The notes under the pieces: generated by a model | The model's input: the letters and a program-made list of their open reading frames with translations, nothing else | The model's database searches: none | What the model was told of the DNA's origin: nothing | Translations under genes and position numbers: made by a program | Assembly (NCBI GenBank): GCA_046539305.1 | Contig: JBKHHE010000001.1 | Span: 77,150-141,149 of the forward strand | DNA length: 64,000 bases | Direction: 5' to 3' | Source of the DNA: Candidatus Aenigmatarchaeota archaeon | GTDB taxonomy: Archaea; Aenigmatarchaeota; Aenigmatarchaeia; PWEA01 | In this document: piece after piece, positions 1 through 64,000 of the stretch | Layout of the letters: every line of letters starts with the position of its first letter | Position numbering within the stretch: the first letter of the stretch is position 1

Positions 1-70
1 TTTCGGTATCGAACGAGGCGTCATCCCATCCCAGAATCCTTATCTCGTCTTTGACCTTTCGTATGGGCAT
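1..70 (-). CDS. DUF99-family protein, N-terminal fragment (gene runs off window start)
   Basis: Reverse-strand ATG at 70..68 gives MPIRKVKDEIRILGWDDASFDTE. This resembles the IRvlG-DD-F N-terminus of archaeal DUF99/UPF0215 proteins. Only 23 codons are visible. Confidence 0.4.
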   Translation of the reverse strand, partial: MPIRKVKDEIRILGWDDASFDTE

Positions 71-88
71 AGGAAACAACGTTTTTAT

Positions 89-361
89 CTACAGGCTCTC
101 AGTCTGCTTTCTGATCTTCTGTGCCTCTGATTTTATTTCTTCTGCCGCTTTCTTGACCTCTTCAACAGGTTCACCTTCCTCCGTTTCAACCAATAAACGT
201 ATATTGTCCAGATAGCTGTGTCCCTTTCTGTACTCCGCCTTGTCTACCTCGGTGTCGGAATCCCACAGGTTGTTTCTCAGCAGATTCACCAGCGGAAAGC
301 CCTCGTCTTCGAACTCGAGTTTGAGTTTGTTCTTGCCTTTGCCCCTGATTTTTATGCTCAT
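89..361 (-). CDS. rpoL: DNA-directed RNA polymerase subunit L (Rpo11)
   Basis: 90 aa. The segment KLEFEDEGFPLVNLLRNNLW matches the RpoL/Rpb11 'E-D-H-T-L-x-N-L-L' region. Size is typical. Confidence 0.75.
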   Translation of the reverse strand: MSIKIRGKGKNKLKLEFEDEGFPLVNLLRNNLWDSDTEVDKAEYRKGHSYLDNIRLLVETEEGEPVEEVKKAAEEIKSEAQKIRKQTESL

Positions 362-416
362 GATACCACAGGTTTATTTTGAGCACAAACCTTTTAAAGG
401 TTTACATAGAGCTCAT

Positions 417-701
417 TCAGGATTCTCGCCGAGGATAGGAGTTTGAAATCCGGCTCATAAAACCCGAGTAGTCCCAGTACATGGCATGGTTTTTTGCATT
501 AATTTTTACTGACCTAGACGAAATTTTGGCCTCAAAATCCGACTCATCACAACCTTCCACATATATATCTCTGATACCTTCAACGCAAAGACCTCCAGGA
601 CATTTCTCCACTTCTATACCGTCCAAATCCTTCAACTTTTTATAAAATTTCTCTAAATCGTTGTCTTCGTCACTAGATAGCTCTATTTTGTAGTCGGTCA
701 T
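417..701 (-). CDS. hypothetical acidic protein
   Basis: 94-aa ORF in a co-directional gene string. No family recognised. Confidence 0.5.
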   Translation of the reverse strand: MTDYKIELSSDEDNDLEKFYKKLKDLDGIEVEKCPGGLCVEGIRDIYVEGCDESDFEAKISSRSVKINAKNHAMYWDYSGFMSRISNSYPRRES

Positions 702-732
702 TCCGACCCCACATGAGGTTTAGACCTGAAAA

Positions 733-1662
733 TTATAAAGCTTGTTCCAGTTCACTCGGATTGAGAATTGGAACCTTGAAGTTAGTCCTGTTTTCCATAG
801 CAACTCTTGGACAGGCCGTGTTCACCAGGCAGTCCACGCTCGTTCCTTCCACCTTGTCGGGAGTTATCTCATCCATAGAGAAGAGGTATGCACTCTTCCC
901 TTTGTCTTCCAGTCTGCCTTTGATTTCTTCAGCAAGTTCAAGCCTGCGTTGGCCCTTCTTGGTACTTAGAAGGATTCCGAAATCCTCCAAGCCTCTGGCC
1001 TTCTCCACCGCGGCTATGCGCTGTCTCTCAAATAGATCGGTATCCAGCTCCATAATCTCGCCCTGCTCAAAGTCAAACCTCAGTACAGGCCTTTCCGTCC
1101 TCAAGGCCAGGCCAAGGGGATGGAACTTTCCCGACCCTATATATAGATAACATTCGATCTCGTCCTCAACCTCCAGAGCACCTGAAACATCGCAGCCAAG
1201 CACCTGTCCTTCCTCTGTCCTTTCACCCGATGCCGTGTGGATTTCAAAGCCTTCAGATTCCAAATACCGTTTTGCATCCTCCAGAGAAGGGAGGAAGTTA
1301 GCAGAGGCCACGAGTCCAATCGACTTGAATTCCTCCAGCTTTTCCCTTTCCTCCTCGAGAACCGGAACGGGGTTCCTGTCATAATACCACGGAAAGTAAA
1401 GGGTTTCTACTTCTTCCTCTTCACAAAACTTTGTATGTCCTATATGCAGCAGAAGGTCGCAACCCAGCTCCCTTGCCTCTATATCCTTCAGATCGCAGGC
1501 CCCGTAGCAGGGTTCCAGGGAAGCTATGCTCCCAATTCCTTCCTCCTCAAGCCTATCCTGAAGCTCTGTGAGTCTAGTTCTCAGTCCTTCAGGAATTTGA
1601 ACAAAAACCCTGTTCGGATTTCTTTCCAGAACCTCGGAAACGATGTCATTTATCCTATCCAT
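733..1662 (-). CDS. dph2: 2-(3-amino-3-carboxypropyl)histidine synthase (diphthamide synthesis Dph2)
   Basis: 309 aa. Contains VFVQIPEGLRTRL ... EPCYGACDL ... LLLHIGHTKF, the typical archaeal Dph2 motifs. Confidence 0.85.
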   Translation of the reverse strand: MDRINDIVSEVLERNPNRVFVQIPEGLRTRLTELQDRLEEEGIGSIASLEPCYGACDLKDIEARELGCDLLLHIGHTKFCEEEEVETLYFPWYYDRNPVPVLEEEREKLEEFKSIGLVASANFLPSLEDAKRYLESEGFEIHTASGERTEEGQVLGCDVSGALEVEDEIECYLYIGSGKFHPLGLALRTERPVLRFDFEQGEIMELDTDLFERQRIAAVEKARGLEDFGILLSTKKGQRRLELAEEIKGRLEDKGKSAYLFSMDEITPDKVEGTSVDCLVNTACPRVAMENRTNFKVPILNPSELEQAL

Positions 1663-1664
1663 GT

Positions 1665-2342
1665 TTATCCCAGAAAGTCATAGAGTATAGGTATATAAGT
1701 GAACTCCGTCAGCACGGGCCAGAGATACGGAAGGATCAGTATAATCAGAAGTATTAAAACAAGTGCGAGAATTCCAGTTTTACTTCCACCTTCCCGAAAG
1801 CCAAATGCCAGTCCCGCAGCCAACCCGCCCATATGTGCTATGTGGGCGACGTTTCCGTGGCCCCCAGAGAGGAAGGTCAAAACCTCGGATATCGCTACGA
1901 AGACACCTATAAGGGCGAGCGGCAGAGGTAGCGGCACCGGATATGGTATGAAGTCAAAGGGAGCAAGGATTATCGCGGTTCCCATTATGGCGAACACCGC
2001 ACCGGAAGCTCCTATCACCACCTGGTCCGTGGGGTAAGTAAACAGGACGAAAAGGTTACCGACTATTCCCCCAAGAAAGAATATGGTTAAAACCTGTTTC
2101 AAAGAAACTTCACTTTCAAGGGCCCGACCGAAAAAGAAGAGAGCTATCGAGTTCAGCGCAAGATGTGCAACACTGCCATGAAGAAAGATGGAGGTCACCA
2201 AGGTCCAGATCCTTCCTTCCACCAAATTCTCGCCGGAAAATCCAAAGGACTGGACTATCTCTTCAGGGGAAAAGAACGTGTTTACCGCGAAGAAAACGCC
2301 CACGAAGATTAGTATCAAAGCATATGTCGACCTTAACTTCAT
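1665..2342 (-). CDS. rhomboid-family intramembrane serine protease
   Basis: Polytopic membrane protein with HGSVAHLALN and the GASGAVFAIMG catalytic Ser motif. The start is set at the internal Met (MKLRSTY) to avoid a 65-nt overlap with the upstream gene. The track ORF extends to 2411. Confidence 0.8.
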   Translation of the reverse strand: MKLRSTYALILIFVGVFFAVNTFFSPEEIVQSFGFSGENLVEGRIWTLVTSIFLHGSVAHLALNSIALFFFGRALESEVSLKQVLTIFFLGGIVGNLFVLFTYPTDQVVIGASGAVFAIMGTAIILAPFDFIPYPVPLPLPLALIGVFVAISEVLTFLSGGHGNVAHIAHMGGLAAGLAFGFREGGSKTGILALVLILLIILILPYLWPVLTEFTYIPILYDFLG

Positions 2343-2346
2343 AGGA

Positions 2347-4437
2347 CTATCCCATCCTCTCGAGGAGGAGCTTTTTCTCGACCCTAGCAACTGTGCTTTT
2401 CGCCTCTCCAATATTTTCCGGCCTCACGAGAACTGAATCAACCCCACTCTCTATGAGTCTTTTCAGGAAACGTTTGTCCCTGACCCCGGAGACGGAAACC
2501 TCTGCGCCTTTTTTACTGCAGTATTCACAAAACCCTTCAATGGAGTCCCAGAAGGCCTCGGAGGAAGCAACCTTGTTTCCTCCCTCTTCTCCCCCGAAGA
2601 ACAGCTCAACAAGACCCTTGAAGTCTATCATGGCCAGATCGAAGTCCGAGGACTTTCTCAACTTTTCGGAAAGCAACGTCTCGGGTGTACTCACGACAAC
2701 ACCCCTTCCGACGTCTCTGGGGAAAGTACTGAAAAGAGGTTCGGAACGTTCGGGAGAAGAACCTGAAAGGATGATATTGATACTTCTCTGGGCGTTGTTC
2801 ATAATTTCCAAAGCCCTGTCAACTCCGTCTTCGGAACTCTCCGTCTTCAACCATACCTCACCTTTGAAGGCTTGCAATATCCTTTCCACTACAGTTTCCG
2901 TTCTTGGAGCGCCTAACCCGGGTTCCATGCCTCTCCCCTCGATTTCCACCACGGCTCCTTGAGAACCCTCCAAAGCTCCAGGATCGAAGTTCTGTGAATC
3001 CACAAGAGTCATTATTTTTGTGGCCGTTATTGAATCCATCGACTGTGAACCCAGGAAACCTTCTCCTTCTGTTTCTCTGGGAGACGGTGACTCGAAGGTT
3101 CGGGTTTCCGAGATGGGTGGAAAAACTACACCCCTAAAGGCGTCAACTTTCACTTCTTTGCCCTCGGCAATTGATTTGGTTTCCTGTCTCTCTACAACAA
3201 GGGCGGGGATATCCATTTCTCTGGCCATTTTCGTGCCGTTGGAGGAAAACCCTCCAGACGTGGCCACCAGAGCTTCTGGAGAATTGAAAAGCAGACTCCT
3301 GCTACTTGGCATGTTTTCCAAAAGGACTTTGCCCTGGGCATTGGTAGCTGTCCTCGTAAGCTCGCCGGAGGCTCTTCCAGGGCTTACTCCTGTGCCCTTG
3401 ATTATTTCCTTGCCTTCCTCCTCGTCCTGGGACCTAGAAGTTTGGATCGGCGACACATCCAATACAAAAATATCGCCGTTCTTGGTGCAAAATTCTACCA
3501 TGGACTGCGAACTGAAACGCGATGCAATCTTTTCTACCCTTGACCTGATATCCCTTGCTTCGCTTCTGTCGAGAAGCGGAGTATTTTTCTTGCTTGAGGG
3601 AAGGGGTTGTTTCTCTATGTTTCCTGTGGAGGGGTTTTTGCCCTGTTTCCATTCCCTCGAAGACGTAGACTTTTCTTCAAGAACTCCGGTATCGTCAAAT
3701 ATATATCTATCGGGAGTGACCTCCCCCCTGGCAAGCATCTCTCCAAGCCCCCGTACGCCTTCCAAGATAGACTGACGAGGGTTACATGGGTTGCTCTCAA
3801 TATAAGCCAGGGTTTTATCTGCGTCTATCATTTTCTGAACGAGCACAGCAAAAGTGATGTCGTGCGCATGTCCGTTCTTCTCGCGGTAGTATATGGCCTC
3901 CGGACTGTAAAAACTTTTCCAGACTTCTTTGACTGCCTCCACAAGATTTTCATCACCTTTGACATTGAGCTTGTTTCCGTAAATCCCAGGAGAAAGTTTT
4001 CCATCTCTCTTCGGGGATGCCCTTACAACAACGGGCGGTTTTCCCCTACCGGCCTTTATGAGTTCCATTGCTTTCTGACCGGCCTTCTTGGCCTCCGAAG
4101 AAATAACAAAGTCCTTGTAAGCCTCCTCGATGTCCTCTTTTAAATCTTCGGAGATACGTGAATCCTCGAAAAGTCCAAATATCTTTCTGCTCGCTCTTTC
4201 AATACTTTCCTTGTCCTTTATCTGTGTTCTCGCAAGTATTGAGAGTATTTTGTCCTTTATGCCGTTTTCCTCAAGAAATGAGTGAAAGGTCCTTGAAGTT
4301 ACGACGAACCCCTTTGGGACCTTCGTTATATCGGAGAGTTGAGAGAGAGAAGCAGCCTTTCCCCCGGCTTTCTCCTCGTTACCCGTCTCTTCCAGAGAAA
4401 ATATCTTTTCCATGTTATCTATATTTACTGCTCCCAA
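2347..4437 (-). CDS. PEP synthase / pyruvate phosphate dikinase-like protein, apparently catalytically degenerate
   Basis: 696 aa. It has an N-terminal ATP-grasp signature (GGKAASLSQL) and a mobile domain ALVATSGGFSSNGTKMAREMDIPALV, where the usual T-x-H phosphohistidine reads S-S-N. The C-terminal PEP-utilizer-like domain is short, with VSVSGV where the C-G-x catalytic Cys is expected. Confidence 0.65.
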   Translation of the reverse strand: MGAVNIDNMEKIFSLEETGNEEKAGGKAASLSQLSDITKVPKGFVVTSRTFHSFLEENGIKDKILSILARTQIKDKESIERASRKIFGLFEDSRISEDLKEDIEEAYKDFVISSEAKKAGQKAMELIKAGRGKPPVVVRASPKRDGKLSPGIYGNKLNVKGDENLVEAVKEVWKSFYSPEAIYYREKNGHAHDITFAVLVQKMIDADKTLAYIESNPCNPRQSILEGVRGLGEMLARGEVTPDRYIFDDTGVLEEKSTSSREWKQGKNPSTGNIEKQPLPSSKKNTPLLDRSEARDIRSRVEKIASRFSSQSMVEFCTKNGDIFVLDVSPIQTSRSQDEEEGKEIIKGTGVSPGRASGELTRTATNAQGKVLLENMPSSRSLLFNSPEALVATSGGFSSNGTKMAREMDIPALVVERQETKSIAEGKEVKVDAFRGVVFPPISETRTFESPSPRETEGEGFLGSQSMDSITATKIMTLVDSQNFDPGALEGSQGAVVEIEGRGMEPGLGAPRTETVVERILQAFKGEVWLKTESSEDGVDRALEIMNNAQRSINIILSGSSPERSEPLFSTFPRDVGRGVVVSTPETLLSEKLRKSSDFDLAMIDFKGLVELFFGGEEGGNKVASSEAFWDSIEGFCEYCSKKGAEVSVSGVRDKRFLKRLIESGVDSVLVRPENIGEAKSTVARVEKKLLLERMG

Positions 4438-4458
4438 TTAAATATCTTAGGAGCGGTC

Positions 4459-4995
4459 TTAAGAATAGTTTTCAAGACCTTTGATGCTGCAGGAACATGG
4501 AAGTTTATACTTTGCCCTGTTTAGAGCCTCCCTCGCCACAGCTAGGTTACTTTCGGGGACCCTGACCAACATAAACTCCTGGTCTTCCTCCATCCTTGCA
4601 GCCCTCCCTATGGGATTACCGAAAGCCTGGGTCATACCTTCCTGGAACCGATCGGCACCTGCACCTGTCGCGAGCGGGTTCTCCCTCAGAACGTGGTGAG
4701 GGTAGACAAGTATCTTCAAGAAATAGTTCTTCTCTCCAAGCTCATCGAGCAGATATTTATTGGCGTTGACTCGCGCCGCCTCTATAGCATTGTGGCGGAT
4801 CTGAATTTCGTCATCCACTGTCAGCTTCAGCTCCAACTCGTAGTCATCTTTGTTCTTCAGGTCGCCGTTCTCGAAGTCACGAGTCTTTATAGCCGGGACT
4901 CCTTTGATGTAGCTCTTCCTCGGATTCCTTTCGCTAACCCTGGTGTAGGGTTTTCCATCCTTGTCACGGTAACACCTTCCGGGTCTGTCTCCCAT
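4459..4995 (-). CDS. rpl10e: 50S ribosomal protein L10e (uL16)
   Basis: MGDRPGRCYRDKDGKPYTR ... RENPLATGAGADR is characteristic of L10e. The start is taken at the internal Met. The track ORF extends to 5034. Confidence 0.9.
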   Translation of the reverse strand: MGDRPGRCYRDKDGKPYTRVSERNPRKSYIKGVPAIKTRDFENGDLKNKDDYELELKLTVDDEIQIRHNAIEAARVNANKYLLDELGEKNYFLKILVYPHHVLRENPLATGAGADRFQEGMTQAFGNPIGRAARMEEDQEFMLVRVPESNLAVAREALNRAKYKLPCSCSIKGLENYS

Positions 4996-5049
4996 AAAAA
5001 TCACCTGATACCTTGAGAAATTTACTCGGTACATTTAAATATTTTTCCT

Positions 5050-5532
5050 TCATTGCTCCGCGTACTTCTCGACCTCATCGCTCATTATCTCCAGATCCAC
5101 GCCAGCTTCCTCAAAAATTCTCTTCGTCTCATCCGACGCGTGGTAGTCTTTTTGACACACGACCCTGTCGATCCCTGCATTTATTACCATCTTTGCACAC
5201 GTGTAGCAGGGTGTCATCTTGCAGTAAAGTGTGGCTCCTTCCACGGAAATCCCCATTCGCGCCGCCTGAACTATCGCATTTTGCTCCGCGTGGGTCGTCC
5301 TCACACAGTGCCTGTGTGTTTCCCCACTTTCATGAGTCACCTCCCTTATCTGGTGTCCAACTTCTGAACAGTGTGGAAGGCCAGCAGGTGCGCCGACATA
5401 ACCCGTGGTCAGTATCCTCTTATTCCTAACTATAACACAGCCCGATCTGCCGCGGTCACAGGTAGCCCTATCCGCGACAACGTCCGAGACCTTCAAGAAG
5501 TAGTCGTCCCAGTCCGGTCTTTCGTCCGGCAT
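5050..5532 (-). CDS. deoxycytidylate (dCMP) deaminase
   Basis: Contains the HAEQNAI and PCYTCAKMV zinc-binding cytidine/deoxycytidylate deaminase motifs. 160 aa. Confidence 0.85.
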   Translation of the reverse strand: MPDERPDWDDYFLKVSDVVADRATCDRGRSGCVIVRNKRILTTGYVGAPAGLPHCSEVGHQIREVTHESGETHRHCVRTTHAEQNAIVQAARMGISVEGATLYCKMTPCYTCAKMVINAGIDRVVCQKDYHASDETKRIFEEAGVDLEIMSDEVEKYAEQ

Positions 5533-5536
5533 GGTA

Positions 5537-6772
5537 TCAGTAGGGCGTCAGCCAGTCGGAGATCTTCTCCCCGAGACTTTTTTCCTCCTTTTCTTTTTTC
5601 CTCTTCTCCTTCATCTTCTCTATATTCTTCTTTATTACCTTCTCAGCTTCCTCAACAGCATCGCCGTCGTTTCCAACGCCGACGGAAATCCCTACGCCTA
5701 CCACCAGAATACTGCTATCCTCGGGCGACCTCTTTACAGCCCTCTCGACAGCCTCCTTGACCTCCGGCACCGCCTCGTATATCTCCTCTTTCATAGGTCT
5801 TACCACATCCTCCCTCGGATCCTGGTTGATACCTATGGACTCTATGGTTATATCCTGCTCCACCGCTATGTCTTCGATCCAGTGCCTTTCCGCCTTGCCC
5901 CGGCCGCCCATCGCAAAACCAACTCCCTCCACGACGCTACCCCTTTCCTCACCCTTCAGTTTGCCCTTCGCGTCTATGGGAATGATCTTGTCTATATCGT
6001 TTTCTTTGGTTATTTTCTCCACCGCGTCGTACACCTCGCCAAGAACGGCGGCGGGCCCATCCGGCTTTACTATGAATACGGTCCTTCCTTCGATTTCCTT
6101 TTCCGTATAGATCTGGTCCTCTGCTATCTCCTTCACTTCAGCGTCGCCTATAATCGAAGCTGCACACAGCGGGCCTATAGAGTCGCCGACAGGCTCCTCC
6201 TTCGCAAAACAGGAAACGCTCTCCTTGAGCATCTTTATCTGTTTCTCTATAAACGGCATCTGCATCTTTAGAAGCATTCCTATCTGAAGGTTCTTGGTCT
6301 CCTTGACCAGCTCCAGCATGTGTCTCACTACCTTGGCTATCTGGTGAACTGCGGTGCTGTGAACGGTCGCGGCGGCAAAGCTCTTTTTCTCGCCGCCTTC
6401 CAGGTCAGAGACCTCGCCTATAAACTGCCTGTACCTATCGTCGTGTATGTCATACATCTGCTTTATCTTTTTCATGACGCCTGAAGGATCCGTCTCTTCA
6501 GGTGGAACGGTAAACATGTCGACTATACGGTCGAAGTTCTCGCGGAGCTTGTCCTGTGGAAGGTCGCTGTGTTCCCCCATCATATCCACCATCTCCTCCC
6601 TTGCATCCCCGGACATTTGTTCGAACTGTTTTACCTTCTGCTGGAGCTTCTGCACAAGCTGATATATCATAAGTTTAGGATAGAACAGGAAGAAAGCTAT
6701 AATTAGCCCGAACCACAGAATTCTCGTCCACCAGTCACCGGTGCCGAAGAACTGTGCTAGTAACTCCAACAT
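5537..6772 (-). CDS. conserved archaeal membrane-anchored protein (DUF1512-like, tentative)
   Basis: 411 aa with an N-terminal TM (WWTRILWFGLIIAFFLFY) followed by a soluble domain and a K/E-rich tail. The family assignment is from memory only. Confidence 0.35.
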   Translation of the reverse strand: MLELLAQFFGTGDWWTRILWFGLIIAFFLFYPKLMIYQLVQKLQQKVKQFEQMSGDAREEMVDMMGEHSDLPQDKLRENFDRIVDMFTVPPEETDPSGVMKKIKQMYDIHDDRYRQFIGEVSDLEGGEKKSFAAATVHSTAVHQIAKVVRHMLELVKETKNLQIGMLLKMQMPFIEKQIKMLKESVSCFAKEEPVGDSIGPLCAASIIGDAEVKEIAEDQIYTEKEIEGRTVFIVKPDGPAAVLGEVYDAVEKITKENDIDKIIPIDAKGKLKGEERGSVVEGVGFAMGGRGKAERHWIEDIAVEQDITIESIGINQDPREDVVRPMKEEIYEAVPEVKEAVERAVKRSPEDSSILVVGVGISVGVGNDGDAVEEAEKVIKKNIEKMKEKRKKEKEEKSLGEKISDWLTPY

Positions 6773-6827
6773 ATAATCCCCAGACTATTTTATCACTGCA
6801 CCTTTTAAAAGTTCAGACTGGATTTCA

Positions 6828-7505
6828 TCACAGCTTCTCTTTCACCCTACGGAAGAACCCTATGAGCGTGTTGGCCTCCCTCTTCGCGAGCATCGCCCTG
6901 CCGAGCGTGTTCTTCAGAGACTGACGGAGCGGCTCGTGTCTGTAGTCCTCTACGCCCGTTTTTTCTATTATACCGTCGAGCTGTTCCAGGAGGACTTCCT
7001 TCTCCCTCCCTCCGGCGAGCTCGTACGTTTTCCCTTCACCCTCTCTTTTGCTCAGCTCGTAAAGTATCATGGCCACGGCGTGGGAGAGGTTGAAAACGGG
7101 GTATTCATCGCTCGCGGGTATATGACACAGCAAGTCGCTCTTCTTGATCTCCTCGTTCCTCAGTCCCTTGGACTCGGGGCCGAAGACCAGACCAACCTCG
7201 CCCTCCACTCCACCCAGTTTTTCCCGTAGGGTCCCAGGAGTCACCGCATTTCTCACCACGTTATATCCACCACCCGTCTCCGACGAGGTAGAAACCGTGA
7301 GGTCGTACTCGCTCCAGTTCATTTCGTCCTTCACTTCCGCATTCTTGAGCAAGGATTTTGCATGTTTGGCCCTCTTCGCTGCTTCTTCCGTCAACTCACA
7401 CGGATCCACGAGAACCAGCTTCTCAAATCCGAAGTTCTTCATGGCTCTAGCAACAGCTCCTATGTTCCCCGGCGTCTCCGGCCTTATAAGCACGACCCTA
7501 AACAT
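6828..7505 (-). CDS. SpoU/TrmH-family RNA 2'-O-methyltransferase (TrmJ-like)
   Basis: VVLIRPETPGNIGAVARAMKNFGF, GPESKGL and NLSHAVAMILYE are SPOUT class motifs. The start is at the internal Met. Confidence 0.8.
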   Translation of the reverse strand: MFRVVLIRPETPGNIGAVARAMKNFGFEKLVLVDPCELTEEAAKRAKHAKSLLKNAEVKDEMNWSEYDLTVSTSSETGGGYNVVRNAVTPGTLREKLGGVEGEVGLVFGPESKGLRNEEIKKSDLLCHIPASDEYPVFNLSHAVAMILYELSKREGEGKTYELAGGREKEVLLEQLDGIIEKTGVEDYRHEPLRQSLKNTLGRAMLAKREANTLIGFFRRVKEKL

Positions 7506-7544
7506 GGCAGAGTATTTAAACCTCAAGAACTAAAAGCTTGATGT

Positions 7545-8237
7545 ATGAAGAAAGGCGCCAACGTAGAAATAATACTGGCTCTGATAGCCGCATTTCTTCT
7601 GCTGGGTGGAGGCCTTCTGAGAGACGTGAGCAAAGAAATTCCAGATGAAGGCAGAAACGTCCTTAAAGGAATAAAGGATTTATTCGAGGAGGTAATCCAT
7701 CCCAAGGTTTCTGTAGCCAGGGAAATAGACGTAGAAGGAGAGGTAACCTACGAAGATACCTTCGACTTCAAGGACATCAACCCCGAATCAATGACGATCG
7801 AATACAGTCCTCCAAGCACGAATATAACCGCCGATGGGAAAGAAATAGCTGTGGATGAAACCAAGGCAAACCTGACCGTCGAAGGGTTCCGGGGTTCAGC
7901 TTCCATTGACCCCGAAGAGATAAAAATAAAGGGTGAAGCAGATTCTCTGCGTTCGGGCGCTGTAAAAATCGGCAAGGGAAACGTAGGACTTTCGGTGAAG
8001 GGGGGTTACGACCGGGCTCTTCTGAGAAAAACTGAAATCAAAGAACTGAGCTTAAGTCCGGTTTCGGGAAGCCTTCAGGTGGACGAGTCCATATCACTCG
8101 ACTTCGACGGAAACAGTGCGGTCCTTCACGCCTTCCTTGGCGACTTGGAGTTCGAAGGATCCGAACTCCGTGCCGATGGAAAGGTCAACAGAGTTTCAAC
8201 GAACAATAGGACTATAGGTAAATCCTCGGTCTCCTAA
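7545..8237 (+). CDS. membrane-anchored/secreted hypothetical protein with a possible class III (pilin-like) signal
   Basis: The N-terminus MKKG|ANVEIILALIAAFLLLGGG has a K-G-A junction followed by a hydrophobic helix. The remainder is beta-rich and acidic. Confidence 0.4.
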   Translation: MKKGANVEIILALIAAFLLLGGGLLRDVSKEIPDEGRNVLKGIKDLFEEVIHPKVSVAREIDVEGEVTYEDTFDFKDINPESMTIEYSPPSTNITADGKEIAVDETKANLTVEGFRGSASIDPEEIKIKGEADSLRSGAVKIGKGNVGLSVKGGYDRALLRKTEIKELSLSPVSGSLQVDESISLDFDGNSAVLHAFLGDLEFEGSELRADGKVNRVSTNNRTIGKSSVS

Positions 8238-8240
8238 ACA

Positions 8241-8663
8241 CTAGTCCTCCTCTTCTTCCTCCAACATTTCTTCTACTTCTTCCTCAGACAGCTCTTCGTC
8301 TCCGCCACCAAAAAGCTTTCTCAGAGGCCACGTCACTATCTTTAAAATACTTACTATAGTCCCGAAGAACACGTAGCCTATGTAGAGGAGCAGGCCTGAA
8401 GCACCGTAGGATAGCATGGTATCGATGTGTATGGGAATATTCATACCTAAGAAATAATTTGCAGCCACCGGAAAAAGCGCCGCAGCAGTGAAAACCATAA
8501 TTCCCCGAAAGGCTATCTTCATCGACTTGTAGGCAATGTAAATGAAGCCGATAAATGCCACCATAGGAAGAACAGTTTGAACGTGGAGGCTGTATCCCAT
8601 TATCTCCTCCGGCAGGATGGCAGATAGGGCTTGAAGAACAGTTTTAAGGAAGTCCAGGGGCAT
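8241..8663 (-). CDS. polytopic membrane protein with poly-acidic C-terminal tail
   Basis: 140 aa with 4 predicted TM helices. It ends ...SEEEVEEMLEEEEED. Confidence 0.55.
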   Translation of the reverse strand: MPLDFLKTVLQALSAILPEEIMGYSLHVQTVLPMVAFIGFIYIAYKSMKIAFRGIMVFTAAALFPVAANYFLGMNIPIHIDTMLSYGASGLLLYIGYVFFGTIVSILKIVTWPLRKLFGGGDEELSEEEVEEMLEEEEED

Positions 8664-8712
8664 ATAAGGAACATGGCTCCGAATAAATAAAAATCTTTGC
8701 AGGGAGCAGGTT

Positions 8713-9306
8713 CTAAAGTTTTTTTACAGCCTTGAAAACGTACAAAGTCTCCCAAGGGATCTTCCTCTCAGCCGTGACCTCGGAACGGAGGCAACTACCT
8801 TCCAATATTTCTGCAGTCGTGTCCACCCCCGTAAGAGATGAAACCAGAAGAAGAACTCTGCCCCTTTCGGAAAGGTAGTCCTTCACCTCCCTTGAGAATT
8901 TCCTCACTATTTCCGTGCCGTCCTTGCCTCCAAACCACTGCTCCCTCTCCATGACCTTTAACTGGTCCTTTCGGGGAGGAAGATAAGGTGCGTTGAAAAT
9001 TATCAGATCAAACTTTCCTCCCACCTCTGCGAAAAGATCGCTCTCTTGGAATCTAACGTTTTTCAGATCGTTCCTTGAGGCGTTCTTTCTGGCCAGCTGC
9101 ACAGCCTTCTCGCTCTTATCCACGCCCACAGCTTCCCTTGAACGTTCGGCGGCGATCATTGCAAGGATTCCGCATCCTGTGCCTACATCAAGGACCTTAT
9201 CCTCTTCGTCCACTTCATTTTCAAGAACCTCCGCCAGAAGATAGGTGTCTTCCCGGGGCACGTAAACCTCGTCGGAGAGTTCAACCTCGAAACCAAACAA
9301 CTTCAT
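8713..9306 (-). CDS. HemK/PrmC-Mtq2-like N5-glutamine methyltransferase
   Basis: Contains the SAM motif VLDVGTGCGILAM and the NPPY-type motif IIFNAPYLP. 197 aa, typical of the archaeal HemK-related methylase. Confidence 0.75.
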   Translation of the reverse strand: MKLFGFEVELSDEVYVPREDTYLLAEVLENEVDEEDKVLDVGTGCGILAMIAAERSREAVGVDKSEKAVQLARKNASRNDLKNVRFQESDLFAEVGGKFDLIIFNAPYLPPRKDQLKVMEREQWFGGKDGTEIVRKFSREVKDYLSERGRVLLLVSSLTGVDTTAEILEGSCLRSEVTAERKIPWETLYVFKAVKKL

Positions 9307-9318
9307 GTATATACCTCA

Positions 9319-10143
9319 TCACACGGTCCCTACAGATTCGAGCAGCGCACCGGCCAGCAGGAGCAGAAATCCCAGGCCAAGCAGGAGCAAGGAGTCGCTC
9401 ATCAGTTTAAGGGCGTAGGACCTGTCCTCCCACTCAATGGCCTCCCGAAGCTCGTGAGAAAGAAAGAAGCCGGAAAGCCCGGCGACTATATAGGCGGAAA
9501 CCTCCAAAACCCCGTGTGGTAAATAGGAAAGAACTATTGCCGGGACCTCCACAAGGCTTTTTGATACTTCGGAAATGAAGACTCCAAGTATAGAAGCGTT
9601 CCAGACAAGTATAAATACCATCCCGGCGGCGAGGAAGAGGGAAAGGATAAACGTGATAAAGAACACAGAAATATTTTTGGTCAATATCTCCGTGAAAAAA
9701 CCAGGATCCACCACCCTTCCGGTGACGACGTCGGGCCTTATTTCTCCTATCACCTCGTGCTGAACACCGAAAGCTTCCGGAAAGAACGAATTAAAAAGCC
9801 CGAAAGCAAAGGCTACGCCAAGGAAAAAGGCGAGGTATATGACAACCTCCTCTTTATGCCTCTCAAGCAGGTCAAACTCGTCCTTCAGGCTTTTTTTCCT
9901 CTCCTCCTCCGTCTCTTTAATATCGTCCTCGAGGTACTTGATCAGGGGATAAGCCGCCGCAAGTGAGGTGAGGACCACAGCTAAAAGGCCCGTTAGCTCC
10001 TTCCCGGAAACTTTGAAAGGTACCAGGAAGTAAGCTATGAAGATGGCTATGAAAGAGAAGACCATGGAAAGGCCAAAACAGGCGCTGAAGTGCTCTTCCT
10101 TCTCCTCTTCAACCCAGAACCTCTCGAGCATCCTACCCCTCAA
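9319..10143 (-). CDS. SpoIIM/DUF95-family membrane protein
   Basis: Polytopic. The PHGVLEVSAYIVAG motif is typical of stage II sporulation protein M-like proteins. Confidence 0.6.
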   Translation of the reverse strand: MRGRMLERFWVEEEKEEHFSACFGLSMVFSFIAIFIAYFLVPFKVSGKELTGLLAVVLTSLAAAYPLIKYLEDDIKETEEERKKSLKDEFDLLERHKEEVVIYLAFFLGVAFAFGLFNSFFPEAFGVQHEVIGEIRPDVVTGRVVDPGFFTEILTKNISVFFITFILSLFLAAGMVFILVWNASILGVFISEVSKSLVEVPAIVLSYLPHGVLEVSAYIVAGLSGFFLSHELREAIEWEDRSYALKLMSDSLLLLGLGFLLLLAGALLESVGTV

Positions 10144-10387
10144 GGTCCGTCTTTTCGGCCACGGCGAGGCTCTTTATTTTCCCATTTTTTGACAGGGTTA
10201 TCCTGATAGTGGCCCTGTCAACGGCGTGTTCCTTCATGTTAAAACTGGTTTCACATTCGTAACATTGGATGTCGGATTCCATGTCAATACCGTACCACCC
10301 CGACTCTGCAATAGGCGTGCCACACCCGGGACATGTAGCAACGGCAAGGTCGAAAAAGGTCACGTCCTCGGAGCTAGAGGTAGACAT
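10133..10387 (-). CDS. small zinc-ribbon protein
   Basis: 84 aa with CPGCGTPI ... CYECETSF (two CxxC pairs). It overlaps the downstream gene by 11 nt. Confidence 0.55.
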   Translation of the reverse strand: MSTSSSEDVTFFDLAVATCPGCGTPIAESGWYGIDMESDIQCYECETSFNMKEHAVDRATIRITLSKNGKIKSLAVAEKTDLEG

Positions 10388-10390
10388 ATC

Positions 10391-11026
10391 TCAATTTTCC
10401 AGTTTTTCACGAACTTTTTTCAGGGTTTTTTCCCTGGTCTCTTTCAGAGGGCCGCTGTTATCCACAACAACGGTGTAATGTTTCTCATCGGTCACGTCTA
10501 CCCCATATTTCTCCTTGTAGGTTTTAATATCTTGTGAATTCCTCCTTTCCAGCTTCTTCCTTGCCTCGTCCAAATCTATTTCCTGTTCTTCCGCCATCCT
10601 CTCCGCAGCAACCCCGTTATCGCATTTCACAAGCACTCTGACTTCAGCTATATCAGAGAGTAATATGCCGGTCATCCTTCCCTCCAAAACGACATCGCTC
10701 CTTGTAAAGGCCAGGCCCAGGACCCTTCTATCCCACATGAGATCGGGACCGGGTCCCTTCTCGGGGTTACGATGCTTTTCGAAAAACTCAGTCAACTCCA
10801 GCCCTTTCTTCTCGGCCTCCCTGCGAAAAAAACCACCCGAGGTTACCAGGTCCATGTCGAGCTCTTCGGAAACTATTTCAGCGACCGTGGTACTTCCGAC
10901 CCATGCAAGCCCGGAGACCGTGATTATTCCCTCTTCGGGCGGGCCATGTGCATCTCGAAGCTTCTCCTCATAGCTCTCCAACCTTTCGACGCCCGTCATG
11001 GTCACACCTTTACTCTGTGAATCCAC
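10391..11026 (-). CDS. archaeal-type cytidylate kinase-like protein (atypical P-loop)
   Basis: The layout is ITVSGLAWVGSTTVAEIV ... VVLEGRMTG ... with a C-terminal YGVD. This matches archaeal CMP kinase architecture, but the Walker A reads G-L-A-W-V-G-S-T-T, with no Lys. Confidence 0.55.
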   Translation of the reverse strand: MDSQSKGVTMTGVERLESYEEKLRDAHGPPEEGIITVSGLAWVGSTTVAEIVSEELDMDLVTSGGFFRREAEKKGLELTEFFEKHRNPEKGPGPDLMWDRRVLGLAFTRSDVVLEGRMTGILLSDIAEVRVLVKCDNGVAAERMAEEQEIDLDEARKKLERRNSQDIKTYKEKYGVDVTDEKHYTVVVDNSGPLKETREKTLKKVREKLEN

Positions 11027-11108
11027 ACTAAAGAGTGGGAAGGAAATATAAAAAATTCAAGACGCGACCAAGATTTAAATATCCCTCCAGCAAAGTAACT
11101 GTAGGAGG

Positions 11109-11306
11109 TTGGTTCCCTTGATTCTGAACCTGAAAGACCTCGCGAAGTGCAAGAGATGTGGATCCTCAAGGACCACTGCTGAGATGGTCATACCGTCGAG
11201 AAGTCCTGATGATCTAAGAGGGAGAAGCGGAAACGAGGTCGTGGAAGTGGCGTGCAAGGACTGCGGCAAGATAAACAGAACAGAGGTTGAAATTCAAATC
11301 AAGTAG
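11109..11306 (+). CDS. small zinc-ribbon protein
   Basis: CKRCGS ... CKDCGK, with AGGAGG directly upstream. The start is non-ATG (TTG at 11109 or 11118) and uncertain. Confidence 0.45.
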   Translation: MVPLILNLKDLAKCKRCGSSRTTAEMVIPSRSPDDLRGRSGNEVVEVACKDCGKINRTEVEIQIK

Positions 11307-11308
11307 AA

Positions 11309-11668
11309 TCAATAGCCCCTTGAGAAAATCCTATCCTTCAACTCACCCATCTCTAAATAACGGTCAGCAATCTCCTTCCAGAATTCGTAATCATCCTCAG
11401 AGTCAAAATGTACGTCCTTTATCCCTTCGGCAAACGTATATATCCTCTCCTCTTCCAAGTCCTGATAACCGGGCCTTTCATCGAACAACTGTTCGCACCA
11501 CTTGGCTGCCGCGGGCTTCTTTAGCTCCTCCCTGAGGAGTGAATTATCGTTAGCTATGAGCACCACAGCTCCCACATAATTTCCAGAATCCAAACATTTC
11601 TCGTAAGCAACCCTCTGCTGAAACCTGCTCATGTCCTTCACCACCCCGTCAACCGCGAACATAGCCAA
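11309..11668 (-). CDS. hypothetical protein
   Basis: 119-aa ORF filling the gap between flanking genes. No family recognised. Confidence 0.5.
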   Translation of the reverse strand: MAMFAVDGVVKDMSRFQQRVAYEKCLDSGNYVGAVVLIANDNSLLREELKKPAAAKWCEQLFDERPGYQDLEEERIYTFAEGIKDVHFDSEDDYEFWKEIADRYLEMGELKDRIFSRGY

Positions 11669-11692
11669 GAATTGGATGTAAAAGCTTTTATA

Positions 11693-12091
11693 TTACCTGG
11701 AATCCAGCACCTCGTTACACATCCCGTCCACTATCTTCGTCCTTTTGTTTTCCCTCGGCACCTGCACGAACTCCACACCCTCAAAGTTCTTCATCAGTTT
11801 CTTGGTCTTGTCGTACAGTTTCCTGATCTCGTCGCTCTTGACCTTCCAGTCACCACTGAGCTGTCTGACCAGAAGGTTGCTGTCCGAGTAGAGCTCCACC
11901 TCTTCCTTACCAAGCTCATTGGCCTTCTTCAGTGCCTCTACCACTGCGGTGTATTCGGCGCGGTTGTTCGTTGTTTTCCCAATATATCCTGACTTCCTTT
12001 CGATCTCCTCTCCACCCTCGAGTATGAGAAAAGCATAGGACGCAGGGCCGGGATTACCTCGCGAGGCGCCGTCCGTGTAGATTTCAACCAT
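11693..12091 (-). CDS. rnhA: ribonuclease HI
   Basis: IYTDGASRGNPGPASYAF ... TNNRAEYTAVVEAL contains the type 1 RNase H catalytic motifs. Confidence 0.85.
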   Translation of the reverse strand: MVEIYTDGASRGNPGPASYAFLILEGGEEIERKSGYIGKTTNNRAEYTAVVEALKKANELGKEEVELYSDSNLLVRQLSGDWKVKSDEIRKLYDKTKKLMKNFEGVEFVQVPRENKRTKIVDGMCNEVLDSR

Positions 12092-12560
12092 CTCTATCTA
12101 CCTTCTCCAGAAGTTTTCTCGCAAAGTCTCTTGCGTCCTCCAGGTCGCCCTCGTCTGGCTTCCCCCTGTGTATGCCTCCCAAGTATTTAAAAAAACTGTA
12201 ATGGTCGACGCCTCTGCAGTCGAAACTTCCCACAATCTCAAAGCCCTTACCTTCCAGTCTATCTCGAAGGGGTCTTTCGAATTCGTGCACAAGCGGAATC
12301 TTTGGCAGGCCGCTCGTAGAAACTATAAAGGCATCCTTACCTTCCATCTGGGGGAGGTCATCTACAAAACCAAGAACCTTCTCATCGTGCTTCCGGAAAT
12401 ATATGCCGGAGCCAAATCCTACGAAGTCGTAGTCCTCCAGATCTTCAGTGTTCAATTCTTCGGGCTTCTTTAGGTCGGCATCCATAACCTCGGCCATCGC
12501 CTCTGCCACCTTTTCTGTATTTCCCTGATGCTTCGACCTGTAGACGATCAGAGCCTTCAT
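12084..12560 (-). CDS. flavodoxin-family protein
   Basis: MKALIVYRSKHQGNTEKVAEAMAE is a typical flavodoxin N-terminal FMN loop. It overlaps rnhA by 8 nt. Confidence 0.7.
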   Translation of the reverse strand: MKALIVYRSKHQGNTEKVAEAMAEVMDADLKKPEELNTEDLEDYDFVGFGSGIYFRKHDEKVLGFVDDLPQMEGKDAFIVSTSGLPKIPLVHEFERPLRDRLEGKGFEIVGSFDCRGVDHYSFFKYLGGIHRGKPDEGDLEDARDFARKLLEKVDRDG

Positions 12561-12588
12561 TCAAAACTGTCTTAAGGCTGGATTTATA

Positions 12589-13473
12589 TTAAGTTAACTC
12601 GAAGAACTCTTCCTCGGAGGAAACTTCTGATGCCATCTTCACTATTTTCCCGGTCTCGTACTTCTCAAGAAGTTCCTCGAACTTGGTCCACGTTGTGTAC
12701 GTTTCTCTGTCCCATCCGTAATATTTTTTGCAGAAGACCTCGGCCCATGACATCCCTTCCCTCTCCATTATCTCTTCTACGGCCGTCTTCCCTTCATTTT
12801 CAAAGGTTTCCTCTACTTCCTCTATCAGTTCCTTTTCCTTTTTGAAATCCTTGTAATCCTCGGTGAATTCAGTTCTTTTTTCCATGCCCATTACATCTCT
12901 TGAGAAGTTCTCTCCGACGATATCGGCTATAACCTCCCTAAACCCACCGAAAGAGGCAGAACATTCGTGTGTTGCCTCATGGAATATTGCTTTTAGAAAC
13001 AACCTGGAACGGGAGGGTGCGTCGTCACCGTATTTGTTTTCCGCCCATTCAGCCCTCTCAGGATTGTAGACAACTGGAAGATCGTTACTCCTAGGTTTTA
13101 ATGAATGAATTTCCTTTGCTTGTGCTCTCTCCCCTACTATCAAACCACCCAAGAGGTCGTAACCATCCTCCGAGGGTTCAACGGGAGTGTCGATATATAG
13201 ATATTCGTTTAGGGTTCCCACAGCGGGGTACAAGTAGGTGGAATAATCCTTCCCTTCAAACTCACTTTCTCTTTTCTCAGCATCACCTTCAACTATTTCC
13301 CACCCTCCGTAATCTATGTTACCCTTCTCGCTCCACCAGAGTGTAGAAAAGTTTCCTATCTCTACTTCAATACCTGGATCCATCCCCGTCTTTCTTTCAA
13401 AGTAATCGTTCATAAACGCTTCGACAGACCCCCTCAGGAAATCCGGAATTTCGTAATCCAAATCCTCGGACAT
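12589..13473 (-). CDS. putative zinc metalloprotease (HExxH)
   Basis: 294 aa, acidic, with an FHEATHE (H-E-x-x-H) motif. No signal peptide is evident. Confidence 0.4.
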   Translation of the reverse strand: MSEDLDYEIPDFLRGSVEAFMNDYFERKTGMDPGIEVEIGNFSTLWWSEKGNIDYGGWEIVEGDAEKRESEFEGKDYSTYLYPAVGTLNEYLYIDTPVEPSEDGYDLLGGLIVGERAQAKEIHSLKPRSNDLPVVYNPERAEWAENKYGDDAPSRSRLFLKAIFHEATHECSASFGGFREVIADIVGENFSRDVMGMEKRTEFTEDYKDFKKEKELIEEVEETFENEGKTAVEEIMEREGMSWAEVFCKKYYGWDRETYTTWTKFEELLEKYETGKIVKMASEVSSEEEFFELT

Positions 13474-13584
13474 CAGTTATTCCATCGGATATAAAATTTA
13501 AATACCTAGATAATTGCCCAGGAAAAGATAGAACATCTAGAACAAAATATTATAGAATAAATTCATTCGTCTACATCCTGGACG

Positions 13585-14403
13585 TTAACACAGATTCGAC
13601 AGAGCCCTCAAAATGGTTTTAGATGCCAGGACGGAGGTCCTGTTGTTCAGCTCCTTGGAAGCCACCTCGCAGACGTCCATGCCCACTACCTCCTTCTCGA
13701 AGACCTCGTCTATGATCTCGAAAACTTCCCGGGGCTCCATCCCGTTTTCCTCCGGATAGCCGACGTCGGGCGCGTACCTCGGGTCGAAGACGTCCATGTC
13801 TACTGTCAGGTACACAGGACCTTCCGCATTCTTCAGGGGTTTTTTCATACTTCTGACCAGTTCCCTTTTGTCTTCTGCAAAGCTTCTGACGCCCACCTGC
13901 ACCAGTTCCACGTCCGTTTTTTCCAGCAGGTGATATGCCCAGGTGTCGTGCGCGTATTTGTTGCCCTGGTAGTCCTCCTCCAGGTCTGCGTGCGCGTCCA
14001 GCTGCACCACCATTTTCGGTCCCATAGCCTTGATGAGAGGTAATGAAATGGTGTGTTCACCGCCCAAGAACACGGGAAAGATTTCCTCGTTCCTTTCTTG
14101 AATTTCATCCACCGTGTCTTTGATTCTTTCCGCGGTCTCCTCGAAGTCCCCAGGCACCCACTCCAGGTCCCCGAGTTCAGCTACCTTCAACTCCTTCAGT
14201 GGGTTTGTGTTTTTCTCGGGAACGTTTCCCTGCGAGGTCTTCAGGGCCTCTCTTACTGTCACGGGCCCGAACCTCTGATTCCCCTCGGCCAGGGCAGTGG
14301 AGTCGAAAGGAATGCCCACGAAGCATACGTCCGCCTCTTCCAGTGGATACATGGTGGTGAAAGATCCTTTAAGATACAGTATACCCGACATATACAGACC
14401 CAT
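13585..14403 (-). CDS. speB: agmatinase / arginase-family ureohydrolase
   Basis: GGEHTISLPLI, LDAHADL and LTVDMDVFDP are the Mn-binding motifs of this family. An alternative start lies at Met18 (14352). Confidence 0.8.
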   Translation of the reverse strand: MGLYMSGILYLKGSFTTMYPLEEADVCFVGIPFDSTALAEGNQRFGPVTVREALKTSQGNVPEKNTNPLKELKVAELGDLEWVPGDFEETAERIKDTVDEIQERNEEIFPVFLGGEHTISLPLIKAMGPKMVVQLDAHADLEEDYQGNKYAHDTWAYHLLEKTDVELVQVGVRSFAEDKRELVRSMKKPLKNAEGPVYLTVDMDVFDPRYAPDVGYPEENGMEPREVFEIIDEVFEKEVVGMDVCEVASKELNNRTSVLASKTILRALSNLC

Positions 14404-14491
14404 CCAAAGAAACGATTTAAAGGAATAAAAATCTAAGCTGCCGAGGAGTCGAAGTATTTAAAATTTATTTTCACAATGGTAACTGATATAG

Positions 14492-15091
14492 ATGTTGGTT
14501 ACAGACGTTGAAACCACGGGAATCGATCCCGAAAAATACTCCATAGTTTCTCTGGGCTCCGTTAGCTACGAGGACCCGCAGGACACCTTCTACGAGGAAT
14601 GTCGGATACGGGACGGCGCGGAGGTAAGTGACAGGGCCCTGGCGATCAACGGTTTCACCAGAGAGGAAATCACTGACCCCAAAAAACCGGAGCCAGGAGA
14701 AGTGTTAAATGACTTCATCAGGTGGGCCGGGAGTGCAGAAGACAGGACGATATCGGGCGAGAATCCATCCTTCGATACAGGTTTTTTACAGAAAACCGCA
14801 GAGAGGAACGACATAGACTGGCCGTTCGGATACCGAACCGTGGACCTACACTCCCTGACCTACGCCCACCAGATCTCGAGGAGGTTGAAACCGCCGACCA
14901 AAGACAGGAAATCGGCCCTGAGTTTGAACAAAACTTTAGAATATGTGGGCATACCGGAGGATGTGAGGTCCGAGGAACACGATGCTCTGGAGGACGCGAA
15001 GCTGGAGGCCGAGGCCATAGCAAGGCTCATCGAAGGAAAGAATCTAGTAGAGGAGTACGAAGCTTACAGCGTACCTCTCTACCTTAAATGA
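14492..15091 (+). CDS. DEDDh 3'-5' exonuclease (DnaQ-like)
   Basis: Contains VTDVETTGIDP (Exo I), ISGENPSFDTGFL (Exo II) and HDALEDAKLEAE (Exo III). Confidence 0.75.
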   Translation: MLVTDVETTGIDPEKYSIVSLGSVSYEDPQDTFYEECRIRDGAEVSDRALAINGFTREEITDPKKPEPGEVLNDFIRWAGSAEDRTISGENPSFDTGFLQKTAERNDIDWPFGYRTVDLHSLTYAHQISRRLKPPTKDRKSALSLNKTLEYVGIPEDVRSEEHDALEDAKLEAEAIARLIEGKNLVEEYEAYSVPLYLK

Positions 15092-15113
15092 GATGCGGTT
15101 TAAAGGTTGCCTT

Positions 15114-15449
15114 TCACCCGAACCTAGTGGCCAGGTAGTCGATGACCGCACCGTAGACCATCCCGGCGAAGAAGCTGGGCAAGTCCCGGAACTGCGTGGA
15201 GAGGAAAAGCGCGGAAGTGACCAAAGTTCCCAGGACAAGTCCCCGTACGTACTTATTTCTGTGGGACTGTAGAATTTTGAAGTCGGAAGCTACGCCTATC
15301 AGAAAGCCCATAAGGACGCGGTTGTACCAGGTCGCGAGAAGAAAGAGCCAGTTTCCGGCAAATCCGAGGCGGTAGCCTACTCCTGCTATACAGAGAACTC
15401 CAAGCAAAGCTCCCGCGAGCGTCGCGATTAAGGTTCTCTGCTTTTCCAT
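15114..15449 (-). CDS. small polytopic membrane protein
   Basis: 111 aa with about 4 TM helices. No family recognised. Confidence 0.5.
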   Translation of the reverse strand: MEKQRTLIATLAGALLGVLCIAGVGYRLGFAGNWLFLLATWYNRVLMGFLIGVASDFKILQSHRNKYVRGLVLGTLVTSALFLSTQFRDLPSFFAGMVYGAVIDYLATRFG

Positions 15450-15494
15450 GGATAGTCTATGAACTTGAAAACGTAAAAGTTTGGGAGTTCGAGG

Positions 15495-16367
15495 CTAAAT
15501 ATCAGGCTCGTAATTGGGAAGATACCTGTCCCCGCTGTCGGGGAGTACAGTAACAACTTCGTTTTTATCCTTATTTATTTGTCTTGATGCGTGGAAATTT
15601 GCACCGGAACTCGGGCCCACCAGAATCCCGTGCCTGCGACAAAGTTCCCTGCTAACTTCCATGGCCTTTTTGGTATCTACCTTCACCACCTGGTCTATCA
15701 GGCCTCTGTTTCTCTCCACTATCTTCGGGACAAACCCCTCGCCTATACCCTCTATTCCATGAGTTCCAGAACTTTCGCCGGACAGCACGGCCGATTCGGA
15801 GGGCTCTACGGCAACGATCTCGGCGTCTATGCCCTCATCCTTCAAAGCTTTGGCCACACCTATCAGGGTGCCACCCGTACCCACGCCAGCCACAAAAGCA
15901 TCTACCTCCCCCTCTGTCTGCTCTATTATCTCCCTTCCCGTCGTCTTTCTATGTGCCTCCACATTGTCAGGATTTTTGAACTGCCTTGGAAGCCAGGCAC
16001 CGGGATTTCTCCGGGTAATCTCTTCGTACTTCGTCATGCAACCTTCCATGCCCTCTTCCTCGGGGGTGAGAACTGTGCTCGCGCCAAAAGACTCCATCAC
16101 TTCCCTTTTCTCCTCGCTCATATCTTCCGGCATTACCGCGGTAAAATCGTAACCTCGAACCGCGGAAACCATGGAGAAGGAAACTCCGGTGTTCTCACTG
16201 GTGGCCTCTATTATCTTATCTCCCTCCTCAAGCTCTCCGGACTCCTCGGCCTTTTTCACCATGTGCCAGACCATCCTGTCCTTTATGCTACCCGAAGGGT
16301 TCGAAATCTCCAGCTTGGCCCTGATGCCCTGGATCTCAATTAGAGGTGTGCTGCCAATAGCTTCCAA
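15495..16367 (-). CDS. PLP-dependent cysteine synthase / cystathionine beta-synthase family
   Basis: STPLIE ... NPSGSIKDRM (PLP-Lys motif) ... GVGTGGTLIGV. 290 aa. Confidence 0.8.
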   Translation of the reverse strand: MEAIGSTPLIEIQGIRAKLEISNPSGSIKDRMVWHMVKKAEESGELEEGDKIIEATSENTGVSFSMVSAVRGYDFTAVMPEDMSEEKREVMESFGASTVLTPEEEGMEGCMTKYEEITRRNPGAWLPRQFKNPDNVEAHRKTTGREIIEQTEGEVDAFVAGVGTGGTLIGVAKALKDEGIDAEIVAVEPSESAVLSGESSGTHGIEGIGEGFVPKIVERNRGLIDQVVKVDTKKAMEVSRELCRRHGILVGPSSGANFHASRQINKDKNEVVTVLPDSGDRYLPNYEPDI

Positions 16368-16532
16368 ATTTTTTCCATGTCGTCTCCACCCACAGTCTTA
16401 TTTTAAACTTTTCACTAAACTTATTAAAACAACAGGGAAATAGAATCTTCTGGAAGTTTGGGGAAAGTAGATTAAGCCACCATAATTTCCTAGCTTTAAC
16501 TTGCTTTAACTAAAGTATAAAAGGAGAGTTGT

Positions 16533-16922
16533 TTACTTCTTGGCCTTGAGTAGCTTGTTCTCCATGACCTCCCAGTATTCCACCTCGTCTCCTTCCGTTA
16601 GTTCTTCCTCGAAGTCGTCGGGTATACCCATCTCGAAGGTATCATAGGACTCAAGGTCCATGAGCTGGACGGAATCAGCGGATACTGACAGGACCTGTGC
16701 GGCCTTCTTATCTATTATTGGAACTTCGACTTTTGCATCCGAGGGTTTCACTACCTGTCTCTTCTTGTCATCCAAGATGCCCCTGGTTTGAAGCCTTACT
16801 TTTGTAGAACCATGTTTTCCCGCGGAAGATGTCTTTCTCTTGGTGGCTACGCAGGGCTCCCCGTCCACAACTATGTAATCTCCCTCTTTAATGTTCTTTA
16901 TCTCGTCTCTCTTCGTCGGCAT
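16533..16922 (-). CDS. eif5a: translation initiation factor 5A (aIF5A)
   Basis: The hypusine loop region is TSSAGKHGSTKVRL. Size and C-terminal OB fold are consistent. The start is at Met4 of the track ORF. Confidence 0.85.
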   Translation of the reverse strand: MPTKRDEIKNIKEGDYIVVDGEPCVATKRKTSSAGKHGSTKVRLQTRGILDDKKRQVVKPSDAKVEVPIIDKKAAQVLSVSADSVQLMDLESYDTFEMGIPDDFEEELTEGDEVEYWEVMENKLLKAKK

Positions 16923-16932
16923 CCAAATCAAC

Positions 16933-17130
16933 CTACGTTACCAGATCTATGTCCTCCTTCTTTACGGTGACTCTTCCGGCATGTTTTGTAGCTACTACCG
17001 CGTCCTTCGCCAGATCCTCGGCAATATCCTCCACCACCTCTCTCAGCTCTTCAACAGCTTCCTCGGAAATCCTTTCGGCGCCAGAATTCTTCGCAACGCG
17101 CTTCAAAGGAGCCAAAGGTAGTTCAGCCAT
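16933..17130 (-). CDS. archaeal histone (HMf-type)
   Basis: MAELPLAPLKRVAKNSGAERISEEAVEELREVVEDIAEDLAKDAVVATKHAGRVTVKKEDIDL is a single histone fold. Confidence 0.9.
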   Translation of the reverse strand: MAELPLAPLKRVAKNSGAERISEEAVEELREVVEDIAEDLAKDAVVATKHAGRVTVKKEDIDLVT

Positions 17131-17208
17131 CACAAACACCTCCTTGTATTTTTTAAGATGTCACCTTTAAAAGTTTATAGGTTCGTGTCTGCAGGTGAGA
17201 CAAAAGCT

Positions 17209-18375
17209 CTAAATCAGTTTCCTCGCCGATTTTATCATCTTCGGCCTGTTGAGAAGGATTCTACCCAGCTTGGACAGCTTCCTCCCCGAAGCAAAGTTCA
17301 TCAAATCCTCACCCTCCAAGTTCTCGGCGAGATAGTTCAGGTCCTCGTCGTCCAGATCTTCCAGAACCTCGCGGAGCTTCTCCACTTTTTTCAGGTTCTT
17401 CCCCCTCGCCTTCCACCACCTCTTGTTGTACTCCTGCAGGTTCTCCTTTGAAGTATCGTTCTCGCTTATTGCCTCGTGTGCGACCTTCCCAGCGATGATA
17501 CCCGCTTTTATGCCCTCCCATATACCACCACCATGGATTGGATTCACCTGATTGGCCGCGTCGCCGACGGCGAGGAAGTTCTCAGCCGTCATGTCGTCCA
17601 AGAAGCCCCCAACCGGAATCATCCCCGAGTTTACCTCCACCACGGAAGCTCTTTTGAAGCGATCGTTGTTCTCTATAAAACTGTCCAGGTAATCCTTGGC
17701 CGTGCCCTTTACGTCGCCGCCTATCCCTATACCCACGTTCGCCGACCTCTCACCCTTTGGAAATACCCAGACGTACCCTCTGGGCGCGATATCCTTCCCG
17801 AAGTACAGCTCGAGCTTGTTCGAATCCTTCAGCTCCAGGTCGACCATCTCATACTGGTAGCCCGAGTCCACGAGCTGAAGGTTTGAGGCGTTTTTTACGC
17901 CAGCCTTTCTCGCTATCAGGGATTCAACTCCGTCTGCAGCTATGACCATTTTAGCCTCCTCCTTGAACTCGTCGCCTTCCACTTCCACCTCCACACCTTT
18001 ATTTTCCGGGAGTAGGTCTTTCACTTTGGCCTTTGCCTTTACCTTAGCACCAGCCTCGGCGGCTCTCGTCGCCATCCATTTGTCGAAGAGTTCCCTTTCC
18101 AGTATCCAGCCCACCGTCTCCTCCGAGCTTATCCTGACGAAATCTATATTTGGAGAATGTACAAGAGCACCGTTTATTGGCTGCGCTTTACATCTCTCGG
18201 GGATGTCCAAACCGACCTCCTTTATAGGAGCGGCGGATATACCTTCACCACACCTTTTCGGAACGCCTATCTCCTGTCTTTTCTCATACAAAGCTACGTC
18301 CAGATCCCTCTCTGCAAGCTCCGCAGCAACGGAGCTTCCTGCGGGTCCACCGCCGACAACTACGACATCCTTCAC
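17209..18375 (-). CDS. geranylgeranyl reductase family (digeranylgeranylglycerophospholipid reductase)
   Basis: VVVVGGGPAGS FAD motif ... GDAANQVNPIHGGGI. 388 aa. Confidence 0.8.
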   Translation of the reverse strand: MKDVVVVGGGPAGSSVAAELAERDLDVALYEKRQEIGVPKRCGEGISAAPIKEVGLDIPERCKAQPINGALVHSPNIDFVRISSEETVGWILERELFDKWMATRAAEAGAKVKAKAKVKDLLPENKGVEVEVEGDEFKEEAKMVIAADGVESLIARKAGVKNASNLQLVDSGYQYEMVDLELKDSNKLELYFGKDIAPRGYVWVFPKGERSANVGIGIGGDVKGTAKDYLDSFIENNDRFKRASVVEVNSGMIPVGGFLDDMTAENFLAVGDAANQVNPIHGGGIWEGIKAGIIAGKVAHEAISENDTSKENLQEYNKRWWKARGKNLKKVEKLREVLEDLDDEDLNYLAENLEGEDLMNFASGRKLSKLGRILLNRPKMIKSARKLI

Positions 18376-18557
18376 TCCTTATCACGCTCCACGTCTATGG
18401 CGCCCACGGGACAGATCTTCTCACATTTTCCGCAGTAGGTGCATTTCTCCTCGTCCCACTTGACACCGTTTTCAGTCAGTTCCAAAGCCTGGACAGGGCA
18501 GACTCCCACACATCCACCGCATCTCAGGCATTTCTCGTTGTCTATTTCCCAAAACAT
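18372..18557 (-). CDS. 2x[4Fe-4S] ferredoxin
   Basis: CLRCGGCVGVCP and CTYCGKCEKICP. There is a 4-nt overlap with the reductase gene downstream. Confidence 0.85.
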   Translation of the reverse strand: MFWEIDNEKCLRCGGCVGVCPVQALELTENGVKWDEEKCTYCGKCEKICPVGAIDVERDKE

Positions 18558-18590
18558 AAACCTTACCTGTTGGATCAGATTTATATTATT

Positions 18591-19895
18591 TTAGGGCTCG
18601 AGTCTGTCAGGAGTCCTCGGGAAGAGTATTGACTCCTGTATGTTCTTAAGGCCCAGGATACCAGATACAAACCTGTCCAGACCTAGACCAAAACCACCAT
18701 GAGGCGGCATTCCATACCGGAACGCATCAAGGTAGAACTCCATGTTGCTAGGGTCCATACCCTGGTTCTCTATTCTCTCTTTTAGCAGTTCAAGATCGTG
18801 GATCCTCTGCCCGCCGGAGGAAAGTTCCCAGGACCGGTAGTTCAGGTCGAAGGTCCGCGAGTACTTCTTGTCACTGGGCTCTGGCCTGTAGTAGAACGCC
18901 TTCTCGCTGGACGGCCATCTCTTTATGAAGTAGAAGTCATCTCCCTGTTCCTCTAGTCTTTCAGCAATGCGTCTCATCGCCTTTATGTTTATGTCCTCAC
19001 CCCACTCTATTTCCTCACCTTCCTCCGAAGCTATCTCGAGAGCCTCGTCGTAGGTCAGCCTTTTCAAGGGCAATTCTGGAACTTTCACCTCGGCATCCAG
19101 TTTTTCTAGCTGCTTCGAGGCTCCCTCTTTCACTTTCTCCGCCATGGCACGCATTACCTTCTCCTGCACCTCCATCACGTCCTCCTCGTCCTGTATAAAC
19201 GACATCTCCATGTCCACGGACCAGGACTCCGTAACGTGCCTCGGAGTCCTGCTCTTCTCGGCGCGCCACTGTGGAGTAATCTCGTAGACCCTCTCAGCTC
19301 CACCCGCCTGCATAAGCTGCTTGTAGAGCTGCGCGGACTGCACCAGAAAGGCTTCCCGCTCGTAGTATATTATGGGGAATACTTCCGCGCCGCCCTCAGT
19401 TCCTGAGACGGTTATCTTCGGCGTGTGTATCTCCAGAAAATCGTTCTCGTCGAACCATTCCCTGGCGCCCTGGCAGGCTGCACTCCTTACCTCGAAGATA
19501 GCCCTCTTCTCCTGCTTCCTGAGGTCCATAAAACGGTTGTCAAGCCTTGTCGCAAGGTTCGCCTCCTGCTTTCCCCGCGGATCAAGAGGGAGCGGCTTCT
19601 TCGACTCGTTAAGAATTTCCAACCTCTTGGGAAGAACTTCTCTACCACCGGGGGCCTGCTCGCTTTCCTGGACCTGACCTTCAACGGAAATTACGGACTC
19701 ACGTGGTATACCATCCACTTTCTCAAGAATTTCCTTGCTGCTTTCATCTCCTTTCACTGTGACCTGTATCTCGCCCTTTCTGTCCGCGAGTACGAGAAAT
19801 TTTATCTTCCCAAGGTCCCTTTTCTCCCGGAGCCAACCCTCGACCTTCACTTCGTCCTCGGTGCCGTCGATTTCAGAGGTATACTTCCGCTCCAT
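18591..19895 (-). CDS. aspS: aspartyl-tRNA synthetase (archaeal type)
   Basis: 434 aa. It has an N-terminal OB fold, class II motifs (FRAEKSRTPRH-like, GGFGLGLDR) and a C-terminal FPRTPDRLEP. Confidence 0.9.
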   Translation of the reverse strand: MERKYTSEIDGTEDEVKVEGWLREKRDLGKIKFLVLADRKGEIQVTVKGDESSKEILEKVDGIPRESVISVEGQVQESEQAPGGREVLPKRLEILNESKKPLPLDPRGKQEANLATRLDNRFMDLRKQEKRAIFEVRSAACQGAREWFDENDFLEIHTPKITVSGTEGGAEVFPIIYYEREAFLVQSAQLYKQLMQAGGAERVYEITPQWRAEKSRTPRHVTESWSVDMEMSFIQDEEDVMEVQEKVMRAMAEKVKEGASKQLEKLDAEVKVPELPLKRLTYDEALEIASEEGEEIEWGEDINIKAMRRIAERLEEQGDDFYFIKRWPSSEKAFYYRPEPSDKKYSRTFDLNYRSWELSSGGQRIHDLELLKERIENQGMDPSNMEFYLDAFRYGMPPHGGFGLGLDRFVSGILGLKNIQESILFPRTPDRLEP

Positions 19896-19904
19896 ATCGA
19901 AACC

Positions 19905-20147
19905 TCACAGGTTGTAGAAGAATACGGAAAATATGGCCCAGAAAAGCAGGAACGGCGCCACGCTGTTTCCTATCCACCACTTAACCCCCTCGCCTTCCAC
20001 AAGCTGCCTCGCCGCGTTTCCCGCTACCAGAAGGACTATTATGGCCACTGCCACGGCGTAGAGGGGGCTGCCGGTAAAGTTGGAGATGTATCCTGTAGCA
20101 GCTCCTATCATCGCGTGTACGCCTGTAGATATCTTCTCTTCATCCAT
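19905..20147 (-). CDS. small membrane protein
   Basis: 80 aa with 2-3 TM helices. No family recognised. Confidence 0.5.
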   Translation of the reverse strand: MDEEKISTGVHAMIGAATGYISNFTGSPLYAVAVAIIVLLVAGNAARQLVEGEGVKWWIGNSVAPFLLFWAIFSVFFYNL

Positions 20148-20321
20148 TTTATCCCTGTAGATTTACCCACGTTGACTTTTATAGGTTTGGTCCTTTAAAA
20201 ATTATTTAAGCCTGGAAAGCAAATCCGAGTGTATGAAAGCTCATGGGACGAACCTCTTCAAATTACTCCAGCTACCTCCCTCTTTATGACTGTAAAAATA
20301 AAAAAGGAAAGGTAAATTCGC

Positions 20322-21086
20322 ATGAATTATGGGGTCGTCGCCAAAAAAATTAGGAATTTGAACAAAGCCAAGCTCTTCCTGAGTTTAGGGGTTTTGGTCC
20401 TTTCGGCTGTTCTAACTGTGGAAATATTAGGCGTGATAATGGATATAAGCGGGACAGGCCAGGCCTTAACTGGAGCTGCAAGCTCTCCGGAAGAGGGGTA
20501 TGATTATCAGTTCCCGAGAAACATGACTGTTGTAGTCGAGACGACGCTACATATTGATATGACTGTGAGGGACTGCACCGGGCCAAACGACGACGAGATA
20601 AACGTCAAAGCAGGTGACTGGGGAACCTGCTGGGTCAATATGGAGAACCTTGGTAACACCGAGTATGATATCGAGCTCAGGGGACCGCTCAAGGACGGGC
20701 CAAGTGACGGCTGGACACAGTGGAGGTTCAGCTGTCCTGAAGAGTTCCCGGGCAGCTGTGATCCCGAGGATTACTCTTATTCAGAGGAGTTAAGGCCCCC
20801 CGAAATCAGGGACATCGAGCTGGGAGCGGGCGAAAACGCGTCCTTCGTCTTTGAGGCGATGCTGGGGATGACAAACAAGGATGCAGAAATAGGGATCCAG
20901 GGCAAGGACCTTGACGAGGATGAGGGTGAAGAGATATGGGACGAGTTTGCAACCGTAAAGGTGCATTCGAAGAACGAGAGAGCTGAAGATTACGGTCCTT
21001 TCATAGCCCCAGGTTTCACAGACCTTTCTCTCCTGGCTGCCTTCTTGATTTCGGTTTTCGCAATATCAGTCGCAAAAATCAGATAG
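20322..21086 (+). CDS. secreted acidic protein with PGF-CTERM-like sorting signal
   Basis: It has an N-terminal signal anchor and a C-terminus ...IAPGFTDLSLLAAFLISVFAISVAKIR (PGF, then a TM helix, then basic residues). Confidence 0.55.
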   Translation: MNYGVVAKKIRNLNKAKLFLSLGVLVLSAVLTVEILGVIMDISGTGQALTGAASSPEEGYDYQFPRNMTVVVETTLHIDMTVRDCTGPNDDEINVKAGDWGTCWVNMENLGNTEYDIELRGPLKDGPSDGWTQWRFSCPEEFPGSCDPEDYSYSEELRPPEIRDIELGAGENASFVFEAMLGMTNKDAEIGIQGKDLDEDEGEEIWDEFATVKVHSKNERAEDYGPFIAPGFTDLSLLAAFLISVFAISVAKIR

Positions 21087-21743
21087 ATTTCCCTGCTCTT
21101 TTTCCTTTATGATTCGCTCGGCAGTGGTCCAGCTTTCCCTGACCACCCGGGAGAATCTTCCGTCCTCCTCAATCATTTTTTTGAGAAATTCCTTCGTCCT
21201 ACCATCGCTGGGGTAGCCGTTTCCTATCTCCTGGTTCAGTTTTTCTTCAAGACCAGAAACGGACCTGTCCCTGGTGACTTTGGCCAGAATTGAAGCCGCG
21301 GAAACAACGGGATAGTTCTCATCGGCGTGGTTCTCAGAAACTATCTCCACCTCTTCCCTGACCTCCTCGTCCAGCAAGCTCTGTATGGTTCTCTTCACGT
21401 TTTCCGTCTTGGCCTCCGTAGCATCTACGATAGCTTTATCCGGTCGCAAGGCTTCTATTAATTCGGCCATCCTCTCTGACTCGATGAGGTTTAGGCTCTT
21501 CCTCTTCATTTCCTCGTCTATGGCTTCGGCGGGTATCTTAACGACAGCAAAATCCTCCAGGACATCCTTTATTTCATCTTCCAGCTCCTCCCTTCTCTGC
21601 CTGCTCAGTTTTTTTGAATCATCCACACCCATCCTTTCCAGCTTCTCCTGCCTGTTCTCCTCGACGACAACTGCGGCTATACATAGAGGTCCGACGACGG
21701 CACCTCTACCGGCCTCATCCACACCAAGAACGAGTTTGGACAT
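21066..21743 (-). CDS. rnhB: ribonuclease HII
   Basis: LGVDEAGRGAVVGPL ... SKKLS ... ADENYPVVSAASILAK are the canonical RNase HII motifs. Confidence 0.9.
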   Translation of the reverse strand: MSKLVLGVDEAGRGAVVGPLCIAAVVVEENRQEKLERMGVDDSKKLSRQRREELEDEIKDVLEDFAVVKIPAEAIDEEMKRKSLNLIESERMAELIEALRPDKAIVDATEAKTENVKRTIQSLLDEEVREEVEIVSENHADENYPVVSAASILAKVTRDRSVSGLEEKLNQEIGNGYPSDGRTKEFLKKMIEEDGRFSRVVRESWTTAERIIKEKEQGNLSDFCD

Positions 21744-21814
21744 AAAGAGAATTTTCAGGCTCGAAACTTATAAAGATGAAAGACTCTGGTTGGTTGTTCG
21801 TCACGACCGCAAGA

Positions 21815-21822
21815 TTTAAATT
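21815..21822 (+). promoter_or_regulatory. TATA box (TTTAAATT) for the initiator tRNA gene
   Basis: The box ends 23 nt upstream of tRNA position +1 (21846). The same octamer and spacing occur upstream of the tRNA-Gly gene. Confidence 0.6.
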
Positions 21823-21845
21823 AGCTTCCGTTAAAGAATAGGGAC

Positions 21846-21967
21846 AGCGGGGTAGAGCAGCCTGGAGTCTTGAAACGTGGTTTCAAGTTTGGAAAGCCAC
21901 GCTTTCCAGAATGCTCGTCGGGCTCATAACCCGGAGGTCGGTGGTTCAAATCCACCCCCCGCTACCA
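21846..21967 (+). tRNA. initiator tRNA-Met (CAT) with a ~44-nt intron in the D-loop, encoded CCA
   Basis: AGCGGGG TA GAGC AGCCTGG[insert]AAT GCTC G TCGGG CTCATAA CCCGG AGGTC GGTGG TTCAAAT CCACC CCCCGCT A CCA. It has A1:U72 and three G:C pairs at the base of the anticodon stem. The D-stem halves are 54 nt apart. Confidence 0.85.
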
Positions 21968-22048
21968 TTTTTGTTCCGGATACAGACCTTATCCCAAGTT
22001 TTCCTCAAGACCCAGAGGATTTTTAATTCTCCACACCAACAGTATCAT

Positions 22049-22642
22049 ATGCTCTCGGAAGAACAGGGCGAGGAAATCGTCAAATACACACGAGAAGTCC
22101 TGGAGAAACACGTCCGTGGAGAGGAGTCTCCGGAGGCACCGGAGGAGGACTTCTTCCAAGAAAGGAAGGGTGTCTTCGTGACGCTGAAGAAGAAAGGGGA
22201 GCTGCGAGGGTGTATAGGTATTCCAAAACCGGAGTACGAGCTGGGTGAGGCAGTGAAGAGGGCCGCCCGCTCCGCGACGGATGATCCTAGGTTCTCATCA
22301 CTGCGAGAGGAAGAACTGGACGACACGACAGTGGAGGTAACGGTTCTTACAAAACCCGAGAAAATAGAGGTTGGAGAACCAGAAGAATATCTGGAAAAGG
22401 TGGAGGTTGGAAGGGATGGGCTTATAGCTAAAAGGGGCCTACGTCAGGGTCTACTCCTCCCTCAGGTTCCCTTGGAACAGGACTGGGAGGTGGAAGAGTT
22501 TCTGGAAGGAGTATGTAGGAAGGCAGGACTTCCGGTAAATGCATGGAAGAAGACTTCTACCGAACTGCTTAAATTCCAGGGACAGGTCTTCGGAGAAAAA
22601 GAGCCGGACGGTGAACCAGAAGAAAGGAGTCTGGGTTCCTAA
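22049..22642 (+). CDS. AMMECR1-domain protein
   Basis: GELRGCIGIPKPEYELGEAVKRAARSATDDPRF is the AMMECR1 signature. The start is at ATG 22049. The longer track ORF from 21911 would overlap the tRNA. Confidence 0.8.
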   Translation: MLSEEQGEEIVKYTREVLEKHVRGEESPEAPEEDFFQERKGVFVTLKKKGELRGCIGIPKPEYELGEAVKRAARSATDDPRFSSLREEELDDTTVEVTVLTKPEKIEVGEPEEYLEKVEVGRDGLIAKRGLRQGLLLPQVPLEQDWEVEEFLEGVCRKAGLPVNAWKKTSTELLKFQGQVFGEKEPDGEPEERSLGS

Positions 22643-22685
22643 ACCACGCTACATATAATGCCTTTCGACAAACATCGACATAATC

Positions 22686-22693
22686 TTTAAATA
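22686..22693 (+). promoter_or_regulatory. TATA box (TTTAAATA) for the 22727 gene
   Basis: It lies 33 nt upstream of ATG 22727 and is flanked by the inverted TCGACAA/TTGTCGA half sites. Confidence 0.5.
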
Positions 22694-22698
22694 TTGTC

Positions 22699-22714
22699 GA
22701 TATCAATTGATATC
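22699..22714. promoter_or_regulatory. perfect 16-bp palindrome GATATCAATTGATATC between TATA box and start codon (candidate operator)
   Basis: Verified base by base as its own reverse complement. It covers the expected transcription start region. Confidence 0.45.
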
Positions 22715-22726
22715 ATACGTGATAAA

Positions 22727-23002
22727 ATGGTCGACGCACTAATCGCTATGGCGATTGCCAGTTTACTGGCTCCTGTGCTCGCAAAGTACGCGGGTATCAT
22801 GGAGGAAGCCAAAAGAGGATTTTCTCTGATTGCTGGAGCAGGTGTGCTTTACCTGCTTGCAAGGTCCTTTGAAGTTACGGAAATAATGACCGCAGAGGCC
22901 CCGAATGTTGCAGCCTGGGGAACAAAGATTTTCGGACTAATTGGATGGATCTTCCTCTTGGTCGGAGCAATTCTCGTAGCCTACAAACTGGCAATTGAAT
23001 AG
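22727..23002 (+). CDS. small membrane protein
   Basis: 91 aa from ATG 22727 (MVDALIAMAIASLLAPV...) with 3 TM helices. The track ORF starts at the upstream TTG 22694, inside the promoter. Confidence 0.55.
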   Translation: MVDALIAMAIASLLAPVLAKYAGIMEEAKRGFSLIAGAGVLYLLARSFEVTEIMTAEAPNVAAWGTKIFGLIGWIFLLVGAILVAYKLAIE

Positions 23003-23014
23003 AGACTAGACGCC

Positions 23015-23860
23015 TCAACCCCCTTTTCTTTTATTTTCTACTATGCAGTCCAAGCATATCTTCCATTTTCCTGGGGCATAAGGAAGAACTTTCCTTTTGT
23101 CTTTAATATTTACCTCTTTCCCTAATTCCTCAGCGGCTTCCTTCAATTCTTTCTCGGCTTCCTCATACAGATCTTCCTCTTCAGACCAACTGTAATAATG
23201 AACGGTTCCTCTGTCTTTCAGACATTTCATTGCAAGTTCCAGGAAATCCTCGGAACCTTTGGGCAAAGGCATTAAAACCCTGTCACACTCCCCGAAGTAG
23301 TCAGGGCACAGTTTTCTAACATCACCCTCCATCGGTTCAACCACGTCGTCTAACTTATTCAGCGAAACGTTCTCCTCCAGGTATTTGTAAGCACAGGGAT
23401 TCAGCTCCACCGCGTATATCTTCTCAACATCCACCTGGTTAGCTATGACTATGGGATAAGGACCCACACCTGCAAACATTGCCATAACAGTTTCTCCCTC
23501 GCCGACCTGCTCGACTATCCTCTGCCTTTCCTTCCCTTCCCTCTCCGAGAAGTAAACCTCCCTCGGGTCAAGGCGGAAGCGGGCTCCATGTTCCTTGTGC
23601 AAGGTCTCAGTGTCCTCCTCGCCCGCTATGAGCTCGTAGTCCCGGGTGCGGAACGTTCCTTTCCTACCTGAGACCTCTCGGAGAACAGTCCTGATGTGTT
23701 TGTTTAGCTCCATCAGCTTCTCACCTATAAGCTCCTTTCTGTGCTCCAGCTCTTCTGGAACTTCTATTATAGCAACGTCCCCTATAACCTCAAAGGACTT
23801 CACCAGGTGCTCCAGTTCCTCCTCGCTCAGTTCGTCTTTCAGAGCTTCCTTGAGATCCAC
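23015..23860 (-). CDS. Trm5/Taw2 (Met-10+) family tRNA methyltransferase
   Basis: FRLDPREVYFSEREGKERQRI ... VMAMFAGVGPYPIVIA ... AVELNP are Trm5b/Tyw2 family motifs. Confidence 0.8.
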   Translation of the reverse strand: MDLKEALKDELSEEELEHLVKSFEVIGDVAIIEVPEELEHRKELIGEKLMELNKHIRTVLREVSGRKGTFRTRDYELIAGEEDTETLHKEHGARFRLDPREVYFSEREGKERQRIVEQVGEGETVMAMFAGVGPYPIVIANQVDVEKIYAVELNPCAYKYLEENVSLNKLDDVVEPMEGDVRKLCPDYFGECDRVLMPLPKGSEDFLELAMKCLKDRGTVHYYSWSEEEDLYEEAEKELKEAAEELGKEVNIKDKRKVLPYAPGKWKICLDCIVENKRKGG

Positions 23861-25317
23861 GTTATCGACTCCTGCAGCGTTTTCCCTAACCTTTTCAGAT
23901 TTAAAACTATTTTCTCGAAGAGGCCGTAACCTTCCGCTTCCAGGGAGGGAAGATCCGAGTCCACCTTTATCTCCTCTCTCTCGTCGAAGGTAACGTTGAA
24001 TTCAAGTTCTTCCATTTCAAAATCCTGGTCGTTTATCTCCTCAAGGCATCTTTCAAACTCGGTCCTGTTATCGCTTTCACAGGGACGCAAAGTTTCGAGC
24101 TCCCTCTCCATTATTTCAGCCTTCTCCTCGGGATCCTCGATCCTTTTCTCCACCTCTGATAGGTTTTTATAAACGTCCCTCAAGCTCTCGACGCCGTTCT
24201 CCTCCACATGCTTCCTGACGATGAGCTCGGAGAGCGCGTATCCGAACCGTCTTGCCTCGTCAGTCTGTTCATTCCTCGGGGACCAGCCGACTATCCAGTC
24301 CTCCCCGTCCTGATAGTAGTTCCACAGCTCCTCGGCCGAGGAGCGCGACGAGAACCGGCGTCTTTCTCCCTCTTCCCTGAAATCTACGCTCTCCCCGAAA
24401 ATCTCGGCGCGCGGCCTATCCACCACTTCGTAGACCAGAAACTCGGTGAACTGGGCGAGTCCTTCGTCGTAGTAGTCCGTGCCCGTTCCATCCCACTTCA
24501 GAGCTCTCTCGTTGAAGCCGTGAGTTGCCTCGTGTATCAGCGTGGCGGTCTCCCTGAAACGAGTGAGGTTTTCCCGTACAGCTATGAATCCTCCGGTCCT
24601 GTAGGTTCCATCGCTCCAGAAACTCATCCTTTCGTCGTAGATGGAGTCGTTTAGCACGACTGTGGGGAACCTCCTATGCGGGTTTTCAGTTCCAGTGACG
24701 GACTCCAGCAAGGGAAAGAACTCTTCCGCCTCCTCAACATCCAGTCCCTGGAAGTAGTGGTAGTTTTCGGTGGCTTCGCCTTCACCAGAGGAATGGGCCA
24801 AGAGGTTGAGATAGCTCTCGCCGCTGAACTTAAGGCTTCCGTTGGAGAAGGCGGAGCGGTAGTGGAGGGGTTCGTGCCAAGAAAGTACCTCTTCATCCTT
24901 CACCACTGCCCTAGTCTCCTCTCCTTCGAATCCGAAGAGACCTAACTCCACTTTCATCAGCTCAGGGAACTGCTCCCTCTTCACTCCAGGAACTGTCCAG
25001 TTCATCTCGAAGACGTGCTCCTTTCTGGGAAGTCCGGACTCCAGCATCAGGTCCAAAGTATCGTTCTCCAGCTCGAAAGATACCTCGCCGCTGGGGTTCT
25101 CCACCCCCTCCACCTCCGCACCAGTATCCAGCTCCAGCTTGATGTCGTAGTGAGTTATTTCATTCTCCGTTTCTAAGAAAGCGCGGGAAGTTACCAGGGC
25201 TTCGTTTCCTTGAAGCTCGACCTCATGAACCACTTCGGCCGAGGAGCTTGCCGCAAAAAATAGGAAGGTGAGCAGAAAAGAGAGAATCAAGGTTTCCTTT
25301 TTTAACCTCGGAAGCAT
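23839..25317 (-). CDS. secreted putative zinc metalloprotease (HExxH)
   Basis: It has a Sec-type signal (MLPRLKKETLILSFLLTFLFFAASSSA|E), the motif LIHEATHGFNE and a downstream E. 492 aa, acidic. Confidence 0.55.
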   Translation of the reverse strand: MLPRLKKETLILSFLLTFLFFAASSSAEVVHEVELQGNEALVTSRAFLETENEITHYDIKLELDTGAEVEGVENPSGEVSFELENDTLDLMLESGLPRKEHVFEMNWTVPGVKREQFPELMKVELGLFGFEGEETRAVVKDEEVLSWHEPLHYRSAFSNGSLKFSGESYLNLLAHSSGEGEATENYHYFQGLDVEEAEEFFPLLESVTGTENPHRRFPTVVLNDSIYDERMSFWSDGTYRTGGFIAVRENLTRFRETATLIHEATHGFNERALKWDGTGTDYYDEGLAQFTEFLVYEVVDRPRAEIFGESVDFREEGERRRFSSRSSAEELWNYYQDGEDWIVGWSPRNEQTDEARRFGYALSELIVRKHVEENGVESLRDVYKNLSEVEKRIEDPEEKAEIMERELETLRPCESDNRTEFERCLEEINDQDFEMEELEFNVTFDEREEIKVDSDLPSLEAEGYGLFEKIVLNLKRLGKTLQESITWISRKL

Positions 25318-25359
25318 ACTATACTAATTAGTCAGAAACGTTAAAAGTTTTGTGAGAGT

Positions 25360-26055
25360 ATGAGGATAGCTGTTATTGCCGACATCCATTCTAACCTCCC
25401 GGCACTCAGGTCGGTTATGAGAGAAGTTCAAACCGAAAGGCCCGAATACATCCTGTGTCTCGGGGACATAGTAGGCTACGGCCCACACCCGAACAAGGTG
25501 GTGGAACTAATGGAAAGGGATGCGACCGAGATAATATCGGTGAAGGGCAACCACGACGAAGCCGTCCTGGGGGGTAAAGTGAAAAAACTCCAGTCCAACG
25601 CCGCCGAAGCCGTGGAGTGGACCATAGAAAGGATAAAGGACGAGAACCTTGAAGTGCTCGAAAACTTCGATACCTACGAAGCCCTGGAAATTGATGGATA
25701 CAAATTCTTTGCAGTTCACGGCAGCCCGCGGGACCACCTCAACGAATACGTGGACAGGAACACGTCGGATGAAACTCTGAACGGATTTCTGGAAGACACA
25801 GGAGCAGACGTCCTCCTCATGGGACACACGCACGTCCCCTATATCCGCTCCCTGGAAAGGGGTCTCGCGATCAATCCTGGCTCCGTGGGGCAGCCCAGGG
25901 ACAGGGACAGAAGGGCCAGCTACGCTATAGTGGACATAAAACGTAGGGTTCTGGACATCAGAAGGGTCTCGTACAACGTGAATAAAACAGCAGACGACAT
26001 CAAGCAGAGCAGGCTTCCCGACAGGCTTGGTGACAGGCTTTACTATGGACATTGA
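25360..26055 (+). CDS. metallophosphoesterase (YfcE/MJ0936-like)
   Basis: Contains ADIHSN, GDIVGYG, GNHD and GHTHVP, the calcineurin-like phosphoesterase motifs. Confidence 0.8.
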   Translation: MRIAVIADIHSNLPALRSVMREVQTERPEYILCLGDIVGYGPHPNKVVELMERDATEIISVKGNHDEAVLGGKVKKLQSNAAEAVEWTIERIKDENLEVLENFDTYEALEIDGYKFFAVHGSPRDHLNEYVDRNTSDETLNGFLEDTGADVLLMGHTHVPYIRSLERGLAINPGSVGQPRDRDRRASYAIVDIKRRVLDIRRVSYNVNKTADDIKQSRLPDRLGDRLYYGH

Positions 26056-26090
26056 AAGGATATTTAAAGATCCGCCGGGCTTTAACTTCT

Positions 26091-26837
26091 ATGCTTAGCC
26101 TGATAGGCCTCGGACTGCACGACGAAAAGGACATCAGCCTCAGGGGTCTGGAGAGAGCGGAGAACTCGGACAGGGTCTTCCTGGAGAAATACACGTCACA
26201 GTGGAAAGGAAGGAAAGGCCTGGAAGAGGTCCTTGACAGGAAGGTGGAGGTAGTGGAAAGAAGTGACCTGGAGGAGGAGTCCGATAGGATAACAGGACTT
26301 GCAGGAGAAGAGGACGTGGCAGTTTTGATTCCCGGGGACCCCCTGGTCGCAACGACACATACAGAGCTGCTGATTCAGGCGAGGAAGAAAGGTATTGAAA
26401 CAGAAGTCATACACTCCTCTTCCATCTACTCCGCGGTTACAGAAACGGGGCTACAGATATACAAGTTCGGGAAGACGACCACGATACCCTTCCCCCGGGA
26501 GAACTACAGGCCGGAATCGCCATACGACGCTATAAAGGAGAACAAGGAAAGGGGATTACACACCCTGACACTGCTCGACATAAAGGACGGAGAAGGGATG
26601 AAAGCTTCCAGGGGCCTCGAATATCTGCTGGAAATAGAGGAGGAGAGGGGAGGGGACGTGATAAGTCTGGAGAAAAGGGTCGTAGCCCTTTCGCTGAGGG
26701 GAGGAGAAAGTAGCATAGAATACGGACCTGTGAAAGAGCTGCTTGAAGGGGAGTTTTCTACACCCGCGGCACTGGTCTTTCCAGGTGAGCTACACGAGAA
26801 GGAAAGGGAAGCCCTTGAAATGTTTGCCGGAAGATGA
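26091..26837 (+). CDS. dph5: diphthine synthase (Dph5)
   Basis: MLSLIGLGLHDEKDISLRGLE ... LIPGDPLVATTH ... GLHTLTLLD are tetrapyrrole-methylase-fold Dph5 motifs. The start is at ATG 26091. Confidence 0.85.
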   Translation: MLSLIGLGLHDEKDISLRGLERAENSDRVFLEKYTSQWKGRKGLEEVLDRKVEVVERSDLEEESDRITGLAGEEDVAVLIPGDPLVATTHTELLIQARKKGIETEVIHSSSIYSAVTETGLQIYKFGKTTTIPFPRENYRPESPYDAIKENKERGLHTLTLLDIKDGEGMKASRGLEYLLEIEEERGGDVISLEKRVVALSLRGGESSIEYGPVKELLEGEFSTPAALVFPGELHEKEREALEMFAGR

Positions 26838-26861
26838 GAAGTCCGATCCAACAGCTTAACA

Positions 26862-26875
26862 TTTAAATAGTAGGA
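26862..26875 (+). promoter_or_regulatory. promoter element TTTAAATAGTAGGA (copy 1)
   Basis: An identical 14-mer recurs at 27775-27788. Both copies are preceded by GATCCAA and sit upstream of orphan genes. Confidence 0.5.
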
Positions 26876-26918
26876 TCTTTTATTACTATTTAGTTATAAA
26901 GCCAAAAGGGGTGTAAAC

Positions 26919-27416
26919 GTGACCGGAATCGAGATGCCGGACGAGACGGAAGTCCTCCTCAGCTCTCATTCCGTTGAAAGGTTTCTGGAGAGGAACAAAA
27001 CCCCTGTCCGGGGCTGCGGGGGAAACGACCTCTTCGATTCGATCATGTACAAAGGACTCCCGAACAAGGGTGTTTCCTTCAATCTGGAGGACGTCCAAAG
27101 GATAAGCCAAGTGGAGAAAGAAGACACCGTAGAAGACTTTATAAGACAGCACCCGGACTCCCAGGAAATCAGGAGAGCCATCATGGAAGTGACCGCCGAA
27201 AAGTTTAACGAAGAGGTCCCGGAGATCGGGTGTTACGAAACGGACGACCCCAGAAACATCGGCCTGCTCTACGAGGAGAAAATCGGTGGTCGCCTTCCCC
27301 TTTTTCCGAAAAAAAGTGGTTTCATAGCTAAAACCTACCTCAACGGAAGTCCAAAGGAAAACGGCGAAGGCCACCTAAAGGACATCGACGTAAGCTGGGG
27401 TTATCAGGAAGCTTAG
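26919..27416 (+). CDS. hypothetical protein
   Basis: 165 aa with a GTG start preceded by GGGGTG. No family recognised. Confidence 0.5.
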   Translation: MTGIEMPDETEVLLSSHSVERFLERNKTPVRGCGGNDLFDSIMYKGLPNKGVSFNLEDVQRISQVEKEDTVEDFIRQHPDSQEIRRAIMEVTAEKFNEEVPEIGCYETDDPRNIGLLYEEKIGGRLPLFPKKSGFIAKTYLNGSPKENGEGHLKDIDVSWGYQEA

Positions 27417-27421
27417 GTACT

Positions 27422-27661
27422 ATGGTCAATGAAGTCGAAGGGAAGCTGGAAGAGGAGACGGAGAAGTGGCTGGAGAGAATAGAAGAAGAAGAGGCCAGAG
27501 GGAAAGGTGAAAAAGCGAATCTATTCCTGAAGAACATCCGGGCATACACGGAGGACTCGGAGTACTTTCTGGAAGAAGGCGAGCTGGTCAAAGCCTTCGA
27601 AGCGGTAGTCTGGGCCTGGAGCTGGCTGGAGATCGGGCAGGAGCTGGACATCCTGAAATAG
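27422..27661 (+). CDS. small helical protein (DUF357-like, tentative)
   Basis: 79 aa. NIRAYTEDSEYFLEEGELVKAFEAVVWAWSWLEIG resembles the DUF357 pattern as I remember it. Confidence 0.4.
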   Translation: MVNEVEGKLEEETEKWLERIEEEEARGKGEKANLFLKNIRAYTEDSEYFLEEGELVKAFEAVVWAWSWLEIGQELDILK

Positions 27662-27774
27662 CTGTTTTGGTAGCTCTCTTTCTCAAATATTCAAGCTATA
27701 AATATTTTTATGAAGAAATGTTAACCGGGGTAAATGGGGTTGTAACTACCCAAAAGTCAAAAAAGATCCAAACC

Positions 27775-27788
27775 TTTAAATAGTAGGA
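27775..27788 (+). promoter_or_regulatory. promoter element TTTAAATAGTAGGA (copy 2)
   Basis: Identical to 26862-26875. It lies 26 nt upstream of ATG 27814, with a GGTGA Shine-Dalgarno-like element at 27806. Confidence 0.5.
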
Positions 27789-27813
27789 GTGGTAACTACT
27801 AATTGGTGATAAA

Positions 27814-28356
27814 ATGGCTGAAGCTGCCGAGATTGTAGGAAGGAAATTGTTGGCTGCCTTCCAAGAAGGAGCCGAGGAGTTACCGAAGGAGTACGACATA
27901 TTCGACTCGAAGAAGGGTTACGTCGACCCCCGAACGGGCAAGCCAGAAATTGATACAAATATAGACTACCTCTCAGCACCAAACGCCTGGAAAAATTATG
28001 CCGGGATTCCTGGAATGCTTTATCCTTTAATGCCCATTATAGGACTTGTGGAGGGTTATTACAAATCTTGGGGAGGAAAGGGGGACGGAAAGAAGGCTAC
28101 TCCGAATGACGGAGGTAAAGAAGCGGGAACGGAGGACAAGCTCCTTCTGGAAATAGATGCGATGAGACAGGGATACCAGAATATGATGGAAAAGCAGTTG
28201 GACTACATAGCCCTAAAAGACAGCAACGAGCGCCAGGAGAGGTTGACCGAACACAGGGAATTCATGGATAAAGTCGTAGGTAATTCGGAATACGACGCCG
28301 AAGACTTCTTTCCAGGGGACCTTGGGGGTTCCGTGGACAGAGAAAATCTGAGCTAA
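27814..28356 (+). CDS. hypothetical protein (first gene of orphan operon)
   Basis: 180 aa with one hydrophobic stretch (IPGMLYPLMPIIGLV). No family recognised. Confidence 0.5.
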   Translation: MAEAAEIVGRKLLAAFQEGAEELPKEYDIFDSKKGYVDPRTGKPEIDTNIDYLSAPNAWKNYAGIPGMLYPLMPIIGLVEGYYKSWGGKGDGKKATPNDGGKEAGTEDKLLLEIDAMRQGYQNMMEKQLDYIALKDSNERQERLTEHREFMDKVVGNSEYDAEDFFPGDLGGSVDRENLS

Positions 28357-28389
28357 GCGCAAAGGACTGTAAAAATGGAGGTGAAAAAT

Positions 28390-28926
28390 ATGACTGAAGA
28401 AATTCCATCCAATGAAAAGATCGAAGAGCTGGCCGAAAGCTTCCTCAAACACAAAGGTAAAGTGGACGAAAGAACTCATAGCGTCTACAGGGACGGAATG
28501 GGGAACATAGCGAAGAATACGCTGACCTTCTTGACTGACGGTGATGCTGAAAGCGTCCAGAAAATCCATGGCGCCAAATCTCCCGAGAACACCTACGCAC
28601 AGAAGATAAAGCTCGCTGACGTGGCCAACGAGAACAACTGGAGAAAGGATTTCAGCAATCTCGTCGAAGCTTTCTGCAAAAACACAGGTGCAGAGAAGAC
28701 CTACGGCGAGCGGGATCTTGAGAGAAAAGCAGGTAAGGAGGCTCAACTGATGCAGATGGCAGGCAACCGCCGACAGGCCAAGGAGATTGAGAAGGAAAAG
28801 GAAAAACTAGAGAAGAAGTACAGCGACCTCAAGAAAAGGTTCGAGGAGGTCACAGGAACTGAAGCTGCAGAAGCAGAAGGTGGAAGCGAGAGCTCTTACG
28901 TGGACAAGCTGAAGTTTTGGAAATGA
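28390..28926 (+). CDS. hypothetical protein with K/E-rich coiled-coil tail
   Basis: A strong GGAGGTGA at 28378-28385 favours ATG 28390 (MTEEIPSNEK) over the track start at 28375. Confidence 0.5.
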   Translation: MTEEIPSNEKIEELAESFLKHKGKVDERTHSVYRDGMGNIAKNTLTFLTDGDAESVQKIHGAKSPENTYAQKIKLADVANENNWRKDFSNLVEAFCKNTGAEKTYGERDLERKAGKEAQLMQMAGNRRQAKEIEKEKEKLEKKYSDLKKRFEEVTGTEAAEAEGGSESSYVDKLKFWK

Positions 28927-28998
28927 CCATCCTTGAAGTGACCTCCACCTTAATTCTTTTATATCATTAGGATTATAAGATTATGGTAGGTGCAATAG

Positions 28999-29430
28999 AT
29001 GCCCCCGATAGATCTTCACGAACTGATCTTCGAGATATTTTTCGAGTTGGAGAGGTGCCCTGCCGGCGTGGAGCCGGGTGATATAGGTTCCTGGGGATGC
29101 CTCACAGGCGAGATTTCTCACGACTTTATATTCTCGCTATTCCTCCCCCACATAATCCTGGCGGTTTTCATATACCTCCTCTACAGGGGGCTCGGACACA
29201 AAGGACTTGAAAGCCTTCTGGGTGTCGGAACTTATATTTTCATAGTTCAGATGGGATGGTATGGGTTCTTCGCCACCTATGCAATATACTGGATGCTTAT
29301 AACCATGGGGCTCGGATTTTTCTTCTTCATAGTAGGGAAAATTATCCCGCCCGCAAAGACGGGGGGCCTGTTTGCACTTGGGGCTAGAATAGGAAAGGCT
29401 CTCCAGGGCAAAGAGGAGGAAGAAGATTGA
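28999..29430 (+). CDS. polytopic membrane protein (distant member of tandem paralog array)
   Basis: 143 aa with 3-4 TM helices. FIFSLFLPHIILAVFIYLLY weakly resembles the LPWLLT-helix of the downstream paralogs. It has an acidic tail. Confidence 0.5.
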   Translation: MPPIDLHELIFEIFFELERCPAGVEPGDIGSWGCLTGEISHDFIFSLFLPHIILAVFIYLLYRGLGHKGLESLLGVGTYIFIVQMGWYGFFATYAIYWMLITMGLGFFFFIVGKIIPPAKTGGLFALGARIGKALQGKEEEED

Positions 29431-29470
29431 CAAGAGCTTTAGAAGCAGGAATGGAAACCAGGTGAAGTAA

Positions 29471-29986
29471 ATGGTCGAGGAGCTACTTGGTGAAGTTTTG
29501 ATAGAAGGCACGGCACAGCCTTTCTTGCCTTTTTTCTTCGTCCTTGCAGTTGTTTTCGGTCTCCTGGAGATAGTCGATGTCTTCAAGAAGAACTCCGTGA
29601 ATCTGATTATCTCCCTAGTATTTGCCTTCTTTGCTGCTGGATATACACCTTTCGTGGAATTTTTCTTCCAGTACTTCAGTTACATACTCTGGACCTTCGT
29701 GGTACTTTTCTTCATCGCGTTCTTTCGAGAAGCTCTGGGTTTCAAGAGGTCTAAAGTCAAGAGCGGTGAGGAAAACCTGCTTATAATGATCGCAGGTTTG
29801 TTCCTGCTGTTATTGGTTAGTGTGGGGACCCAGTATATCCCCGAGCTTGACCTCCCAATTGCCCGGGAAAACCTGGTGATTTTCATGGGAACAATTCTAC
29901 TGGTCTTTATGTTCTTCTATGCCTTCAAGTTCCACAAAACGGTAGGCAAGGAAGCCGAGAAAAGGATACAAGAAAGAGGAGGCTAA
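29471..29986 (+). CDS. polytopic membrane protein, paralog 2 of tandem array
   Basis: 171 aa. PFLPFFFVLAVVFGLLE aligns with the FAYLLPWLLTLAVVFGLLE helix of the next gene. Confidence 0.6.
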   Translation: MVEELLGEVLIEGTAQPFLPFFFVLAVVFGLLEIVDVFKKNSVNLIISLVFAFFAAGYTPFVEFFFQYFSYILWTFVVLFFIAFFREALGFKRSKVKSGEENLLIMIAGLFLLLLVSVGTQYIPELDLPIARENLVIFMGTILLVFMFFYAFKFHKTVGKEAEKRIQERGG

Positions 29987-30032
29987 AGCTTAAATATCTT
30001 ACAGATGAACTAAAACGTGGTGAAGCGACTAC

Positions 30033-30515
30033 ATGATAGAACAGATGATTACAAACCTGGAGCAGGCCGGTGTCTTTGCATATCTTCTTCCGTGGCTGCT
30101 GACCTTGGCCGTGGTCTTCGGGCTTCTGGAGCACTATGAAATACCTAAATCGGTGTCGGCAAGAGGTGTAATCTCCATAGTGATAGCGTTCCTCGTTCTT
30201 CCGGCAGGGAACGCAGTAGCACCGTTCTTGGAGGGTCTCGTAAAGGGATTTATAGTTATAGCCTCGGGAATTCTCGTGACGATAATCTTTGTGGAGATGC
30301 TGGGATTCAAGGCGGGCGACGTGGAAAACATCTTCGAGAAACATCCAAGAAGCTTCGGTGGCATAATGATAATCTTGGCCATTTTGGTCTTCATTGGAGC
30401 AGGCGGTCTTGAAATTCTTGACGTGAGTTTTGAGGTGAGCCAGGAACTAATAACTTTGCTGTTTTTCCTTGCCGTAATTTCTATCGGCGGATGGTTCATG
30501 ATTTCGGAGGAATAA
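30033..30515 (+). CDS. polytopic membrane protein, paralog 3 of tandem array
   Basis: 160 aa. The motifs are FAYLLPWLLTLAVVFGLL, SARGVISIVIAF and a C-terminal LFFLAVISIGGWFMISEE. Confidence 0.65.
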   Translation: MIEQMITNLEQAGVFAYLLPWLLTLAVVFGLLEHYEIPKSVSARGVISIVIAFLVLPAGNAVAPFLEGLVKGFIVIASGILVTIIFVEMLGFKAGDVENIFEKHPRSFGGIMIILAILVFIGAGGLEILDVSFEVSQELITLLFFLAVISIGGWFMISEE

Positions 30516-30552
30516 ATATTAAAAGGTAAGCGATGATAAAATAAGTGGGAAG

Positions 30553-31116
30553 ATGAGTCCGGCACAGTTTCCAGGCGGAGCAACCGCAGACCTGTTAGGA
30601 GGGGAGTTCTTCGAATATGCGCTGCCCTGGCTACTGACCTTTGCAATAGTTTACGGGTTTCTGCAACACTACAAGGTACCGGAGTCCAAGTCGGCAAGAG
30701 GTGTAATTTCGATAGTCCTTGCCTTTTTTGTAATGCCCGCTGCTGCGCCTGTCATGTCTTTCCTCAGGGAAGTCGGCGCAGGTCTGGTTGTCATCGTTAC
30801 AGGCATAATATTTTTCCTGGTCCTGCTGGAGTTGACTAGGACCAAAAAACATCCAGGAGTTCAGGAACACCCACAGACAGGAGAGGAAATCGTACCAGAG
30901 GGTGCAAAAGGCGCAGATAGACAAAGCATAGTAGAGGCCCATCCCAAAACCTTTGGCGCTCTCGTGGTTATAATCCTAGTGGTTATACTCTGGGGAGCAG
31001 GGGGGTTTGAGATAATGGGACTGGGAGAGATTATACCAATGGTCAGCTGGCCCACGCTCTTTTTCCTGGCCGTGCTTGCGCTGGCCATCTGGTGGATGAT
31101 ATCGGAGAGTGAATAA
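30553..31116 (+). CDS. polytopic membrane protein, paralog 4 of tandem array
   Basis: 187 aa. The motifs are FEYALPWLLTFAIVYGFL, SARGVISIVLAF and LFFLAVLALAIWWMISESE. It shares an identical 18-nt stretch with paralog 3 and an identical 20-nt stretch with paralog 5. Confidence 0.65.
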   Translation: MSPAQFPGGATADLLGGEFFEYALPWLLTFAIVYGFLQHYKVPESKSARGVISIVLAFFVMPAAAPVMSFLREVGAGLVVIVTGIIFFLVLLELTRTKKHPGVQEHPQTGEEIVPEGAKGADRQSIVEAHPKTFGALVVIILVVILWGAGGFEIMGLGEIIPMVSWPTLFFLAVLALAIWWMISESE

Positions 31117-31683
31117 ATGACAGCAATTGGAATGCAGATGTATGAAGTTCCCGGGGATCTTGAAGGGATTTTTGGAGAGATAGGTGTAGAATTCTTCGCA
31201 TACGTTCTCCCGTGGCTCCTCACCTTTGCAATAGTTTACGGTATCTTATCCCATATTGGAAAAGACGGCCTTCCTGAAAGCAATCCTGCACGGGCAATAA
31301 TAGGAATAGTTCTGGCCTTTATAATAGCTCCTGCACTTTCGCCTTTTGTGCCGGCTTTAATGCAGTACTCGGCCGGATTTGTGATTCTCATCGCAGGGTT
31401 CCTGGTGTTTATTGTTTTACTGGAGGTATTCGGTATTAAGGCCAAAAAGCCTATAGTAGGCGACGAGGGTCCCACTGGCGAAAGTGAAGAGCTCTCCATA
31501 TTTGAAGAATACCCCAAGTTCTTCGCTTTCGTGATCGGCGTCCTGGCCTTGCTCGTATTCTTCGGTTCCGGGGCCTCAGAGGCTGCAGGGATAAACATAC
31601 CTTCGGGGATATCACAGAACTATCCGCTCCTGTTCTTCTTAGGATTTATGGTTCTTGTGGTCTGGTGGATGATCTCGGAGTGA
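31117..31683 (+). CDS. polytopic membrane protein, paralog 5 of tandem array
   Basis: 188 aa. The motifs are FAYVLPWLLTFAIVYGIL and LLFFLGFMVLVVWWMISE. Its ATG directly abuts the previous stop codon. Confidence 0.65.
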   Translation: MTAIGMQMYEVPGDLEGIFGEIGVEFFAYVLPWLLTFAIVYGILSHIGKDGLPESNPARAIIGIVLAFIIAPALSPFVPALMQYSAGFVILIAGFLVFIVLLEVFGIKAKKPIVGDEGPTGESEELSIFEEYPKFFAFVIGVLALLVFFGSGASEAAGINIPSGISQNYPLLFFLGFMVLVVWWMISE

Positions 31684-31703
31684 GAAATGTATCAACTATA
31701 AAA

Positions 31704-32609
31704 TCATTCTTCCAAAGCACTGGGACCTTTCTTTTGTTCCTCCTCCTCATTCCCCGGCCCCTCTATGTAGTCCTCGGGAGAAGAAGGAATGTCAGTCGAT
31801 GGGAGAGAAGACGATGTAGACGAAGCTCCTGGGGAAGTATCTGTAATTCTTCCTGTGCCTTGTTTCAGCTCTTTGACCACGCTAGAAAGAGAGTGAACGT
31901 TTTCGGTGAGCGCGGGAAGGAAGTCCTTGAAGGCCTTTTCAACCGAGCCAATTCTTGATTCAACGCTTTTGACATGAGAAAACGTTTTGTCCGCCTTCTC
32001 TTCAAGTCTTTCCCTCTCCTTTTCGTGTTTCTCATCAAGCTCTTTTACCTTCTTTTTGAGACTTTCTACATCTTCCCTTAGTTCCTCCCTCTCCTCCTCA
32101 AAATTATTGAAACGGTTTTCCACCGCGGTCCATTTCTCATCAATTATCTCCTCGATGAGCACCTCAAGCTCAATTACATCGTCCTCCGTCATCTCCCATA
32201 CATTCTCGTCGGAGGCGGTGCTTTCCTCAAACTGCTCAAAGGGATCAGGGCCGCTCCCTTTGCCTCCTCCGGAGGGGGAAGGAGGTGGTGCGATAAACCT
32301 TTCTTCAGCAGATTCGTCCCCTTCTCGTCGCCTCCCGGTGGAGGTATCCCCGCTGCGCGGTGGTGGAGACGGGGCCGCTGAAGGAGCCTCTCCCCTGGAG
32401 CCGGAAACTCTGTGTTTCAAAACCTTGTTCAAGCTTCTGTTTATCTGAGTATTTGAATAGCCTCTGGACTTCAGCTCATCTATTATCTCCTGCTCGGAGT
32501 AACCCTGAGAAGCCATTCTCTGGACTTCTTCCGTGGGTGATTCGGAGCGATCCGGCATGCCCCTGCCAGTTTTTTCCTCTTCTTCATTTCCTCCAAAGCC
32601 CAGAACCAT
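31704..32609 (-). CDS. coiled-coil protein with N-terminal helix-hairpin motif and P/S/G-rich linker (pilus-locus associated)
   Basis: 301 aa. It consists of QGYSEQEIIDELKSRGYSNTQINRSL, a low-complexity linker, and a long heptad-like C-terminal region that is loosely FlaC-like. Confidence 0.5.
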   Translation of the reverse strand: MVLGFGGNEEEEKTGRGMPDRSESPTEEVQRMASQGYSEQEIIDELKSRGYSNTQINRSLNKVLKHRVSGSRGEAPSAAPSPPPRSGDTSTGRRREGDESAEERFIAPPPSPSGGGKGSGPDPFEQFEESTASDENVWEMTEDDVIELEVLIEEIIDEKWTAVENRFNNFEEEREELREDVESLKKKVKELDEKHEKERERLEEKADKTFSHVKSVESRIGSVEKAFKDFLPALTENVHSLSSVVKELKQGTGRITDTSPGASSTSSSLPSTDIPSSPEDYIEGPGNEEEEQKKGPSALEE

Positions 32610-32611
32610 GT

Positions 32612-33013
32612 CTACCTATTCTCCTTTTGTATTTCATCTTTAATAAGGCTTTTCGCCTCCGTTTCTGTAAGAAATTCACTCTCCATGGGCGAGAGGAGGT
32701 CAACAAAATTTTCCAACTCCTCGAATTCATCTTTCCTGGGCGTATCTTCAAGTCTGTCTCTCATCTTGGACAGCTTGTTCTCGATCTTCATAACCCTAGT
32801 GGATATATCGTCTATCTTCTTCCTCAAATCTTTTCTCTCTTCCCTGCCTTCTTCCTCGGTATCCAACAGCTTTTCCTGGAAGGACTCGAGACTCGTCCTC
32901 AGGGATCTGTTTTCCTCCTCCAAGTCTCTTACGCGCCGGGAATTCTCGTTCATGCGTCTTATGAGCTCCTGAACCACTTCCTTGAGGTTCGAAGAGGAGT
33001 CGCCAAAGGCCAT
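32612..33013 (-). CDS. coiled-coil protein (pilus-locus associated)
   Basis: 133 aa and almost entirely charged heptad repeats. It is divergent from the ATPase gene and lies 2 nt upstream of the 31704 gene. Confidence 0.5.
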   Translation of the reverse strand: MAFGDSSSNLKEVVQELIRRMNENSRRVRDLEEENRSLRTSLESFQEKLLDTEEEGREERKDLRKKIDDISTRVMKIENKLSKMRDRLEDTPRKDEFEELENFVDLLSPMESEFLTETEAKSLIKDEIQKENR

Positions 33014-33112
33014 GATATCAATTTATTTTATTAGAGCTCTACTTAATAAAGTTATAAGTGAAACAGAGGCAGTCGAAAGCTTTAGAAAGCATCACATACA
33101 AATGTAAAAGCG

Positions 33113-35377
33113 GTGACCCAAATGCCTTGCGACTACGAGTATGACGAAGACGAGAAGAGTATAAACGTGGACTGTTCCGGATGTATCTACGGAAGCAGCG
33201 TGGCAGACTATGAGGTCTGCATGGCCAAGACTATAGACAAGATCCTTGAGGTAAAAGGCGTAGAGTCCATAGTTTTCGGCAACAGCCGCGAGTACGAATA
33301 TCCCTACGGGCAGACCAAGCTTCTTGTGGAAATAGCCGGTGTCCTTGAAAAGGTTATGAAGGACGAAGGCCTCCGAAAAATAGAACAGCTGGAGGTGCCC
33401 GACTGTGAAGAATATTTCCAGGAGAAATACTCTGAGCTGCAGGACCTGGCCCTGGGCAACCTGAGAAAGGACCCGATAGGCGCCTATATGAGCCTCAAGA
33501 GAAAGATAAGGCACCTTAGAGTAGAACTCAAAGAATCTGACGTCCCCCATTTGGAATGTAAAAGAACATACCTTGACGAGGTCCTCCTACCCATAAAGGA
33601 GCTTCTGGAGGAAACGGAAATGATACAGAAGGTCCAAGACAAGCTCTCCGGTCACCGCCCCGGAGAAAGGGACATATATCGGGAACTGTTCCACCCCACA
33701 GTAAGGCCAAATTTCATGCGAACCAAGTATATGAGACAGACTCCGGAGGAGGGTGGGATAACGGACAACTACTCCGCGGGAAGCTCCGAGGTCAGAATAT
33801 ACAATATCCCCGGAGAAACAAGGCCGCTCTACCACATCACGCCACCGGAGTTCAGGCTGGAAGAGGGAGAATATACTATACTGGATGCTGCACAGAGGTA
33901 CCTGAGTGAGCACAGACCAGAGACAACGGAGTTCGCGGAGTCCGAGCGCTCAAGAGAGGTCTTCGCATCGATAGGAAGGGACCTAATAAGGGATCTTGCG
34001 GAGGAGAAGGGTATGTCGCTGGACTCGGACCAGGAGGATCGGCTCACCTCAATACTCAGCAGGTATACAGGCGGACTGGGAGTACTGGAAGCAATGCTAG
34101 AGGACAAGAGGGTGGAAGACATATACGTCAATTCGCCTATAGGACGGAAGCCCATATTCATAAACCACGAAGAGTATGGTGAATGCAGGACCAATATAAT
34201 TCCCACGCAAGACGACGCTGAGAGCTGGGCCACGAAGCTGAGGCTGTCAAGCGGACGTCCGTTGGACGAGGCCAACCCCGTCCTGGATACCTCCATCGAC
34301 GTAGCCGGGGGAAGCGCGAGAATAACCATCATAGCTCCGACCCTCTCCCCCGAAGGCCTTGGATTCGCCATCAGAAGGCACAGAGAAGACCCATGGACCT
34401 ATCCACTATACCTGCAGCCGGATGTGAAATACTTCAACCCGCTGTTTGCGGGGCTGATGAGCTTCGTGATAGACGGGGGAAGAACCTTTCTGATAGGTGG
34501 GGGCAGAGGTTCCGGCAAAACCTCGCTCCTTGGGGCCTCGATGCTGGAGATGAAGAAGGACTGGCGTATTATTGTCAACGAGGATACGCTGGAACTGCCC
34601 GTGGGAAGGTTGAGAAACCTGAACTACGATATAGAGAGGCTGAAATCACGGTCTGTTATAACGCAGGTTGAGACGGAACTACCTGCATCCGAGGCGATAA
34701 GGACCGCCCTGCGCCTAGGAGACTCTGCACTAATAATAGGTGAGGTCAGAAGCAAGGAGGCGCAGGCCCTATACGAAGCAATGAGGATAGGTGCAATGGC
34801 AAAAACGGTTGCAGGAACAATCCATGGGGAGTCCGCGTATGGCCTATTTGACCGGGTCGTAAACGACCTCGATGTTCCCAAAACTTCCTTCAAGGCAACG
34901 GACCTGATAGTCATATGCAATAGGATAAAGAGTGCTTCCGGTCTCAGCGAGGTCAGAAGGGTGACCAGCGTCACCGAGGTAAGAAAGCACTGGAATGAGG
35001 ATCCGCGGGCAGAGGATGGTTTCGTTCCTCTCATGGAGTATTCCGCGGAGGAGGACCAGTTAAAGCCAACGGACACCCTCCTCAACGGCGAATCACAGGT
35101 CCTAAACCACATTTCTTCCCAGGTCAAAGAATGGGCCGGGAGATGGGATCGTGTCTGGGAGAACATAGAACTCCGGGGGAAAGTGAAGAAGACGATAATG
35201 GATTATGCCCTTGAAACGGGTAACAAAAAGCTTATGGAGGCTCCTTTCGTCGTTAAAAGCAACAGCCAGTTCCGCCTTATCACGGACGATGTACAGGAAG
35301 AAATGGGCTACGTGGATCCCGACGAAACCTACGAGAGGTGGGAGGAATGGTTGAAGGAGGAAATAAAAAACACCTGA
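33113..35377 (+). CDS. type II/IV secretion-family ATPase (archaeal PilB/FlaI-like) with long N-terminal extension
   Basis: Walker A is GGGRGSGKTSLLGA. It also has IIVNEDTLELP, the Walker B region ALIIGEVRSKEA and the His box GTIHGES. The N-terminus has a Cys cluster (PCDYEY...DCSGC...C). An alternative ATG start is at 33122. Confidence 0.85.
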   Translation: MTQMPCDYEYDEDEKSINVDCSGCIYGSSVADYEVCMAKTIDKILEVKGVESIVFGNSREYEYPYGQTKLLVEIAGVLEKVMKDEGLRKIEQLEVPDCEEYFQEKYSELQDLALGNLRKDPIGAYMSLKRKIRHLRVELKESDVPHLECKRTYLDEVLLPIKELLEETEMIQKVQDKLSGHRPGERDIYRELFHPTVRPNFMRTKYMRQTPEEGGITDNYSAGSSEVRIYNIPGETRPLYHITPPEFRLEEGEYTILDAAQRYLSEHRPETTEFAESERSREVFASIGRDLIRDLAEEKGMSLDSDQEDRLTSILSRYTGGLGVLEAMLEDKRVEDIYVNSPIGRKPIFINHEEYGECRTNIIPTQDDAESWATKLRLSSGRPLDEANPVLDTSIDVAGGSARITIIAPTLSPEGLGFAIRRHREDPWTYPLYLQPDVKYFNPLFAGLMSFVIDGGRTFLIGGGRGSGKTSLLGASMLEMKKDWRIIVNEDTLELPVGRLRNLNYDIERLKSRSVITQVETELPASEAIRTALRLGDSALIIGEVRSKEAQALYEAMRIGAMAKTVAGTIHGESAYGLFDRVVNDLDVPKTSFKATDLIVICNRIKSASGLSEVRRVTSVTEVRKHWNEDPRAEDGFVPLMEYSAEEDQLKPTDTLLNGESQVLNHISSQVKEWAGRWDRVWENIELRGKVKKTIMDYALETGNKKLMEAPFVVKSNSQFRLITDDVQEEMGYVDPDETYERWEEWLKEEIKNT

Positions 35378-35389
35378 CCGGGAGATCGG

Positions 35390-37477
35390 ATGACTGAAGA
35401 AGGGGACGAATCTGATGAGAAGAAAAGGGAGGAGCTCAGGAGACTGTTAGAGGAAGTGGAGGGGGAGGTAGACTTTTCTGCCGAAGAGGAGGAGAAAGCG
35501 ATAAGCCTGACGTCCAGGGAATACGAAACCTTCAGAGAGGAGGAAGAGAAACACCAGAAGAAAAGCCTCTACGAGAGGTTTTGTAACTACGCAGGAAAGA
35601 TCGCGGAGATAGAGCCGGGGGAAGAAAGAAAGGAAAAAATGCAGAAGGCCATAGACTTCGCGCACCTACAGATAACTCCGGAAGAGGCCTACAGTCTTGC
35701 CATTTTCTCAGGTATTGGCCTGATAATCGTAGCGTTTCTGCTCCTTATGCTTGGTATTTCGGGTATTGTTTTTACACTGTTCCTGGTTATTCTTTCCCTG
35801 GCAACAATCTACTTGCTTGTCCAACTGCCCGAATCACAGGCCAGGCTCTTCAGAGTCAAGGCCTCCAACGAGATAGTGATGGCCGTTATTTACATGGTAA
35901 TTTATATGCGCTTCACCCCGAACCTTGAGGGCGCAATACGCTTCGCTGCACAGCACCTGAAAGGCCCCCTATCACTGGACTTCAAAAAAATACTGTGGGA
36001 TATAGAAATGAGGAACTATCCCTCGGCCAAAGAGGCCCTCGTGGACTACCTCGACAAATGGGAGGACAACAAGGCCTTTGTCGAAGCCGTTCAGACGATA
36101 CAGAACTCCATGGAGCAGTCCACAGAAAGGAGGAAGTCCATGCTGGACGAGGCGGTGAACGCTATGATGTCAGGTTCTGAAGGAAAACTAAAAGAATACG
36201 CGAACTCCCTGAAACTTCCGATAATGATTATTCACATGATGGGTATAATGCTACCTATCATGGTGCTGGTGATGTTCCCGATAATACTGCTGATGCTCGA
36301 GGATACTGTGAACCCTCTTTTCCTCGTAATCGGTTACAACATTATTCTCCCTCTGATACTTTACTTCACGGGTAAAAGAACCCTGGAATACAGGCCGCTG
36401 GGCTTTTCCGCACCGGACCTCTCCATGCACCCGGATTATAAAGGCACAGGGAAAATCTCAATCCTTGGGCACGAGATAAAGATATGGCCAGTATCGTTAA
36501 TACTATCCCTATCCATTATAGCTACAGGAATCTGGCTCCTCATGACTTTCGGGGTCGACCCCCAGTCGAGGCTATACACATCCCTTGTAATCACCTGGGG
36601 CATAGCCCTGGGCCCCATTTCCTACTTTTTCCTGGACTCGAAACAAAAGCTCAAAATCAGGGAAAGAATAAACTCCCTGGAAGACGAATTTCATGAGGCG
36701 CTCTTCTCCCTGGGCAACCGCCTCTCACTGGGGAAACCCATAGAAAAGGCGATGGAAGATGCGGTCAAGAAAAACGAGGAACTGGAGATATCCAACCTCT
36801 TCCAGGGGGCGGTGCAAAACATGAAAGAAGGAGGGATGACCCTGAAAGGCTCTCTGTTCGACGAGAAGTTCGGTGCAATATGGAAATATCCGTCCAAGCT
36901 AATCAAGTCGGTTCTCCAGGTCGTGGTAAGAGCCACAGACAAAAGTGCGGAGATAGCATCCGTTACCACGATATCCATATCGAGGTACCTGAAACGGATG
37001 AAAGCCCTGGAAAAGGAAATGAAAGACTCGCTCTCCTCAGCCACGACCTCCATGCAGTTCCTTGGCTCCTTCCTCGGACCCCTTGTGGCTGGCGTTTCCG
37101 TCACAATGGCCGGGATAATGATAGAGATATTCATGAGCCTGGACACGGAGTTCCAGAAGCTCATGGTCGAGGGTGATATGCCCCAGGGAGTAGGTATGGC
37201 CGAGGGGTTAATGATGGGTGGGTGGGGATCCACCGGTGAGATGATCTCCATATACGTGATCCAGATAGTTGTGGGAATCTACGTGATCGAAACCGCCTAC
37301 CTCCTATCCATGCTCTCATCCGGGATAGAGAACGGACCCGGCGACAAGATCGCAAGAAGAAACACGGCTGCCCGGATCATTTTTATAGGGGTTTTGGTCT
37401 TTACTTTCTCTCTCCTGTTAACCTACACCATCTTCGGGACTATGCTACAAACCCTGATTGGTGGCGGCATGGCTTAA
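35390..37477 (+). CDS. FlaJ/TadC/PilC-like polytopic platform protein
   Basis: 695 aa. It has an acidic cytoplasmic N-terminus, then about 9 or more TM helices in two blocks separated by soluble domains. It lies immediately downstream of the ATPase. Confidence 0.7.
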   Translation: MTEEGDESDEKKREELRRLLEEVEGEVDFSAEEEEKAISLTSREYETFREEEEKHQKKSLYERFCNYAGKIAEIEPGEERKEKMQKAIDFAHLQITPEEAYSLAIFSGIGLIIVAFLLLMLGISGIVFTLFLVILSLATIYLLVQLPESQARLFRVKASNEIVMAVIYMVIYMRFTPNLEGAIRFAAQHLKGPLSLDFKKILWDIEMRNYPSAKEALVDYLDKWEDNKAFVEAVQTIQNSMEQSTERRKSMLDEAVNAMMSGSEGKLKEYANSLKLPIMIIHMMGIMLPIMVLVMFPIILLMLEDTVNPLFLVIGYNIILPLILYFTGKRTLEYRPLGFSAPDLSMHPDYKGTGKISILGHEIKIWPVSLILSLSIIATGIWLLMTFGVDPQSRLYTSLVITWGIALGPISYFFLDSKQKLKIRERINSLEDEFHEALFSLGNRLSLGKPIEKAMEDAVKKNEELEISNLFQGAVQNMKEGGMTLKGSLFDEKFGAIWKYPSKLIKSVLQVVVRATDKSAEIASVTTISISRYLKRMKALEKEMKDSLSSATTSMQFLGSFLGPLVAGVSVTMAGIMIEIFMSLDTEFQKLMVEGDMPQGVGMAEGLMMGGWGSTGEMISIYVIQIVVGIYVIETAYLLSMLSSGIENGPGDKIARRNTAARIIFIGVLVFTFSLLLTYTIFGTMLQTLIGGGMA

Positions 37478-37519
37478 AACCAGAAAGCTTAATAAAGAAG
37501 GAACAGCTAATACGTAAGT

Positions 37520-37660
37520 ATGAGGACCGTGATGATTTTCATTCTTATGTTTGTAATCTTCATAGTGATACTGTTCCTCTGGCTCCTCGACGTGGGACAG
37601 GTCCTCGACACCGTCAGAGGGACAATAGACGAGATATTCCTCTGGGAGGGGTGCTGCTAG
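37520..37660 (+). CDS. 46-aa single-TM mini-protein ending in Cys-Cys (below ORF-track cutoff)
   Basis: ATG 37520: MRTVMIFILMFVIFIVILFLWLLDVGQVLDTVRGTIDEIFLWEGCC*. It shares the G-x-[VL]-L-D tail motif with the three mini-pilins at 39.9-40.4 kb. Confidence 0.5.
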   Translation: MRTVMIFILMFVIFIVILFLWLLDVGQVLDTVRGTIDEIFLWEGCC

Positions 37661-37724
37661 TATGTTAATGTTATCGCCTCTCAATCTGTCTTCCGGGAAA
37701 GGGTTTCTGGGGGAGGTCGGACGA

Positions 37725-39269
37725 ATGCCATTGGACTTTCTTTTAAAGATGATAATCATATTAATCACAATGGCGGTCCTTGTGCCGGTTTTCACCGACC
37801 TTTCGAGCCTGGGCGGGCAGATGACCTGCAGAACTATATGCGAGATGAAACTGGATCCTGCCGCGTACAATATTATTGGAAAGGCAGCTAACGGTGTACT
37901 TGACGATTGGCATGAAGCCATGAACTGTCCCAACTGCGCCACGATGCTGAAGGACATGGACAATATCGAAAGTGGGGATGTTATATACGTGAGCATAAAT
38001 GCAGACGGGGAAGATATCTTCAATCAGGAACCAAGCCTCGAGACCTGGTGGTTTGACGAGACCGATGATGGCGAGGACGAGGAACCATGCCACATACGTG
38101 TCAACTGGGAAGATGCAGATGAGCCGGGGTTTGGGGATAAGATTTGGGATGGTATTAAACTTTTCTCGTCGCCATTGAGCTGGGAATACGAGAGATTAGC
38201 CTCGTTGCTTGAAGCGGCCGGCGTTGTCGACGACCCTCCGTATATTACCTCTACGATGGCCAGAGTAATGTCGGGGGAGGACGGAAGCATGGGTGAGTTC
38301 AAGGACACAGATGATTTAACGGGCGTTATAGACTTGATGGATCGCAGTGTAAATGAGACGCTTGAGACCATGGAAGTCCGCAGGAGCGCGGTGCTGAAGA
38401 AGCCATGTGAAGAATTTGAAGAGGAGGGAAAGTGTAAAGCTGGTGTCACCGAAACGATAGATGACGAGGAGGTCACCCTCAACTGCTTCTGGGTCGATAT
38501 AGACGGAGAAGAGTGCAGGCATCTGCCCGAGGGTGGTTTTGACGACATCCACGTCGACGAGGACACTTTCCGAGAACATGCAGAGAAGGTCACTGGGATG
38601 GATTACGAGGATATGGATGTCGAGGACTTCGAGGCGGAAAACATAGAAAATTTTGTGGAGGTTCAAAACAGTATTATTAAAGATGAGATCGAGGAAATAA
38701 CCGAGGATGAGCTGAGCTTCTTCGAAGAGATGACCAGAGACATTACGCAGCAGCAACGGGCGCTCGACACCCAAACCCTCCGGGCCGAAGAGGGTGAGTG
38801 CCTGGGAAGCTTCATGTTTAAAGAGGAGGATCCAGAGGACCGTTGTGAACGGAACGCCTGCCCTGATGATTTAGAAGATTGGCAGTGTGCTATCTATACG
38901 GAAAGGTTCAACATGAGTAAGTGGATAAACAATAAATGCGATGACGGGAAGGATAGTGGGGTCGATGAATATGATATCTGCGGTCTCGCACTTCCAAGCT
39001 CCGATACCAAAGACCTCGAGGAACAGGGACACCATGAGGAGTTACACCCTGAAGAAGCCTACCGGTGGATGCCACGAGGCGACCTGATCTGCGAGCCGGG
39101 CGAGGGGTGGCACATGTGCAACGCTAACGAATACGAGGAAGTTACTAAGGTTATTGAACTTGGAGAGGAAGATATAGATGTAAACCTGACCTGTTCCGGA
39201 CACGAGTGGCAGATGACCGAAGAGTTGCCAGAGGATGGCTCCGGACCTTCGGAGAACCATTCAGGATAG
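37725..39269 (+). CDS. large acidic Cys-containing extracellular protein with N-terminal signal anchor
   Basis: Start at ATG 37725 (MPLDFLLKMIIILITMAVLVPVF). It is extremely D/E-rich with many Cys. The 3' end overlaps the next ORF in another frame. Confidence 0.6.
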   Translation: MPLDFLLKMIIILITMAVLVPVFTDLSSLGGQMTCRTICEMKLDPAAYNIIGKAANGVLDDWHEAMNCPNCATMLKDMDNIESGDVIYVSINADGEDIFNQEPSLETWWFDETDDGEDEEPCHIRVNWEDADEPGFGDKIWDGIKLFSSPLSWEYERLASLLEAAGVVDDPPYITSTMARVMSGEDGSMGEFKDTDDLTGVIDLMDRSVNETLETMEVRRSAVLKKPCEEFEEEGKCKAGVTETIDDEEVTLNCFWVDIDGEECRHLPEGGFDDIHVDEDTFREHAEKVTGMDYEDMDVEDFEAENIENFVEVQNSIIKDEIEEITEDELSFFEEMTRDITQQQRALDTQTLRAEEGECLGSFMFKEEDPEDRCERNACPDDLEDWQCAIYTERFNMSKWINNKCDDGKDSGVDEYDICGLALPSSDTKDLEEQGHHEELHPEEAYRWMPRGDLICEPGEGWHMCNANEYEEVTKVIELGEEDIDVNLTCSGHEWQMTEELPEDGSGPSENHSG

Positions 39270-39841
39270 AGGCCCTGGATGAATTTGAATTCGGACTGGC
39301 GATGGAGAACAGGACCTTTGAGAAAGGTGAGACAGTCCATATAGACTATGAAACAGATGCCGACGGCCTGGAAATAACTGCAAAGAAAGAGCTTCCAGAT
39401 GGATCCGCAGAGGAAATAGACCTTCCCCACTCCTTCGAAGCAGAACAGATCGGGACCCATATAGTCGAGGCCGAGGCCGTGAAGAACGGTCACAAAGACG
39501 TATCCGACTCGGTCATGTTTTCTGTCATAGAAAGGAGTCCGGACCTTGACGGGGAAGGAGGAGAAGTTCCGGGGGAGGAAGAAGAACCAGGTATAGAGAT
39601 ACCGCTTGTAATACTGGCAGGGGTGATAGTCCTTCTCCTGTTCCTTTGGAGGAACAAAATCGGGTCGGAGGGTTTCTTCGAAGGGCCTGAGACAATAGGA
39701 TTAAGGGAAAGTAGGGTCGGACCGGAGCTCGAAACCTGGATAAAGGAGCAGTATAGAAGGGGCCACAGCCCTAAAAGAATCAAGGAAGAGCTGGAGAATG
39801 CAGGACGGGATCCCGAAGCAGTGGACGAGGTGCTTTCCTGA
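39206..39841 (+). CDS. Ig-like ectodomain + TM + cytoplasmic helix-hairpin tail; probably the C-terminal part of the upstream ORF (frameshift) or an independent gene from ATG 39302
   Basis: It has no signal of its own. The beta-rich segment (GTHIVEAEAVKNGHKDVSDSVMFSV) precedes the TM helix IPLVILAGVIVLLLFLW and the tail RGHSPKRIKEELENAGRDPEAVDEVLS. The ORF is open for 64 nt before the upstream stop. Confidence 0.5.
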   Translation: MADDRRVARGWLRTFGEPFRIEALDEFEFGLAMENRTFEKGETVHIDYETDADGLEITAKKELPDGSAEEIDLPHSFEAEQIGTHIVEAEAVKNGHKDVSDSVMFSVIERSPDLDGEGGEVPGEEEEPGIEIPLVILAGVIVLLLFLWRNKIGSEGFFEGPETIGLRESRVGPELETWIKEQYRRGHSPKRIKEELENAGRDPEAVDEVLS

Positions 39842-39919
39842 CCCCTCCTTAAAGGGTTACCCATCATATGGCCTCCTGTAATAATTAAGCTTAAAAGGCA
39901 GGGAACGTATATCTATCCT

Positions 39920-40117
39920 ATGGGAAAAACTTTCTCCCAAGACAGCGCATTCATTATGGAAGGACCAAAGGGTTCCCTCCCCCTGAAGTTCGTTGCTGTC
40001 ATAGTCATCATGCTCATAGCCCTCGTTGTGGTCATGATGATAATGGGTGGAGTTGAAGAAGGGGCCGATGAAGGCCTTGGAATATTGTCGGACACTATAG
40101 ACAGATTCACGCCGTGA
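39920..40117 (+). CDS. mini-pilin-like protein (class III signal)
   Basis: ...MEGPKG|SLPLKFVAVIVIMLIALVVVMMIMGG followed by the short acidic tail EEGADEGLGILSDTIDRFTP. An AT-rich box lies about 25 nt upstream of ATG 39920. An alternative start is at 39956. Confidence 0.6.
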   Translation: MGKTFSQDSAFIMEGPKGSLPLKFVAVIVIMLIALVVVMMIMGGVEEGADEGLGILSDTIDRFTP

Positions 40118-40121
40118 TAAA

Positions 40122-40259
40122 ATGAAAAAGGGTGTCGCAATAGGCGTCGTTTTTATAATCCTCATGTTTCTGATAGCTCTGGCAGTACTATTGACAGTCT
40201 TCATGACTGCGGAAGGCGGCCTCGAAGAGGCCGCAGGTGGTTTACTTGACCTCGTCTAA
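40122..40259 (+). CDS. 45-aa mini-pilin-like protein (below ORF-track cutoff)
   Basis: MKKG|VAIGVVFIILMFLIALAVLLTVFMTAEGGLEEAAGGLLDLV*. It has a K-G junction, a 23-aa hydrophobic helix and an acidic tail. Confidence 0.55.
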   Translation: MKKGVAIGVVFIILMFLIALAVLLTVFMTAEGGLEEAAGGLLDLV

Positions 40260-40425
40260 AGGAGTCACTTTTTTCGACCTGGAGACTACTGGAGGGAAGA
40301 TATTTGTAATCGTGGTGTTCCTCATAGCCCTGGCGTTTTTCCTCCTTTTCTTCCGGGAAAACATACAAACCATGATAGAGGAAACTACTGGAGAGCTGCT
40401 GGATGCGGACTGGTTTATGGGCTGA
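40246..40425 (+). CDS. mini-pilin-like protein
   Basis: TTG 40246 gives MTSSKG|VTFFDLETTGGKIFVIVVFLIALAFFLLFF...TGELLDADWFMG. The start is uncertain (GTG 40237 in the track). It overlaps the preceding gene. Confidence 0.45.
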   Translation: MTSSKGVTFFDLETTGGKIFVIVVFLIALAFFLLFFRENIQTMIEETTGELLDADWFMG

Positions 40426-40429
40426 TAAC

Positions 40430-40807
40430 ATGAAAACAAAAGGACAGAGTACCATGATGAAGTTCATAATAGGGATAATCCTAGCGGTCATCGTGGTCAT
40501 AGCTTTCGCACGGTTAATGTGGAGTTTTGATGTGGAGAAGGAGGCGCCAGGAAGCGCCCACGACGAATGTTTTGAGTTAACTTCCACGGAGACCAGCTGC
40601 AACGAGTTTTGTAATCAGAGGAACTCCAGCTGGACCTGCTCGACAGGCTGTGGGTTTGGCGCACAGGATGCTCAGGCAGTAGTTCATGGCAAGGGGGGCT
40701 GTGAAGGAGTGACGGCACTCCTCCTTTACGAGGACAACGCATGCACCCAAAGGTTAGAGGAAAAGAACATGAGGAAATCGGTCAAGTGCTGTTGTGAAAG
40801 TGAATGA
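40430..40807 (+). CDS. Cys-rich pilin-like protein (class III signal KGQ)
   Basis: MKTKGQ|STMMKFIIGIILAVIVVIAF. The ectodomain has 10 Cys and ends KCCCESE*. Confidence 0.65.
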   Translation: MKTKGQSTMMKFIIGIILAVIVVIAFARLMWSFDVEKEAPGSAHDECFELTSTETSCNEFCNQRNSSWTCSTGCGFGAQDAQAVVHGKGGCEGVTALLLYEDNACTQRLEEKNMRKSVKCCCESE

Positions 40808-40864
40808 TACTTTCACACCAACGCCCGGCGAGGCAGTCCTCTCTATAACGGCAATCATTTGACT

Positions 40865-41404
40865 ATGGAAACAGCAGAAGCTATCCCATCAACAAGACTG
40901 AAGTATATGGAGATTAGCGCTGATGAAGAAACAACCCTGATGGTAGAGTTTGACCGTAAAAATTTAAACCTCCCTGACGAATGTCTCTGTATGGACTCTC
41001 ATGGAGGAGCGATGCACTACGTGCTGCTTGCGGGAGTCGGAGGATTGATTCTGACGGCCGTCCTGCTCTCCGGTTACGGGTTAGTAGCTGGCAAGGCCGG
41101 TATGGGAATGGCACTGACCTCCGCCTCTCATATTGGCGGGGGGGCGGGAAGAGACATAAGCTTCATATTTTCTATCAACGAATCTGCAGAAATAGAAGGG
41201 GAGTTTCCGGACGAAGACTGCATCGTTCACCTGAAGGAGAGTCATACGACTGCTCGGAGTACTATACTGGATCAAACTGTGAACCAGACCTTTCTCTATC
41301 TTACAGAGGCCGAGAACCTTGACGAAGTGATAGAATGTGATGTGGACGAAACCAAGGAATACAAGATAACAAAGGAAGATGGGGTGGTAACCGTTGAAGC
41401 GTAA
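40865..41404 (+). CDS. single-TM protein of pilus locus
   Basis: An N-terminal region of about 50 aa is followed by the TM helix HYVLLAGVGGLILTAVLLSGYGLVAG and an acidic domain. The start is uncertain (the track uses TTG 40859). Confidence 0.45.
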   Translation: METAEAIPSTRLKYMEISADEETTLMVEFDRKNLNLPDECLCMDSHGGAMHYVLLAGVGGLILTAVLLSGYGLVAGKAGMGMALTSASHIGGGAGRDISFIFSINESAEIEGEFPDEDCIVHLKESHTTARSTILDQTVNQTFLYLTEAENLDEVIECDVDETKEYKITKEDGVVTVEA

Positions 41405-42209
41405 GGGGCAGGTCGAAAGCCCGTCGTGGTTGATAGGACCTCTGCTGATAATAGGTCTCTTCAGTATTTCCGTGGTTTTTATCGGCATCGCCTATAGCGA
41501 AACCGTCGCGAAAGTAGAAACCGGCGTCTCCGAGCTTGAAATCATGAATATGGAGAACAGGCTACTTTCATCGGAGAAATGTTTATCCACAGGAGAGCTG
41601 GGCGTCCTAGATAAAAACAGACTTGATGAGTTTAAAGAAAATAATTGCGACTGGGACCCTGCTAATCCCTGTGGACTGAGCGACTTTGAAGAGGGCGATA
41701 TAAGATGGGAATGTCCTGCGACTCCTTCCATCACCTACAGGGTTGAAGTCGAGGACCTTGAAACCGGAGAGGAGTGGATACTGGGCTCCGAACTTACGGA
41801 AAACTTGGAAGGAGAAAGGTTGAACGCTAGTTTTGAGTCCAAGAGGTCCGTGGCGATCAACACCAGCTCAGGGGTGAACCCAGGTAAGGCCACACTTTAC
41901 TTCCGAACGGCCCGGGAGGATCCCCTGCTCGCGGTGAGGAAACACGCTGCCAACGCTTGGGTCACGGGGAAAAGCAGAACGATAATTAAAAAGGAGGGGG
42001 ATAGCACATACATTGACTTCCCCGAGGAAGGGGTAATGAACCGTGGCCTGGGGGAGAACGTTTCTCATTGGAGACTACCCGCAAGGATCGGAGCAACAGG
42101 AGAAAAAATTAAATTCGTTCACACAGGCCCCGCCGTGGCCGGGGGAGAACGTTTATACGAGTTTAAAAGAGTGGAAGGTGAGATAGAAATAGATACGGAA
42201 GAGATCTAA
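41394..42209 (+). CDS. pilin-like protein (class III signal KGQ)
   Basis: The TTG start gives MKRKGQ|VESPSWLIGPLLIIGLFSISVVFIGIAY. 271 aa, with an acidic ectodomain. Confidence 0.6.
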   Translation: MKRKGQVESPSWLIGPLLIIGLFSISVVFIGIAYSETVAKVETGVSELEIMNMENRLLSSEKCLSTGELGVLDKNRLDEFKENNCDWDPANPCGLSDFEEGDIRWECPATPSITYRVEVEDLETGEEWILGSELTENLEGERLNASFESKRSVAINTSSGVNPGKATLYFRTAREDPLLAVRKHAANAWVTGKSRTIIKKEGDSTYIDFPEEGVMNRGLGENVSHWRLPARIGATGEKIKFVHTGPAVAGGERLYEFKRVEGEIEIDTEEI

Positions 42210-42220
42210 ACGTGATAAAA

Positions 42221-42712
42221 ATGAAAAAGGCCCAAGTTTTGATCATGGTGAACGTGGTATTTGCAGTAATCGCAGTGTTTTTCCTGATTATATTTTTAAG
42301 CGCCACAGGGTTCATGGAACAGCTGCCTGTTGTCGATTATCCCGAGCTAGAAATGCGGTTCGGGGAGCTGGTGGTGATTCCCAGAGAGGCTTCCGCCGAC
42401 ATCAACGCTTTTTTGAAGCTGTCCGAGAACGGAAACTCGATGAGAGAAGTGATAAGGGATTACCTGGTTTACGGGGAAGAGAAGGATTTGGATACACTTG
42501 AAGAAAATCTAAATAAACTTTTCACGATGAAAGAAGCTGTGCTGACAATCGGTGGTGAAAGTATAGAAAACGACGTAGAAGTGGATGTCTCCGAGGAAAG
42601 GGAAAAGGTCAGCGCGGAGGCGTCAAGAATCATCGCCTTGCCCGGAGGAAAGACAAAGAAAATAACTCTAAAAATAACACAGAGGCGGCCCGAATTTGGA
42701 GGTGGCGAATAA
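42221..42712 (+). CDS. pilin-like protein
   Basis: MKKAQ|VLIMVNVVFAVIAVFFLIIFL. 163 aa from ATG 42221. Confidence 0.55.
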   Translation: MKKAQVLIMVNVVFAVIAVFFLIIFLSATGFMEQLPVVDYPELEMRFGELVVIPREASADINAFLKLSENGNSMREVIRDYLVYGEEKDLDTLEENLNKLFTMKEAVLTIGGESIENDVEVDVSEEREKVSAEASRIIALPGGKTKKITLKITQRRPEFGGGE

Positions 42713-43864
42713 ATGATAGTTAAACAAAAGGAAGGAGCAGGAGCAGGTGCCGTTGTGGTGGTTGCCGCAGCGATTATAATTGTACTCAGTATTTTTATCT
42801 GGAACTTTATGACCGTGGCTATGGAGTTCGAGAGCCAGAGAGAGGTGACCCCCCTTACAGAGGCCAAGGGCCAGTTCGACAACCTCGACCACTTCACGAA
42901 CAGTTCCTTGTTCTTCTCGGAACACCGGGGAACCCTGAAAAACACTAACCAGGAGTTGGCAGGCACGGAGGAAATGACCTGGTGGGACAAAGGCGAGGAC
43001 AGGACTCCGGATGAGGACGAGTTCAGAGAGAACCTGACAGACGAAATATCTTTCTGGTGGGCCCGGGACTACTTCTCCGATTCAGATCAGAGGAATCTGA
43101 AAGAAGTGGACGTAAGGATAGATGATTACGAGCCTGTGGACGAAGGTTTTGTACTAAATTCGACCGCGGTCCCCGAAGCCATTGCCGAAGTGGAGGAGAG
43201 AAAAATAAAGGTCTACAACGAGAAGAACTACAGCCACGAGATCGACCTGAGACCTTTCCTTCTGAGGGAGGAGGGGGACGAGCTGACCGACAACATGGTC
43301 GACGAGGCCCTTGAACCTCTCTGGGAGGAGTTCGAGGGGGACGCAACAAAGGACGAGAGCACGGGGGAAAACACAGAGTGTGGAGATTGGCCCAGCTGGC
43401 CAAGTGCGAATCCTTCAACTGAGAGCAGTGTGAAAGGAAACTTAAACGACAAACTTGAAGATATATCCGGAGACATTCAAGGAGAATACGGCCCCGAGGA
43501 GCTTGGATGGTCCCTGAACATACAAGAGCTTGAGGAATTCAGTTCCAGCTCCGATGTAGTTAGTCAGGACGAAGACGACAGTGGTGATCCTTGTACCTGT
43601 AAAAACACAACCAGCGGCGATGAGATGTCCTGTGGAAACTGTGGAGAGATAGAAGAGTGTGAGGTAGAGGAAAGAATCCATACAAGGGAAAGGGACTTCG
43701 AGTACGACTACGAGGCGGCCCTGGAGATCGAGGCCGAGATAGAGGATGGAAACGAAGACTACGAGGTCTTGACCACCGACGGAGACGAGGTGCCTCTGGT
43801 GCTCCAGTTTTTGATAGATCCTGTGAGGTTCGACACCAAAGAAGGCAATCCCTACGAGGCCTGA
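42713..43864 (+). CDS. large acidic pilin-like/pilus-associated protein
   Basis: MIVKQKEGAGAGAVVVVAAAIIIVLSIFIW N-terminal helix. 383 aa, very D/E-rich, with a Cys cluster near the C-terminus. Its ATG abuts the previous stop. Confidence 0.55.
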   Translation: MIVKQKEGAGAGAVVVVAAAIIIVLSIFIWNFMTVAMEFESQREVTPLTEAKGQFDNLDHFTNSSLFFSEHRGTLKNTNQELAGTEEMTWWDKGEDRTPDEDEFRENLTDEISFWWARDYFSDSDQRNLKEVDVRIDDYEPVDEGFVLNSTAVPEAIAEVEERKIKVYNEKNYSHEIDLRPFLLREEGDELTDNMVDEALEPLWEEFEGDATKDESTGENTECGDWPSWPSANPSTESSVKGNLNDKLEDISGDIQGEYGPEELGWSLNIQELEEFSSSSDVVSQDEDDSGDPCTCKNTTSGDEMSCGNCGEIEECEVEERIHTRERDFEYDYEAALEIEAEIEDGNEDYEVLTTDGDEVPLVLQFLIDPVRFDTKEGNPYEA

Positions 43865-43915
43865 AATCCAATAATATTTAATAGCTCACAACAAAAAATA
43901 AACCGTGGTTCCGAG

Positions 43916-44449
43916 ATGAAGGAAAGGGGAGTAGCTTTATCGATTTCAACGCTGGTCGTTCTCGTTGCATTACTCGTAGTTATAGGTGGGGCAGCTGCTT
44001 TTCTGATCAGAGGTGAGGAATCGATGATAGATCCAGAATCCCAAATCTACAACCTGACGGAGTCGATCTCCCCGAGGTTCGCTGACATGATGTGGGGTGA
44101 AAAGGAGGAAGACCCAGACTGTGTAGAATGTCAAGACGACGATCATTGTCCTTCTAGGAATTACGAATGTAACGATGACAACTTATGCATAATTCCAGAA
44201 GATCAGCAGGTGGAGGCTGGACTTGGTTGTCAACCGGAGGGTGATTATGGATGTTACGGGGCTTGTGAACCATATTCTCGGGAAGGGACTTGTTATCATG
44301 GAAGTCAATGTAAAAATTTTGGAACTAGTGCTGACCCTGATTGCAGATGTGAGTGGGAGGAGGAAGATAATGATAGACCTTGTTGCCCTGCCGATGATGA
44401 AGTACCTGACTGTACGGGAGCTGGGTGGGACGGCTGCAAAACTATATAA
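43916..44449 (+). CDS. Cys-rich pilin-like protein (class III signal)
   Basis: MKERG|VALSISTLVVLVALLVVIGGAAAFLI. The ectodomain carries many Cys (CVECQDDDHCPSRNYECNDDNLC...). It has its own AT-rich box about 30 nt upstream. Confidence 0.65.
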   Translation: MKERGVALSISTLVVLVALLVVIGGAAAFLIRGEESMIDPESQIYNLTESISPRFADMMWGEKEEDPDCVECQDDDHCPSRNYECNDDNLCIIPEDQQVEAGLGCQPEGDYGCYGACEPYSREGTCYHGSQCKNFGTSADPDCRCEWEEEDNDRPCCPADDEVPDCTGAGWDGCKTI

Positions 44450-44545
44450 AATAAATAAAAATATCAATCCGTGAAATAAAAAAAGTATATTGCTATTAAC
44501 ACTCGTCCTCTAAACCTTAAAAACCAGGAAAAGTATATCCTTTGT

Positions 44546-44830
44546 ATGCTGCGAGAAAACGGGAAAGGGGACATATCCCTTTCAATCCGCACCGTTATGC
44601 TTATGTCTCTTGGGTTAATTGTCTTGATTGGGCTTATCATGATATTCACCGGAGGCCTTGATATCGGACTGGACCTGACCGACTGTGATGCCGCAATCGA
44701 GAAAAACTGCGGTACGTACGTGGCCAACGGTTGCTGCGACGAGGGCAACAGCTGCACCGAGGTCGTGGCTGATTTCGACCTTCCTGATAAGTGCACCGAA
44801 CCCAGTGACTGGTCGGAAAGGTGCTGCTAG
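44546..44830 (+). CDS. Cys-rich pilin-like protein (class III signal)
   Basis: MLRENGKG|DISLSIRTVMLMSLGLIVLIGLIMIFTGGLDIG. It has 8 Cys and ends SERCC*. Confidence 0.65.
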   Translation: MLRENGKGDISLSIRTVMLMSLGLIVLIGLIMIFTGGLDIGLDLTDCDAAIEKNCGTYVANGCCDEGNSCTEVVADFDLPDKCTEPSDWSERCC

Positions 44831-44864
44831 GCCGGGAATAAACACTCTTTCTGAAGAAATGGAA

Positions 44865-45081
44865 TGGTGCGCCTGCCGGGAGTTTCAGAAACCAAGTTTT
44901 TGATGGAACTTTTTCTAAAAGTTTCTTTTGAACCCGGGTTGCGAGCACTCTCCGACCTTTTTCTTTTCGTGGACGTTTTGCGAACGTAGTGAGTAAAAGG
45001 TCCTGGGAGGCTCGAGTCTTACCTGAAGTGCGCGACCAGTTCCCTCACGCAACTCTCTAGGCCAGACTAGACCACAGGCGC
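44865..45081 (-). tRNA. tRNA-Gly (CCC) with three introns (D-loop, 37/38, 59/60), encoded CCA
   Basis: Exons 45081-45062, 45021-45004, 44947-44927 and 44881-44865 join to GCGCCTG TG GTCT AGTCTGGTA AGAC T CGAGC CTCCCAT GCTCG CAAC CCGGG TTCAAAT CCCGG CAGGCGC A CCA. Strict bulge-helix-bulge motifs flank the second and third introns. Confidence 0.88.
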
Positions 45082-45103
45082 ACGCGTTATTTTGTTCATT
45101 TCT

Positions 45104-45111
45104 AATTTAAA
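45104..45111 (-). promoter_or_regulatory. TATA box (TTTAAATT on minus strand) for tRNA-Gly
   Basis: The box ends 22 nt upstream of tRNA position +1 (45081). It is the same octamer and spacing as at the initiator tRNA gene. Confidence 0.6.
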
Positions 45112-45113
45112 AA

Positions 45114-45953
45114 TTATTCGAAGTCCATGCAGGTCCTTCCGTAGTGGAAGAGATATTCGTGGGCGTAACCCGCGTACCTCCCGAAGTAGTCTCTCATTTT
45201 TTCCGAGGTTTCGTCGTAGTTTCTGCCGTTCAGTTCTGGATACTTCTCCTGGATGACTTTCCACATCCAGGTGTCTATGGGAAACGCCTGGAGGAAGTCC
45301 AGGGAAAACAAAAGCACGCAGTCCGCGACCTTGTCTCCCACGCCCTGGAGTTTCATCAACTCCTGCTTGGCTTCTTCGTACTTCATTTTCTTAATATTTT
45401 CTGTCCTGATTTCGTTCTCGGCTACCATCTCCGAGGTCCGCTTTACATAATCGGCCCTGTATCCCAGGCCTAGATCCTTTAGCTCCTCCAGCGGGACTTT
45501 TGATAGCCTTTGGGGTTCAGGAAACTGATGGTAGATTTCACCTTCAAGCTCCAGATTTTTCCCGTGTCTCTCGGCAAGCTGATCCTGAATTTCCTTGATC
45601 CGTGGAATCTGCATCTGCGCCGAGGTTATGAAAGAGATCAGGCAGTGGAAGAACTCGTCGTTTATTATTCTGAGGCCCCTGTTTTCCTGTATAGCTTGAG
45701 AAACAAAATTGTCCTTTGATATTTCTTCGCAAATTTCCTCCAGGGGGTCACCAATACGGAGAACTTCAGCTGGATCTATCCTGTTGCCATAGTTTTCGTA
45801 GAAGAGTTTGTCATCTTCCTGCCAGACCTTGAGCAATCCACCGTTCCGGATGGTGTAGTATTTTTCTCCGTCCCTGTGCCAGAAGAAGGTCTGCCCGCAC
45901 TCCAGCGTTTTTTGCAGGTCGAACGGTTCTTCAAGTTTTATTTTTCTCGGCAT
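45114..45953 (-). CDS. ogg: 8-oxoguanine DNA glycosylase / HhH-GPD N-glycosylase-lyase
   Basis: LMKLQGVGDKVADCVLLFSL is the HhH-GPD hallmark, followed by FPIDTWM. 279 aa. Confidence 0.8.
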   Translation of the reverse strand: MPRKIKLEEPFDLQKTLECGQTFFWHRDGEKYYTIRNGGLLKVWQEDDKLFYENYGNRIDPAEVLRIGDPLEEICEEISKDNFVSQAIQENRGLRIINDEFFHCLISFITSAQMQIPRIKEIQDQLAERHGKNLELEGEIYHQFPEPQRLSKVPLEELKDLGLGYRADYVKRTSEMVAENEIRTENIKKMKYEEAKQELMKLQGVGDKVADCVLLFSLDFLQAFPIDTWMWKVIQEKYPELNGRNYDETSEKMRDYFGRYAGYAHEYLFHYGRTCMDFE

Positions 45954-46005
45954 TAAGTTCAGTCAATCTTACATCTTTTTAAAACTAAAGGTTTCATGTA
46001 AAGCC

Positions 46006-46566
46006 ATGGAAAAACTGGTTAAACTTTTCTTTGAGGCCGGGAAGTTAAGGGACGAAGAGAGGTCCGGTTGGAAGTTTCTTTCCGTCGAGAACCCCGAGAG
46101 CGTGGCGGAACATTCATTCAGAGCTGCTCTCATAGGCTACTTCCTTGCAAAGGAGGAAGGGGCGGACGGAGACAGGGTTATCAAGATGCTCCTGTTCCAC
46201 GACCTCCCGGAATCCAGGATCGGAGACATACATAAAGTTTCGGGGAAGTACCTAAATAAGTCCGATGCCGAGAGTGAGGTGATTAAGGATCAGAAAAGGA
46301 GGATGCCGGGGGAAATGGGTGAGGAATACCAAAGCCTACTGCAAGAATTTGAGAAGAGGGAGAGCAAGGAAGCCGTTGTCGCCAGGGACGCTGACCTTAT
46401 CGAGTGTTCCGTCCAGGCCAAGGAATATATGGAAAAGGGGCACTCGGAAGCCGAGAACTGGATAGAGAATGCAGGTAAAGAGATTGAAACGGAAACAGCA
46501 AAGGAAATGCTCAACCTAATCGTGGAAAAATATGAGCCGTGGTGGAAGGGACTGAAGGAGGTCTGA
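46006..46566 (+). CDS. HD-domain phosphohydrolase (YfbR-like 5'-nucleotidase)
   Basis: ERSGW ... ESVAEHSFRAALIG ... LLFHDLPESRIGDI is the HD motif pattern. Confidence 0.75.
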   Translation: MEKLVKLFFEAGKLRDEERSGWKFLSVENPESVAEHSFRAALIGYFLAKEEGADGDRVIKMLLFHDLPESRIGDIHKVSGKYLNKSDAESEVIKDQKRRMPGEMGEEYQSLLQEFEKRESKEAVVARDADLIECSVQAKEYMEKGHSEAENWIENAGKEIETETAKEMLNLIVEKYEPWWKGLKEV

Positions 46567-46594
46567 ATTCTTACAGCAATTCAAGGTCGCGGAC

Positions 46595-46777
46595 TCAGTC
46601 ATCTATCTCACTTGCCTTCCTGAACTTCCCGTCCGAATCCTTCGGCTTTGGCGGGGCGCACCTGTTCGTCTTTTCCTTGTACGTCGCGCCGCAGCTGTGG
46701 CACTTGACGCGCTTCTCCGCCTTCGACTTCTGCTTGTGTCCGCAGTCCGGACATCGGTGGTAAAAGACCTGGAACAT
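46595..46777 (-). CDS. small zinc-ribbon protein
   Basis: 60 aa with CPDCGH ... CHSCGA and a basic tail. Confidence 0.5.
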   Translation of the reverse strand: MFQVFYHRCPDCGHKQKSKAEKRVKCHSCGATYKEKTNRCAPPKPKDSDGKFRKASEIDD

Positions 46778-46816
46778 ATAGTAGCCTTTAAGTCCAAAGG
46801 TCTAAAAAGTTATTCC

Positions 46817-47176
46817 ATGAGGAAAGGCGTCTACGTACTCCTGGCGCGACTGAAGGAGAAGAAAAAAATAGAGGTGGGAAGCCTCGGAACCTTCGAGTTT
46901 GAACCGGGTTTATACTGCTACGTAGGCTCCGGAATGAACAACCTGGACAAGCGCGTCGAGAGGCACTTCTCCGAGGAGAAAAAGAAATACTGGCATATCG
47001 ACTACTTTCTGGAGGAGGCGGAGGTTGGCGGCGCCGTGAAGATACGGACGGAGAGGGATCTGGAATGTGAGCTTAACAAAACCGTGGAGGAAATCTGTGA
47101 GGAAACGCCCGTGCCGGGCTTCGGATCATCGGACTGTAAATGCCGGGCCCATCTCCACATCCTCGAGGAAGGGTAG
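46817..47176 (+). CDS. GIY-YIG-like DUF123 protein
   Basis: GVYVLLARL ... GLYCYVGSGMNNLDKRVERHFSEEKKKYWHIDYFL matches the DUF123/GIY-YIG pattern. The start is at ATG 46817. Confidence 0.65.
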   Translation: MRKGVYVLLARLKEKKKIEVGSLGTFEFEPGLYCYVGSGMNNLDKRVERHFSEEKKKYWHIDYFLEEAEVGGAVKIRTERDLECELNKTVEEICEETPVPGFGSSDCKCRAHLHILEEG

Positions 47177-47240
47177 TGGGCCATCACTTCTCAAGCAAGT
47201 CCGAAAAATGCTTATATATTTGGAAAGGTTAGTAGGAAAC

Positions 47241-47753
47241 ATGCTGTTCGACGAACCCTACAAAGTCGTGGAGGATGGAAAGTCCAACTCGGTCCAGATC
47301 CTTCCGAAGGAAAGCTTGGACAAAGAGGGAAAGAAGGACGCCCTTGAAAGGGCCACGGAGCTCTTTGAAGAGGGATACGAAGAAGTCAGTATCCAATCCC
47401 GGGCGGGAGAACTTGAAAAGGCCTCCTGGGGACGTGCGATGGAAAACCTGACCAAGGAATACCAAGAAGAAGTCAAGGAAAACAGGGAGAAGGTGGAAAA
47501 CTGGGAAGGGGCCAAAACCAACGCGGTGAGCCTGCCCATCGGGTTTGGAACGGGTATGATAACAAGCGCTTACCTTCTCTTCGGGAAAAAGGAGGAAGGT
47601 CTGGCAGGGGCTGCCGGTGTAGGATCTGCGGTCCTGGCCTACTTCGGCGCAGATGAAGCCGCTAAGAAAATGGTCGAAAGGTACAGGAGCAAAGCAACCG
47701 AGTATTCGCAGAAGCTGCAGAGTCTACGGAACGAAATTGAAATCGAGTACTGA
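47241..47753 (+). CDS. hypothetical protein with C-terminal membrane segment
   Basis: 170 aa from ATG 47241 (alternative start 47208). It has two hydrophobic stretches near residues 95-140. Confidence 0.45.
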   Translation: MLFDEPYKVVEDGKSNSVQILPKESLDKEGKKDALERATELFEEGYEEVSIQSRAGELEKASWGRAMENLTKEYQEEVKENREKVENWEGAKTNAVSLPIGFGTGMITSAYLLFGKKEEGLAGAAGVGSAVLAYFGADEAAKKMVERYRSKATEYSQKLQSLRNEIEIEY

Positions 47754-47875
47754 AATAAGTATATGACTCGGGGGTCCCGTGTAGCAAGTACGTATGTCTT
47801 AGAGTGAAGGTTGCGGTGCGAGATTCCTTGCAACAATTATTTAAAAGGAAGTCCAAATAAAGTAATGGGGATAAT

Positions 47876-48421
47876 GTGTTAAGAAAACTCAAGGAGAATT
47901 TCTTCTCTTTTTTCCAAAGCAGTGGAAGCTCTACGGAGAGTCCTTACCCGCAAGTCCATGACACGGCCTGGGTGGCACCAGACGCCATCATAATCGGGGA
48001 TGTGGAGATCGGTGAGAACAGCTCCGTCTGGCCAGGCGCAGTAATTCGAGGGGATATAGGCAAAGTGGAGATAGGCAAGAACGTAAATATCCAGGATAAT
48101 GCAGTCATCCACCCGAGCTCCAAGGAAGGAATCAGGATTGGGGACAACGTGACCGTCGCCCATGGTACGGTGCTGGACGGGTGCGACGTGGAAGACAATG
48201 TGATGATAGGAATAAACGTCACGGCCTTACACCACTCAAAAATAAAACACGGTAGCATAATCGGTGCGGGTTCGCTGCTGACGCCGGGCACCGAGACGGA
48301 ACCAGAGTCGGTCTACAACGGGAGTCCTGCAGAGAAGACCAGAGACCTCCAGGAGCAAGACAGGAAAATAATGGAGAAGATGAGCAGAAGCTACGTCAAG
48401 CTGAAGGGCGAATACGAATAG
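47876..48421 (+). CDS. gamma-carbonic-anhydrase-like left-handed beta-helix protein
   Basis: Hexapeptide repeats are present: VAPDAIIIGDVEIGENSSVWPGAVIRGD ... VNIQDNAVIH. 181 aa. Confidence 0.75.
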   Translation: MLRKLKENFFSFFQSSGSSTESPYPQVHDTAWVAPDAIIIGDVEIGENSSVWPGAVIRGDIGKVEIGKNVNIQDNAVIHPSSKEGIRIGDNVTVAHGTVLDGCDVEDNVMIGINVTALHHSKIKHGSIIGAGSLLTPGTETEPESVYNGSPAEKTRDLQEQDRKIMEKMSRSYVKLKGEYE

Positions 48422-48441
48422 AGTATGGATTTTGATGGTTT

Positions 48442-49464
48442 ATGGGTGTGGACCTTTCCAACCTTGCAGGGCCGGAAGAAACTTCCTTGGAAACGTTCAA
48501 GGGTAGAACCGTCGCGCTGGACGCACTGAATATGCTCTACCAGTTTCTTTCAATAATAAGGCAGCCTGACGGCGAGCCTCTCAAAGATTCCAAGGGCAGA
48601 GTGACATCTCACCTCTCCGGAGTCTTTTACAGGACTGCAAAACTCGAGGAAAATGAGATAAGACCTTTTTACGTCTTTGATGGAGAACCGCCGGAGTTCA
48701 AGGAGAGTGTCAACGAGAAGAGGAGGGAAAGGAGGAAAGAGGCGAAGAAAAAGTACGAGAAAGCGCTAGAAAGGGGAGAAACTGAAAAGGCGAAAAAATA
48801 CGCGCAGCAGGCTGTAACCGTGCAAGAGGAAATGATAAATCAAACAAAGAAGCTGCTGGACGGTATGGGTATACCGTGGATCCAGGCTCCCAGTGAGGGA
48901 GAGGCACAGGCCGCCTTCATGGCCAGGAGGGGGGAGGCTTGGGCCGTTGGCAGCCAAGACTTCGACTCGCTTCTCTTCGGAGCTCCTATTCTAATTAGAA
49001 ATCTTACGATAACCGGTAAGAGGAAGCTCCCTGGTAAAAATACCTACAGGGAGGTCAGACCCGAGAAAATAAAACTGGAGGAGACGTTGGAGGAACTCGG
49101 TGTGAACAGGGAGCAGCTCATAATAATAGGAATACTGGTAGGGACGGACTACACACCTGGAGGTGTTAAGGGTATAGGACCTAAGAAAGCTTTAAAGCTT
49201 GTAAAGAAGCAGGGAAATCTGCGCTCTGTACTCGAAAGGTTCGACTGGCCTTTCGACAAAGACCCTGAAGATATCGTAAACTTCTTCATGGAGCCTCCGG
49301 TAAACAAGGATTACGAGCTGACTTGGAGGGAGCCTGACACAGAGGATATAAAGAATTTTCTCTGTAATGAACACGATTTTTCTGAGGACAGGATTGAAAA
49401 GCCCATAAAGAGACTGAAAGAAAGTAGGAGCGGGGGTAAACAGTCTAGACTGAATTCATTCTAG
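48442..49464 (+). CDS. fen: flap endonuclease 1
   Basis: MGVDLSNL ... ALDALNMLYQFLS ... PSEGEAQAA ... GTDYTPGGVKGIGPKKAL are XPG-N/I and H3TH motifs. Confidence 0.9.
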   Translation: MGVDLSNLAGPEETSLETFKGRTVALDALNMLYQFLSIIRQPDGEPLKDSKGRVTSHLSGVFYRTAKLEENEIRPFYVFDGEPPEFKESVNEKRRERRKEAKKKYEKALERGETEKAKKYAQQAVTVQEEMINQTKKLLDGMGIPWIQAPSEGEAQAAFMARRGEAWAVGSQDFDSLLFGAPILIRNLTITGKRKLPGKNTYREVRPEKIKLEETLEELGVNREQLIIIGILVGTDYTPGGVKGIGPKKALKLVKKQGNLRSVLERFDWPFDKDPEDIVNFFMEPPVNKDYELTWREPDTEDIKNFLCNEHDFSEDRIEKPIKRLKESRSGGKQSRLNSF

Positions 49465-50697
49465 TTTGAGTTCCACTTTAAGAAGTTCATGGACCCTTTC
49501 TTTAATTTCGTCTTCCAGTTCCTCGACGGATTTTTTTGCCTTTTTTAGTTTGTCTTCTTCTTTTTCAATCCTATCCTGAAGTTCTTCTATTTTCTCCTCC
49601 TTTCTCTGAATCTCGGATTTAATTTCCTCCCTTCTTCCTTGCATGTCCAGATCCTCTATTGACTCCCTGGCTTCCTGAATACCCTGTTCCAGGTCTTCCC
49701 ATCTCTTTACAAGATTTTCCAGGTCCTTTAGATCAATCCTTTCCAGCTCGTTTCTAAGTCTTTTGGCCTCGTCATCCGAAAAGTCAAGTTCCCTGGACTT
49801 CAAACTTTCCTTGAGTTTCCGGGCTGCACTCTTCAAAAAGGACAGACCTTCATCGTTCCTTACAGCGTCCAACGGTGAATCTATATACTTGGTGAGAAGA
49901 CCCTCTTTCTCGGAGAAATAGCCGAAGTATCGGAGCTTTTTCAGGCCTCTCTTGACAGGCGAAATATCGCCCAGAATGGCGTTCTTTGTCTTCTGTATCT
50001 CCGACTTCAGTTCTTCAACCTTGCGCTCCTTTTCTTCTATTTCCTCCGTTTTCTCCGACTCCTTTAGGCTTCTGAGATTTTCTTTCAGTTCTTCTTTTTC
50101 CTTCAGTCTCTCGTCGAGTTTTCCATGTATATCTTTGATATTCTGCTTGAGGTCCTTTGTCCTTTCGTGTTTTTTGATCAAACTTTCATACTTTGAAAGC
50201 GTCTCCTTTACCTTCAGAAGTTTGTCGCCGGGCTGTAACATCTTCTCCAAGTCCTGAAGGGATTCCATGAGGTTCTCCGTTTTATCCCGATGCAACTTCT
50301 TCACGAACTTGACGCTTTTACCGACCTTGCTTGAGACTTTTTCTATCTCCTCTGATTTATCTTCAAGGAACTGGCATACGGTCCTGTAGTCTGTCTCTTC
50401 AGGCGTCTGAAATCTATCCACGAAGCTCTGGATCCGCCCCGTGAGTACCTTCTTGTTTGAAGTGCCGGCTTTCTTCAGTCTGGGAGCAACTTCCTCCGGA
50501 ACCTCTTCCCTTTTTAGCGCATCCAAGTTTTCTTCAACCTCGTCTACGATCCCCTCTATTTCTCCGTATCTCGACTCAACGTCTCTCCACTCGAAGCCGC
50601 GAAGCTCCTGTAGCTCCCCCACGAACCACTCCTCGAACTCGTCGAAGTCTACTCTCTCTTCCCTTTCATCTTCCCCAGACGTCAAAAAATCAAACAT
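49456..50697 (-). CDS. long coiled-coil protein
   Basis: About 413 aa, K/E-rich with heptad character throughout. It is convergent with fen, with a 9-nt overlap. The start is at Met4 of the track ORF. Confidence 0.5.
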   Translation of the reverse strand: MFDFLTSGEDEREERVDFDEFEEWFVGELQELRGFEWRDVESRYGEIEGIVDEVEENLDALKREEVPEEVAPRLKKAGTSNKKVLTGRIQSFVDRFQTPEETDYRTVCQFLEDKSEEIEKVSSKVGKSVKFVKKLHRDKTENLMESLQDLEKMLQPGDKLLKVKETLSKYESLIKKHERTKDLKQNIKDIHGKLDERLKEKEELKENLRSLKESEKTEEIEEKERKVEELKSEIQKTKNAILGDISPVKRGLKKLRYFGYFSEKEGLLTKYIDSPLDAVRNDEGLSFLKSAARKLKESLKSRELDFSDDEAKRLRNELERIDLKDLENLVKRWEDLEQGIQEARESIEDLDMQGRREEIKSEIQRKEEKIEELQDRIEKEEDKLKKAKKSVEELEDEIKERVHELLKVELKLE

Positions 50698-50726
50698 GCA
50701 AATCACTTGAAGGCCATGTCTCTAGT

Positions 50727-51377
50727 TCAGAGGCCTTTCTCTCCTTTTAGCTTGACAAACCTATAACCTTTTTCGTCTTCAATAGTTTTAAGTCCGTCTC
50801 CCTCCATCTTCTCCACCACCCTCATGCTTTGAACGAAACTTGCACCTACCGGCGCAACTATCCTCCCGCCAGTTTTCAGCTGCTCGATCCATTCCTCCTG
50901 AATCCTTGGAGAGGCAGCGGTGCAGATTATCCCGTCGTAGGGCGCATGGTTTTCCAGGCCCGTGGAACCGTCTCCCTCAACTACTTCAACGTTGTCTATA
51001 TTTGCCTTGGCCAAGTTCTCCTTTGCCTGGTCCACCAGTTCCGCGACATGCTCAACTGTGTAGACCTTTCCTTCGTCTCCGACCAGTCTGGACAGTATAG
51101 CGGCCTGCCATCCAGAGCCCGCCCCTATCTCCAGAATCTTGTCGCCGGGCTGCGGGTCCAGCCACTGGGTCATCTTCGCGACCACGGATGGCTGGGATAT
51201 GGTCTGTCCCTCACCTATCGACAAGGGCGTGTCCCTGTAGGCGTGCTCCTTGTACTCTTCGGGCACGAAATTCTCACGCGGCGTTTCCAAGAAGGCATCC
51301 TCTACTCTGTCCTCGGTGAGATTGCCCTTCTTCCTCATCTTCTCCACGAGCTTTTTGTTCTTATCGCCACACGACAT
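50727..51377 (-). CDS. pcm: protein-L-isoaspartate O-methyltransferase
   Basis: QTISQPSVVAKMTQWL ... ILEIGAGSGWQAAIL are PIMT motifs. Confidence 0.85.
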   Translation of the reverse strand: MSCGDKNKKLVEKMRKKGNLTEDRVEDAFLETPRENFVPEEYKEHAYRDTPLSIGEGQTISQPSVVAKMTQWLDPQPGDKILEIGAGSGWQAAILSRLVGDEGKVYTVEHVAELVDQAKENLAKANIDNVEVVEGDGSTGLENHAPYDGIICTAASPRIQEEWIEQLKTGGRIVAPVGASFVQSMRVVEKMEGDGLKTIEDEKGYRFVKLKGEKGL

Positions 51378-51416
51378 CTAGAAAACTTTTTATTTAAACA
51401 AAGGTAAAAATGTTAT

Positions 51417-52265
51417 ATGTCCCAGGTCGATGAGACGGTACAAAAGATCAAAGATCTTGAGATACAGGGCGCCCAAAACATAGCCATAGAAAGTCTGAAG
51501 GTCCTGTCCGGGATAGCCGAGGAGCATGGATTCGGCGACGAGTTCGAGGAGGCCGCAGAGAAACTCGAAAACGCGAGGCCCACGGGCGTTTCGGCGCACA
51601 ACTGTATAGAGTTCGTGAGGAAAAGAAAGGAAATAGAAGCGATAGATGCTGTTATGGACTATCTAAACACCGCGAAAGACGAAGCGGGAAAGGTGGCCGC
51701 CGATCTCGTCGAGAGTGAATCGATAGTTCTCACACACTGCCACTCTTCCACGGTCATGTCTGCTTTCGACAACATGAACCGGATGGACAAGGACCTTAAA
51801 GTCATAGTCACGGAAACGGAGCCCAAACTTCAGGGAATTAAAACCGCAAGAGAACTGGTAGACATGAACATTCCTGTACACTACATAGTGGACGCAGCCG
51901 CCGGGCTATATATGTGGGCCGCTGACTACGTCCTTGTGGGAGTAGACGCAATAAAACCTACAGGAGTCCTGAACAAAATAGGAACCTACCTGATAGCACT
52001 GGCAGCTTCAGAGGATCCTGAGACTGAGTTTTACTTCGTCGGAACAAAGGATAAAATAGACTATCACAACTTCTCCGAAATTGAGGAAAGATCGGCGGAA
52101 GAGATAGACAAACATGAGCAACTGGAAGACAAGGAGGTGGCCATTAGTAACCCCGCATTCGATCTGACGCCATGGCCTCATATTGACGGACTGATAACTG
52201 AAGACGGCGTGATGAAAAGACACGACATCATCGACGAATTTGAGAATGAGTTTACCCTGGATTAA
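51417..52265 (+). CDS. ribose-1,5-bisphosphate isomerase (eIF-2B alpha/beta/delta-like, e2b2)
   Basis: eIF-2B family pattern: IQGAQNIA ... RPTGVS ... VLTHCHSSTV ... VIVTETEPKLQG ... VGVDAI ... NKIGTY. It is adjacent to RuBisCO and AMP phosphorylase. Confidence 0.75.
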   Translation: MSQVDETVQKIKDLEIQGAQNIAIESLKVLSGIAEEHGFGDEFEEAAEKLENARPTGVSAHNCIEFVRKRKEIEAIDAVMDYLNTAKDEAGKVAADLVESESIVLTHCHSSTVMSAFDNMNRMDKDLKVIVTETEPKLQGIKTARELVDMNIPVHYIVDAAAGLYMWAADYVLVGVDAIKPTGVLNKIGTYLIALAASEDPETEFYFVGTKDKIDYHNFSEIEERSAEEIDKHEQLEDKEVAISNPAFDLTPWPHIDGLITEDGVMKRHDIIDEFENEFTLD

Positions 52266-52288
52266 CAGGATAGAGGTATAGGATTTTC

Positions 52289-53551
52289 ATGGAGTTCGTG
52301 AAACCGGACTACACACCAAAGGAGAGCGACCTTGTTTGCCTCTTCCGGCTCAAGCCCTCGGAAGACCTCAGCTTCAGAGAAGCTATATCCAACGTAGCGA
52401 AGGAGTCAAGTGTCGGAACCTGGACACACATAGACACGGTCAACGAGAGGGCAAAAAGGATAAAGGCGCACGTTTTCGAGATAGACGAGCCGTACGCGAA
52501 GGTTGCCTATCCTAAAGAGCTTTTCGAACTGGGAAATGTTCCACAGATTCTATCCTCTATTGCAGGAAATATATTTGGGATGAAACTTCTGGAAAGTCTC
52601 CGCCTCGAGGACACAAAGTTTCCCACTGAGCTATTGGAAAAGCACAGGGGCCCCCAGGTCGGTCTTGAAGGTATAAGGGAGCTGTTTGGCGTGGAAGGGA
52701 GACCTCTGTTGGGCACTATAGTTAAGCCGAAGCTGGGTCTGGACTCGAGGGAGCACGCACAGGTCGCTTACAGGGCCTGGAAGGGCGGTTTGGACGTAGT
52801 CAAGGACGACGAGAACCTGAGCTCTATGGGCTTCAATGCCTTCAGGAGGAGGGTCGACGAAACGATGAAACTGAAGAAGAAGGCGGAGAAAGAAACGGGT
52901 GAAAGGAAGGAATATATGGGAAATATAACCGCGCCCGTTTCGGAGATGAAGAAAAGGGCCGATCTGCTTATGGAGAAGGGAAGCAACTACGTGATGATAG
53001 ACATAATAACGACGGGGTGGAGCGCGTTGCAGGATATGCGTGAATACTTGGAAGGTGAGGACGTGGTGATACACTGCCACCGGGCAGGACACGCCGCCTT
53101 TACAAGAAACAAAAGGCACGGGATAAGCATGCTGGTGGTGGCAAAATTTACAAGGCTCATAGGCGGCGATCAGCTACACATCGGGACCGCAGGGGTGGGA
53201 AAGATGGAGGGAGGCGAGGACAAGGTCCTGAGGATAGAGGAGGCCGTGGAGTCACAGAACTACGGCGATGGAAGGAGGAAGCTGGGCCAGGACTGGGAAA
53301 ACAAGAATAAAACTGTGGCCGTGGCATCTGGAGGTCTTCATCCCGGCGACATACCTGAACTTGTGGACAGGATGGGGAAGGACATAGTGGCGCAGTTCGG
53401 AGGTGGCTGCCACGGACATCCTGACGGCACGGAAGCAGGAGCCAAGGCGATACGTCAGGCCTGCGAAGCCACTATGGAAAACGTGGAGTTGGAGGAAGCC
53501 GCCGAGGAAAACGAAGAATTGAGGAGAGCGCTGGAGAAGTGGGAACGATGA
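52289..53551 (+). CDS. rbcL: ribulose bisphosphate carboxylase large subunit, form III
   Basis: Contains GTIVKPKLGL, GGLDVVKDDENL, HCHRAGHAA and GGGCHGHPDGTEAGAKAIRQA. There is no small-subunit gene. Confidence 0.9.
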   Translation: MEFVKPDYTPKESDLVCLFRLKPSEDLSFREAISNVAKESSVGTWTHIDTVNERAKRIKAHVFEIDEPYAKVAYPKELFELGNVPQILSSIAGNIFGMKLLESLRLEDTKFPTELLEKHRGPQVGLEGIRELFGVEGRPLLGTIVKPKLGLDSREHAQVAYRAWKGGLDVVKDDENLSSMGFNAFRRRVDETMKLKKKAEKETGERKEYMGNITAPVSEMKKRADLLMEKGSNYVMIDIITTGWSALQDMREYLEGEDVVIHCHRAGHAAFTRNKRHGISMLVVAKFTRLIGGDQLHIGTAGVGKMEGGEDKVLRIEEAVESQNYGDGRRKLGQDWENKNKTVAVASGGLHPGDIPELVDRMGKDIVAQFGGGCHGHPDGTEAGAKAIRQACEATMENVELEEAAEENEELRRALEKWER

Positions 53552-53799
53552 ATATTATCGGCTGGATAGGCGCTTTTCTGCTACTCGGGGCCTGGATACC
53601 CGAAACACTGACCACGCTGAAGAGCGAGAGTCTGGAGGCGATGAATCCCGAGTTCATCCTCCTGAGCCTGGGTGGATCCATAACGCTGGCGGTCCACTCC
53701 TACCAGATATCTGATCTCAGCTTTCTCTTCCTGAATATCTCCCTTTCCGTCCTCATCTTCGCAGAGGTCCTTGTTTACATTTATAAGGTAAGGAGTTAA
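53548..53799 (+). CDS. 3-TM small membrane protein (PQ-loop/SemiSWEET-like, tentative)
   Basis: 83 aa. The ATG overlaps the rbcL stop (ATGA). GAWIPETLTTLKS resembles a PQ-loop motif with Q replaced by E. Confidence 0.4.
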   Translation: MNIIGWIGAFLLLGAWIPETLTTLKSESLEAMNPEFILLSLGGSITLAVHSYQISDLSFLFLNISLSVLIFAEVLVYIYKVRS

Positions 53800-53816
53800 A
53801 CCACATATATTGCGCG

Positions 53817-55301
53817 GTGGAGGAAATGAAACTGGAAGTGAAAACGCTGGATATAAGAGCGGGAAAACCTGTTATAATACTTAACGAAGAGCAGGCCAAA
53901 AAGGAATCCATATTTCTAGGAGACAGGGTACGCGCAAAATCAGACCACAGGGAGATCAGAGCAGTAGTCGACCTCTCGAAAGACATACCAGGGGACAAGG
54001 CTATATTTTTCGACGAAACAAAGAAAGAGCTGAAGGTGGAAGAGGATGACTCTGTAGAAATAGAAACGGCGATGAAACCCGACTCGGTAGAACAAATAGT
54101 CAAGAAGATAAACGGCGAAAAGCTCGAGAGAGAAGATATATACTCGATAGTAAGGGATACAGTCGACTTCAAGTTGACTGAGACGGAACTGATGGCATAC
54201 AATGTGGCCATAAAGATGTCGGACTTCTCCTTCGAGGAGGCCAAACACATGACCGAGGCGATGGTGGATACAGGAGAAAGGATAAACATAGAGAACGCAC
54301 TGGATAAACACTGCATCGGTGGAGTCCCTGGAAACAGGACCACTCCCCTGATTGTACCAATAATTGCGGCTGAGGGTCACAAGATACCCAAGACCTCATC
54401 CAGGGCTATAAGCTCACCCGCGGGGACGGCCGATACAATGGAGGTCCTCACGGACGTTGAGCACACGGCTGAAGACATAAAGGAGCTGGTCGAGAAGACA
54501 AACGGATGTATGGTGTGGGGAGGTTCCCTGGACCTTGCCCCAGCCGATGACGAGTTTATAAGGGCGAGGGGCTCCCTAGATCTGGATCCTCTGGAACAGG
54601 TACTTTCTTCGGTCCTTGCCAAGAAGAAATCCGTGGGTGCCGAAACCGTTCTTATAGATATTCCTATGGGTGAAGGGGCCAAGGTGTCCCACAAGGAAGA
54701 GGCAAAAAAGCTTTCCAAGTACTTTAAAAGACTGGGCAGAGAGCTTGGCATGAACGTAGTTACCATTATTTCCGAAGGTTCAAGACCTATAGGTCAAGGA
54801 ATAGGTCCTGCACTGGAGGCCAGAGATGTGCTTCAGATCCTAGAGTCTCGCGGCCAGAAAGGACCAGAAGACCTGCGAGATAAAGCCCTGGAAATGGCGA
54901 ACATACTACTAGACGAAGCTTCCTCCGGGAAAATCGCGGAGGAAATCCTGGAGAGCGGCGACGCCTACACAAAGTTCAAGGAAATCATCGAGGCACAGGG
55001 TGGGGGTATAACGAAATCGGAGAACGTTCCTCTGGCGGAAAAAAGTTACACGGTAGAGGCCAACAAGAGAGGGCGCGTAGAAGATATAAGTAATGAGGCT
55101 GTGGGCAAAATCGCTGAGCTTGCCGGATGTCCCAAGGAAAAGAAGTCGGGTATATACCTTCACAAGAGGATGGACGATCCTGTGGAGAAAGGTCAGAAGT
55201 TAATTACGGTGTACTCGGAAAACAAGGAAAGGTTGGAGGCAGCGGCCGATGCAGCGAGGGAAAGGCCAGTCTATACCCTTAAGTCACTCATGTCAAAATA
55301 A
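53817..55301 (+). CDS. deoA: AMP phosphorylase (thymidine phosphorylase family, DeoA)
   Basis: The N-terminal extra domain (LEVKTLDIRAGKPVIILNEE) is followed by HCIGGVPGNRTTPLIVP ... SSRAISSPAGTADTMEV. Confidence 0.85.
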   Translation: MEEMKLEVKTLDIRAGKPVIILNEEQAKKESIFLGDRVRAKSDHREIRAVVDLSKDIPGDKAIFFDETKKELKVEEDDSVEIETAMKPDSVEQIVKKINGEKLEREDIYSIVRDTVDFKLTETELMAYNVAIKMSDFSFEEAKHMTEAMVDTGERINIENALDKHCIGGVPGNRTTPLIVPIIAAEGHKIPKTSSRAISSPAGTADTMEVLTDVEHTAEDIKELVEKTNGCMVWGGSLDLAPADDEFIRARGSLDLDPLEQVLSSVLAKKKSVGAETVLIDIPMGEGAKVSHKEEAKKLSKYFKRLGRELGMNVVTIISEGSRPIGQGIGPALEARDVLQILESRGQKGPEDLRDKALEMANILLDEASSGKIAEEILESGDAYTKFKEIIEAQGGGITKSENVPLAEKSYTVEANKRGRVEDISNEAVGKIAELAGCPKEKKSGIYLHKRMDDPVEKGQKLITVYSENKERLEAAADAARERPVYTLKSLMSK

Positions 55302-55333
55302 AAAAGGGAAAGGGGAGTTTCTTCGGATGCAAA

Positions 55334-55615
55334 TCACTTCGTAAGAGTGATGTCTATCGAGCTAACGTTGATTTCTTCTCCTTCATCTGTCTCAATTTCC
55401 TCTGTTCCGGTCTCGATATCAGCTATTTCTGCGTCCTCTTCAAACCTGTTTCTGGTAATTTCCGCAACGTCTACAGCACGGGAGATTGCTTTACCCCTCG
55501 CCTTTATGTGCACTTCGTCGGTGCCGTCGTTGAACTGGGTTACACAGGCAAGAACGTAGCTCATCGGTGGTTTGTCTCCGACAAAAATAACGTTGTCTTC
55601 AGCTTCTTCTGCCAT
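55334..55615 (-). CDS. albA: DNA/RNA-binding protein Alba
   Basis: [21 protein letters not shown] ... [22 protein letters not shown]. Confidence 0.9.
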
Positions 55616-55774
55616 TGAATTCACCTCCGTTTTTTGGATTGGTTGTGTTTTTGAACTTTGAACTTCCGATATTCCCGTCTAATGGGTTTGTAGCCATTTA
55701 ATTAAGCGATAAAAGTATTTAAAAGTTACGCGAGACGAGAACTGTAAACAGGCGGCGTCAATGGCGAACGACTT

Positions 55775-56119
55775 TCACTCATACCCCTCACATTCGGGAC
55801 AGTCGGAGGGATCCCCCACATAATCACTACACTTCAGCTCTTCGCCCTCAACCTCTATACCGTAGTTATCATCCTCTTTATCATCCTCTATTTCTGGCAC
55901 TCCCGGAACATTGTCCCAACTGTCAACACTTAGATCGCAGTATTCCTCCGGGTTCCTGGCTACACCCGAGCAACACTGGGTAACCACTCGCTCCTCCTCT
56001 ACAGCACCGAGGTCTAATCCCGCCATGAAGAAGGCGACTACGGACAGCAGTACGATTATTGCCACGGAAAGAATTACGAGAACGTTTACAGGTAGGGAAA
56101 TGCCTTTTCCGGAGGCCAT
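55775..56119 (-). CDS. orphan Cys-rich pilin-like protein (class III signal)
   Basis: MASGKG|ISLPVNVLVILSVAIIVLLSVVAFFMAGLDLG. It is a paralog of the 44546 gene (GKG-ISL and GLD-x-G motifs). The TATA-like TTTAAATA box lies 32 nt upstream. Confidence 0.6.
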   Translation of the reverse strand: MASGKGISLPVNVLVILSVAIIVLLSVVAFFMAGLDLGAVEEERVVTQCCSGVARNPEEYCDLSVDSWDNVPGVPEIEDDKEDDNYGIEVEGEELKCSDYVGDPSDCPECEGYE

Positions 56120-56231
56120 ATCATCACTGATTTGAATATACTACCTTCCTTTATTTAAAAGTTGCCCCTTGATTTGTCACTGGAAAAAAGTTATAGAAAG
56201 GTTTTTAAGTTTCAGCGGGGAAACTAGAGAT

Positions 56232-56783
56232 ATGAGGCAAAAAGACGTCGATGTGCCTTTGGTGCATGAAGTAATGTCAGAGGAAGTAATAGAAGCCGAT
56301 CCGAGTACCTCCGTGATCGATGCTGCGAAACTCCTCAGGGAGAAGAACAGGGGGTCAGTATTGGTCAAAGAGGAGGAGAAAACTCTGGGAATCGTGACGA
56401 ACTCCGATATAATCAATAAATTTGTTGCTGAGGAGAAGGGGAACAGCATTGAAGAGATAATGAGCGAAGAACTTGTAACAGTTTCCCCCACGAAAACAGT
56501 AGAGGAAGCTGCGGCGAAGATGGTCGAGGAGGGTGTAGAAAGGCTCTTGGTCGCAGAAAACGGAGATATTCTAGGTGTGATTTCAACAAATGATATAATA
56601 AAGGTTCAGCCTTCGCTCTACTTGAATCTTACCCAAGGACTCAAACTGGGGCAGGAAAAGTTTGAAATAAGCTCTTCTGAGTCTGGACAGTGTGAATCCT
56701 GCGAGAACTACTCAGAAAACCTGAAGGAAGTCAACGGTAACCTTCTCTGCGAGGTCTGTCGCGAAGAAATGAACTTCGCCTAA
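56232..56783 (+). CDS. CBS-pair protein with C-terminal zinc ribbon
   Basis: There are two CBS motifs (VMSEEVIEADPSTSV... / IMSEELVTVSPTKTV...) and CESCEN...CEVC. The start is at ATG 56232. Confidence 0.7.
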   Translation: MRQKDVDVPLVHEVMSEEVIEADPSTSVIDAAKLLREKNRGSVLVKEEEKTLGIVTNSDIINKFVAEEKGNSIEEIMSEELVTVSPTKTVEEAAAKMVEEGVERLLVAENGDILGVISTNDIIKVQPSLYLNLTQGLKLGQEKFEISSSESGQCESCENYSENLKEVNGNLLCEVCREEMNFA

Positions 56784-57223
56784 GAACGGAACTTCTTTGC
56801 CTCGCTATGAAGCAAAGCTAGACCTATAAGTACTGATATTACTCCTATGAAGAAGTTCAATCCGAGGGACATAAGGACGATCAGAGGAGTGCCCAAGAGA
56901 AGGAATACCACGCCGAATAGAAACCGCCCACGGCTGAAGTCCATCTCCCGGTCCATAAGCTCCTTCTTGAAGTCTTCTGTATCCCTTTCTTCGAAAAACT
57001 CCTTAGCTTCGTCCTCCATCTCCTCGTCTATCTCGAGGAAGAGCCTCCCTTCGTACCCACAGTCCGGGCAGCTGTAGCCTCTATCCAGACCAAGCAAGGC
57101 AAGAAAGTTGGTCCTGTCCGTCCTTATTTCTTCGGATCCACAGCTTGGGCAGATTTTCATGTCGTTCATTTCTCGCGGAAGAACTTTAATCTTTTCCCGA
57201 AAACAAAGTTTTCGTAATTTCAA
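56780..57223 (-). CDS. zinc-ribbon membrane protein
   Basis: CPSCGS ... CPDCGY, then an acidic linker and two TM helices. The likely start is Met19 (57169). The track start is TTG 57223. Confidence 0.5.
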   Translation of the reverse strand: MKLRKLCFREKIKVLPREMNDMKICPSCGSEEIRTDRTNFLALLGLDRGYSCPDCGYEGRLFLEIDEEMEDEAKEFFEERDTEDFKKELMDREMDFSRGRFLFGVVFLLLGTPLIVLMSLGLNFFIGVISVLIGLALLHSEAKKFRS

Positions 57224-57255
57224 ACTCCGTTCGATATTTTCCCAAAATGATTTAA

Positions 57256-57945
57256 ATGGCCTCCGAAGATAAACTATATGGGAGAATGCTTAAGGAGAGG
57301 ATAGACACGTTCTACCGCAGGGAGGAAAAAGATAAGGAGAGGGATTACTTCTACGCCTCGGAAGTTTGCGACTGCAAGAGAAAGATATATTTCAAGGTTA
57401 AAGGGGCAGAAAAAGAGGAGCTGGATCCTGTGACGAACAGGAAGTTTGAAAGGGGTAATCAAATACATCAGAGACTGGTGTCCGTGCTCTACTCGCTGGG
57501 AATAGTGACCGCCTCGGAGGTGGAGATGCCCGACCAGTCCTTGTTTCACGGCAGGGCGGACGCAATAGTCTCGATAAATGATGAGAACTACGTTGTGGAG
57601 ATAAAGTCCACTAGTCCCTACAGCTTCAAGAGCTTGGACGGTCCCAAGGAGTCGTGGGAAAAGCAACTCCAGCTCTACCTTCACCACTTCGACATAGACC
57701 AAGGAATAATCCTTGTCGAATGTAAAGGGACACAGAAACTGGAGGAGTTCCGGGTTGAAAGAAATGACGAAACGGTGGAAGAGCTAGAAGAGGAGTTTAG
57801 GAAGCTTCGGGATATGATAAAGAAGGATGTAGTGCCTAAAAAACCCGATAAAAGCGACTGGAGTTTTGACAAGTGCAAGTACTGCCTATATGAGAACGCC
57901 TGCAAAGAGACCAGCAACAGCCTTAAAGGGTTCACGGGTGAATAA
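57256..57945 (+). CDS. Cas4-like PD-(D/E)xK nuclease with Fe-S cysteines (stand-alone)
   Basis: It has an N-terminal Cys (EVCDCKRK), GRADAIV ... VVEIKS (D...ExK), and a C-terminal CKYCLYENAC (C-x2-C-x5-C). No CRISPR array or other cas genes are in the window. Confidence 0.65.
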   Translation: MASEDKLYGRMLKERIDTFYRREEKDKERDYFYASEVCDCKRKIYFKVKGAEKEELDPVTNRKFERGNQIHQRLVSVLYSLGIVTASEVEMPDQSLFHGRADAIVSINDENYVVEIKSTSPYSFKSLDGPKESWEKQLQLYLHHFDIDQGIILVECKGTQKLEEFRVERNDETVEELEEEFRKLRDMIKKDVVPKKPDKSDWSFDKCKYCLYENACKETSNSLKGFTGE

Positions 57946-58369
57946 CGTCCCTGATAAAATCCTTGCGAGTGGAAAGTTTGACCTGCTGCACCCAGGGCAT
58001 ATATACTACCTGGAAAGTTCCGCACAGCTTTCCAATGACCCCGAACTCTTCGTGGTCATAGCCCACCAGGAAAACATAAAGGATAATCTCTTTTCCAACC
58101 GAGACAGAAAAAAAATGCTGGAAGCCCTGGGTTTCGTGGACAGAGTCATTTTAGGTCGCAAGGAAAGGGACTTCAGGGGTGTACTCGAAACAGTGAGGCC
58201 GGATATAATAGCTCTGGGACACGACCAAACCGAAGAAACGGTTCGGAAACACCTAGAGGAACTATCTATAGAGGCGGAAATTAAAAGAATAGAGCCCTAT
58301 AAACCGGAGAAATATTCGTCCACAGCAATCAAACAGAAGATGGGCTTTGAGAAGACCTCAGACCTTTGA
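57938..58369 (+). CDS. ribL: FAD synthetase RibL / cytidylyltransferase-family nucleotidyltransferase
   Basis: ASGKFDLLHPGHIYYLE is a (T/H)xGH-type motif. GTG start at 57938 overlaps the Cas4-like stop by 8 nt. Confidence 0.65.
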   Translation: MNNVPDKILASGKFDLLHPGHIYYLESSAQLSNDPELFVVIAHQENIKDNLFSNRDRKKMLEALGFVDRVILGRKERDFRGVLETVRPDIIALGHDQTEETVRKHLEELSIEAEIKRIEPYKPEKYSSTAIKQKMGFEKTSDL

Positions 58370-58373
58370 AAAT

Positions 58374-59189
58374 TTACACCAGTCCATCCAGAAACTGATA
58401 TATCATCTCACCCAGATCGTCCGCGGCGTACCCACCTTCAAGGATGCAAAAAACGGGCGCGCCGAGTTCTCCTATCCTCTCACCTATTTTTTCGTAACAG
58501 TCCTTGGACAGACGTATCTGTGATGCCAAAGGGTCGTTCTTGTAACCGTCGAAGCCCGCCGAGACCGCGACCAGTTCAAATTCTCCTGTGGTACTCAGAA
58601 TCTCGTCCAAAGCAGCGAGGTATTCCTCGTCGTTAACGGGACTTGTGAAAAGGTGATTGTAACAGTTCTCCGTGGAGCTTCTTCCAGTTCCAGGATATCC
58701 GGCTCCATGCAGGGAAACGTACTCAACCCTGTCGCTACCTTTGAAAATCTCCTGCGTCCCGTTGCCGTGGTGCCGATCCACGTCGACTATAAGAGTCCTC
58801 TTTCCAAGTTTCCTCACCGCTACAGCTATGTTGTTGAAGTAGCAGAAGCCTCCAAAGCTATTCGTGGTCGCATGGTGTCCGGGAGGTCTCATCAAGGAGA
58901 AACCTTTCACCTCCGCGGCCTTTACCGCCCCACCTGCAGAGAGGCGGGCGTATTTATAGATGTCCTCGTAGCCCGGGCTGTCGGGATCGTAGAAGTTGCC
59001 TTCCCTCACCTTTTCGACCAGTTCTCGAGAATGAACACATAGAAGGTCCTCCTCGCTGCAAGGTTCCGGCTCCGCGAAGTTGTAGTCTTTACTTCTAAGA
59101 AATTCGGCGGCCTTCCTCACTCTCTCAGGTGATTCAGGATGTCCAGACTGTCCGAACTCCAGGCATTGTGGTGAGTGAACTATTTTCAT
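58374..59189 (-). CDS. histone deacetylase / acetoin-utilisation (AcuC) family deacetylase
   Basis: Contains RPPGHHA, VDVDRHHGNGTQEIF and GGYA, the class I/II HDAC motifs. Confidence 0.8.
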   Translation of the reverse strand: MKIVHSPQCLEFGQSGHPESPERVRKAAEFLRSKDYNFAEPEPCSEEDLLCVHSRELVEKVREGNFYDPDSPGYEDIYKYARLSAGGAVKAAEVKGFSLMRPPGHHATTNSFGGFCYFNNIAVAVRKLGKRTLIVDVDRHHGNGTQEIFKGSDRVEYVSLHGAGYPGTGRSSTENCYNHLFTSPVNDEEYLAALDEILSTTGEFELVAVSAGFDGYKNDPLASQIRLSKDCYEKIGERIGELGAPVFCILEGGYAADDLGEMIYQFLDGLV

Positions 59190-59228
59190 AGTTTATAGCT
59201 TCGGATGAAAAGTATTAAGTTTAAGGCT

Positions 59229-60797
59229 TCATCTCAGCCCTTTACACATCCACGCACCTTCCAACCTGTAGTCAAACTTCCTGTAGTAGTTCCTTGCACC
59301 GACTCCGGAAATCACGGCAATCTTCTCCATACCTCCTTCCTCGGACAGTTCCTCTGCCTCCTTGAGAAGTCCTCTCCCGAAGCCGCTGTGCTGTACATTT
59401 CCATCCTCTTCCACGGGAACCTCCGGACCGTATACGTGCAGTTCCCTCACCAGGCCGGTCTCTCGATCCAGCTCCTCCCTGAAAGGTTCATCCGGAATCC
59501 TCAAGCGGAGCAAAGCCGCTATGACATCCTCTTCTCTATTCTCAAAGGAGAGAAAGTATTCCTTTCCGCCAGAAGCCCTGTATTTCCTCTCCATCAGTTC
59601 AAAGTCGAGGTCGCCTCTATCTGCTTCCACCCTTCCGACCTCCCTACACCTTATACACCTGCACCTTTCACCACGATCCTCCATTTCTTCCGTGACTATC
59701 TGCCTGAGGTTAGATTTTTTACATCCGGCGACGATCGCCTGTGCCGGGACGTCCCTGTGGAGGCGCATCACCCTGACCCACGGAGGTATCTCCTCCCTGA
59801 CTTCCCTGAGAAGATTTATTAATTCCTCGTCATCATACGGCTCATATTTTCCCTCCCTGTACCACTCCTCCAGATCCGAGCCTTTCACCACGAGAGTCGG
59901 ATAAATCTTCAGCGAGTCGGGCATGAAGCGCTCGTCCGAGAAAAGTCTTTTGAAGTAGTCGAGGTCTTTTTCTGGGTCCGAACCGGGTAGACCCGGCATG
60001 TAGTGGTATGTGACTTTCAGCCCCGAGTCCTTGAGCAACTTCGTGGCCTGGACCACGTCCTCGACCCTATGACCTCTATTCACCTTCTCATATATCTTGT
60101 CGTCCGGTACCTGGACTCCAAGCTCGGTACGTGTAGTGCCTAAATTCAGCATCCTACCTATCTCCTTCTTCCCACAGAAGTCCGGCCTCGTCTCGAGGGT
60201 CATGCCCACACATCTGTGCTCTGCGCTTTCGTTTTTTCTCTTAGAATCCTGTAGACTTCCACTCCTCTCTTGGTTCAGCGCATCGAAGCATCCCTTCACG
60301 AAGCTCTTCTGGTAACTGTGGTCTCGCGCCGGAAACGTTCCGCCCATGACTATAAGCTCGATCTTGTTCGCGTGGTGCCCCGTAAGCTCCAGCTGCTCCA
60401 GCCTCCTTTTCGTCTGCTTGTAAGGGTCAAAATCGTTCTGTCTGGCACGCATCACAGCCGGCTCCTCGTACACGTAGGACTGCGGTGCTTCCTCCTCCCG
60501 AGGACAGTAAAGACAGGTGCCGTGAGGACACCTCTCCGGCGAAGACATCACCGCAACTATAGAAACCCCGGACTTGCTCCGCGACGGCCTCCTGCGAAGC
60601 CTTTCCAAGACCTTCTCCCTTTCCTCGCCGGACGCGAGCTCCAGGACCTCCTCGTTGGAGGGTATCTTGCTCCCGTGCTCCGATGCAATCCTCGTCTTCA
60701 GGTCCTGAACATCTTCCCTTGGTATGTCCTTTTCCAAAAGTTTATCCAAAACCTCCTCCGCAACCCTCCGTCTCTCCACAGACCTTATCATGGACAT
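59229..60797 (-). CDS. elp3: Elp3 homolog (radical SAM + GNAT; tRNA U34 cm5 modification)
   Basis: 522 aa. It has the radical-SAM Cys cluster CPHGTCLYCP, an Elp3 core and a C-terminal GNAT (HSGFGRGLLKEAE). Confidence 0.85.
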   Translation of the reverse strand: MSMIRSVERRRVAEEVLDKLLEKDIPREDVQDLKTRIASEHGSKIPSNEEVLELASGEEREKVLERLRRRPSRSKSGVSIVAVMSSPERCPHGTCLYCPREEEAPQSYVYEEPAVMRARQNDFDPYKQTKRRLEQLELTGHHANKIELIVMGGTFPARDHSYQKSFVKGCFDALNQERSGSLQDSKRKNESAEHRCVGMTLETRPDFCGKKEIGRMLNLGTTRTELGVQVPDDKIYEKVNRGHRVEDVVQATKLLKDSGLKVTYHYMPGLPGSDPEKDLDYFKRLFSDERFMPDSLKIYPTLVVKGSDLEEWYREGKYEPYDDEELINLLREVREEIPPWVRVMRLHRDVPAQAIVAGCKKSNLRQIVTEEMEDRGERCRCIRCREVGRVEADRGDLDFELMERKYRASGGKEYFLSFENREEDVIAALLRLRIPDEPFREELDRETGLVRELHVYGPEVPVEEDGNVQHSGFGRGLLKEAEELSEEGGMEKIAVISGVGARNYYRKFDYRLEGAWMCKGLR

Positions 60798-60850
60798 AGA
60801 CAGAAACTATACCTCAAACAATAAAAATCCTGAAGAAAAACTCTAGGTAG

Positions 60851-61498
60851 ATGGAACCGAGAGTTTTCTACGATGAGGTCGCGGATTCATGGTACAACAT
60901 CAGACACTGGAGCATGTTCCAGGACGAGTTGGAGGAACTGGACGAGAGATGGGAAGGAGGGAAGTTGCTGAACCTGGGATGTGCGCATGGCTCCGATTTC
61001 CTACCCTTCGATCGAGAGAAGTTCGAAATGTATGGAGCGGACATCTCCACCGAGCTCCTGAAAAAGGCAAAGGACTACTCCTCCAAGTTCAACTTTGAAC
61101 CGAAGCTGGTCACGTGCGACATGAAGAACCTGCCCTTCCAAGAAGGAACGTTCGATTATGTGGTCTGTGTTGCATCCCTCCATCACCTTCTGAATAAAGA
61201 AGAAAGACTCCAGGCCCTGGAAGAAATGAGAAAGGTCCTCAAACCCGGATCTGAAGCCTTCCTCACGGTCTGGAACAAGAGGCAGCGGGAGTTCCTACTG
61301 AAGGACAAGATAATAGAAAGGGAGTGGAACTACAAGGGGAAAAAACTCACGAGGAAATATTACCTATACACCTACTCCGAGCTGAGGGAAGACCTGGAAA
61401 AGGCAGGCTTTGAAGTTGTGGACTTATACCCCGAGGACTCCTATAGCTTTCCCCTGAAAGAATTCTCCAAGAATATCCTTGCATTCGTGAAAAAATAG
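60851..61498 (+). CDS. Trm9-like class I SAM methyltransferase
   Basis: FYDEVADSWYNIRHW ... LLNLGCAHGSDF ... FDYVVCVASLHHL ... RLQALEEMRKVLKPGSEAFLTVW follows the Trm9/ALKBH8 methyltransferase pattern. It is divergent from elp3. Confidence 0.6.
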   Translation: MEPRVFYDEVADSWYNIRHWSMFQDELEELDERWEGGKLLNLGCAHGSDFLPFDREKFEMYGADISTELLKKAKDYSSKFNFEPKLVTCDMKNLPFQEGTFDYVVCVASLHHLLNKEERLQALEEMRKVLKPGSEAFLTVWNKRQREFLLKDKIIEREWNYKGKKLTRKYYLYTYSELREDLEKAGFEVVDLYPEDSYSFPLKEFSKNILAFVKK

Positions 61499-61505
61499 GA
61501 CAAAT

Positions 61506-64000
61506 CTACGAATCAAGTTCTTCCTCATCCCTGGTCAGCCCTACTTCCGTGAGGTAAGGAGCAGGCGCCTGCGAGAGTGGAGTCCTCACCTTCACGGCGA
61601 ACTCCTCGAAGTTCGGGCTCCCTTCCCAGTCGTTCCTGTCCCATTCACCCCGGTCAGCCAGCCTAAGCTGCAGGTCATTGCCGTAAGCTCCTACCGAAGG
61701 AGCCTGTATGTAACTATGGCCATGGGCATCCACATCCAAGGATGTCCTACCATCCACCTCGTATCCTTCACGGGTCTCAAATTCTGGTGTGATTTCATAC
61801 TTCCAAAACGGTCTAGTAAAGAGGCCATATCCAACGAAGTCCGCCCAGTAAACCCTGGTGACTACGTCCCTGTGGTTCCAGTTAGTGGTGTTCATCGGGA
61901 TGAGATACTCCCAAAGCCCTGTCTTGATATTCTTCTCCTTCGGCGCCCAGAACTCGAGTTTCCTCATGGTTGGATCCAGGGTGATACTCCCGGTTATGTT
62001 TCCAACGTTTCCCTCCTCAATTAGAAGTTTTTCCTGGTCCATCGGATGGGGTCTTTCATCGTCTGGTCTCTCGTAAATCCAGTAGTATTCTGGATGAAGA
62101 TACTCACCCCGACAGTAGTAAGGTATAGCGGAAACATTCCAGGCACCGGTCATATTACTAAGCTCCATGTCCTCCACGTCCGTCTCGTCGGAGGATTCCT
62201 TCGGCTGGATCTCCTGGTCCGGAAGGTCGGGTTCATTCCCGTGAACACCTTCCATCCTGTCCACTGCAATTCCGTCCGGCTTTATTTTGGTATAGTTCTC
62301 CTCCGCCGTGAGGTTTACCTCGGCATTGATTGAATGGGAATCGCGCACATGCCAGTCTCCATCCTCATACCATCCTATTTCCGCCTCCAAGTTGTGTGTA
62401 CCTTCATCAAGGTCCTCATAGGTGTAGTTCTCATGGGACCCATGGTCCGTCTCCAAAATTTCCGTGCCGTTACGGAAGAGACGTAGCTTCCAGGGAGAAG
62501 GCGGTGCAAAGCTTCCAGGAGGCCCGGCAACTGTAACGTTCAGGTCGGGCTCGGTCACCCCTTCTTCGACCGAAATATTCTCACCCATCTCCGGACCAAT
62601 AAAACCACGCCACATCCCGAAGTAGGCCTCGCACCCCCCTACAGTGGGTTCCTTAGCACGGGGGTGAAGTATATCTCTGTTCACGTACTCTTCCACGTTC
62701 TCCTCCGCAACCTTCGTGTGGTTGGACGAGGCATTGACCTGGAAGAAGAGAGGTGGGCACATCCCTCCACCTTCTATTTGCAATCCGGCCTCCTGATTGT
62801 GCTGGCAGTCCTCTGTGCGGATCCCGCCGCCGTACTCGGAGTCATCTTCATCACAGGCCTGGTCTCCAACGCCGTCTACTCCGCTGAGGCCTGCGCCTAT
62901 TACAACAGTATCCCTGTTGAATCCACAGACCCTGAAGTCAAGCTCGCTAACGTTTCTGTTCCCGCTGTAGATTTCATAGGTATTGTTGGTCCCGTCCCAG
63001 ATCGTCGCATTGAAGTACACGAAATCCAGGCCCTCTAGAGGTTCGCTTTCGTTAGTGTGGTGCCACTCGAAGGAAGGGTATGGATCGCCGGGGTCGAGGC
63101 CATCGGCACCATGGAAGTATTCCTCGTCGAAGGTTTCCTGGTGTTCGTAGTCCTCTTCTATATATATTTCGGCCCTTCTGATTCCTGAATAGTTGTCTTC
63201 GGTCTCCATGTTGAAAGTCACATTTCGGTTACTTGTGATGTTCTGGCTGCCGTCCCTCCCACCGGGCGTGGTATTGTAGAAAATGTCCACCCACGGATCC
63301 TCGTTGTCTATCCTGTGTGGTGGATTCGTGAAATTGCTCACGATGTTGCCCGCATAGTCCTCCGCCTCCACGGTAAGGGACCACTCTCCGGGGGTGGTCA
63401 TATTGTATGTCCTGACTATATCTCCCCATCTCTTGTCGTCTCCGTCGCTCTGGTGGGTCGCGCTTTCCTCATCAGGAGGTAGCTCGTGGTCATTTTCCCA
63501 GAAGAACCTGACCTCGTAGATCCCGGAATATACGTCATCGTTGGCCATCGCAGTGACGTTGGCCCATGTAAACCAGTGGTCGTTGGGAAGGTCATGTGGC
63601 TTTTCTATCTCCACATCAAGTTCCGGGTCGTTCCTGTCTATTTTGAAGATCTCGCTCCTTTTCACATCCTCGACGTTTCCAGTATCGTCCCTGGCGTAGT
63701 AGCAGATGTCAACGGCACATACCTCCCCGTCGCCGCAGGTTATCTCCTCATCTTCAGCAACGGTATAATCCCAGTAGTTATATCCATCGTAGCTCTCAAT
63801 ATGTTCATAAGAAGGATAACCCTCCTGTGTAGGACATTCGCCAGCGTCCTTGTCCTTTACGGGCTCCTCGCCACCGTCCGCTCCGTAGTCGTAAACATCT
63901 ATTACTTCCCATAGAACCTCTCCACTGGAAGGGCCGTCGTCCTCGACTGTTATCGTGTAGTCAACGGAAGACTCGTTGGTCCAGCCATCCCTTCCAAAGT
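61506..64000 (-). CDS. large acidic, sequon-rich adhesin-like surface protein (5' end beyond window)
   Basis: The reading frame stays open from 63665 to 64000 (translated by hand), so the GTG at 63665 is not the true start. It has repeated Ig-like modules with D-x-x-G-N ... ID-x-x-DP, 22 N-x-S/T sequons in the last 719 aa and no C-terminal TM. Confidence 0.6.
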   Translation of the reverse strand, partial: FGRDGWTNESSVDYTITVEDDGPSSGEVLWEVIDVYDYGADGGEEPVKDKDAGECPTQEGYPSYEHIESYDGYNYWDYTVAEDEEITCGDGEVCAVDICYYARDDTGNVEDVKRSEIFKIDRNDPELDVEIEKPHDLPNDHWFTWANVTAMANDDVYSGIYEVRFFWENDHELPPDEESATHQSDGDDKRWGDIVRTYNMTTPGEWSLTVEAEDYAGNIVSNFTNPPHRIDNEDPWVDIFYNTTPGGRDGSQNITSNRNVTFNMETEDNYSGIRRAEIYIEEDYEHQETFDEEYFHGADGLDPGDPYPSFEWHHTNESEPLEGLDFVYFNATIWDGTNNTYEIYSGNRNVSELDFRVCGFNRDTVVIGAGLSGVDGVGDQACDEDDSEYGGGIRTEDCQHNQEAGLQIEGGGMCPPLFFQVNASSNHTKVAEENVEEYVNRDILHPRAKEPTVGGCEAYFGMWRGFIGPEMGENISVEEGVTEPDLNVTVAGPPGSFAPPSPWKLRLFRNGTEILETDHGSHENYTYEDLDEGTHNLEAEIGWYEDGDWHVRDSHSINAEVNLTAEENYTKIKPDGIAVDRMEGVHGNEPDLPDQEIQPKESSDETDVEDMELSNMTGAWNVSAIPYYCRGEYLHPEYYWIYERPDDERPHPMDQEKLLIEEGNVGNITGSITLDPTMRKLEFWAPKEKNIKTGLWEYLIPMNTTNWNHRDVVTRVYWADFVGYGLFTRPFWKYEITPEFETREGYEVDGRTSLDVDAHGHSYIQAPSVGAYGNDLQLRLADRGEWDRNDWEGSPNFEEFAVKVRTPLSQAPAPYLTEVGLTRDEEELDS

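Follow-up and report, generated by a model that had tools for sequence, protein, structure and literature searches.

A likely type IV filament assembly locus with divergent, cysteine-rich pilin-like proteins in a halophilic Aenigmatarchaeota genome

The lifestyle of DPANN archaea requires physical contact with hosts, and the type of locus analysed here is the best-conserved candidate for the molecules that provide it. We asked what such a locus builds, and which of its genes may encode the shaft, the minor subunits and the adhesive parts. We analysed a 64-kb stretch of DNA (the window) from the small genome of a halophilic member of the Aenigmatarchaeota (DPANN); the closest genomes likewise belong to Aenigmatarchaeota. 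According to an initial annotation, the central genes of the window specify not an archaellum but a type IV pilus-like structure on the cell surface, either a filament or an adhesion apparatus. The ATPase model scores, the enrichment of class III signals and an A24 prepilin peptidase encoded nearby, all described below, support that reading. Most probably, the locus specifies a machine that assembles a type IV filament (T4P-like), and machines of this kind have been described before in cluster-2 DPANN.

The single ATPase of this type in the window lies on the plus strand. Its ORF runs from a GTG at 33113 to 35377, as annotated initially, but the conserved start is the ATG at 33122 (MPCDYEY...), so that the protein (33122–35377) has 751 rather than 754 aa. 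The Walker A motif (GSGKTS), Asp box (EDTLEL), Walker B motif (IIGEVR) and His box (TIHGES) can be read in the sequence, and the protein matched T2SSE (PF00437) above the cutoff (E = 1.4e-12), in agreement with the earlier call of a secretion ATPase. Its FlaI/GspE2-like core is flanked by extensions at both ends, the N-terminal one being 278 aa long. Closest relatives carry it at 76–81% identity, and full-length versions were found in Aenigmat-, Woese- and Nanoarchaeota. The platform gene (35390–37477, plus strand) begins 13 nt past the ATPase stop and encodes, as had been noted, a 695-aa TadC/FlaJ-like polytopic protein with about eight hydrophobic segments. PF00482 (T2SSF) matched it in two stretches (28.2 bits; cutoff, 25.2 bits), and it is 54–58% identical in close relatives; an HMM search against PDB sequences returned nothing.

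We used the model scores and the gene content to weigh two other machines built on related ATPases. By E-value, the FlaI equivalog was the top NCBIfam model for the ATPase (1.9e-36), and FlaJ-like platforms are homologous to TadC, both of which would fit an archaellum, that is, a motility locus. The FlaI match, however, reached 126 bits against a 550-bit cutoff, and in comparison with PDB entries Archaeoglobus fulgidus GspE2 (2OAP; 97 bits, residues 279–623) and CpaF (8RKD; 69 bits) outscored FlaI (62 bits). The TadA model TIGR03819 also matched the ATPase (E = 2.8e-31). Apart from the ATPase and platform families, a Pfam search of the locus proteins found no archaellin, FlaF/G/H or other Pfam family, which bears out the reported absence of these components, and the substrates of the machine are Cys-rich orphans and mini-proteins. 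An archaellum is therefore extremely improbable. The other alternative is a pilus for DNA uptake or other nucleic-acid transfer, in which the class III proteins would act as competence-type pseudopilins. The ATPase family is common to both kinds of machine, and import of DNA is conceivable in a small-genome symbiont; weak matches to ComGA (E = 5e-8) and VirB11/TrbB were also obtained. The ComGA match nevertheless stopped at 32 bits (cutoff, 300 bits), genes for DNA-binding proteins, ComEC-like proteins or nucleases were not found in the locus, and the ectodomains, hypervariable and rich in Cys, suggest that a surface and not DNA is recognised. Given the model scores and the genes present, we reject both readings and regard the DNA-uptake one as very improbable.

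The N-terminal part of the ATPase, 278 aa, is unmatched to any solved ATPase. An extension of about 300 aa with a Cys cluster had been described; the extension exists, but the cluster is conserved in part only, with C21 kept in 75%, C36 in 45%, C24 in 39% and C6 in 20% of 55 homologs. Its structural model has a pLDDT of 86.9, and a Foldseek comparison of this model with the PDB gave no significant match (best E = 0.21). The ATPase thus carries an N-terminal extension that is predicted to be well folded, occurs DPANN-wide and has no known structural relative.

Several genes around the ATPase belong to the same conserved arrangement. Upstream lie five tandem paralogous membrane proteins of 143–188 aa with 4–5 TM segments (28999–31683, plus strand), 24–42% identical to each other. 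They matched no Pfam or NCBIfam family, and their orthologs occupy the equivalent position upstream of the ATPase in 17–22 related loci. Two coiled-coil proteins (CCPs) are encoded between these paralogs and the ATPase, divergently from the latter. The 301-aa CCP (31704–32609, minus strand; orthologs in 34 loci) carries an N-terminal helix-hairpin motif (GYSEQEIIDEL...GY) that is conserved in its orthologs, and it matches generic coiled-coil models, including a weak match to Nup88 (E = 1.8e-4). The 133-aa CCP (32612–33013, minus strand; orthologs in 32 loci) is 47–60% identical to the orthologs of close relatives, and its searches gave nothing beyond coiled-coil families. Downstream of the platform, 13 ORFs follow; like the ATPase and the platform, all 13 lie on the plus strand, and the gaps in this series are no more than 183 nt, so the uninterrupted same-strand run reported at first was confirmed. 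The next gene after the locus encodes, by family match, an OGG-type DNA glycosylase (45114–45953, minus strand). The order of TM paralogs, two coiled-coil proteins, long ATPase, platform and class III array is kept across Aenigmatarchaeota.

To examine the downstream ORFs for class III signals, we used our own FlaFind-like pattern, which differs from the published predictor and gives calls at the level of the motif. Eight ORFs have a clear class III N-terminus (K/R-G followed by a hydrophobic stretch), three are ambiguous (37662, 40246 and 40991) and two are not pilin-like (37520 and 39206). Such N-termini occur in 10 of 37 stop-to-stop segments within the run, compared with 12 of the 822 segments in the rest of the window (odds ratio 25; p = 3e-9). 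All the N-termini quoted in the initial annotation are present: MKTKGQ|S at 40430, MKRKGQ|V at 41394, MKKG|V at 40122, MKERG|V at 43916, NGKG|D at 44546, PKG|S at 39920 and MKKAQ|V at 42221. The count of '12 or more' pilin-like genes was too high, with 8–11 in our analysis, and the set is typical of the lineage rather than unusually large, since relatives hold nine or more in the 8 kb fetched. Array-bearing relatives have 3–9 strict class III ORFs downstream on the plus strand and 0–1 on the minus strand in most cases, with up to four in one. That 5 of the 13 ORFs are not clearly class III speaks against the pilus reading, and the pilin-like proteins matched no known pilin family by sequence or fold. 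Two further candidates lie elsewhere in the window. A 114-aa orphan pilin-like protein with six Cys (MASGKG|I; 55775–56119, minus strand) is a paralog of the last locus gene and retrieved only itself from a collection of 5.8 billion protein clusters; a 230-aa class III-like protein (MKKG|A; 7545–8237, plus strand), a possible extra substrate, matched no Pfam family.

The best shaft candidates are found in a trio of mini-proteins (A, B and C; 45–65 aa), all encoded on the plus strand, whose order is kept in relatives. Mini-pilin A (39920–40117; 65 aa, GPKG|S, about 47 aa when mature) has positional orthologs of 57–60 aa in four related loci (L001 and L003–L005), and mini-pilin B (40122–40259; 45 aa, MKKG|V, 41 aa when mature) has positional orthologs of 52–65 aa; both bear class III N-termini and are of Flp size. 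Mini-protein C (40246–40425; about 59 aa) has a single TM segment, and its orthologs lack a class III site. A second copy of type C, a 46-aa single-helix protein that ends in CC and carries no K/R-G signal, precedes the array (37520–37660, plus strand) and shows weak similarity to type C proteins from relatives, which are 48 aa long.

Two larger pilin-like proteins are also conserved. The 271-aa protein (41394–42209, plus strand; MKRKG|Q) has orthologs in L001 and L003–L005, and its family has 45 representatives among 1.84 billion proteins. Its AF2 model (pLDDT 84.3, pTM 0.78) predicts a 49-residue N-terminal helix (residues 11–59) followed by a beta head, which is the pilin-shaped 'lollipop' layout. 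This model had no significant Foldseek match in the PDB (best E = 0.004, TM 0.11), and an HMM search of the family against PDB sequences returned nothing. The 163-aa protein (42221–42712, plus strand; MKKA|Q, class III N-terminus) contains no Cys and has a positional ortholog in L001 (21629–22096; E = 8.5e-5 in a small database). When the pilin-like proteins were searched against 73 related loci by tblastn and iterated HMMs, the 271-aa family alone was found at E ≤ 1e-4, and the weak positional matches of the others were detectable only in a small database.

The remaining pilin-like genes, again on the plus strand, are mostly Cys-rich or acidic. The 125-aa protein (40430–40807; MKTKG|Q, class III N-terminus, 10 Cys, ending KCCCESE) weakly matched a 218-aa, 14-Cys protein of L004. 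The 137-aa protein (40991–41404) has an N-terminal helix after MDSHGG and an ambiguous class III site. For the large acidic 383-aa protein (42713–43864; KQKEG|A, six Cys, ectodomain D+E 0.29), no homolog was found in the fetched loci. The acidic 177-aa protein (43916–44449; MKERG|V, class III N-terminus, 16 Cys) had no homolog among 5.8 billion protein clusters, and its gene contains a polymorphic stretch at 43986–44014. The last locus gene (44546–44830; 94 aa, NGKG|D, eight Cys) encodes a protein ending in RCC.

High acidity had been presented as a special trait of these ectodomains, with 25–35% D+E and 8–20 Cys. The Cys counts of 18, 16, 10 and 8 agree with this, but D+E lies at 0.25–0.29 and does not reach 0.35; with a proteome baseline already at 0.186, the acidity was overstated, and it is mostly that of a halophile proteome. 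The Cys share is 3.7–14% in the Cys-rich array proteins, compared with 0.8% for the baseline. Every member in the window has an even number of Cys, as do 46 of the 51 relatives that contain Cys (p = 2e-9), which suggests that the Cys-rich array proteins form extracellular disulfides. Between genomes the pilin-like proteins are at most 30% identical or undetectable, in comparison with about 36–84% for neighbouring genes where a match was found and 76–81% for the ATPase. Divergent pilins adjoining FlaI/TadC have been reported in DPANN islands (PMC6393860). It is plausible that the fast-evolving Cys-rich subunits are candidate host-attachment proteins.

Two overlapping ORFs between the platform and the trio were analysed separately. 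The first (37662–39269, plus strand) encodes a large acidic protein of 535 aa and 18 Cys that is anchored N-terminally and whose class III site is atypical; at 39025–39144 the population has two alleles. The second (39206–39841, plus strand) overlaps it by 64 nt in the −1 frame; its product, which lacks a signal peptide and is no pilin, comprises an Ig-like segment, a TM helix and a cytoplasmic tail bearing the CCP-type motif. Contigs of four runs showed no indel at the junction, so a sequencing error was rejected there, and a programmed −1 frameshift is unlikely, as no slippery heptamer was seen in 39206–39269. The architecture was compared with that of a related locus (L032), and the 535-aa protein may not be a pilin but the N-terminal portion of a split surface protein with a C-terminal anchor.

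Promoter-like boxes precede several of these genes. A box GCTTTAGAA at 33079–33087 on the plus strand begins 34 nt before the GTG at 33113 and 43 nt before the ATG at 33122, and another, at 37487, begins 33 nt before the start at 37520. TATA-like boxes had been proposed before 39920, 43916 and 44546. The first and the last of these hold, with GCTTAAAAG at 39889 and CCTTAAAAA at 44515 each beginning 31 nt before the gene start, but the box before 43916 is weaker and further upstream. An AT-rich box also lies about 21–33 nt upstream of 40991. Across the whole window, GCTTWAWAA occurs about as often as expected (50 matches, 48 expected), and it is informative only through where it lies with respect to gene starts.

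A type IV filament requires processing of its precursors, and the lack of a prepilin peptidase in the window, reported at first, was borne out. A rhomboid protease (1665–2411, minus strand), considered as a 5-TM peptidase candidate, is not an A24 enzyme. The check for a peptidase elsewhere in the genome, made through a contig (L074) that overlaps window positions 1–5875 at 99.97% identity, located a 352-aa A24 prepilin peptidase about 2 kb before the window start (L074 7863–8921, minus strand). It matched PF01478 with 49.5 bits (cutoff, 26.5 bits) and contains both catalytic Asp motifs (YDLKT..IPD and GGGDAK). The apparent peptidase gap is thus explained by a gene just outside the window.

The type IV filament machine would then work as follows. 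Precursors would insert into the membrane, and the A24 peptidase would cut off the short basic peptide after K/R-G. A hexameric ATPase, docked on the platform, would pull the hydrophobic helices from the membrane and polymerise them into a surface fibre. Of the possible subunits, the two conserved mini-pilins (41–47 aa when mature) are the leading candidates for the shaft; the 271-aa and 163-aa conserved proteins are candidates for minor or priming pilins, and the acidic, disulfide-rich orphans for variable adhesive subunits in contact with a host or a surface. A scaffolding or regulatory role in the cytoplasm is probable for the coiled-coil proteins and the ATPase N-extension. Host contact through putative attachment proteins is plausible, in line with PMC11291902.

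The same parts could instead form a bindosome- or pseudopilus-like display or secretion system, a short membrane-anchored structure of diverse class III proteins with binding or enzymatic ectodomains, comparable to BasEF with the Sulfolobus sugar-binding proteins. The substrates are indeed many, unrelated and equipped with large ectodomains, the classic major-pilin signature was not found in the locus proteins, and an amidase domain is inserted in one member of the 271-aa family, so that an enzyme can be part of the module. Yet the two Flp-sized mini-pilins resemble shaft subunits, no solute-binding protein domains were detected in the locus, and the weak match of the ATPase to the BasE model (E = 3.9e-11) is far exceeded by its scores on the FlaI, TadA and GspE2 models. 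We therefore consider this system unlikely and retain the type IV filament as the preferred reading.

A broader and tentative idea, to which we give a low probability, is that the two CCPs, the long-N-terminus ATPase and the TadC-like platform are a DPANN-wide invariant module and would build the intercellular filament in the 'attachment organelle' that cryo-tomography has revealed in cultured Nanobdellota (YN1, Nanobdella aerobiophila). In Aenigmatarchaeota, the array would provide mini-pilins for the shaft, the 271-aa and 163-aa conserved proteins as primers and, for host-specific tips, disulfide-rich orphans that can be exchanged. This core is retained in the YN1 genome, whose 747-aa ATPase is 42% identical to that of the window, so that a cultured system is available for testing the idea; no pilin array adjoins the core in the cultured Nanobdellota. 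What we add is a per-gene parts list that sorts candidates for the shaft, the conserved minor subunits and the variable adhesins from non-pilins. Together with the peptidase and the N-extension, it provides concrete targets for cultured relatives. The discovery is incremental, because loci of this kind are already in the literature; the new details are the mini-protein trio, the modelled ATPase N-extension without a PDB fold match and the pilin-shaped model of the 271-aa protein.

The closest known systems are the CCP-CpaF-TadC loci of Aenigmarchaeota, Woese-, Pace-, Nano- and Nanohaloarchaeota, several proteins of which have been seen in proteomes (Hamm 2024, Nat Commun, PMC11291902, Fig. 4). 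As in the window, two coiled-coil proteins adjoin the ATPase and the TadC-like platform in these cluster-2 DPANN loci, and a CCP with weak nucleoporin-type matches, like our 301-aa CCP, was described there. The 133-aa and 301-aa CCPs, divergent from the ATPase and present in 32–34 related loci, place the window locus with this type by description rather than by orthology to NAR1 proteins. That report, whose Ca. Nanohaloarchaeum antarcticus we likewise compare by description, does not include the downstream class III array, the mini-pilin trio, the five TM paralogs or the ATPase N-extension. In the DPANN 'dark matter' islands, genes for an ATPase and TadC precede many others whose products bear signals, have no recognisable likeness to known pilins and are read as fast-evolving pilins (Makarova, Wolf, Koonin 2019, PMC6393860, Fig. 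2A). These islands were described in general terms, without per-gene analysis and without this halophilic lineage or its Cys-rich families. Subclade 4F ATPases have an extra, often Cys-rich N-terminal domain and a cytoplasmic coiled-coil partner, are frequently accompanied by an S-layer-like, C-terminally anchored protein, and occur also in nanoarchaea, where pilins were not found (Makarova, Koonin, Albers 2016, PMC4858521). The N-terminal domain, the coiled-coil partner and the nanoarchaeal presence agree with the window in this comparison of descriptive traits, but at the locus we recognised no major pilin of the PilA family typical of 4F (arCOG02981, arCOG10216), and the Cys residues of the window N-domain are conserved only partly.

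The bacterial Tad/Flp system shares with the window a CpaF-related ATPase, a TadC-like platform and small pilins, our candidates having 41–47 aa when mature. Short pilins are known as the Flp pilins of Tad/Flp systems, and the Methanococcus Epd pilus also has a short major pilin. The window ATPase is, however, about 250 aa longer and scored 109 bits on TIGR03819 (cutoff, 373 bits), no secretin or other Tad part accompanies it, and the mini-pilins have neither an Flp Pfam match nor a G|xxxxEY motif. The Saccharibacteria T4P (PMC9894109, PMC11623550), a bacterial T4aP with PilB/PilT, is evolutionarily distant, and its function is known from experiment where we infer ours; it nonetheless offers a functional analogy, an ultrasmall, host-dependent cell with several pilin genes that attaches to its host.

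The locus encodes an ATPase, a platform protein and thirteen plus-strand ORFs (named here by their start coordinates) that fill positions 37520-44830, and a type IV pilus-like assembly system is its best-supported reading. The gene next after the run encodes an OGG-type glycosylase (45114-45953, minus strand). In the profile searches suggested by the initial annotation, ORF 33113-35377 matched T2SSE (E 1.4e-12), and ORF 35390-37477 showed two T2SSF stretches; the latter also has about eight hydrophobic segments. The window contained a single ATPase-platform pair of this kind. The top NCBIfam model of the ATPase was FlaI, followed by TadA (109 bits); among solved structures, Archaeoglobus fulgidus GspE2 scored best (97 bits, residues 279-623), ahead of CpaF (69 bits), FlaI (62 bits) and VirB11 (35 bits). 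The FlaI model score of 126 bits was far under the 550-bit equivalog cutoff, and both GspE2 and CpaF outscored the FlaI structure; a reading of the locus as an archaellum is therefore disfavoured. We also disfavour a DNA-uptake reading.

The ATPase likely starts at ATG 33122, because its homologs begin at MPCDYEY. Residues 1-278 matched no solved ATPase; GspE2 has 92 residues ahead of the aligned part, which leaves a net extra of about 190 residues. Fifty-five full-length homologs, from Aenigmat-, Woese- and Nanoarchaeota, shared this N-terminal extension over its entire length, with conserved motifs including REYEY..QT, DPIGAY and YH..PPEF. The Cys cluster noticed earlier in this region does contain four Cys, but their conservation was only partial (20-75% of homologs). 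AlphaFold2, supplied with a 52-sequence alignment, gave a confident model (pLDDT 86.9, pTM 0.69), in which the extension is predicted to form a small alpha/beta unit, a helical bundle and a beta-rich unit. A Foldseek comparison of the model with the PDB gave no significant match (best E 0.21).

We scanned for class III signals with a FlaFind-like pattern of our own making, [KRDE][GA] followed by a 16-residue window of mean hydropathy ≥1.9. Hits were concentrated in the run, with 10 among its 37 stop-to-stop segments and 12 among the 822 segments outside it (odds ratio 25, p 3e-9), and all seven N-termini quoted in the initial annotation were present in the run. Eight ORFs were clear class III candidates at the motif level: 39920, 40122, 40430, 41394, 42221, 42713, 43916 and 44546. 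Three were ambiguous: in 37662 the hydrophobic helix begins 12 residues past GKG, the K-G of 40246 is absent from its orthologs, and the N-terminus of 40991 is MDSHGG|A. The remaining two were not pilin-like, 37520 being a bare helix without a signal and 39206 combining an Ig-like segment with a central TM helix and a cytoplasmic tail. The same scan found further class III-like genes at 7545-8237 and 55775-56119, the latter a paralog of 44546. None of the class III-like proteins matched a Pfam or NCBIfam pilin family, including DUF361, a search for which had been suggested initially.

The initial annotation had recognized no prepilin peptidase within the window; one was located just outside it. 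Walking off the window start via the diphthamide-synthesis gene (733-1662), we reached a contig that overlaps window positions 1-5875 at 99.97% identity. It encodes a 352-aa Peptidase_A24 protein (Pfam score 49.5 bits vs the 26.5-bit cutoff) about 2-3 kb before the window start and about 35 kb from the ATPase, with both Asp motifs, the first (GVYDLKTTEIPD) and GxGD (WGGGDAK). A rhomboid-family intramembrane protease with GASGA and H motifs is encoded at 1665-2411 (minus strand), where the identical contig matched Pfam Rhomboid; its gene overlaps the 3' end of a PPDK-like gene call by 65 nt.

With the locus ATPase as query, we retrieved 73 related loci. The Aenigmatarchaeota loci kept the gene order: five TM paralogs, two divergent coiled-coil proteins, ATPase, platform and class III array. 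Compared with the five closest genomes, neighbour genes with a match were about 36-84% identical, the ATPase 76-81% and the platform 54-58%; pilin-like genes were at most 30% identical or undetectable. A trio of mini-proteins (ORFs 39920, 40122 and 40246) occurred in constant order in relatives, with lengths of 57-65, 45-65 and 48-62 aa, and was followed by Cys-rich proteins, the family of the 271-aa protein (41394-42209) and that of the 163-aa protein (42221-42712). Relatives carried at least nine class III genes in the 8 kb fetched; therefore the window's pilin set, described earlier as oversized, is normal for the lineage. The five tandem paralogs in the window (28999-31683; 4-5 TM each) belonged to no known family, and about 20 related loci had them in the same place, upstream of the coiled-coil genes and ATPase. 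In the closest relative, the platform is followed by three paralogous Cys-rich proteins of 363, 451 and 384 aa (14394-18245 of that locus), which share motifs such as AGCYCGV..R.GKY.H and YAPVVC.S and showed no detectable similarity to the window's 535-aa protein (37662-39269). The same locus encodes a 480-aa pilin-like protein with GGLVG-type repeats.

The 271-aa family had only 45 representatives among 1.84 billion proteins. The AF2 model of the window member (pLDDT 84.3, pTM 0.78) predicts the layout of a pilin, with a beta domain after an N-terminal helix of 49 residues; neither fold nor sequence matched solved pilins. P0017, an acidic 497-aa member, has an inserted N-acetylmuramoyl-L-alanine amidase domain (Amidase_3, E 8.8e-55), which hints that the pilin-like module could carry a cell-wall hydrolase. 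Such a member, together with large substrates that are numerous and varied, favours the main rival reading, a bindosome- or pseudopilus-like display system.

In the pilus-like assembly system that we prefer, precursors would be trimmed by the A24 peptidase, and their hydrophobic helices polymerised by the ATPase on the platform. Mini-pilins 39920 and 40122 (41-47 aa when mature, each a helix that continues through a GG linker into a short acidic tail) would form the shaft, the 271-aa and 163-aa proteins would be conserved minor pilins, and the orphan Cys-rich acidic proteins would act as variable adhesins; we infer these roles.

The closest ATPase relatives (69-81% identity) were Candidatus Aenigmatarchaeota MAGs from hypersaline sediments and mats, and the DNA runs containing the window were metagenomes of hypersaline lakes and microbial mats. 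ORFs of ≥200 aa outside the locus had a median D+E of 0.186 and K+R of 0.134. Together, these data indicate from sequence that the organism is a salt-in halophile of the DPANN group, a placement that bears out the small-genome archaeon guessed at initially. A halophile proteome explains much of the acidity noted before; the four most acidic ectodomains reached a D+E of 0.25-0.29 vs the 0.186 baseline, with a low K+R (0.05-0.07). Their Cys content was 3.7-14%, whereas proteins outside the locus had a median of 0.81% and did not exceed 2.6%. Because Cys counts were even in every window member, and in 46 of 51 Cys-containing class III ORFs of relatives (p 2e-9), the Cys-rich proteins fit paired extracellular disulfides.

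ORF 39206-39841 begins inside ORF 37662-39269, in the -1 frame, with 64 nt shared by the two. No indel was present there in contigs of four runs, and no slippery heptamer was seen in 39206-39269. A fused product would match the surface-protein architecture of a Woesearchaeota locus (signal, Cys-rich ectodomain, TM helix, tail motif), and the two ORFs may be a split gene rather than a pilin plus a separate gene. A helix-hairpin motif, G-Y/H-S..E-I-I..E-L...G-Y....I, lies at the N-terminus of the 301-aa coiled-coil protein (31704-32609, minus strand) and of its orthologs. The motif also occurs on the cytoplasmic tail at the C-terminus of membrane protein 39206-39841, and two large Cys-rich proteins with C-terminal anchors in the Woesearchaeota locus (13144-16266 and 17147-18850, both minus strand) carry it on their tails; it may be a shared cytoplasmic docking module. 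The population was nearly clonal across 17 kb except for two hot spots. At 39025-39144, in the 535-aa gene, 4 substitutions and a +1/-1 pair of compensating indels separated two alleles (about 45:55); at 43986-44052, where the 177-aa gene (43916-44449) encodes the helix, there were fourteen differences in 29 nt and contig breaks.

GCTTWAWAA-type boxes (one mismatch allowed) begin 31-34 nt before starts 33113, 37520, 39920 and 44546, and an AT-rich box precedes 40991. Of the TATA-like boxes reported previously, those at 39920 and 44546 held, and that before 43916 was less convincing. The motif was not enriched window-wide (50 matches vs 48 expected), so the promoter argument is one of position. 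Assuming that transcription starts about 26 nt past the TATA centre, these boxes would give leaderless or nearly leaderless transcripts; internal genes carry GGTGA/GGAGG-type sites instead.

The core occurred without an adjacent array in many Woese- and Nanoarchaeota loci, including that of YN1 (Nanobdellota), a cultured DPANN archaeon with an attachment organelle (PMC11420986). In its locus (AP031373; 8134-13932 of the fetched region), two coiled-coil genes are accompanied by genes for a 6-Cys membrane protein of 133 aa, an ATPase of 747 aa and a platform of 669 aa, with housekeeping genes downstream in place of the pilin array. A previous study described subclade 4F, whose ATPases have a coiled-coil partner and an additional Cys-rich domain at the N-terminus; the clade also occurs in nanoarchaea, in which no pilins could be identified (Makarova et al., 2016; PMC4858521). 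DPANN islands with FlaI and TadC followed by unrecognisable signal-bearing proteins were interpreted as encoding divergent pilins (Makarova et al., 2019; PMC6393860). Across cluster-2 DPANN, including Aenigmarchaeota, two type IV pilus-like loci that encode coiled-coil proteins are reported to be conserved, and the proteome of Ca. Nanohaloarchaeum antarcticus contained several of these proteins (Hamm et al., 2024; PMC11291902). By comparison with the descriptions in these three studies, the window locus is a further member of an already described kind.

Follow-up and report, generated by a model that had tools for sequence, protein, structure and literature searches.

The window, the whole 64-kb stretch of DNA analysed here, belongs to a MAG labelled 'Candidatus Aenigmatarchaeota' by NCBI, and its source is a halophilic DPANN archaeon with an acidic proteome. 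Between 44831 and 45113 it contains a gap where only short overlapping ORFs are found. A 100-aa ORF at 44646-44948 has a D+E content of 2%, versus about 20% in the real genes here, and in publicly available gene calls for this DNA the identical 283-nt gap is empty (L014, 3841-4123), in line with the original prediction that no credible ORF lies in it. Instead, the minus strand of the gap carries four exons separated by three inserts. Exon 1 (45081-45062, 20 nt) comprises the 5' strand of the acceptor stem, U8-G9, the 5' strand of the D stem and the D loop to G19 (GCGCCTGTGGTCTAGTCTGG), and is followed by intron 1 (45061-45022, about 40 nt, junction +/-2 nt), which lies in the D loop between G19 and A21 and shows relaxed pairing only. 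Exon 2 (45021-45004, 18 nt) holds U20-A21, the 3' strand of the D stem, nt 26, the 5' strand of the anticodon stem and loop nt 32-37 with the anticodon CCC; intron 2 (45003-44948, 56 nt) occupies the canonical position 37/38. Exon 3 (44947-44927, 21 nt) consists of nt 38, the 3' strand of the anticodon stem, the variable loop CAAC, the 5' strand of the T stem and T-loop nt 54-59, and intron 3 (44926-44882, 45 nt) sits at position 59/60. Exon 4 (44881-44865, 17 nt) supplies nt 60, the 3' strands of the T stem and acceptor stem, A73 and an encoded CCA (44867-44865).

Joined, the four exons give a 76-nt sequence, GCGCCTGTGGTCTAGTCTGGTAAGACTCGAGCCTCCCATGCTCGCAACCCGGGTTCAAATCCCGGCAGGCGCACCA, which ARAGORN calls as tRNA-Gly(ccc) over positions 1-76. 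A four-piece cloverleaf of this type had been proposed from the sequence beforehand, and every coordinate and sequence in that proposal was correct; recomputing the introns also returned the same sizes. The stems of the spliced cloverleaf measure 7/4/5/5 bp and are all fully paired, and both the anticodon loop and the T loop have 7 nt. By inspection, all of the conserved nucleotides claimed for it (U8, A14, G15:C48, G18G19, U33, T54T55C56, A58, G53:C61 and A73) are present in the joined sequence. The glycine identity set of the archaeal/eukaryal type, as defined by GlyRS identity studies, consists of A73, C2:G71, C35 and C36; all of these occur in the joined sequence, together with G1:C72 and G3:C70. 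In the minimum free energy fold of the 217-nt precursor (-77 kcal/mol) the 7-bp acceptor stem is kept beside three extended arms. The encoded CCA, also part of the original prediction, is present in the window gene; it is not conserved, since orthologues have CTA or TCA in its place.

The gene is invisible to standard callers, as had been anticipated. The unspliced 64-kb window yields no tRNA with ARAGORN and no Rfam match at gathering thresholds, the region 44700-45250 yields two chance miRNA matches only at Rfam E<=10, and the intron mode of ARAGORN calls no tRNA on the precursor. A gene with three introns can be expected to give such blanks on genomic sequence, and they are not counted against its tRNA identity. 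A split-tRNA scan of both strands of the whole window recovered the Gly gene, a second hidden gene, one overlapping artefact and nothing else. The second gene is an initiator tRNA (tRNA-iMet) with a D-loop intron at 21846-21966. The two genes seem to share an upstream element. A TATA-box-like sequence, TTTAAATT, lies on the minus strand at 45111-45104, inside the 10-mer TTTAAATTAG (45111-45102), where it overlaps the stop codon of the OGG glycosylase gene and stands 22 nt before +1, the position at which the box had been placed. The window has just one further copy of the 10-mer, 23 nt upstream of tRNA-iMet, and we infer that TTTAAATT is a putative promoter element. Standard annotation thus leaves both the tRNA-Gly(CCC) gene and the neighbouring initiator tRNA unannotated, and where split tRNAs are missed in this way, the tRNA sets of such DPANN MAGs and the estimates of their completeness come out too low. 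Passages in two earlier papers likewise attribute the incomplete tRNA sets obtained by standard prediction in DPANN to unidentified disrupted genes (PMC5829648; PMC3239211).

Two of the three introns are bounded by strict bulge-helix-bulge (BHB) motifs. In an unbiased scan for 4-bp central helices (H) with 3-nt bulges and flanking helices, to which no junctions were supplied, the 37/38 intron was returned with CTCC/GGAG as H (4/4), an h of 5 bp, an h' of 8 bp and an intron of 56 nt, while the 59/60 intron was returned with TTCA/TGAA as H (4/4), an h of 5 bp, an h' of 6 bp and an intron of 45 nt. These are exactly the junctions originally predicted. Written out with an oblique in each bulge at the cut, the motifs are CGAGC-CUCC-(CA/G)-GACC...GGUC-GGAG-(AG/U)-GCUCG at 37/38 and CCGGG-UUCA-(AA/A)-GAAAC...GUUUC-UGAA-(AC/U)-CCCGG at 59/60. 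Cleavage after the second bulge nucleotide regenerates the mature loop in both cases, restoring canonical anticodon and T loops as had been claimed. Across the orthologues described below, the 59/60 motif is paired in 95.5% of cells, with 11 cells changed on both sides (equalled in 0/500 shuffles); in its h' helix four of five pairs are changed on both sides, which 0/500 shuffles reach. The 37/38 motif is paired in 92.9% of cells, and in its central helix a U:A pair has been replaced by C:G; in L018 a compensatory change has turned H into CCCC/GGGG. The introns themselves gave no Rfam match for C/D box or other known RNAs, and no C or D boxes were seen by eye.

Ten distinct orthologous genes were collected, namely that of the window and those of L001-L006, L010, L017 (partial) and L018, in addition to the 5' end of the gene at L022. 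All ten adjoin an OGG glycosylase gene whose product is 54-69% identical to the window protein. Their host genomes are of the soda-lake 'Ca. Aenigmatarchaeota'/PWEA01 type, and one of the relatives is a genome naming the GTDB lineage PWEA01. The 20-mer of exon 1 is identical in six GTDB genomes and seven metagenome contigs (13 public contigs), and each of the six matched GTDB representative genomes has exactly one locus with it. When the orthologues were spliced, all eight products tested were called as tRNA-Gly(ccc) by ARAGORN, and the exons of these eight differ only at nt 20, 22, 44 and 46 and in the 3' tail. Moreover, three independent assemblies carry the gene unchanged or with one SNP, located within intron 3, and hence it is not an assembly artefact; the runs SRR21542052 and SRR19844286 contain the gene as well. 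Among the loci found through OGG homologues, L021 and L023 yielded no tRNA and L022 the first 20 nt only. At another locus, L008 (AGBK01000456.1), exon 1 is shared, the sequence beyond it is divergent and the gene is cut by the contig end.

The same exons are interrupted to different degrees in these genomes. The T intron alone is found in L006, anticodon and T introns in L002 and L005, D and T introns in L001 and L003, and all three in the window, L004, L010 and L018. Intron 1 is absent from L002, L005, L006 and L022, which read GGTAAGAC, GGCAAGAC, GGTAGGAC and GGTA, respectively, the uninterrupted D loop of L002 (GGTAAGAC) being what the splice model predicts. Where it is present (L001, L003, L004, L010 and L017), its ends are conserved (CCTAGAGA...CTTTGGG) around a variable interior, and its length ranges from 34 to 65 nt. 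Intron 2 is missing from L001, L003 and L006, and these read CTCCCATGCTCG, again as the splice model predicts. Thus both the D loops and the anticodon loops that lack introns in the relatives equal the predicted spliced sequence. Intron 3 occurs in each of the nine complete orthologous genes and varies in sequence and length (32-95 nt).

These comparisons bear on two readings in which the locus would not be a working gene. The cloverleaf could be a chance join of four pieces picked by eye from non-coding DNA, for three free intron positions and lengths open a very large search space, so that cloverleaf-compatible joins alone are weak evidence. However, the BHB scan arrived at these junctions blind, the same exons occur in the 13 public contigs of related organisms with inserts that are individually absent, and the whole-window scan yields only the two genes and the artefact mentioned above; we give this reading hardly any credence and regard it as already refuted by the comparative data. 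Alternatively, the locus could be a decaying pseudogene whose work is done by an intact tRNA-Gly(CCC) elsewhere or by a wobble-reading tRNA-Gly(UCC). Its rejection by standard callers fits this idea, as does the general knowledge that tRNA-Gly(UCC) can in principle read GGG codons. Yet the exons are almost invariant in the ten orthologues despite flanking proteins at 54-69% identity, which is the opposite of the decay in relatives that the original prediction had named as counter-evidence. Insertions are also confined to three defined sites at which BHB geometry is kept with compensatory changes, all conserved tRNA nucleotides are intact, and this exon 1 is found at one locus only in every related GTDB genome, making a pseudogene very improbable. 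We therefore consider the locus to be, with high probability, a functional gene for tRNA-Gly(CCC) that is single-copy, has three introns and belongs to a halophilic DPANN archaeon. The earlier claim of a functional gene that needs three splicing events is likewise supported by its testable parts, namely the canonical product, the two strict BHBs and the covariation.

The introns at 37/38 and 59/60 appear to be related to each other. In local alignments scored against 300 shuffles, intron 3 of the window (59/60) resembles intron 2 of L010 (37/38; z=11.0), intron 2 of the window (37/38) resembles intron 3 of L004 (59/60; z=11.6), and introns 2 and 3 within L004 resemble one another (z=10.4), with 0/300 shuffles scoring as high in each comparison. 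Judged by these alignments, the 37/38 and 59/60 introns are homologous across genomes and form one sequence family; the D-loop introns are a separate family. Between the window and L002/L005 the intron core of about 40 nt (CCUUUUACUCAC..CGUUCGCAAAACGUCCACGAAAAG) has 84-87% identity, where OGG has only 54-61%, and this difference suggests that the core may be under its own selection, e.g. because the excised RNA has a function or because a mobility or processing factor recognises the core. No other copy of the core was found beyond the Gly gene, either in the window (up to 3 mismatches) or in the fetched loci. A related intron module is present in the different, truncated gene of L008. With the same exons carrying one to three introns, the introns appear to behave as dispensable, evolutionarily mobile insertions. 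A stronger proposal is that they constitute an active mobile family shuttling between anticodon loop and T loop, gained and lost over times comparable to genus or family divergence within a halophilic DPANN clade, with a selected core and with a D-loop motif outside the BHB/hBH/HBh' types; this combination we regard as rather unlikely. In any case, the eleven related loci with their one to three introns offer a compact system for studying gain, loss and movement of archaeal tRNA introns.

For the D-loop insert, no strict BHB was found in any register, by script or by hand, and because only relaxed pairing is available its junction is uncertain by 2 nt on either side. This agrees with the original prediction of a relaxed motif with a TCTG/CAGG helix, which is present as named. 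In the relaxed form, the D stem is followed by a 3x3 or 2x2 internal loop, a helix between UCUGG and the intron 3' end, a CCU bulge and a short h'. Two alternative helices both fit, an intron-terminal hairpin (S1) and a helix of the D loop with the intron 3' end (S2); pair counts over five sequences do not separate the two, S2 (D-loop nt 16-19 against the intron's last five nt) being paired in 100% of cells. By free energy the insert prefers a plain hairpin that places both junctions at the base, a geometry not known for EndA substrates. The UCUGG/intron-3'-end pairing, which resembles a BHB, is 0.7-9 kcal/mol less stable than this hairpin, and the usual ruler applied to it gives a D loop one nucleotide longer (GGCC+AAGAC). 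Whether A21 is retained depends on the junction; the three candidate junctions keep it, the GGC+AGAC variant excepted. Other arrangements were discarded: a mirror-image placement of the bulges has the wrong handedness for a BHB, a BHB built on a helix between the intron's conserved CUAGA and UCUAG in the 5' strand of the D stem was rejected because G18G19 would be excised, and an outer helix from the GUCU repeat (AGUCU/AGACU), seen in the minimum free energy fold, yields no BHB.

It is quite possible, though not the reading we favour, that the two BHB introns are real while the D-loop insert is cut at a shifted junction, or that EndA does not act on the insert, which would then be kept as an expansion hairpin or taken out by another nuclease. 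A 5' cut two nt past G19 and a 3' cut one nt before the D stem would give the D loop AGUCUGGCCA, and a 1-nt bulge cut would give GGCAAGAC. Several observations point this way. No strict BHB is compatible with the GG/CC...GG/UA junction, S2 is the helix paired in every cell, and in the window U-A and G-C take the place of U.G and G.U and so strengthen it, while an A.C mismatch enters the competing intron-terminal helix. S2 would also start exon 2 exactly one nt before the stem, as at 37/38 and 59/60, and the D-loop intron of tRNA-iMet in the window is a clean hBH of the same type (CUGG/CCAG, h of 3 bp) with no intron-terminal helix. On the other hand, the intron-less orthologues L002, L005, L006 and L022, the closest relative included, read GG-U/C-A, which the originally predicted junction reproduces exactly; the ruler product exceeds it by one nt. 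In five of six orthologues the intron-terminal helix is the more stable one, and it shows one compensatory change (G:C to A:U). Retention of a hairpin poorly matches the free presence and absence of the insert among orthologues with identical exons, and we know of no precedent for a retained 34-65-nt hairpin in a tRNA D loop. The readings differ in the D-loop reads they predict, GGUAAGAC for the original junction and GGCCAAGAC or GGCAAGAC for the shifted ones; the other predicted junction reads of the spliced product are CUCCCAUGCUCG and UUCAAAUCCCGG. Such inserts can show which relaxed substrates a DPANN EndA accepts.

Taking the junction between G19 and A21 as the preferred one, a processing pathway can be outlined from the sequence. 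Transcription from the TATA-like box about 26 nt upstream would produce the 217-nt precursor, in which the acceptor stem would form and each of the three arms would be lengthened by an intron helix. EndA would then cut both 3-nt bulges of the strict BHBs at 37/38 and 59/60, and would also cut the D loop between G19 and A21 by way of the relaxed motif. An RtcB-type ligase would finally join the four exons into the 73-nt tRNA plus CCA. A tblastn search of the window and fetched loci with an approximate M. jannaschii EndA query (a weak negative) and a catalytic-motif regex both returned no EndA.

Genes of this type are already known in archaea, and the present one comes from a little-studied halophilic DPANN lineage. 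Triple-intron tRNAs, the known maximum, are documented mainly in Thermoproteales and are now placed in a mesophilic or halophilic DPANN lineage, leaving the accepted picture of archaeal tRNA splicing unchanged. The original remark that such tRNAs are also documented in a few reduced archaeal genomes fits a halophilic DPANN archaeon, which is not a member of Thermoproteales. In Thermoproteales, 59/60 is a major intron site. As in that order, up to three BHB-type introns occur here in one tRNA gene, at 37/38 and non-canonical sites, and are missed by ordinary tRNA callers; the hosts in that order are hyperthermophilic crenarchaea, in contrast to the halophilic, acidic-proteome DPANN host from soda-lake-type samples. 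Thermoproteales have an (alpha-beta)2 EndA with a Crenarchaea-specific loop. Their multi-intron tRNA genes came to light through SPLITS and similar searches (Sugahara et al. 2007, 2008, cited in PMC4090602 and PMC3239211). Multi-intron tRNAs with at most three introns, as well as 59/60 introns, are established in archaea including DPANN, according to sections of PMC3239211 and PMC5829648.

ARMAN-2 (Ca. Micrarchaeum acidiphilum) also belongs to the DPANN superphylum and has introns at 59/60 and several other positions with strict hBHBh' and relaxed hBH motifs (PMC3239211; PMC5829648). Its intron locations are there described as overlapping the major insertion sites of (alpha-beta)2 archaea (PMC3239211), and its EndA as epsilon2, other DPANN having alpha4 with an L3 loop (PMC3239211; PMC5829648). 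The examples given for ARMAN-2 have one or two introns per gene, e.g. 53/54+59/60, unlike the three found here in four orthologues. The homology between introns at different positions (37/38 versus 59/60) recalls the tRNA intron transposition of Thermoproteales, which in the summary of Fujishima et al. 2010 given in PMC4090602 involves many different tRNA genes within a genome, whereas the similarity reported here lies within one orthologous gene across genomes. A eukaryotic nuclear tRNA gene has the same layout of introns in three arms; it is served by eukaryotic machinery, and the resemblance implies no evolutionary link to the archaeal gene.

The gene comprises four minus-strand exons (45081-45062, 20 nt; 45021-45004, 18 nt; 44947-44927, 21 nt; 44881-44865, 17 nt), and reading of 44700-45250 matched the originally predicted exons exactly. 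Once the removed pieces of 40, 56 and 45 nt are taken out (intron 1 in the D loop, intron 2 at 37/38 and intron 3 at 59/60), the exons join into 76 nt (GCGCCTG TG GTCT AGTCTGGTA AGAC T CGAGC CTCCCAT GCTCG CAAC CCGGG TTCAAAT CCCGG CAGGCGC A CCA), called tRNA-Gly(ccc) by ARAGORN with all stems completely paired, which agrees with the predicted tRNA-Gly(CCC). Default callers miss the gene, as had been anticipated: ARAGORN found 0 tRNAs in the unspliced 64-kb window, Rfam gave no match at gathering score on the unspliced sequence, and a permissive Rfam scan of the tRNA region returned two chance miRNA matches and nothing else. The gap, said to lack a credible ORF, indeed holds only short overlapping ORFs, the longest with a composition foreign to the very acidic proteome, and in public annotation of the identical DNA precisely this 283-nt interval is without a gene. 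In the window population the gene is present in three independent assemblies, identical or with one SNP within intron 3 (position 44904, GTTCCATC in the window versus GTTTCATC in L014/L015); the exons are all identical. Upstream lies an OGG/HhH-GPD DNA glycosylase gene (OGG; 45114-45953, minus strand), whose protein is 100% identical to one from the NCBI MAG GCA_046545755.1. Just downstream, 40403-44830 (plus strand) encodes a series of acidic proteins that are rich in cysteine and have hydrophobic N-terminal segments (two of these proteins lack a Pfam match), and 29471-31683 (plus strand) encodes four tandem paralogous small hydrophobic proteins with a common N-terminal motif (..LPWLLTLAVVFGLLEH..).

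Strict bulge-helix-bulge (BHB) motifs, the substrate of the endonuclease EndA, had been proposed at 37/38 and 59/60, and a scan blind to the tRNA (4-bp helix, a 3-nt bulge 3' of each strand, flanking helices) returned the same junctions. The 37/38 intron (56 nt; scan positions 78 and 134) has the central helix CTCC/GGAG with outer and inner helices of 5 and 8 bp, and the 59/60 intron (45 nt; scan positions 155 and 200) has TTCA/TGAA with helices of 5 and 6 bp; two further matches in the gene have flanking helices of only 2 bp. Cleavage after the second nucleotide of each bulge restores the loops CUCCCAU and UUCAAAU, as claimed. In the MFE fold of the 217-nt precursor the acceptor stem is kept and the three arms are each lengthened by an intron helix. 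Covariation was assessed in small sets (5-8 sequences) that we trimmed to the motif cores, namely stem, central helix, bulge and five inner pairs per side. Over eight genes, pairing in the 59/60 motif reaches 95.5%, with 4 of 5 inner pairs changed on both sides (11 cells; 0/500 shuffles as high), and the pairing collapses once partners are shifted by one column. The 37/38 motif is 92.9% paired in six genes, and its central helix carries a double change, U33:A to C33:G, in L018, a metagenomic orthologue.

Exact matches to the 20 nt of exon 1 occur in six GTDB species-representative genomes with one locus each, all labelled MAG 'Candidatus Aenigmatarchaeota archaeon', and in seven metagenome contigs. 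Five of the six genomes have isolate names of the T1Sed10/B1Sed10 type, which we take to be soda-lake sediment MAGs, and one is D1M06. The window proteome is strongly acidic (D+E about 17-27% versus K+R about 7-17% in most ORFs), which is consistent with a halophile of the salt-in type and with the hypersaline, soda-lake-like origin attributed from these names. One of the genomes, PWEA01, is the namesake of the phylum-level GTDB lineage, which clusters with Nanohaloarchaeota and Aenigmatarchaeota within DPANN (PMC9765267). All fetched loci of sufficient extent have OGG close to the tRNA gene, and the identity of OGG to the window protein is 54-69% across the set; hence the loci are orthologous at roughly genus-to-family distance.

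The orthologues differ in intron content. L006 has the 59/60 intron only, L002 and L005 have those at 37/38 and 59/60, L001 and L003 those in the D loop and at 59/60, and the window gene, L004, L010 and L018 all three. L017, on a contig cut short, has at least the D-loop and 37/38 introns, and in L022 (closest OGG, 69%; the contig ends there) the D loop begins without an intron (AGTGGTA). Where an intron is missing, the uninterrupted sequence is that predicted by the splice model, for instance in the D loops GGTAAGAC, GGCAAGAC and GGTAGGAC and the anticodon loop CTCCCATGCTCG. All eight spliced products tested are called tRNA-Gly(ccc), and their exons vary at positions 20, 22, 44 and 46 and in the 3' tail only; L017 and L018 have extra differences (e.g. 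nt 16, 25, 33 and 38). The introns vary in both sequence and length (32-103 nt or more). Near-constant exons combined with variable introns rule out both pseudogene decay and chance, and the pattern is that of a strongly selected gene whose inserts would leave the RNA. The encoded CCA is CTA in L001, L010 and L018 and TCA in L004, and is thus not required for the gene.

L018 (Logan contig SRR10589506; tRNA gene at about 2095-2349, three introns) has the anticodon loop CCCCCAA, in which C33 replaces the near-universal U33; GGGG in the intron compensates, so that the central BHB helix is still paired. Its D loop is shorter (AGUGG...) and the 3' strand of its D stem is AGAU. In the metagenome contig L008 (AGBK01000456.1, 1-151, minus strand) the 20 nt of exon 1 are identical and the D arm lacks an intron (GGTAGGAC). 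Past the D arm the sequence is diverged and hairpin-rich, with a CTTTTACTCA module resembling the 37/38 intron family, and the contig ends inside the gene. The locus resembles a further heavily disrupted tRNA gene, one that may have an insert in its anticodon stem.

The promoter box placed 22 nt before +1 was confirmed at that distance (TTTAAATT, 45111-45104) and is a putative TATA box. The 10-mer TTTAAATTAG has two copies in the window, even with one mismatch allowed, the second (21815-21824) lying 23 nt before a hidden initiator-type tRNA-Met(CAU) (21846-21966, plus strand) undetected by ARAGORN and Rfam. This tRNA-iMet has the ends AGCGGGG...CCCCGCU with A1:U72, an encoded CCA, the anticodon stem UCGGG/CCCGG and the T loop TTCAAAT. 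Its D loop is broken directly after G18G19 by an insert of about 44 nt with a relaxed hBH motif (CUGG/CCAG, 3-nt bulge AAU, 3-bp outer helix).

The D-loop insert of the tRNA-Gly gene (junction GG|CC...GG|UA) is the least secure part of the model: the scan found no strict BHB in any register. Two mutually exclusive helices are each compatible with all orthologues. The first, an intron-terminal hairpin (CCUAGAG/CUUUGGG), is 98% paired, with one compensation (G:C to A:U in L010) and an A.C mismatch in the window; it is favoured by 3-9 kcal/mol in five orthologues, against just 0.7 kcal/mol in the window, and it leaves both junctions at the foot of a simple hairpin, a geometry not known for EndA substrates. 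The second pairs D-loop nt 16-19 (UCUGG) with the last five intron nucleotides, followed by a 3-nt bulge CCU; it is 100% paired and strengthened by U-A and G-C in the window and C-G in L017. This helix is BHB-like, and by the usual ruler exon 2 would start with a single nucleotide ahead of the stem, the arrangement also found at 37/38 and 59/60. The ruler product (GGCC+AAGAC) would be one nucleotide longer than intron-less relatives, and a 1-nt bulge cut would give GGCAAGAC, the same as L005. Recognition of the second type is supported by the tRNA-iMet D-loop intron, which has a clean relaxed motif and no helix of the first type. We regard the D-loop insert as a putative non-canonical intron with a relaxed motif; the predicted relaxed pairing can form, and the junction is fixed only to the ±2 nt originally allowed. 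According to PMC3239211, relaxed motifs, with bulges of 1-4 nt or missing, are cut by (alpha-beta)2 and epsilon2 enzymes; in PMC5829648 they are suspected substrates of DPANN L3-loop alpha4 EndAs. No EndA was found in the window or the fetched loci with an approximate M. jannaschii EndA query in tblastn, and no ligase was seen.

The relationships among introns were examined by local alignments against shuffled controls. Window intron 3 aligns with L010 intron 2 (29/32 aligned columns, z=11), window intron 2 with L004 intron 3 (z=11.6), and L004 intron 2 with L004 intron 3 (z=10.4). These alignments show homology of introns across positions 37/38 and 59/60; the D-loop introns form a family of their own. 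The window and L002/L005 share 84-87% identity in the 37/38 intron core (CCTTTTACTCAC..CGTTCGCAAAACGTCCACGAAAAG; 44948-45003 in the window), whereas their OGG identity is only 54-61%. The comparison covered the 37/38 introns of L002, L004, L005 and L018 and the 59/60 intron of L004: the module recurs at 59/60 in L004, and the L018 version carries an internal insertion. No obvious stable structure and no Rfam match were seen for this module, and the window contains it only once.

It is established that an archaeal tRNA gene can hold from one to at most three introns, at canonical as well as non-canonical sites (PMC3239211 and PMC4090602), and DPANN genomes contain disrupted tRNA genes overlooked by predictors (PMC5829648). 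The window gene therefore belongs to a known kind and attains the known maximum of three introns; our literature search found no description of tRNA introns for the host lineage. What is added is an orthologous series with differing intron content, two D-loop introns (Gly and iMet) with non-strict motifs, and intron homology across positions, which resembles the intron transposition reported for Thermoproteales (Fujishima 2010, as summarised in PMC4090602).
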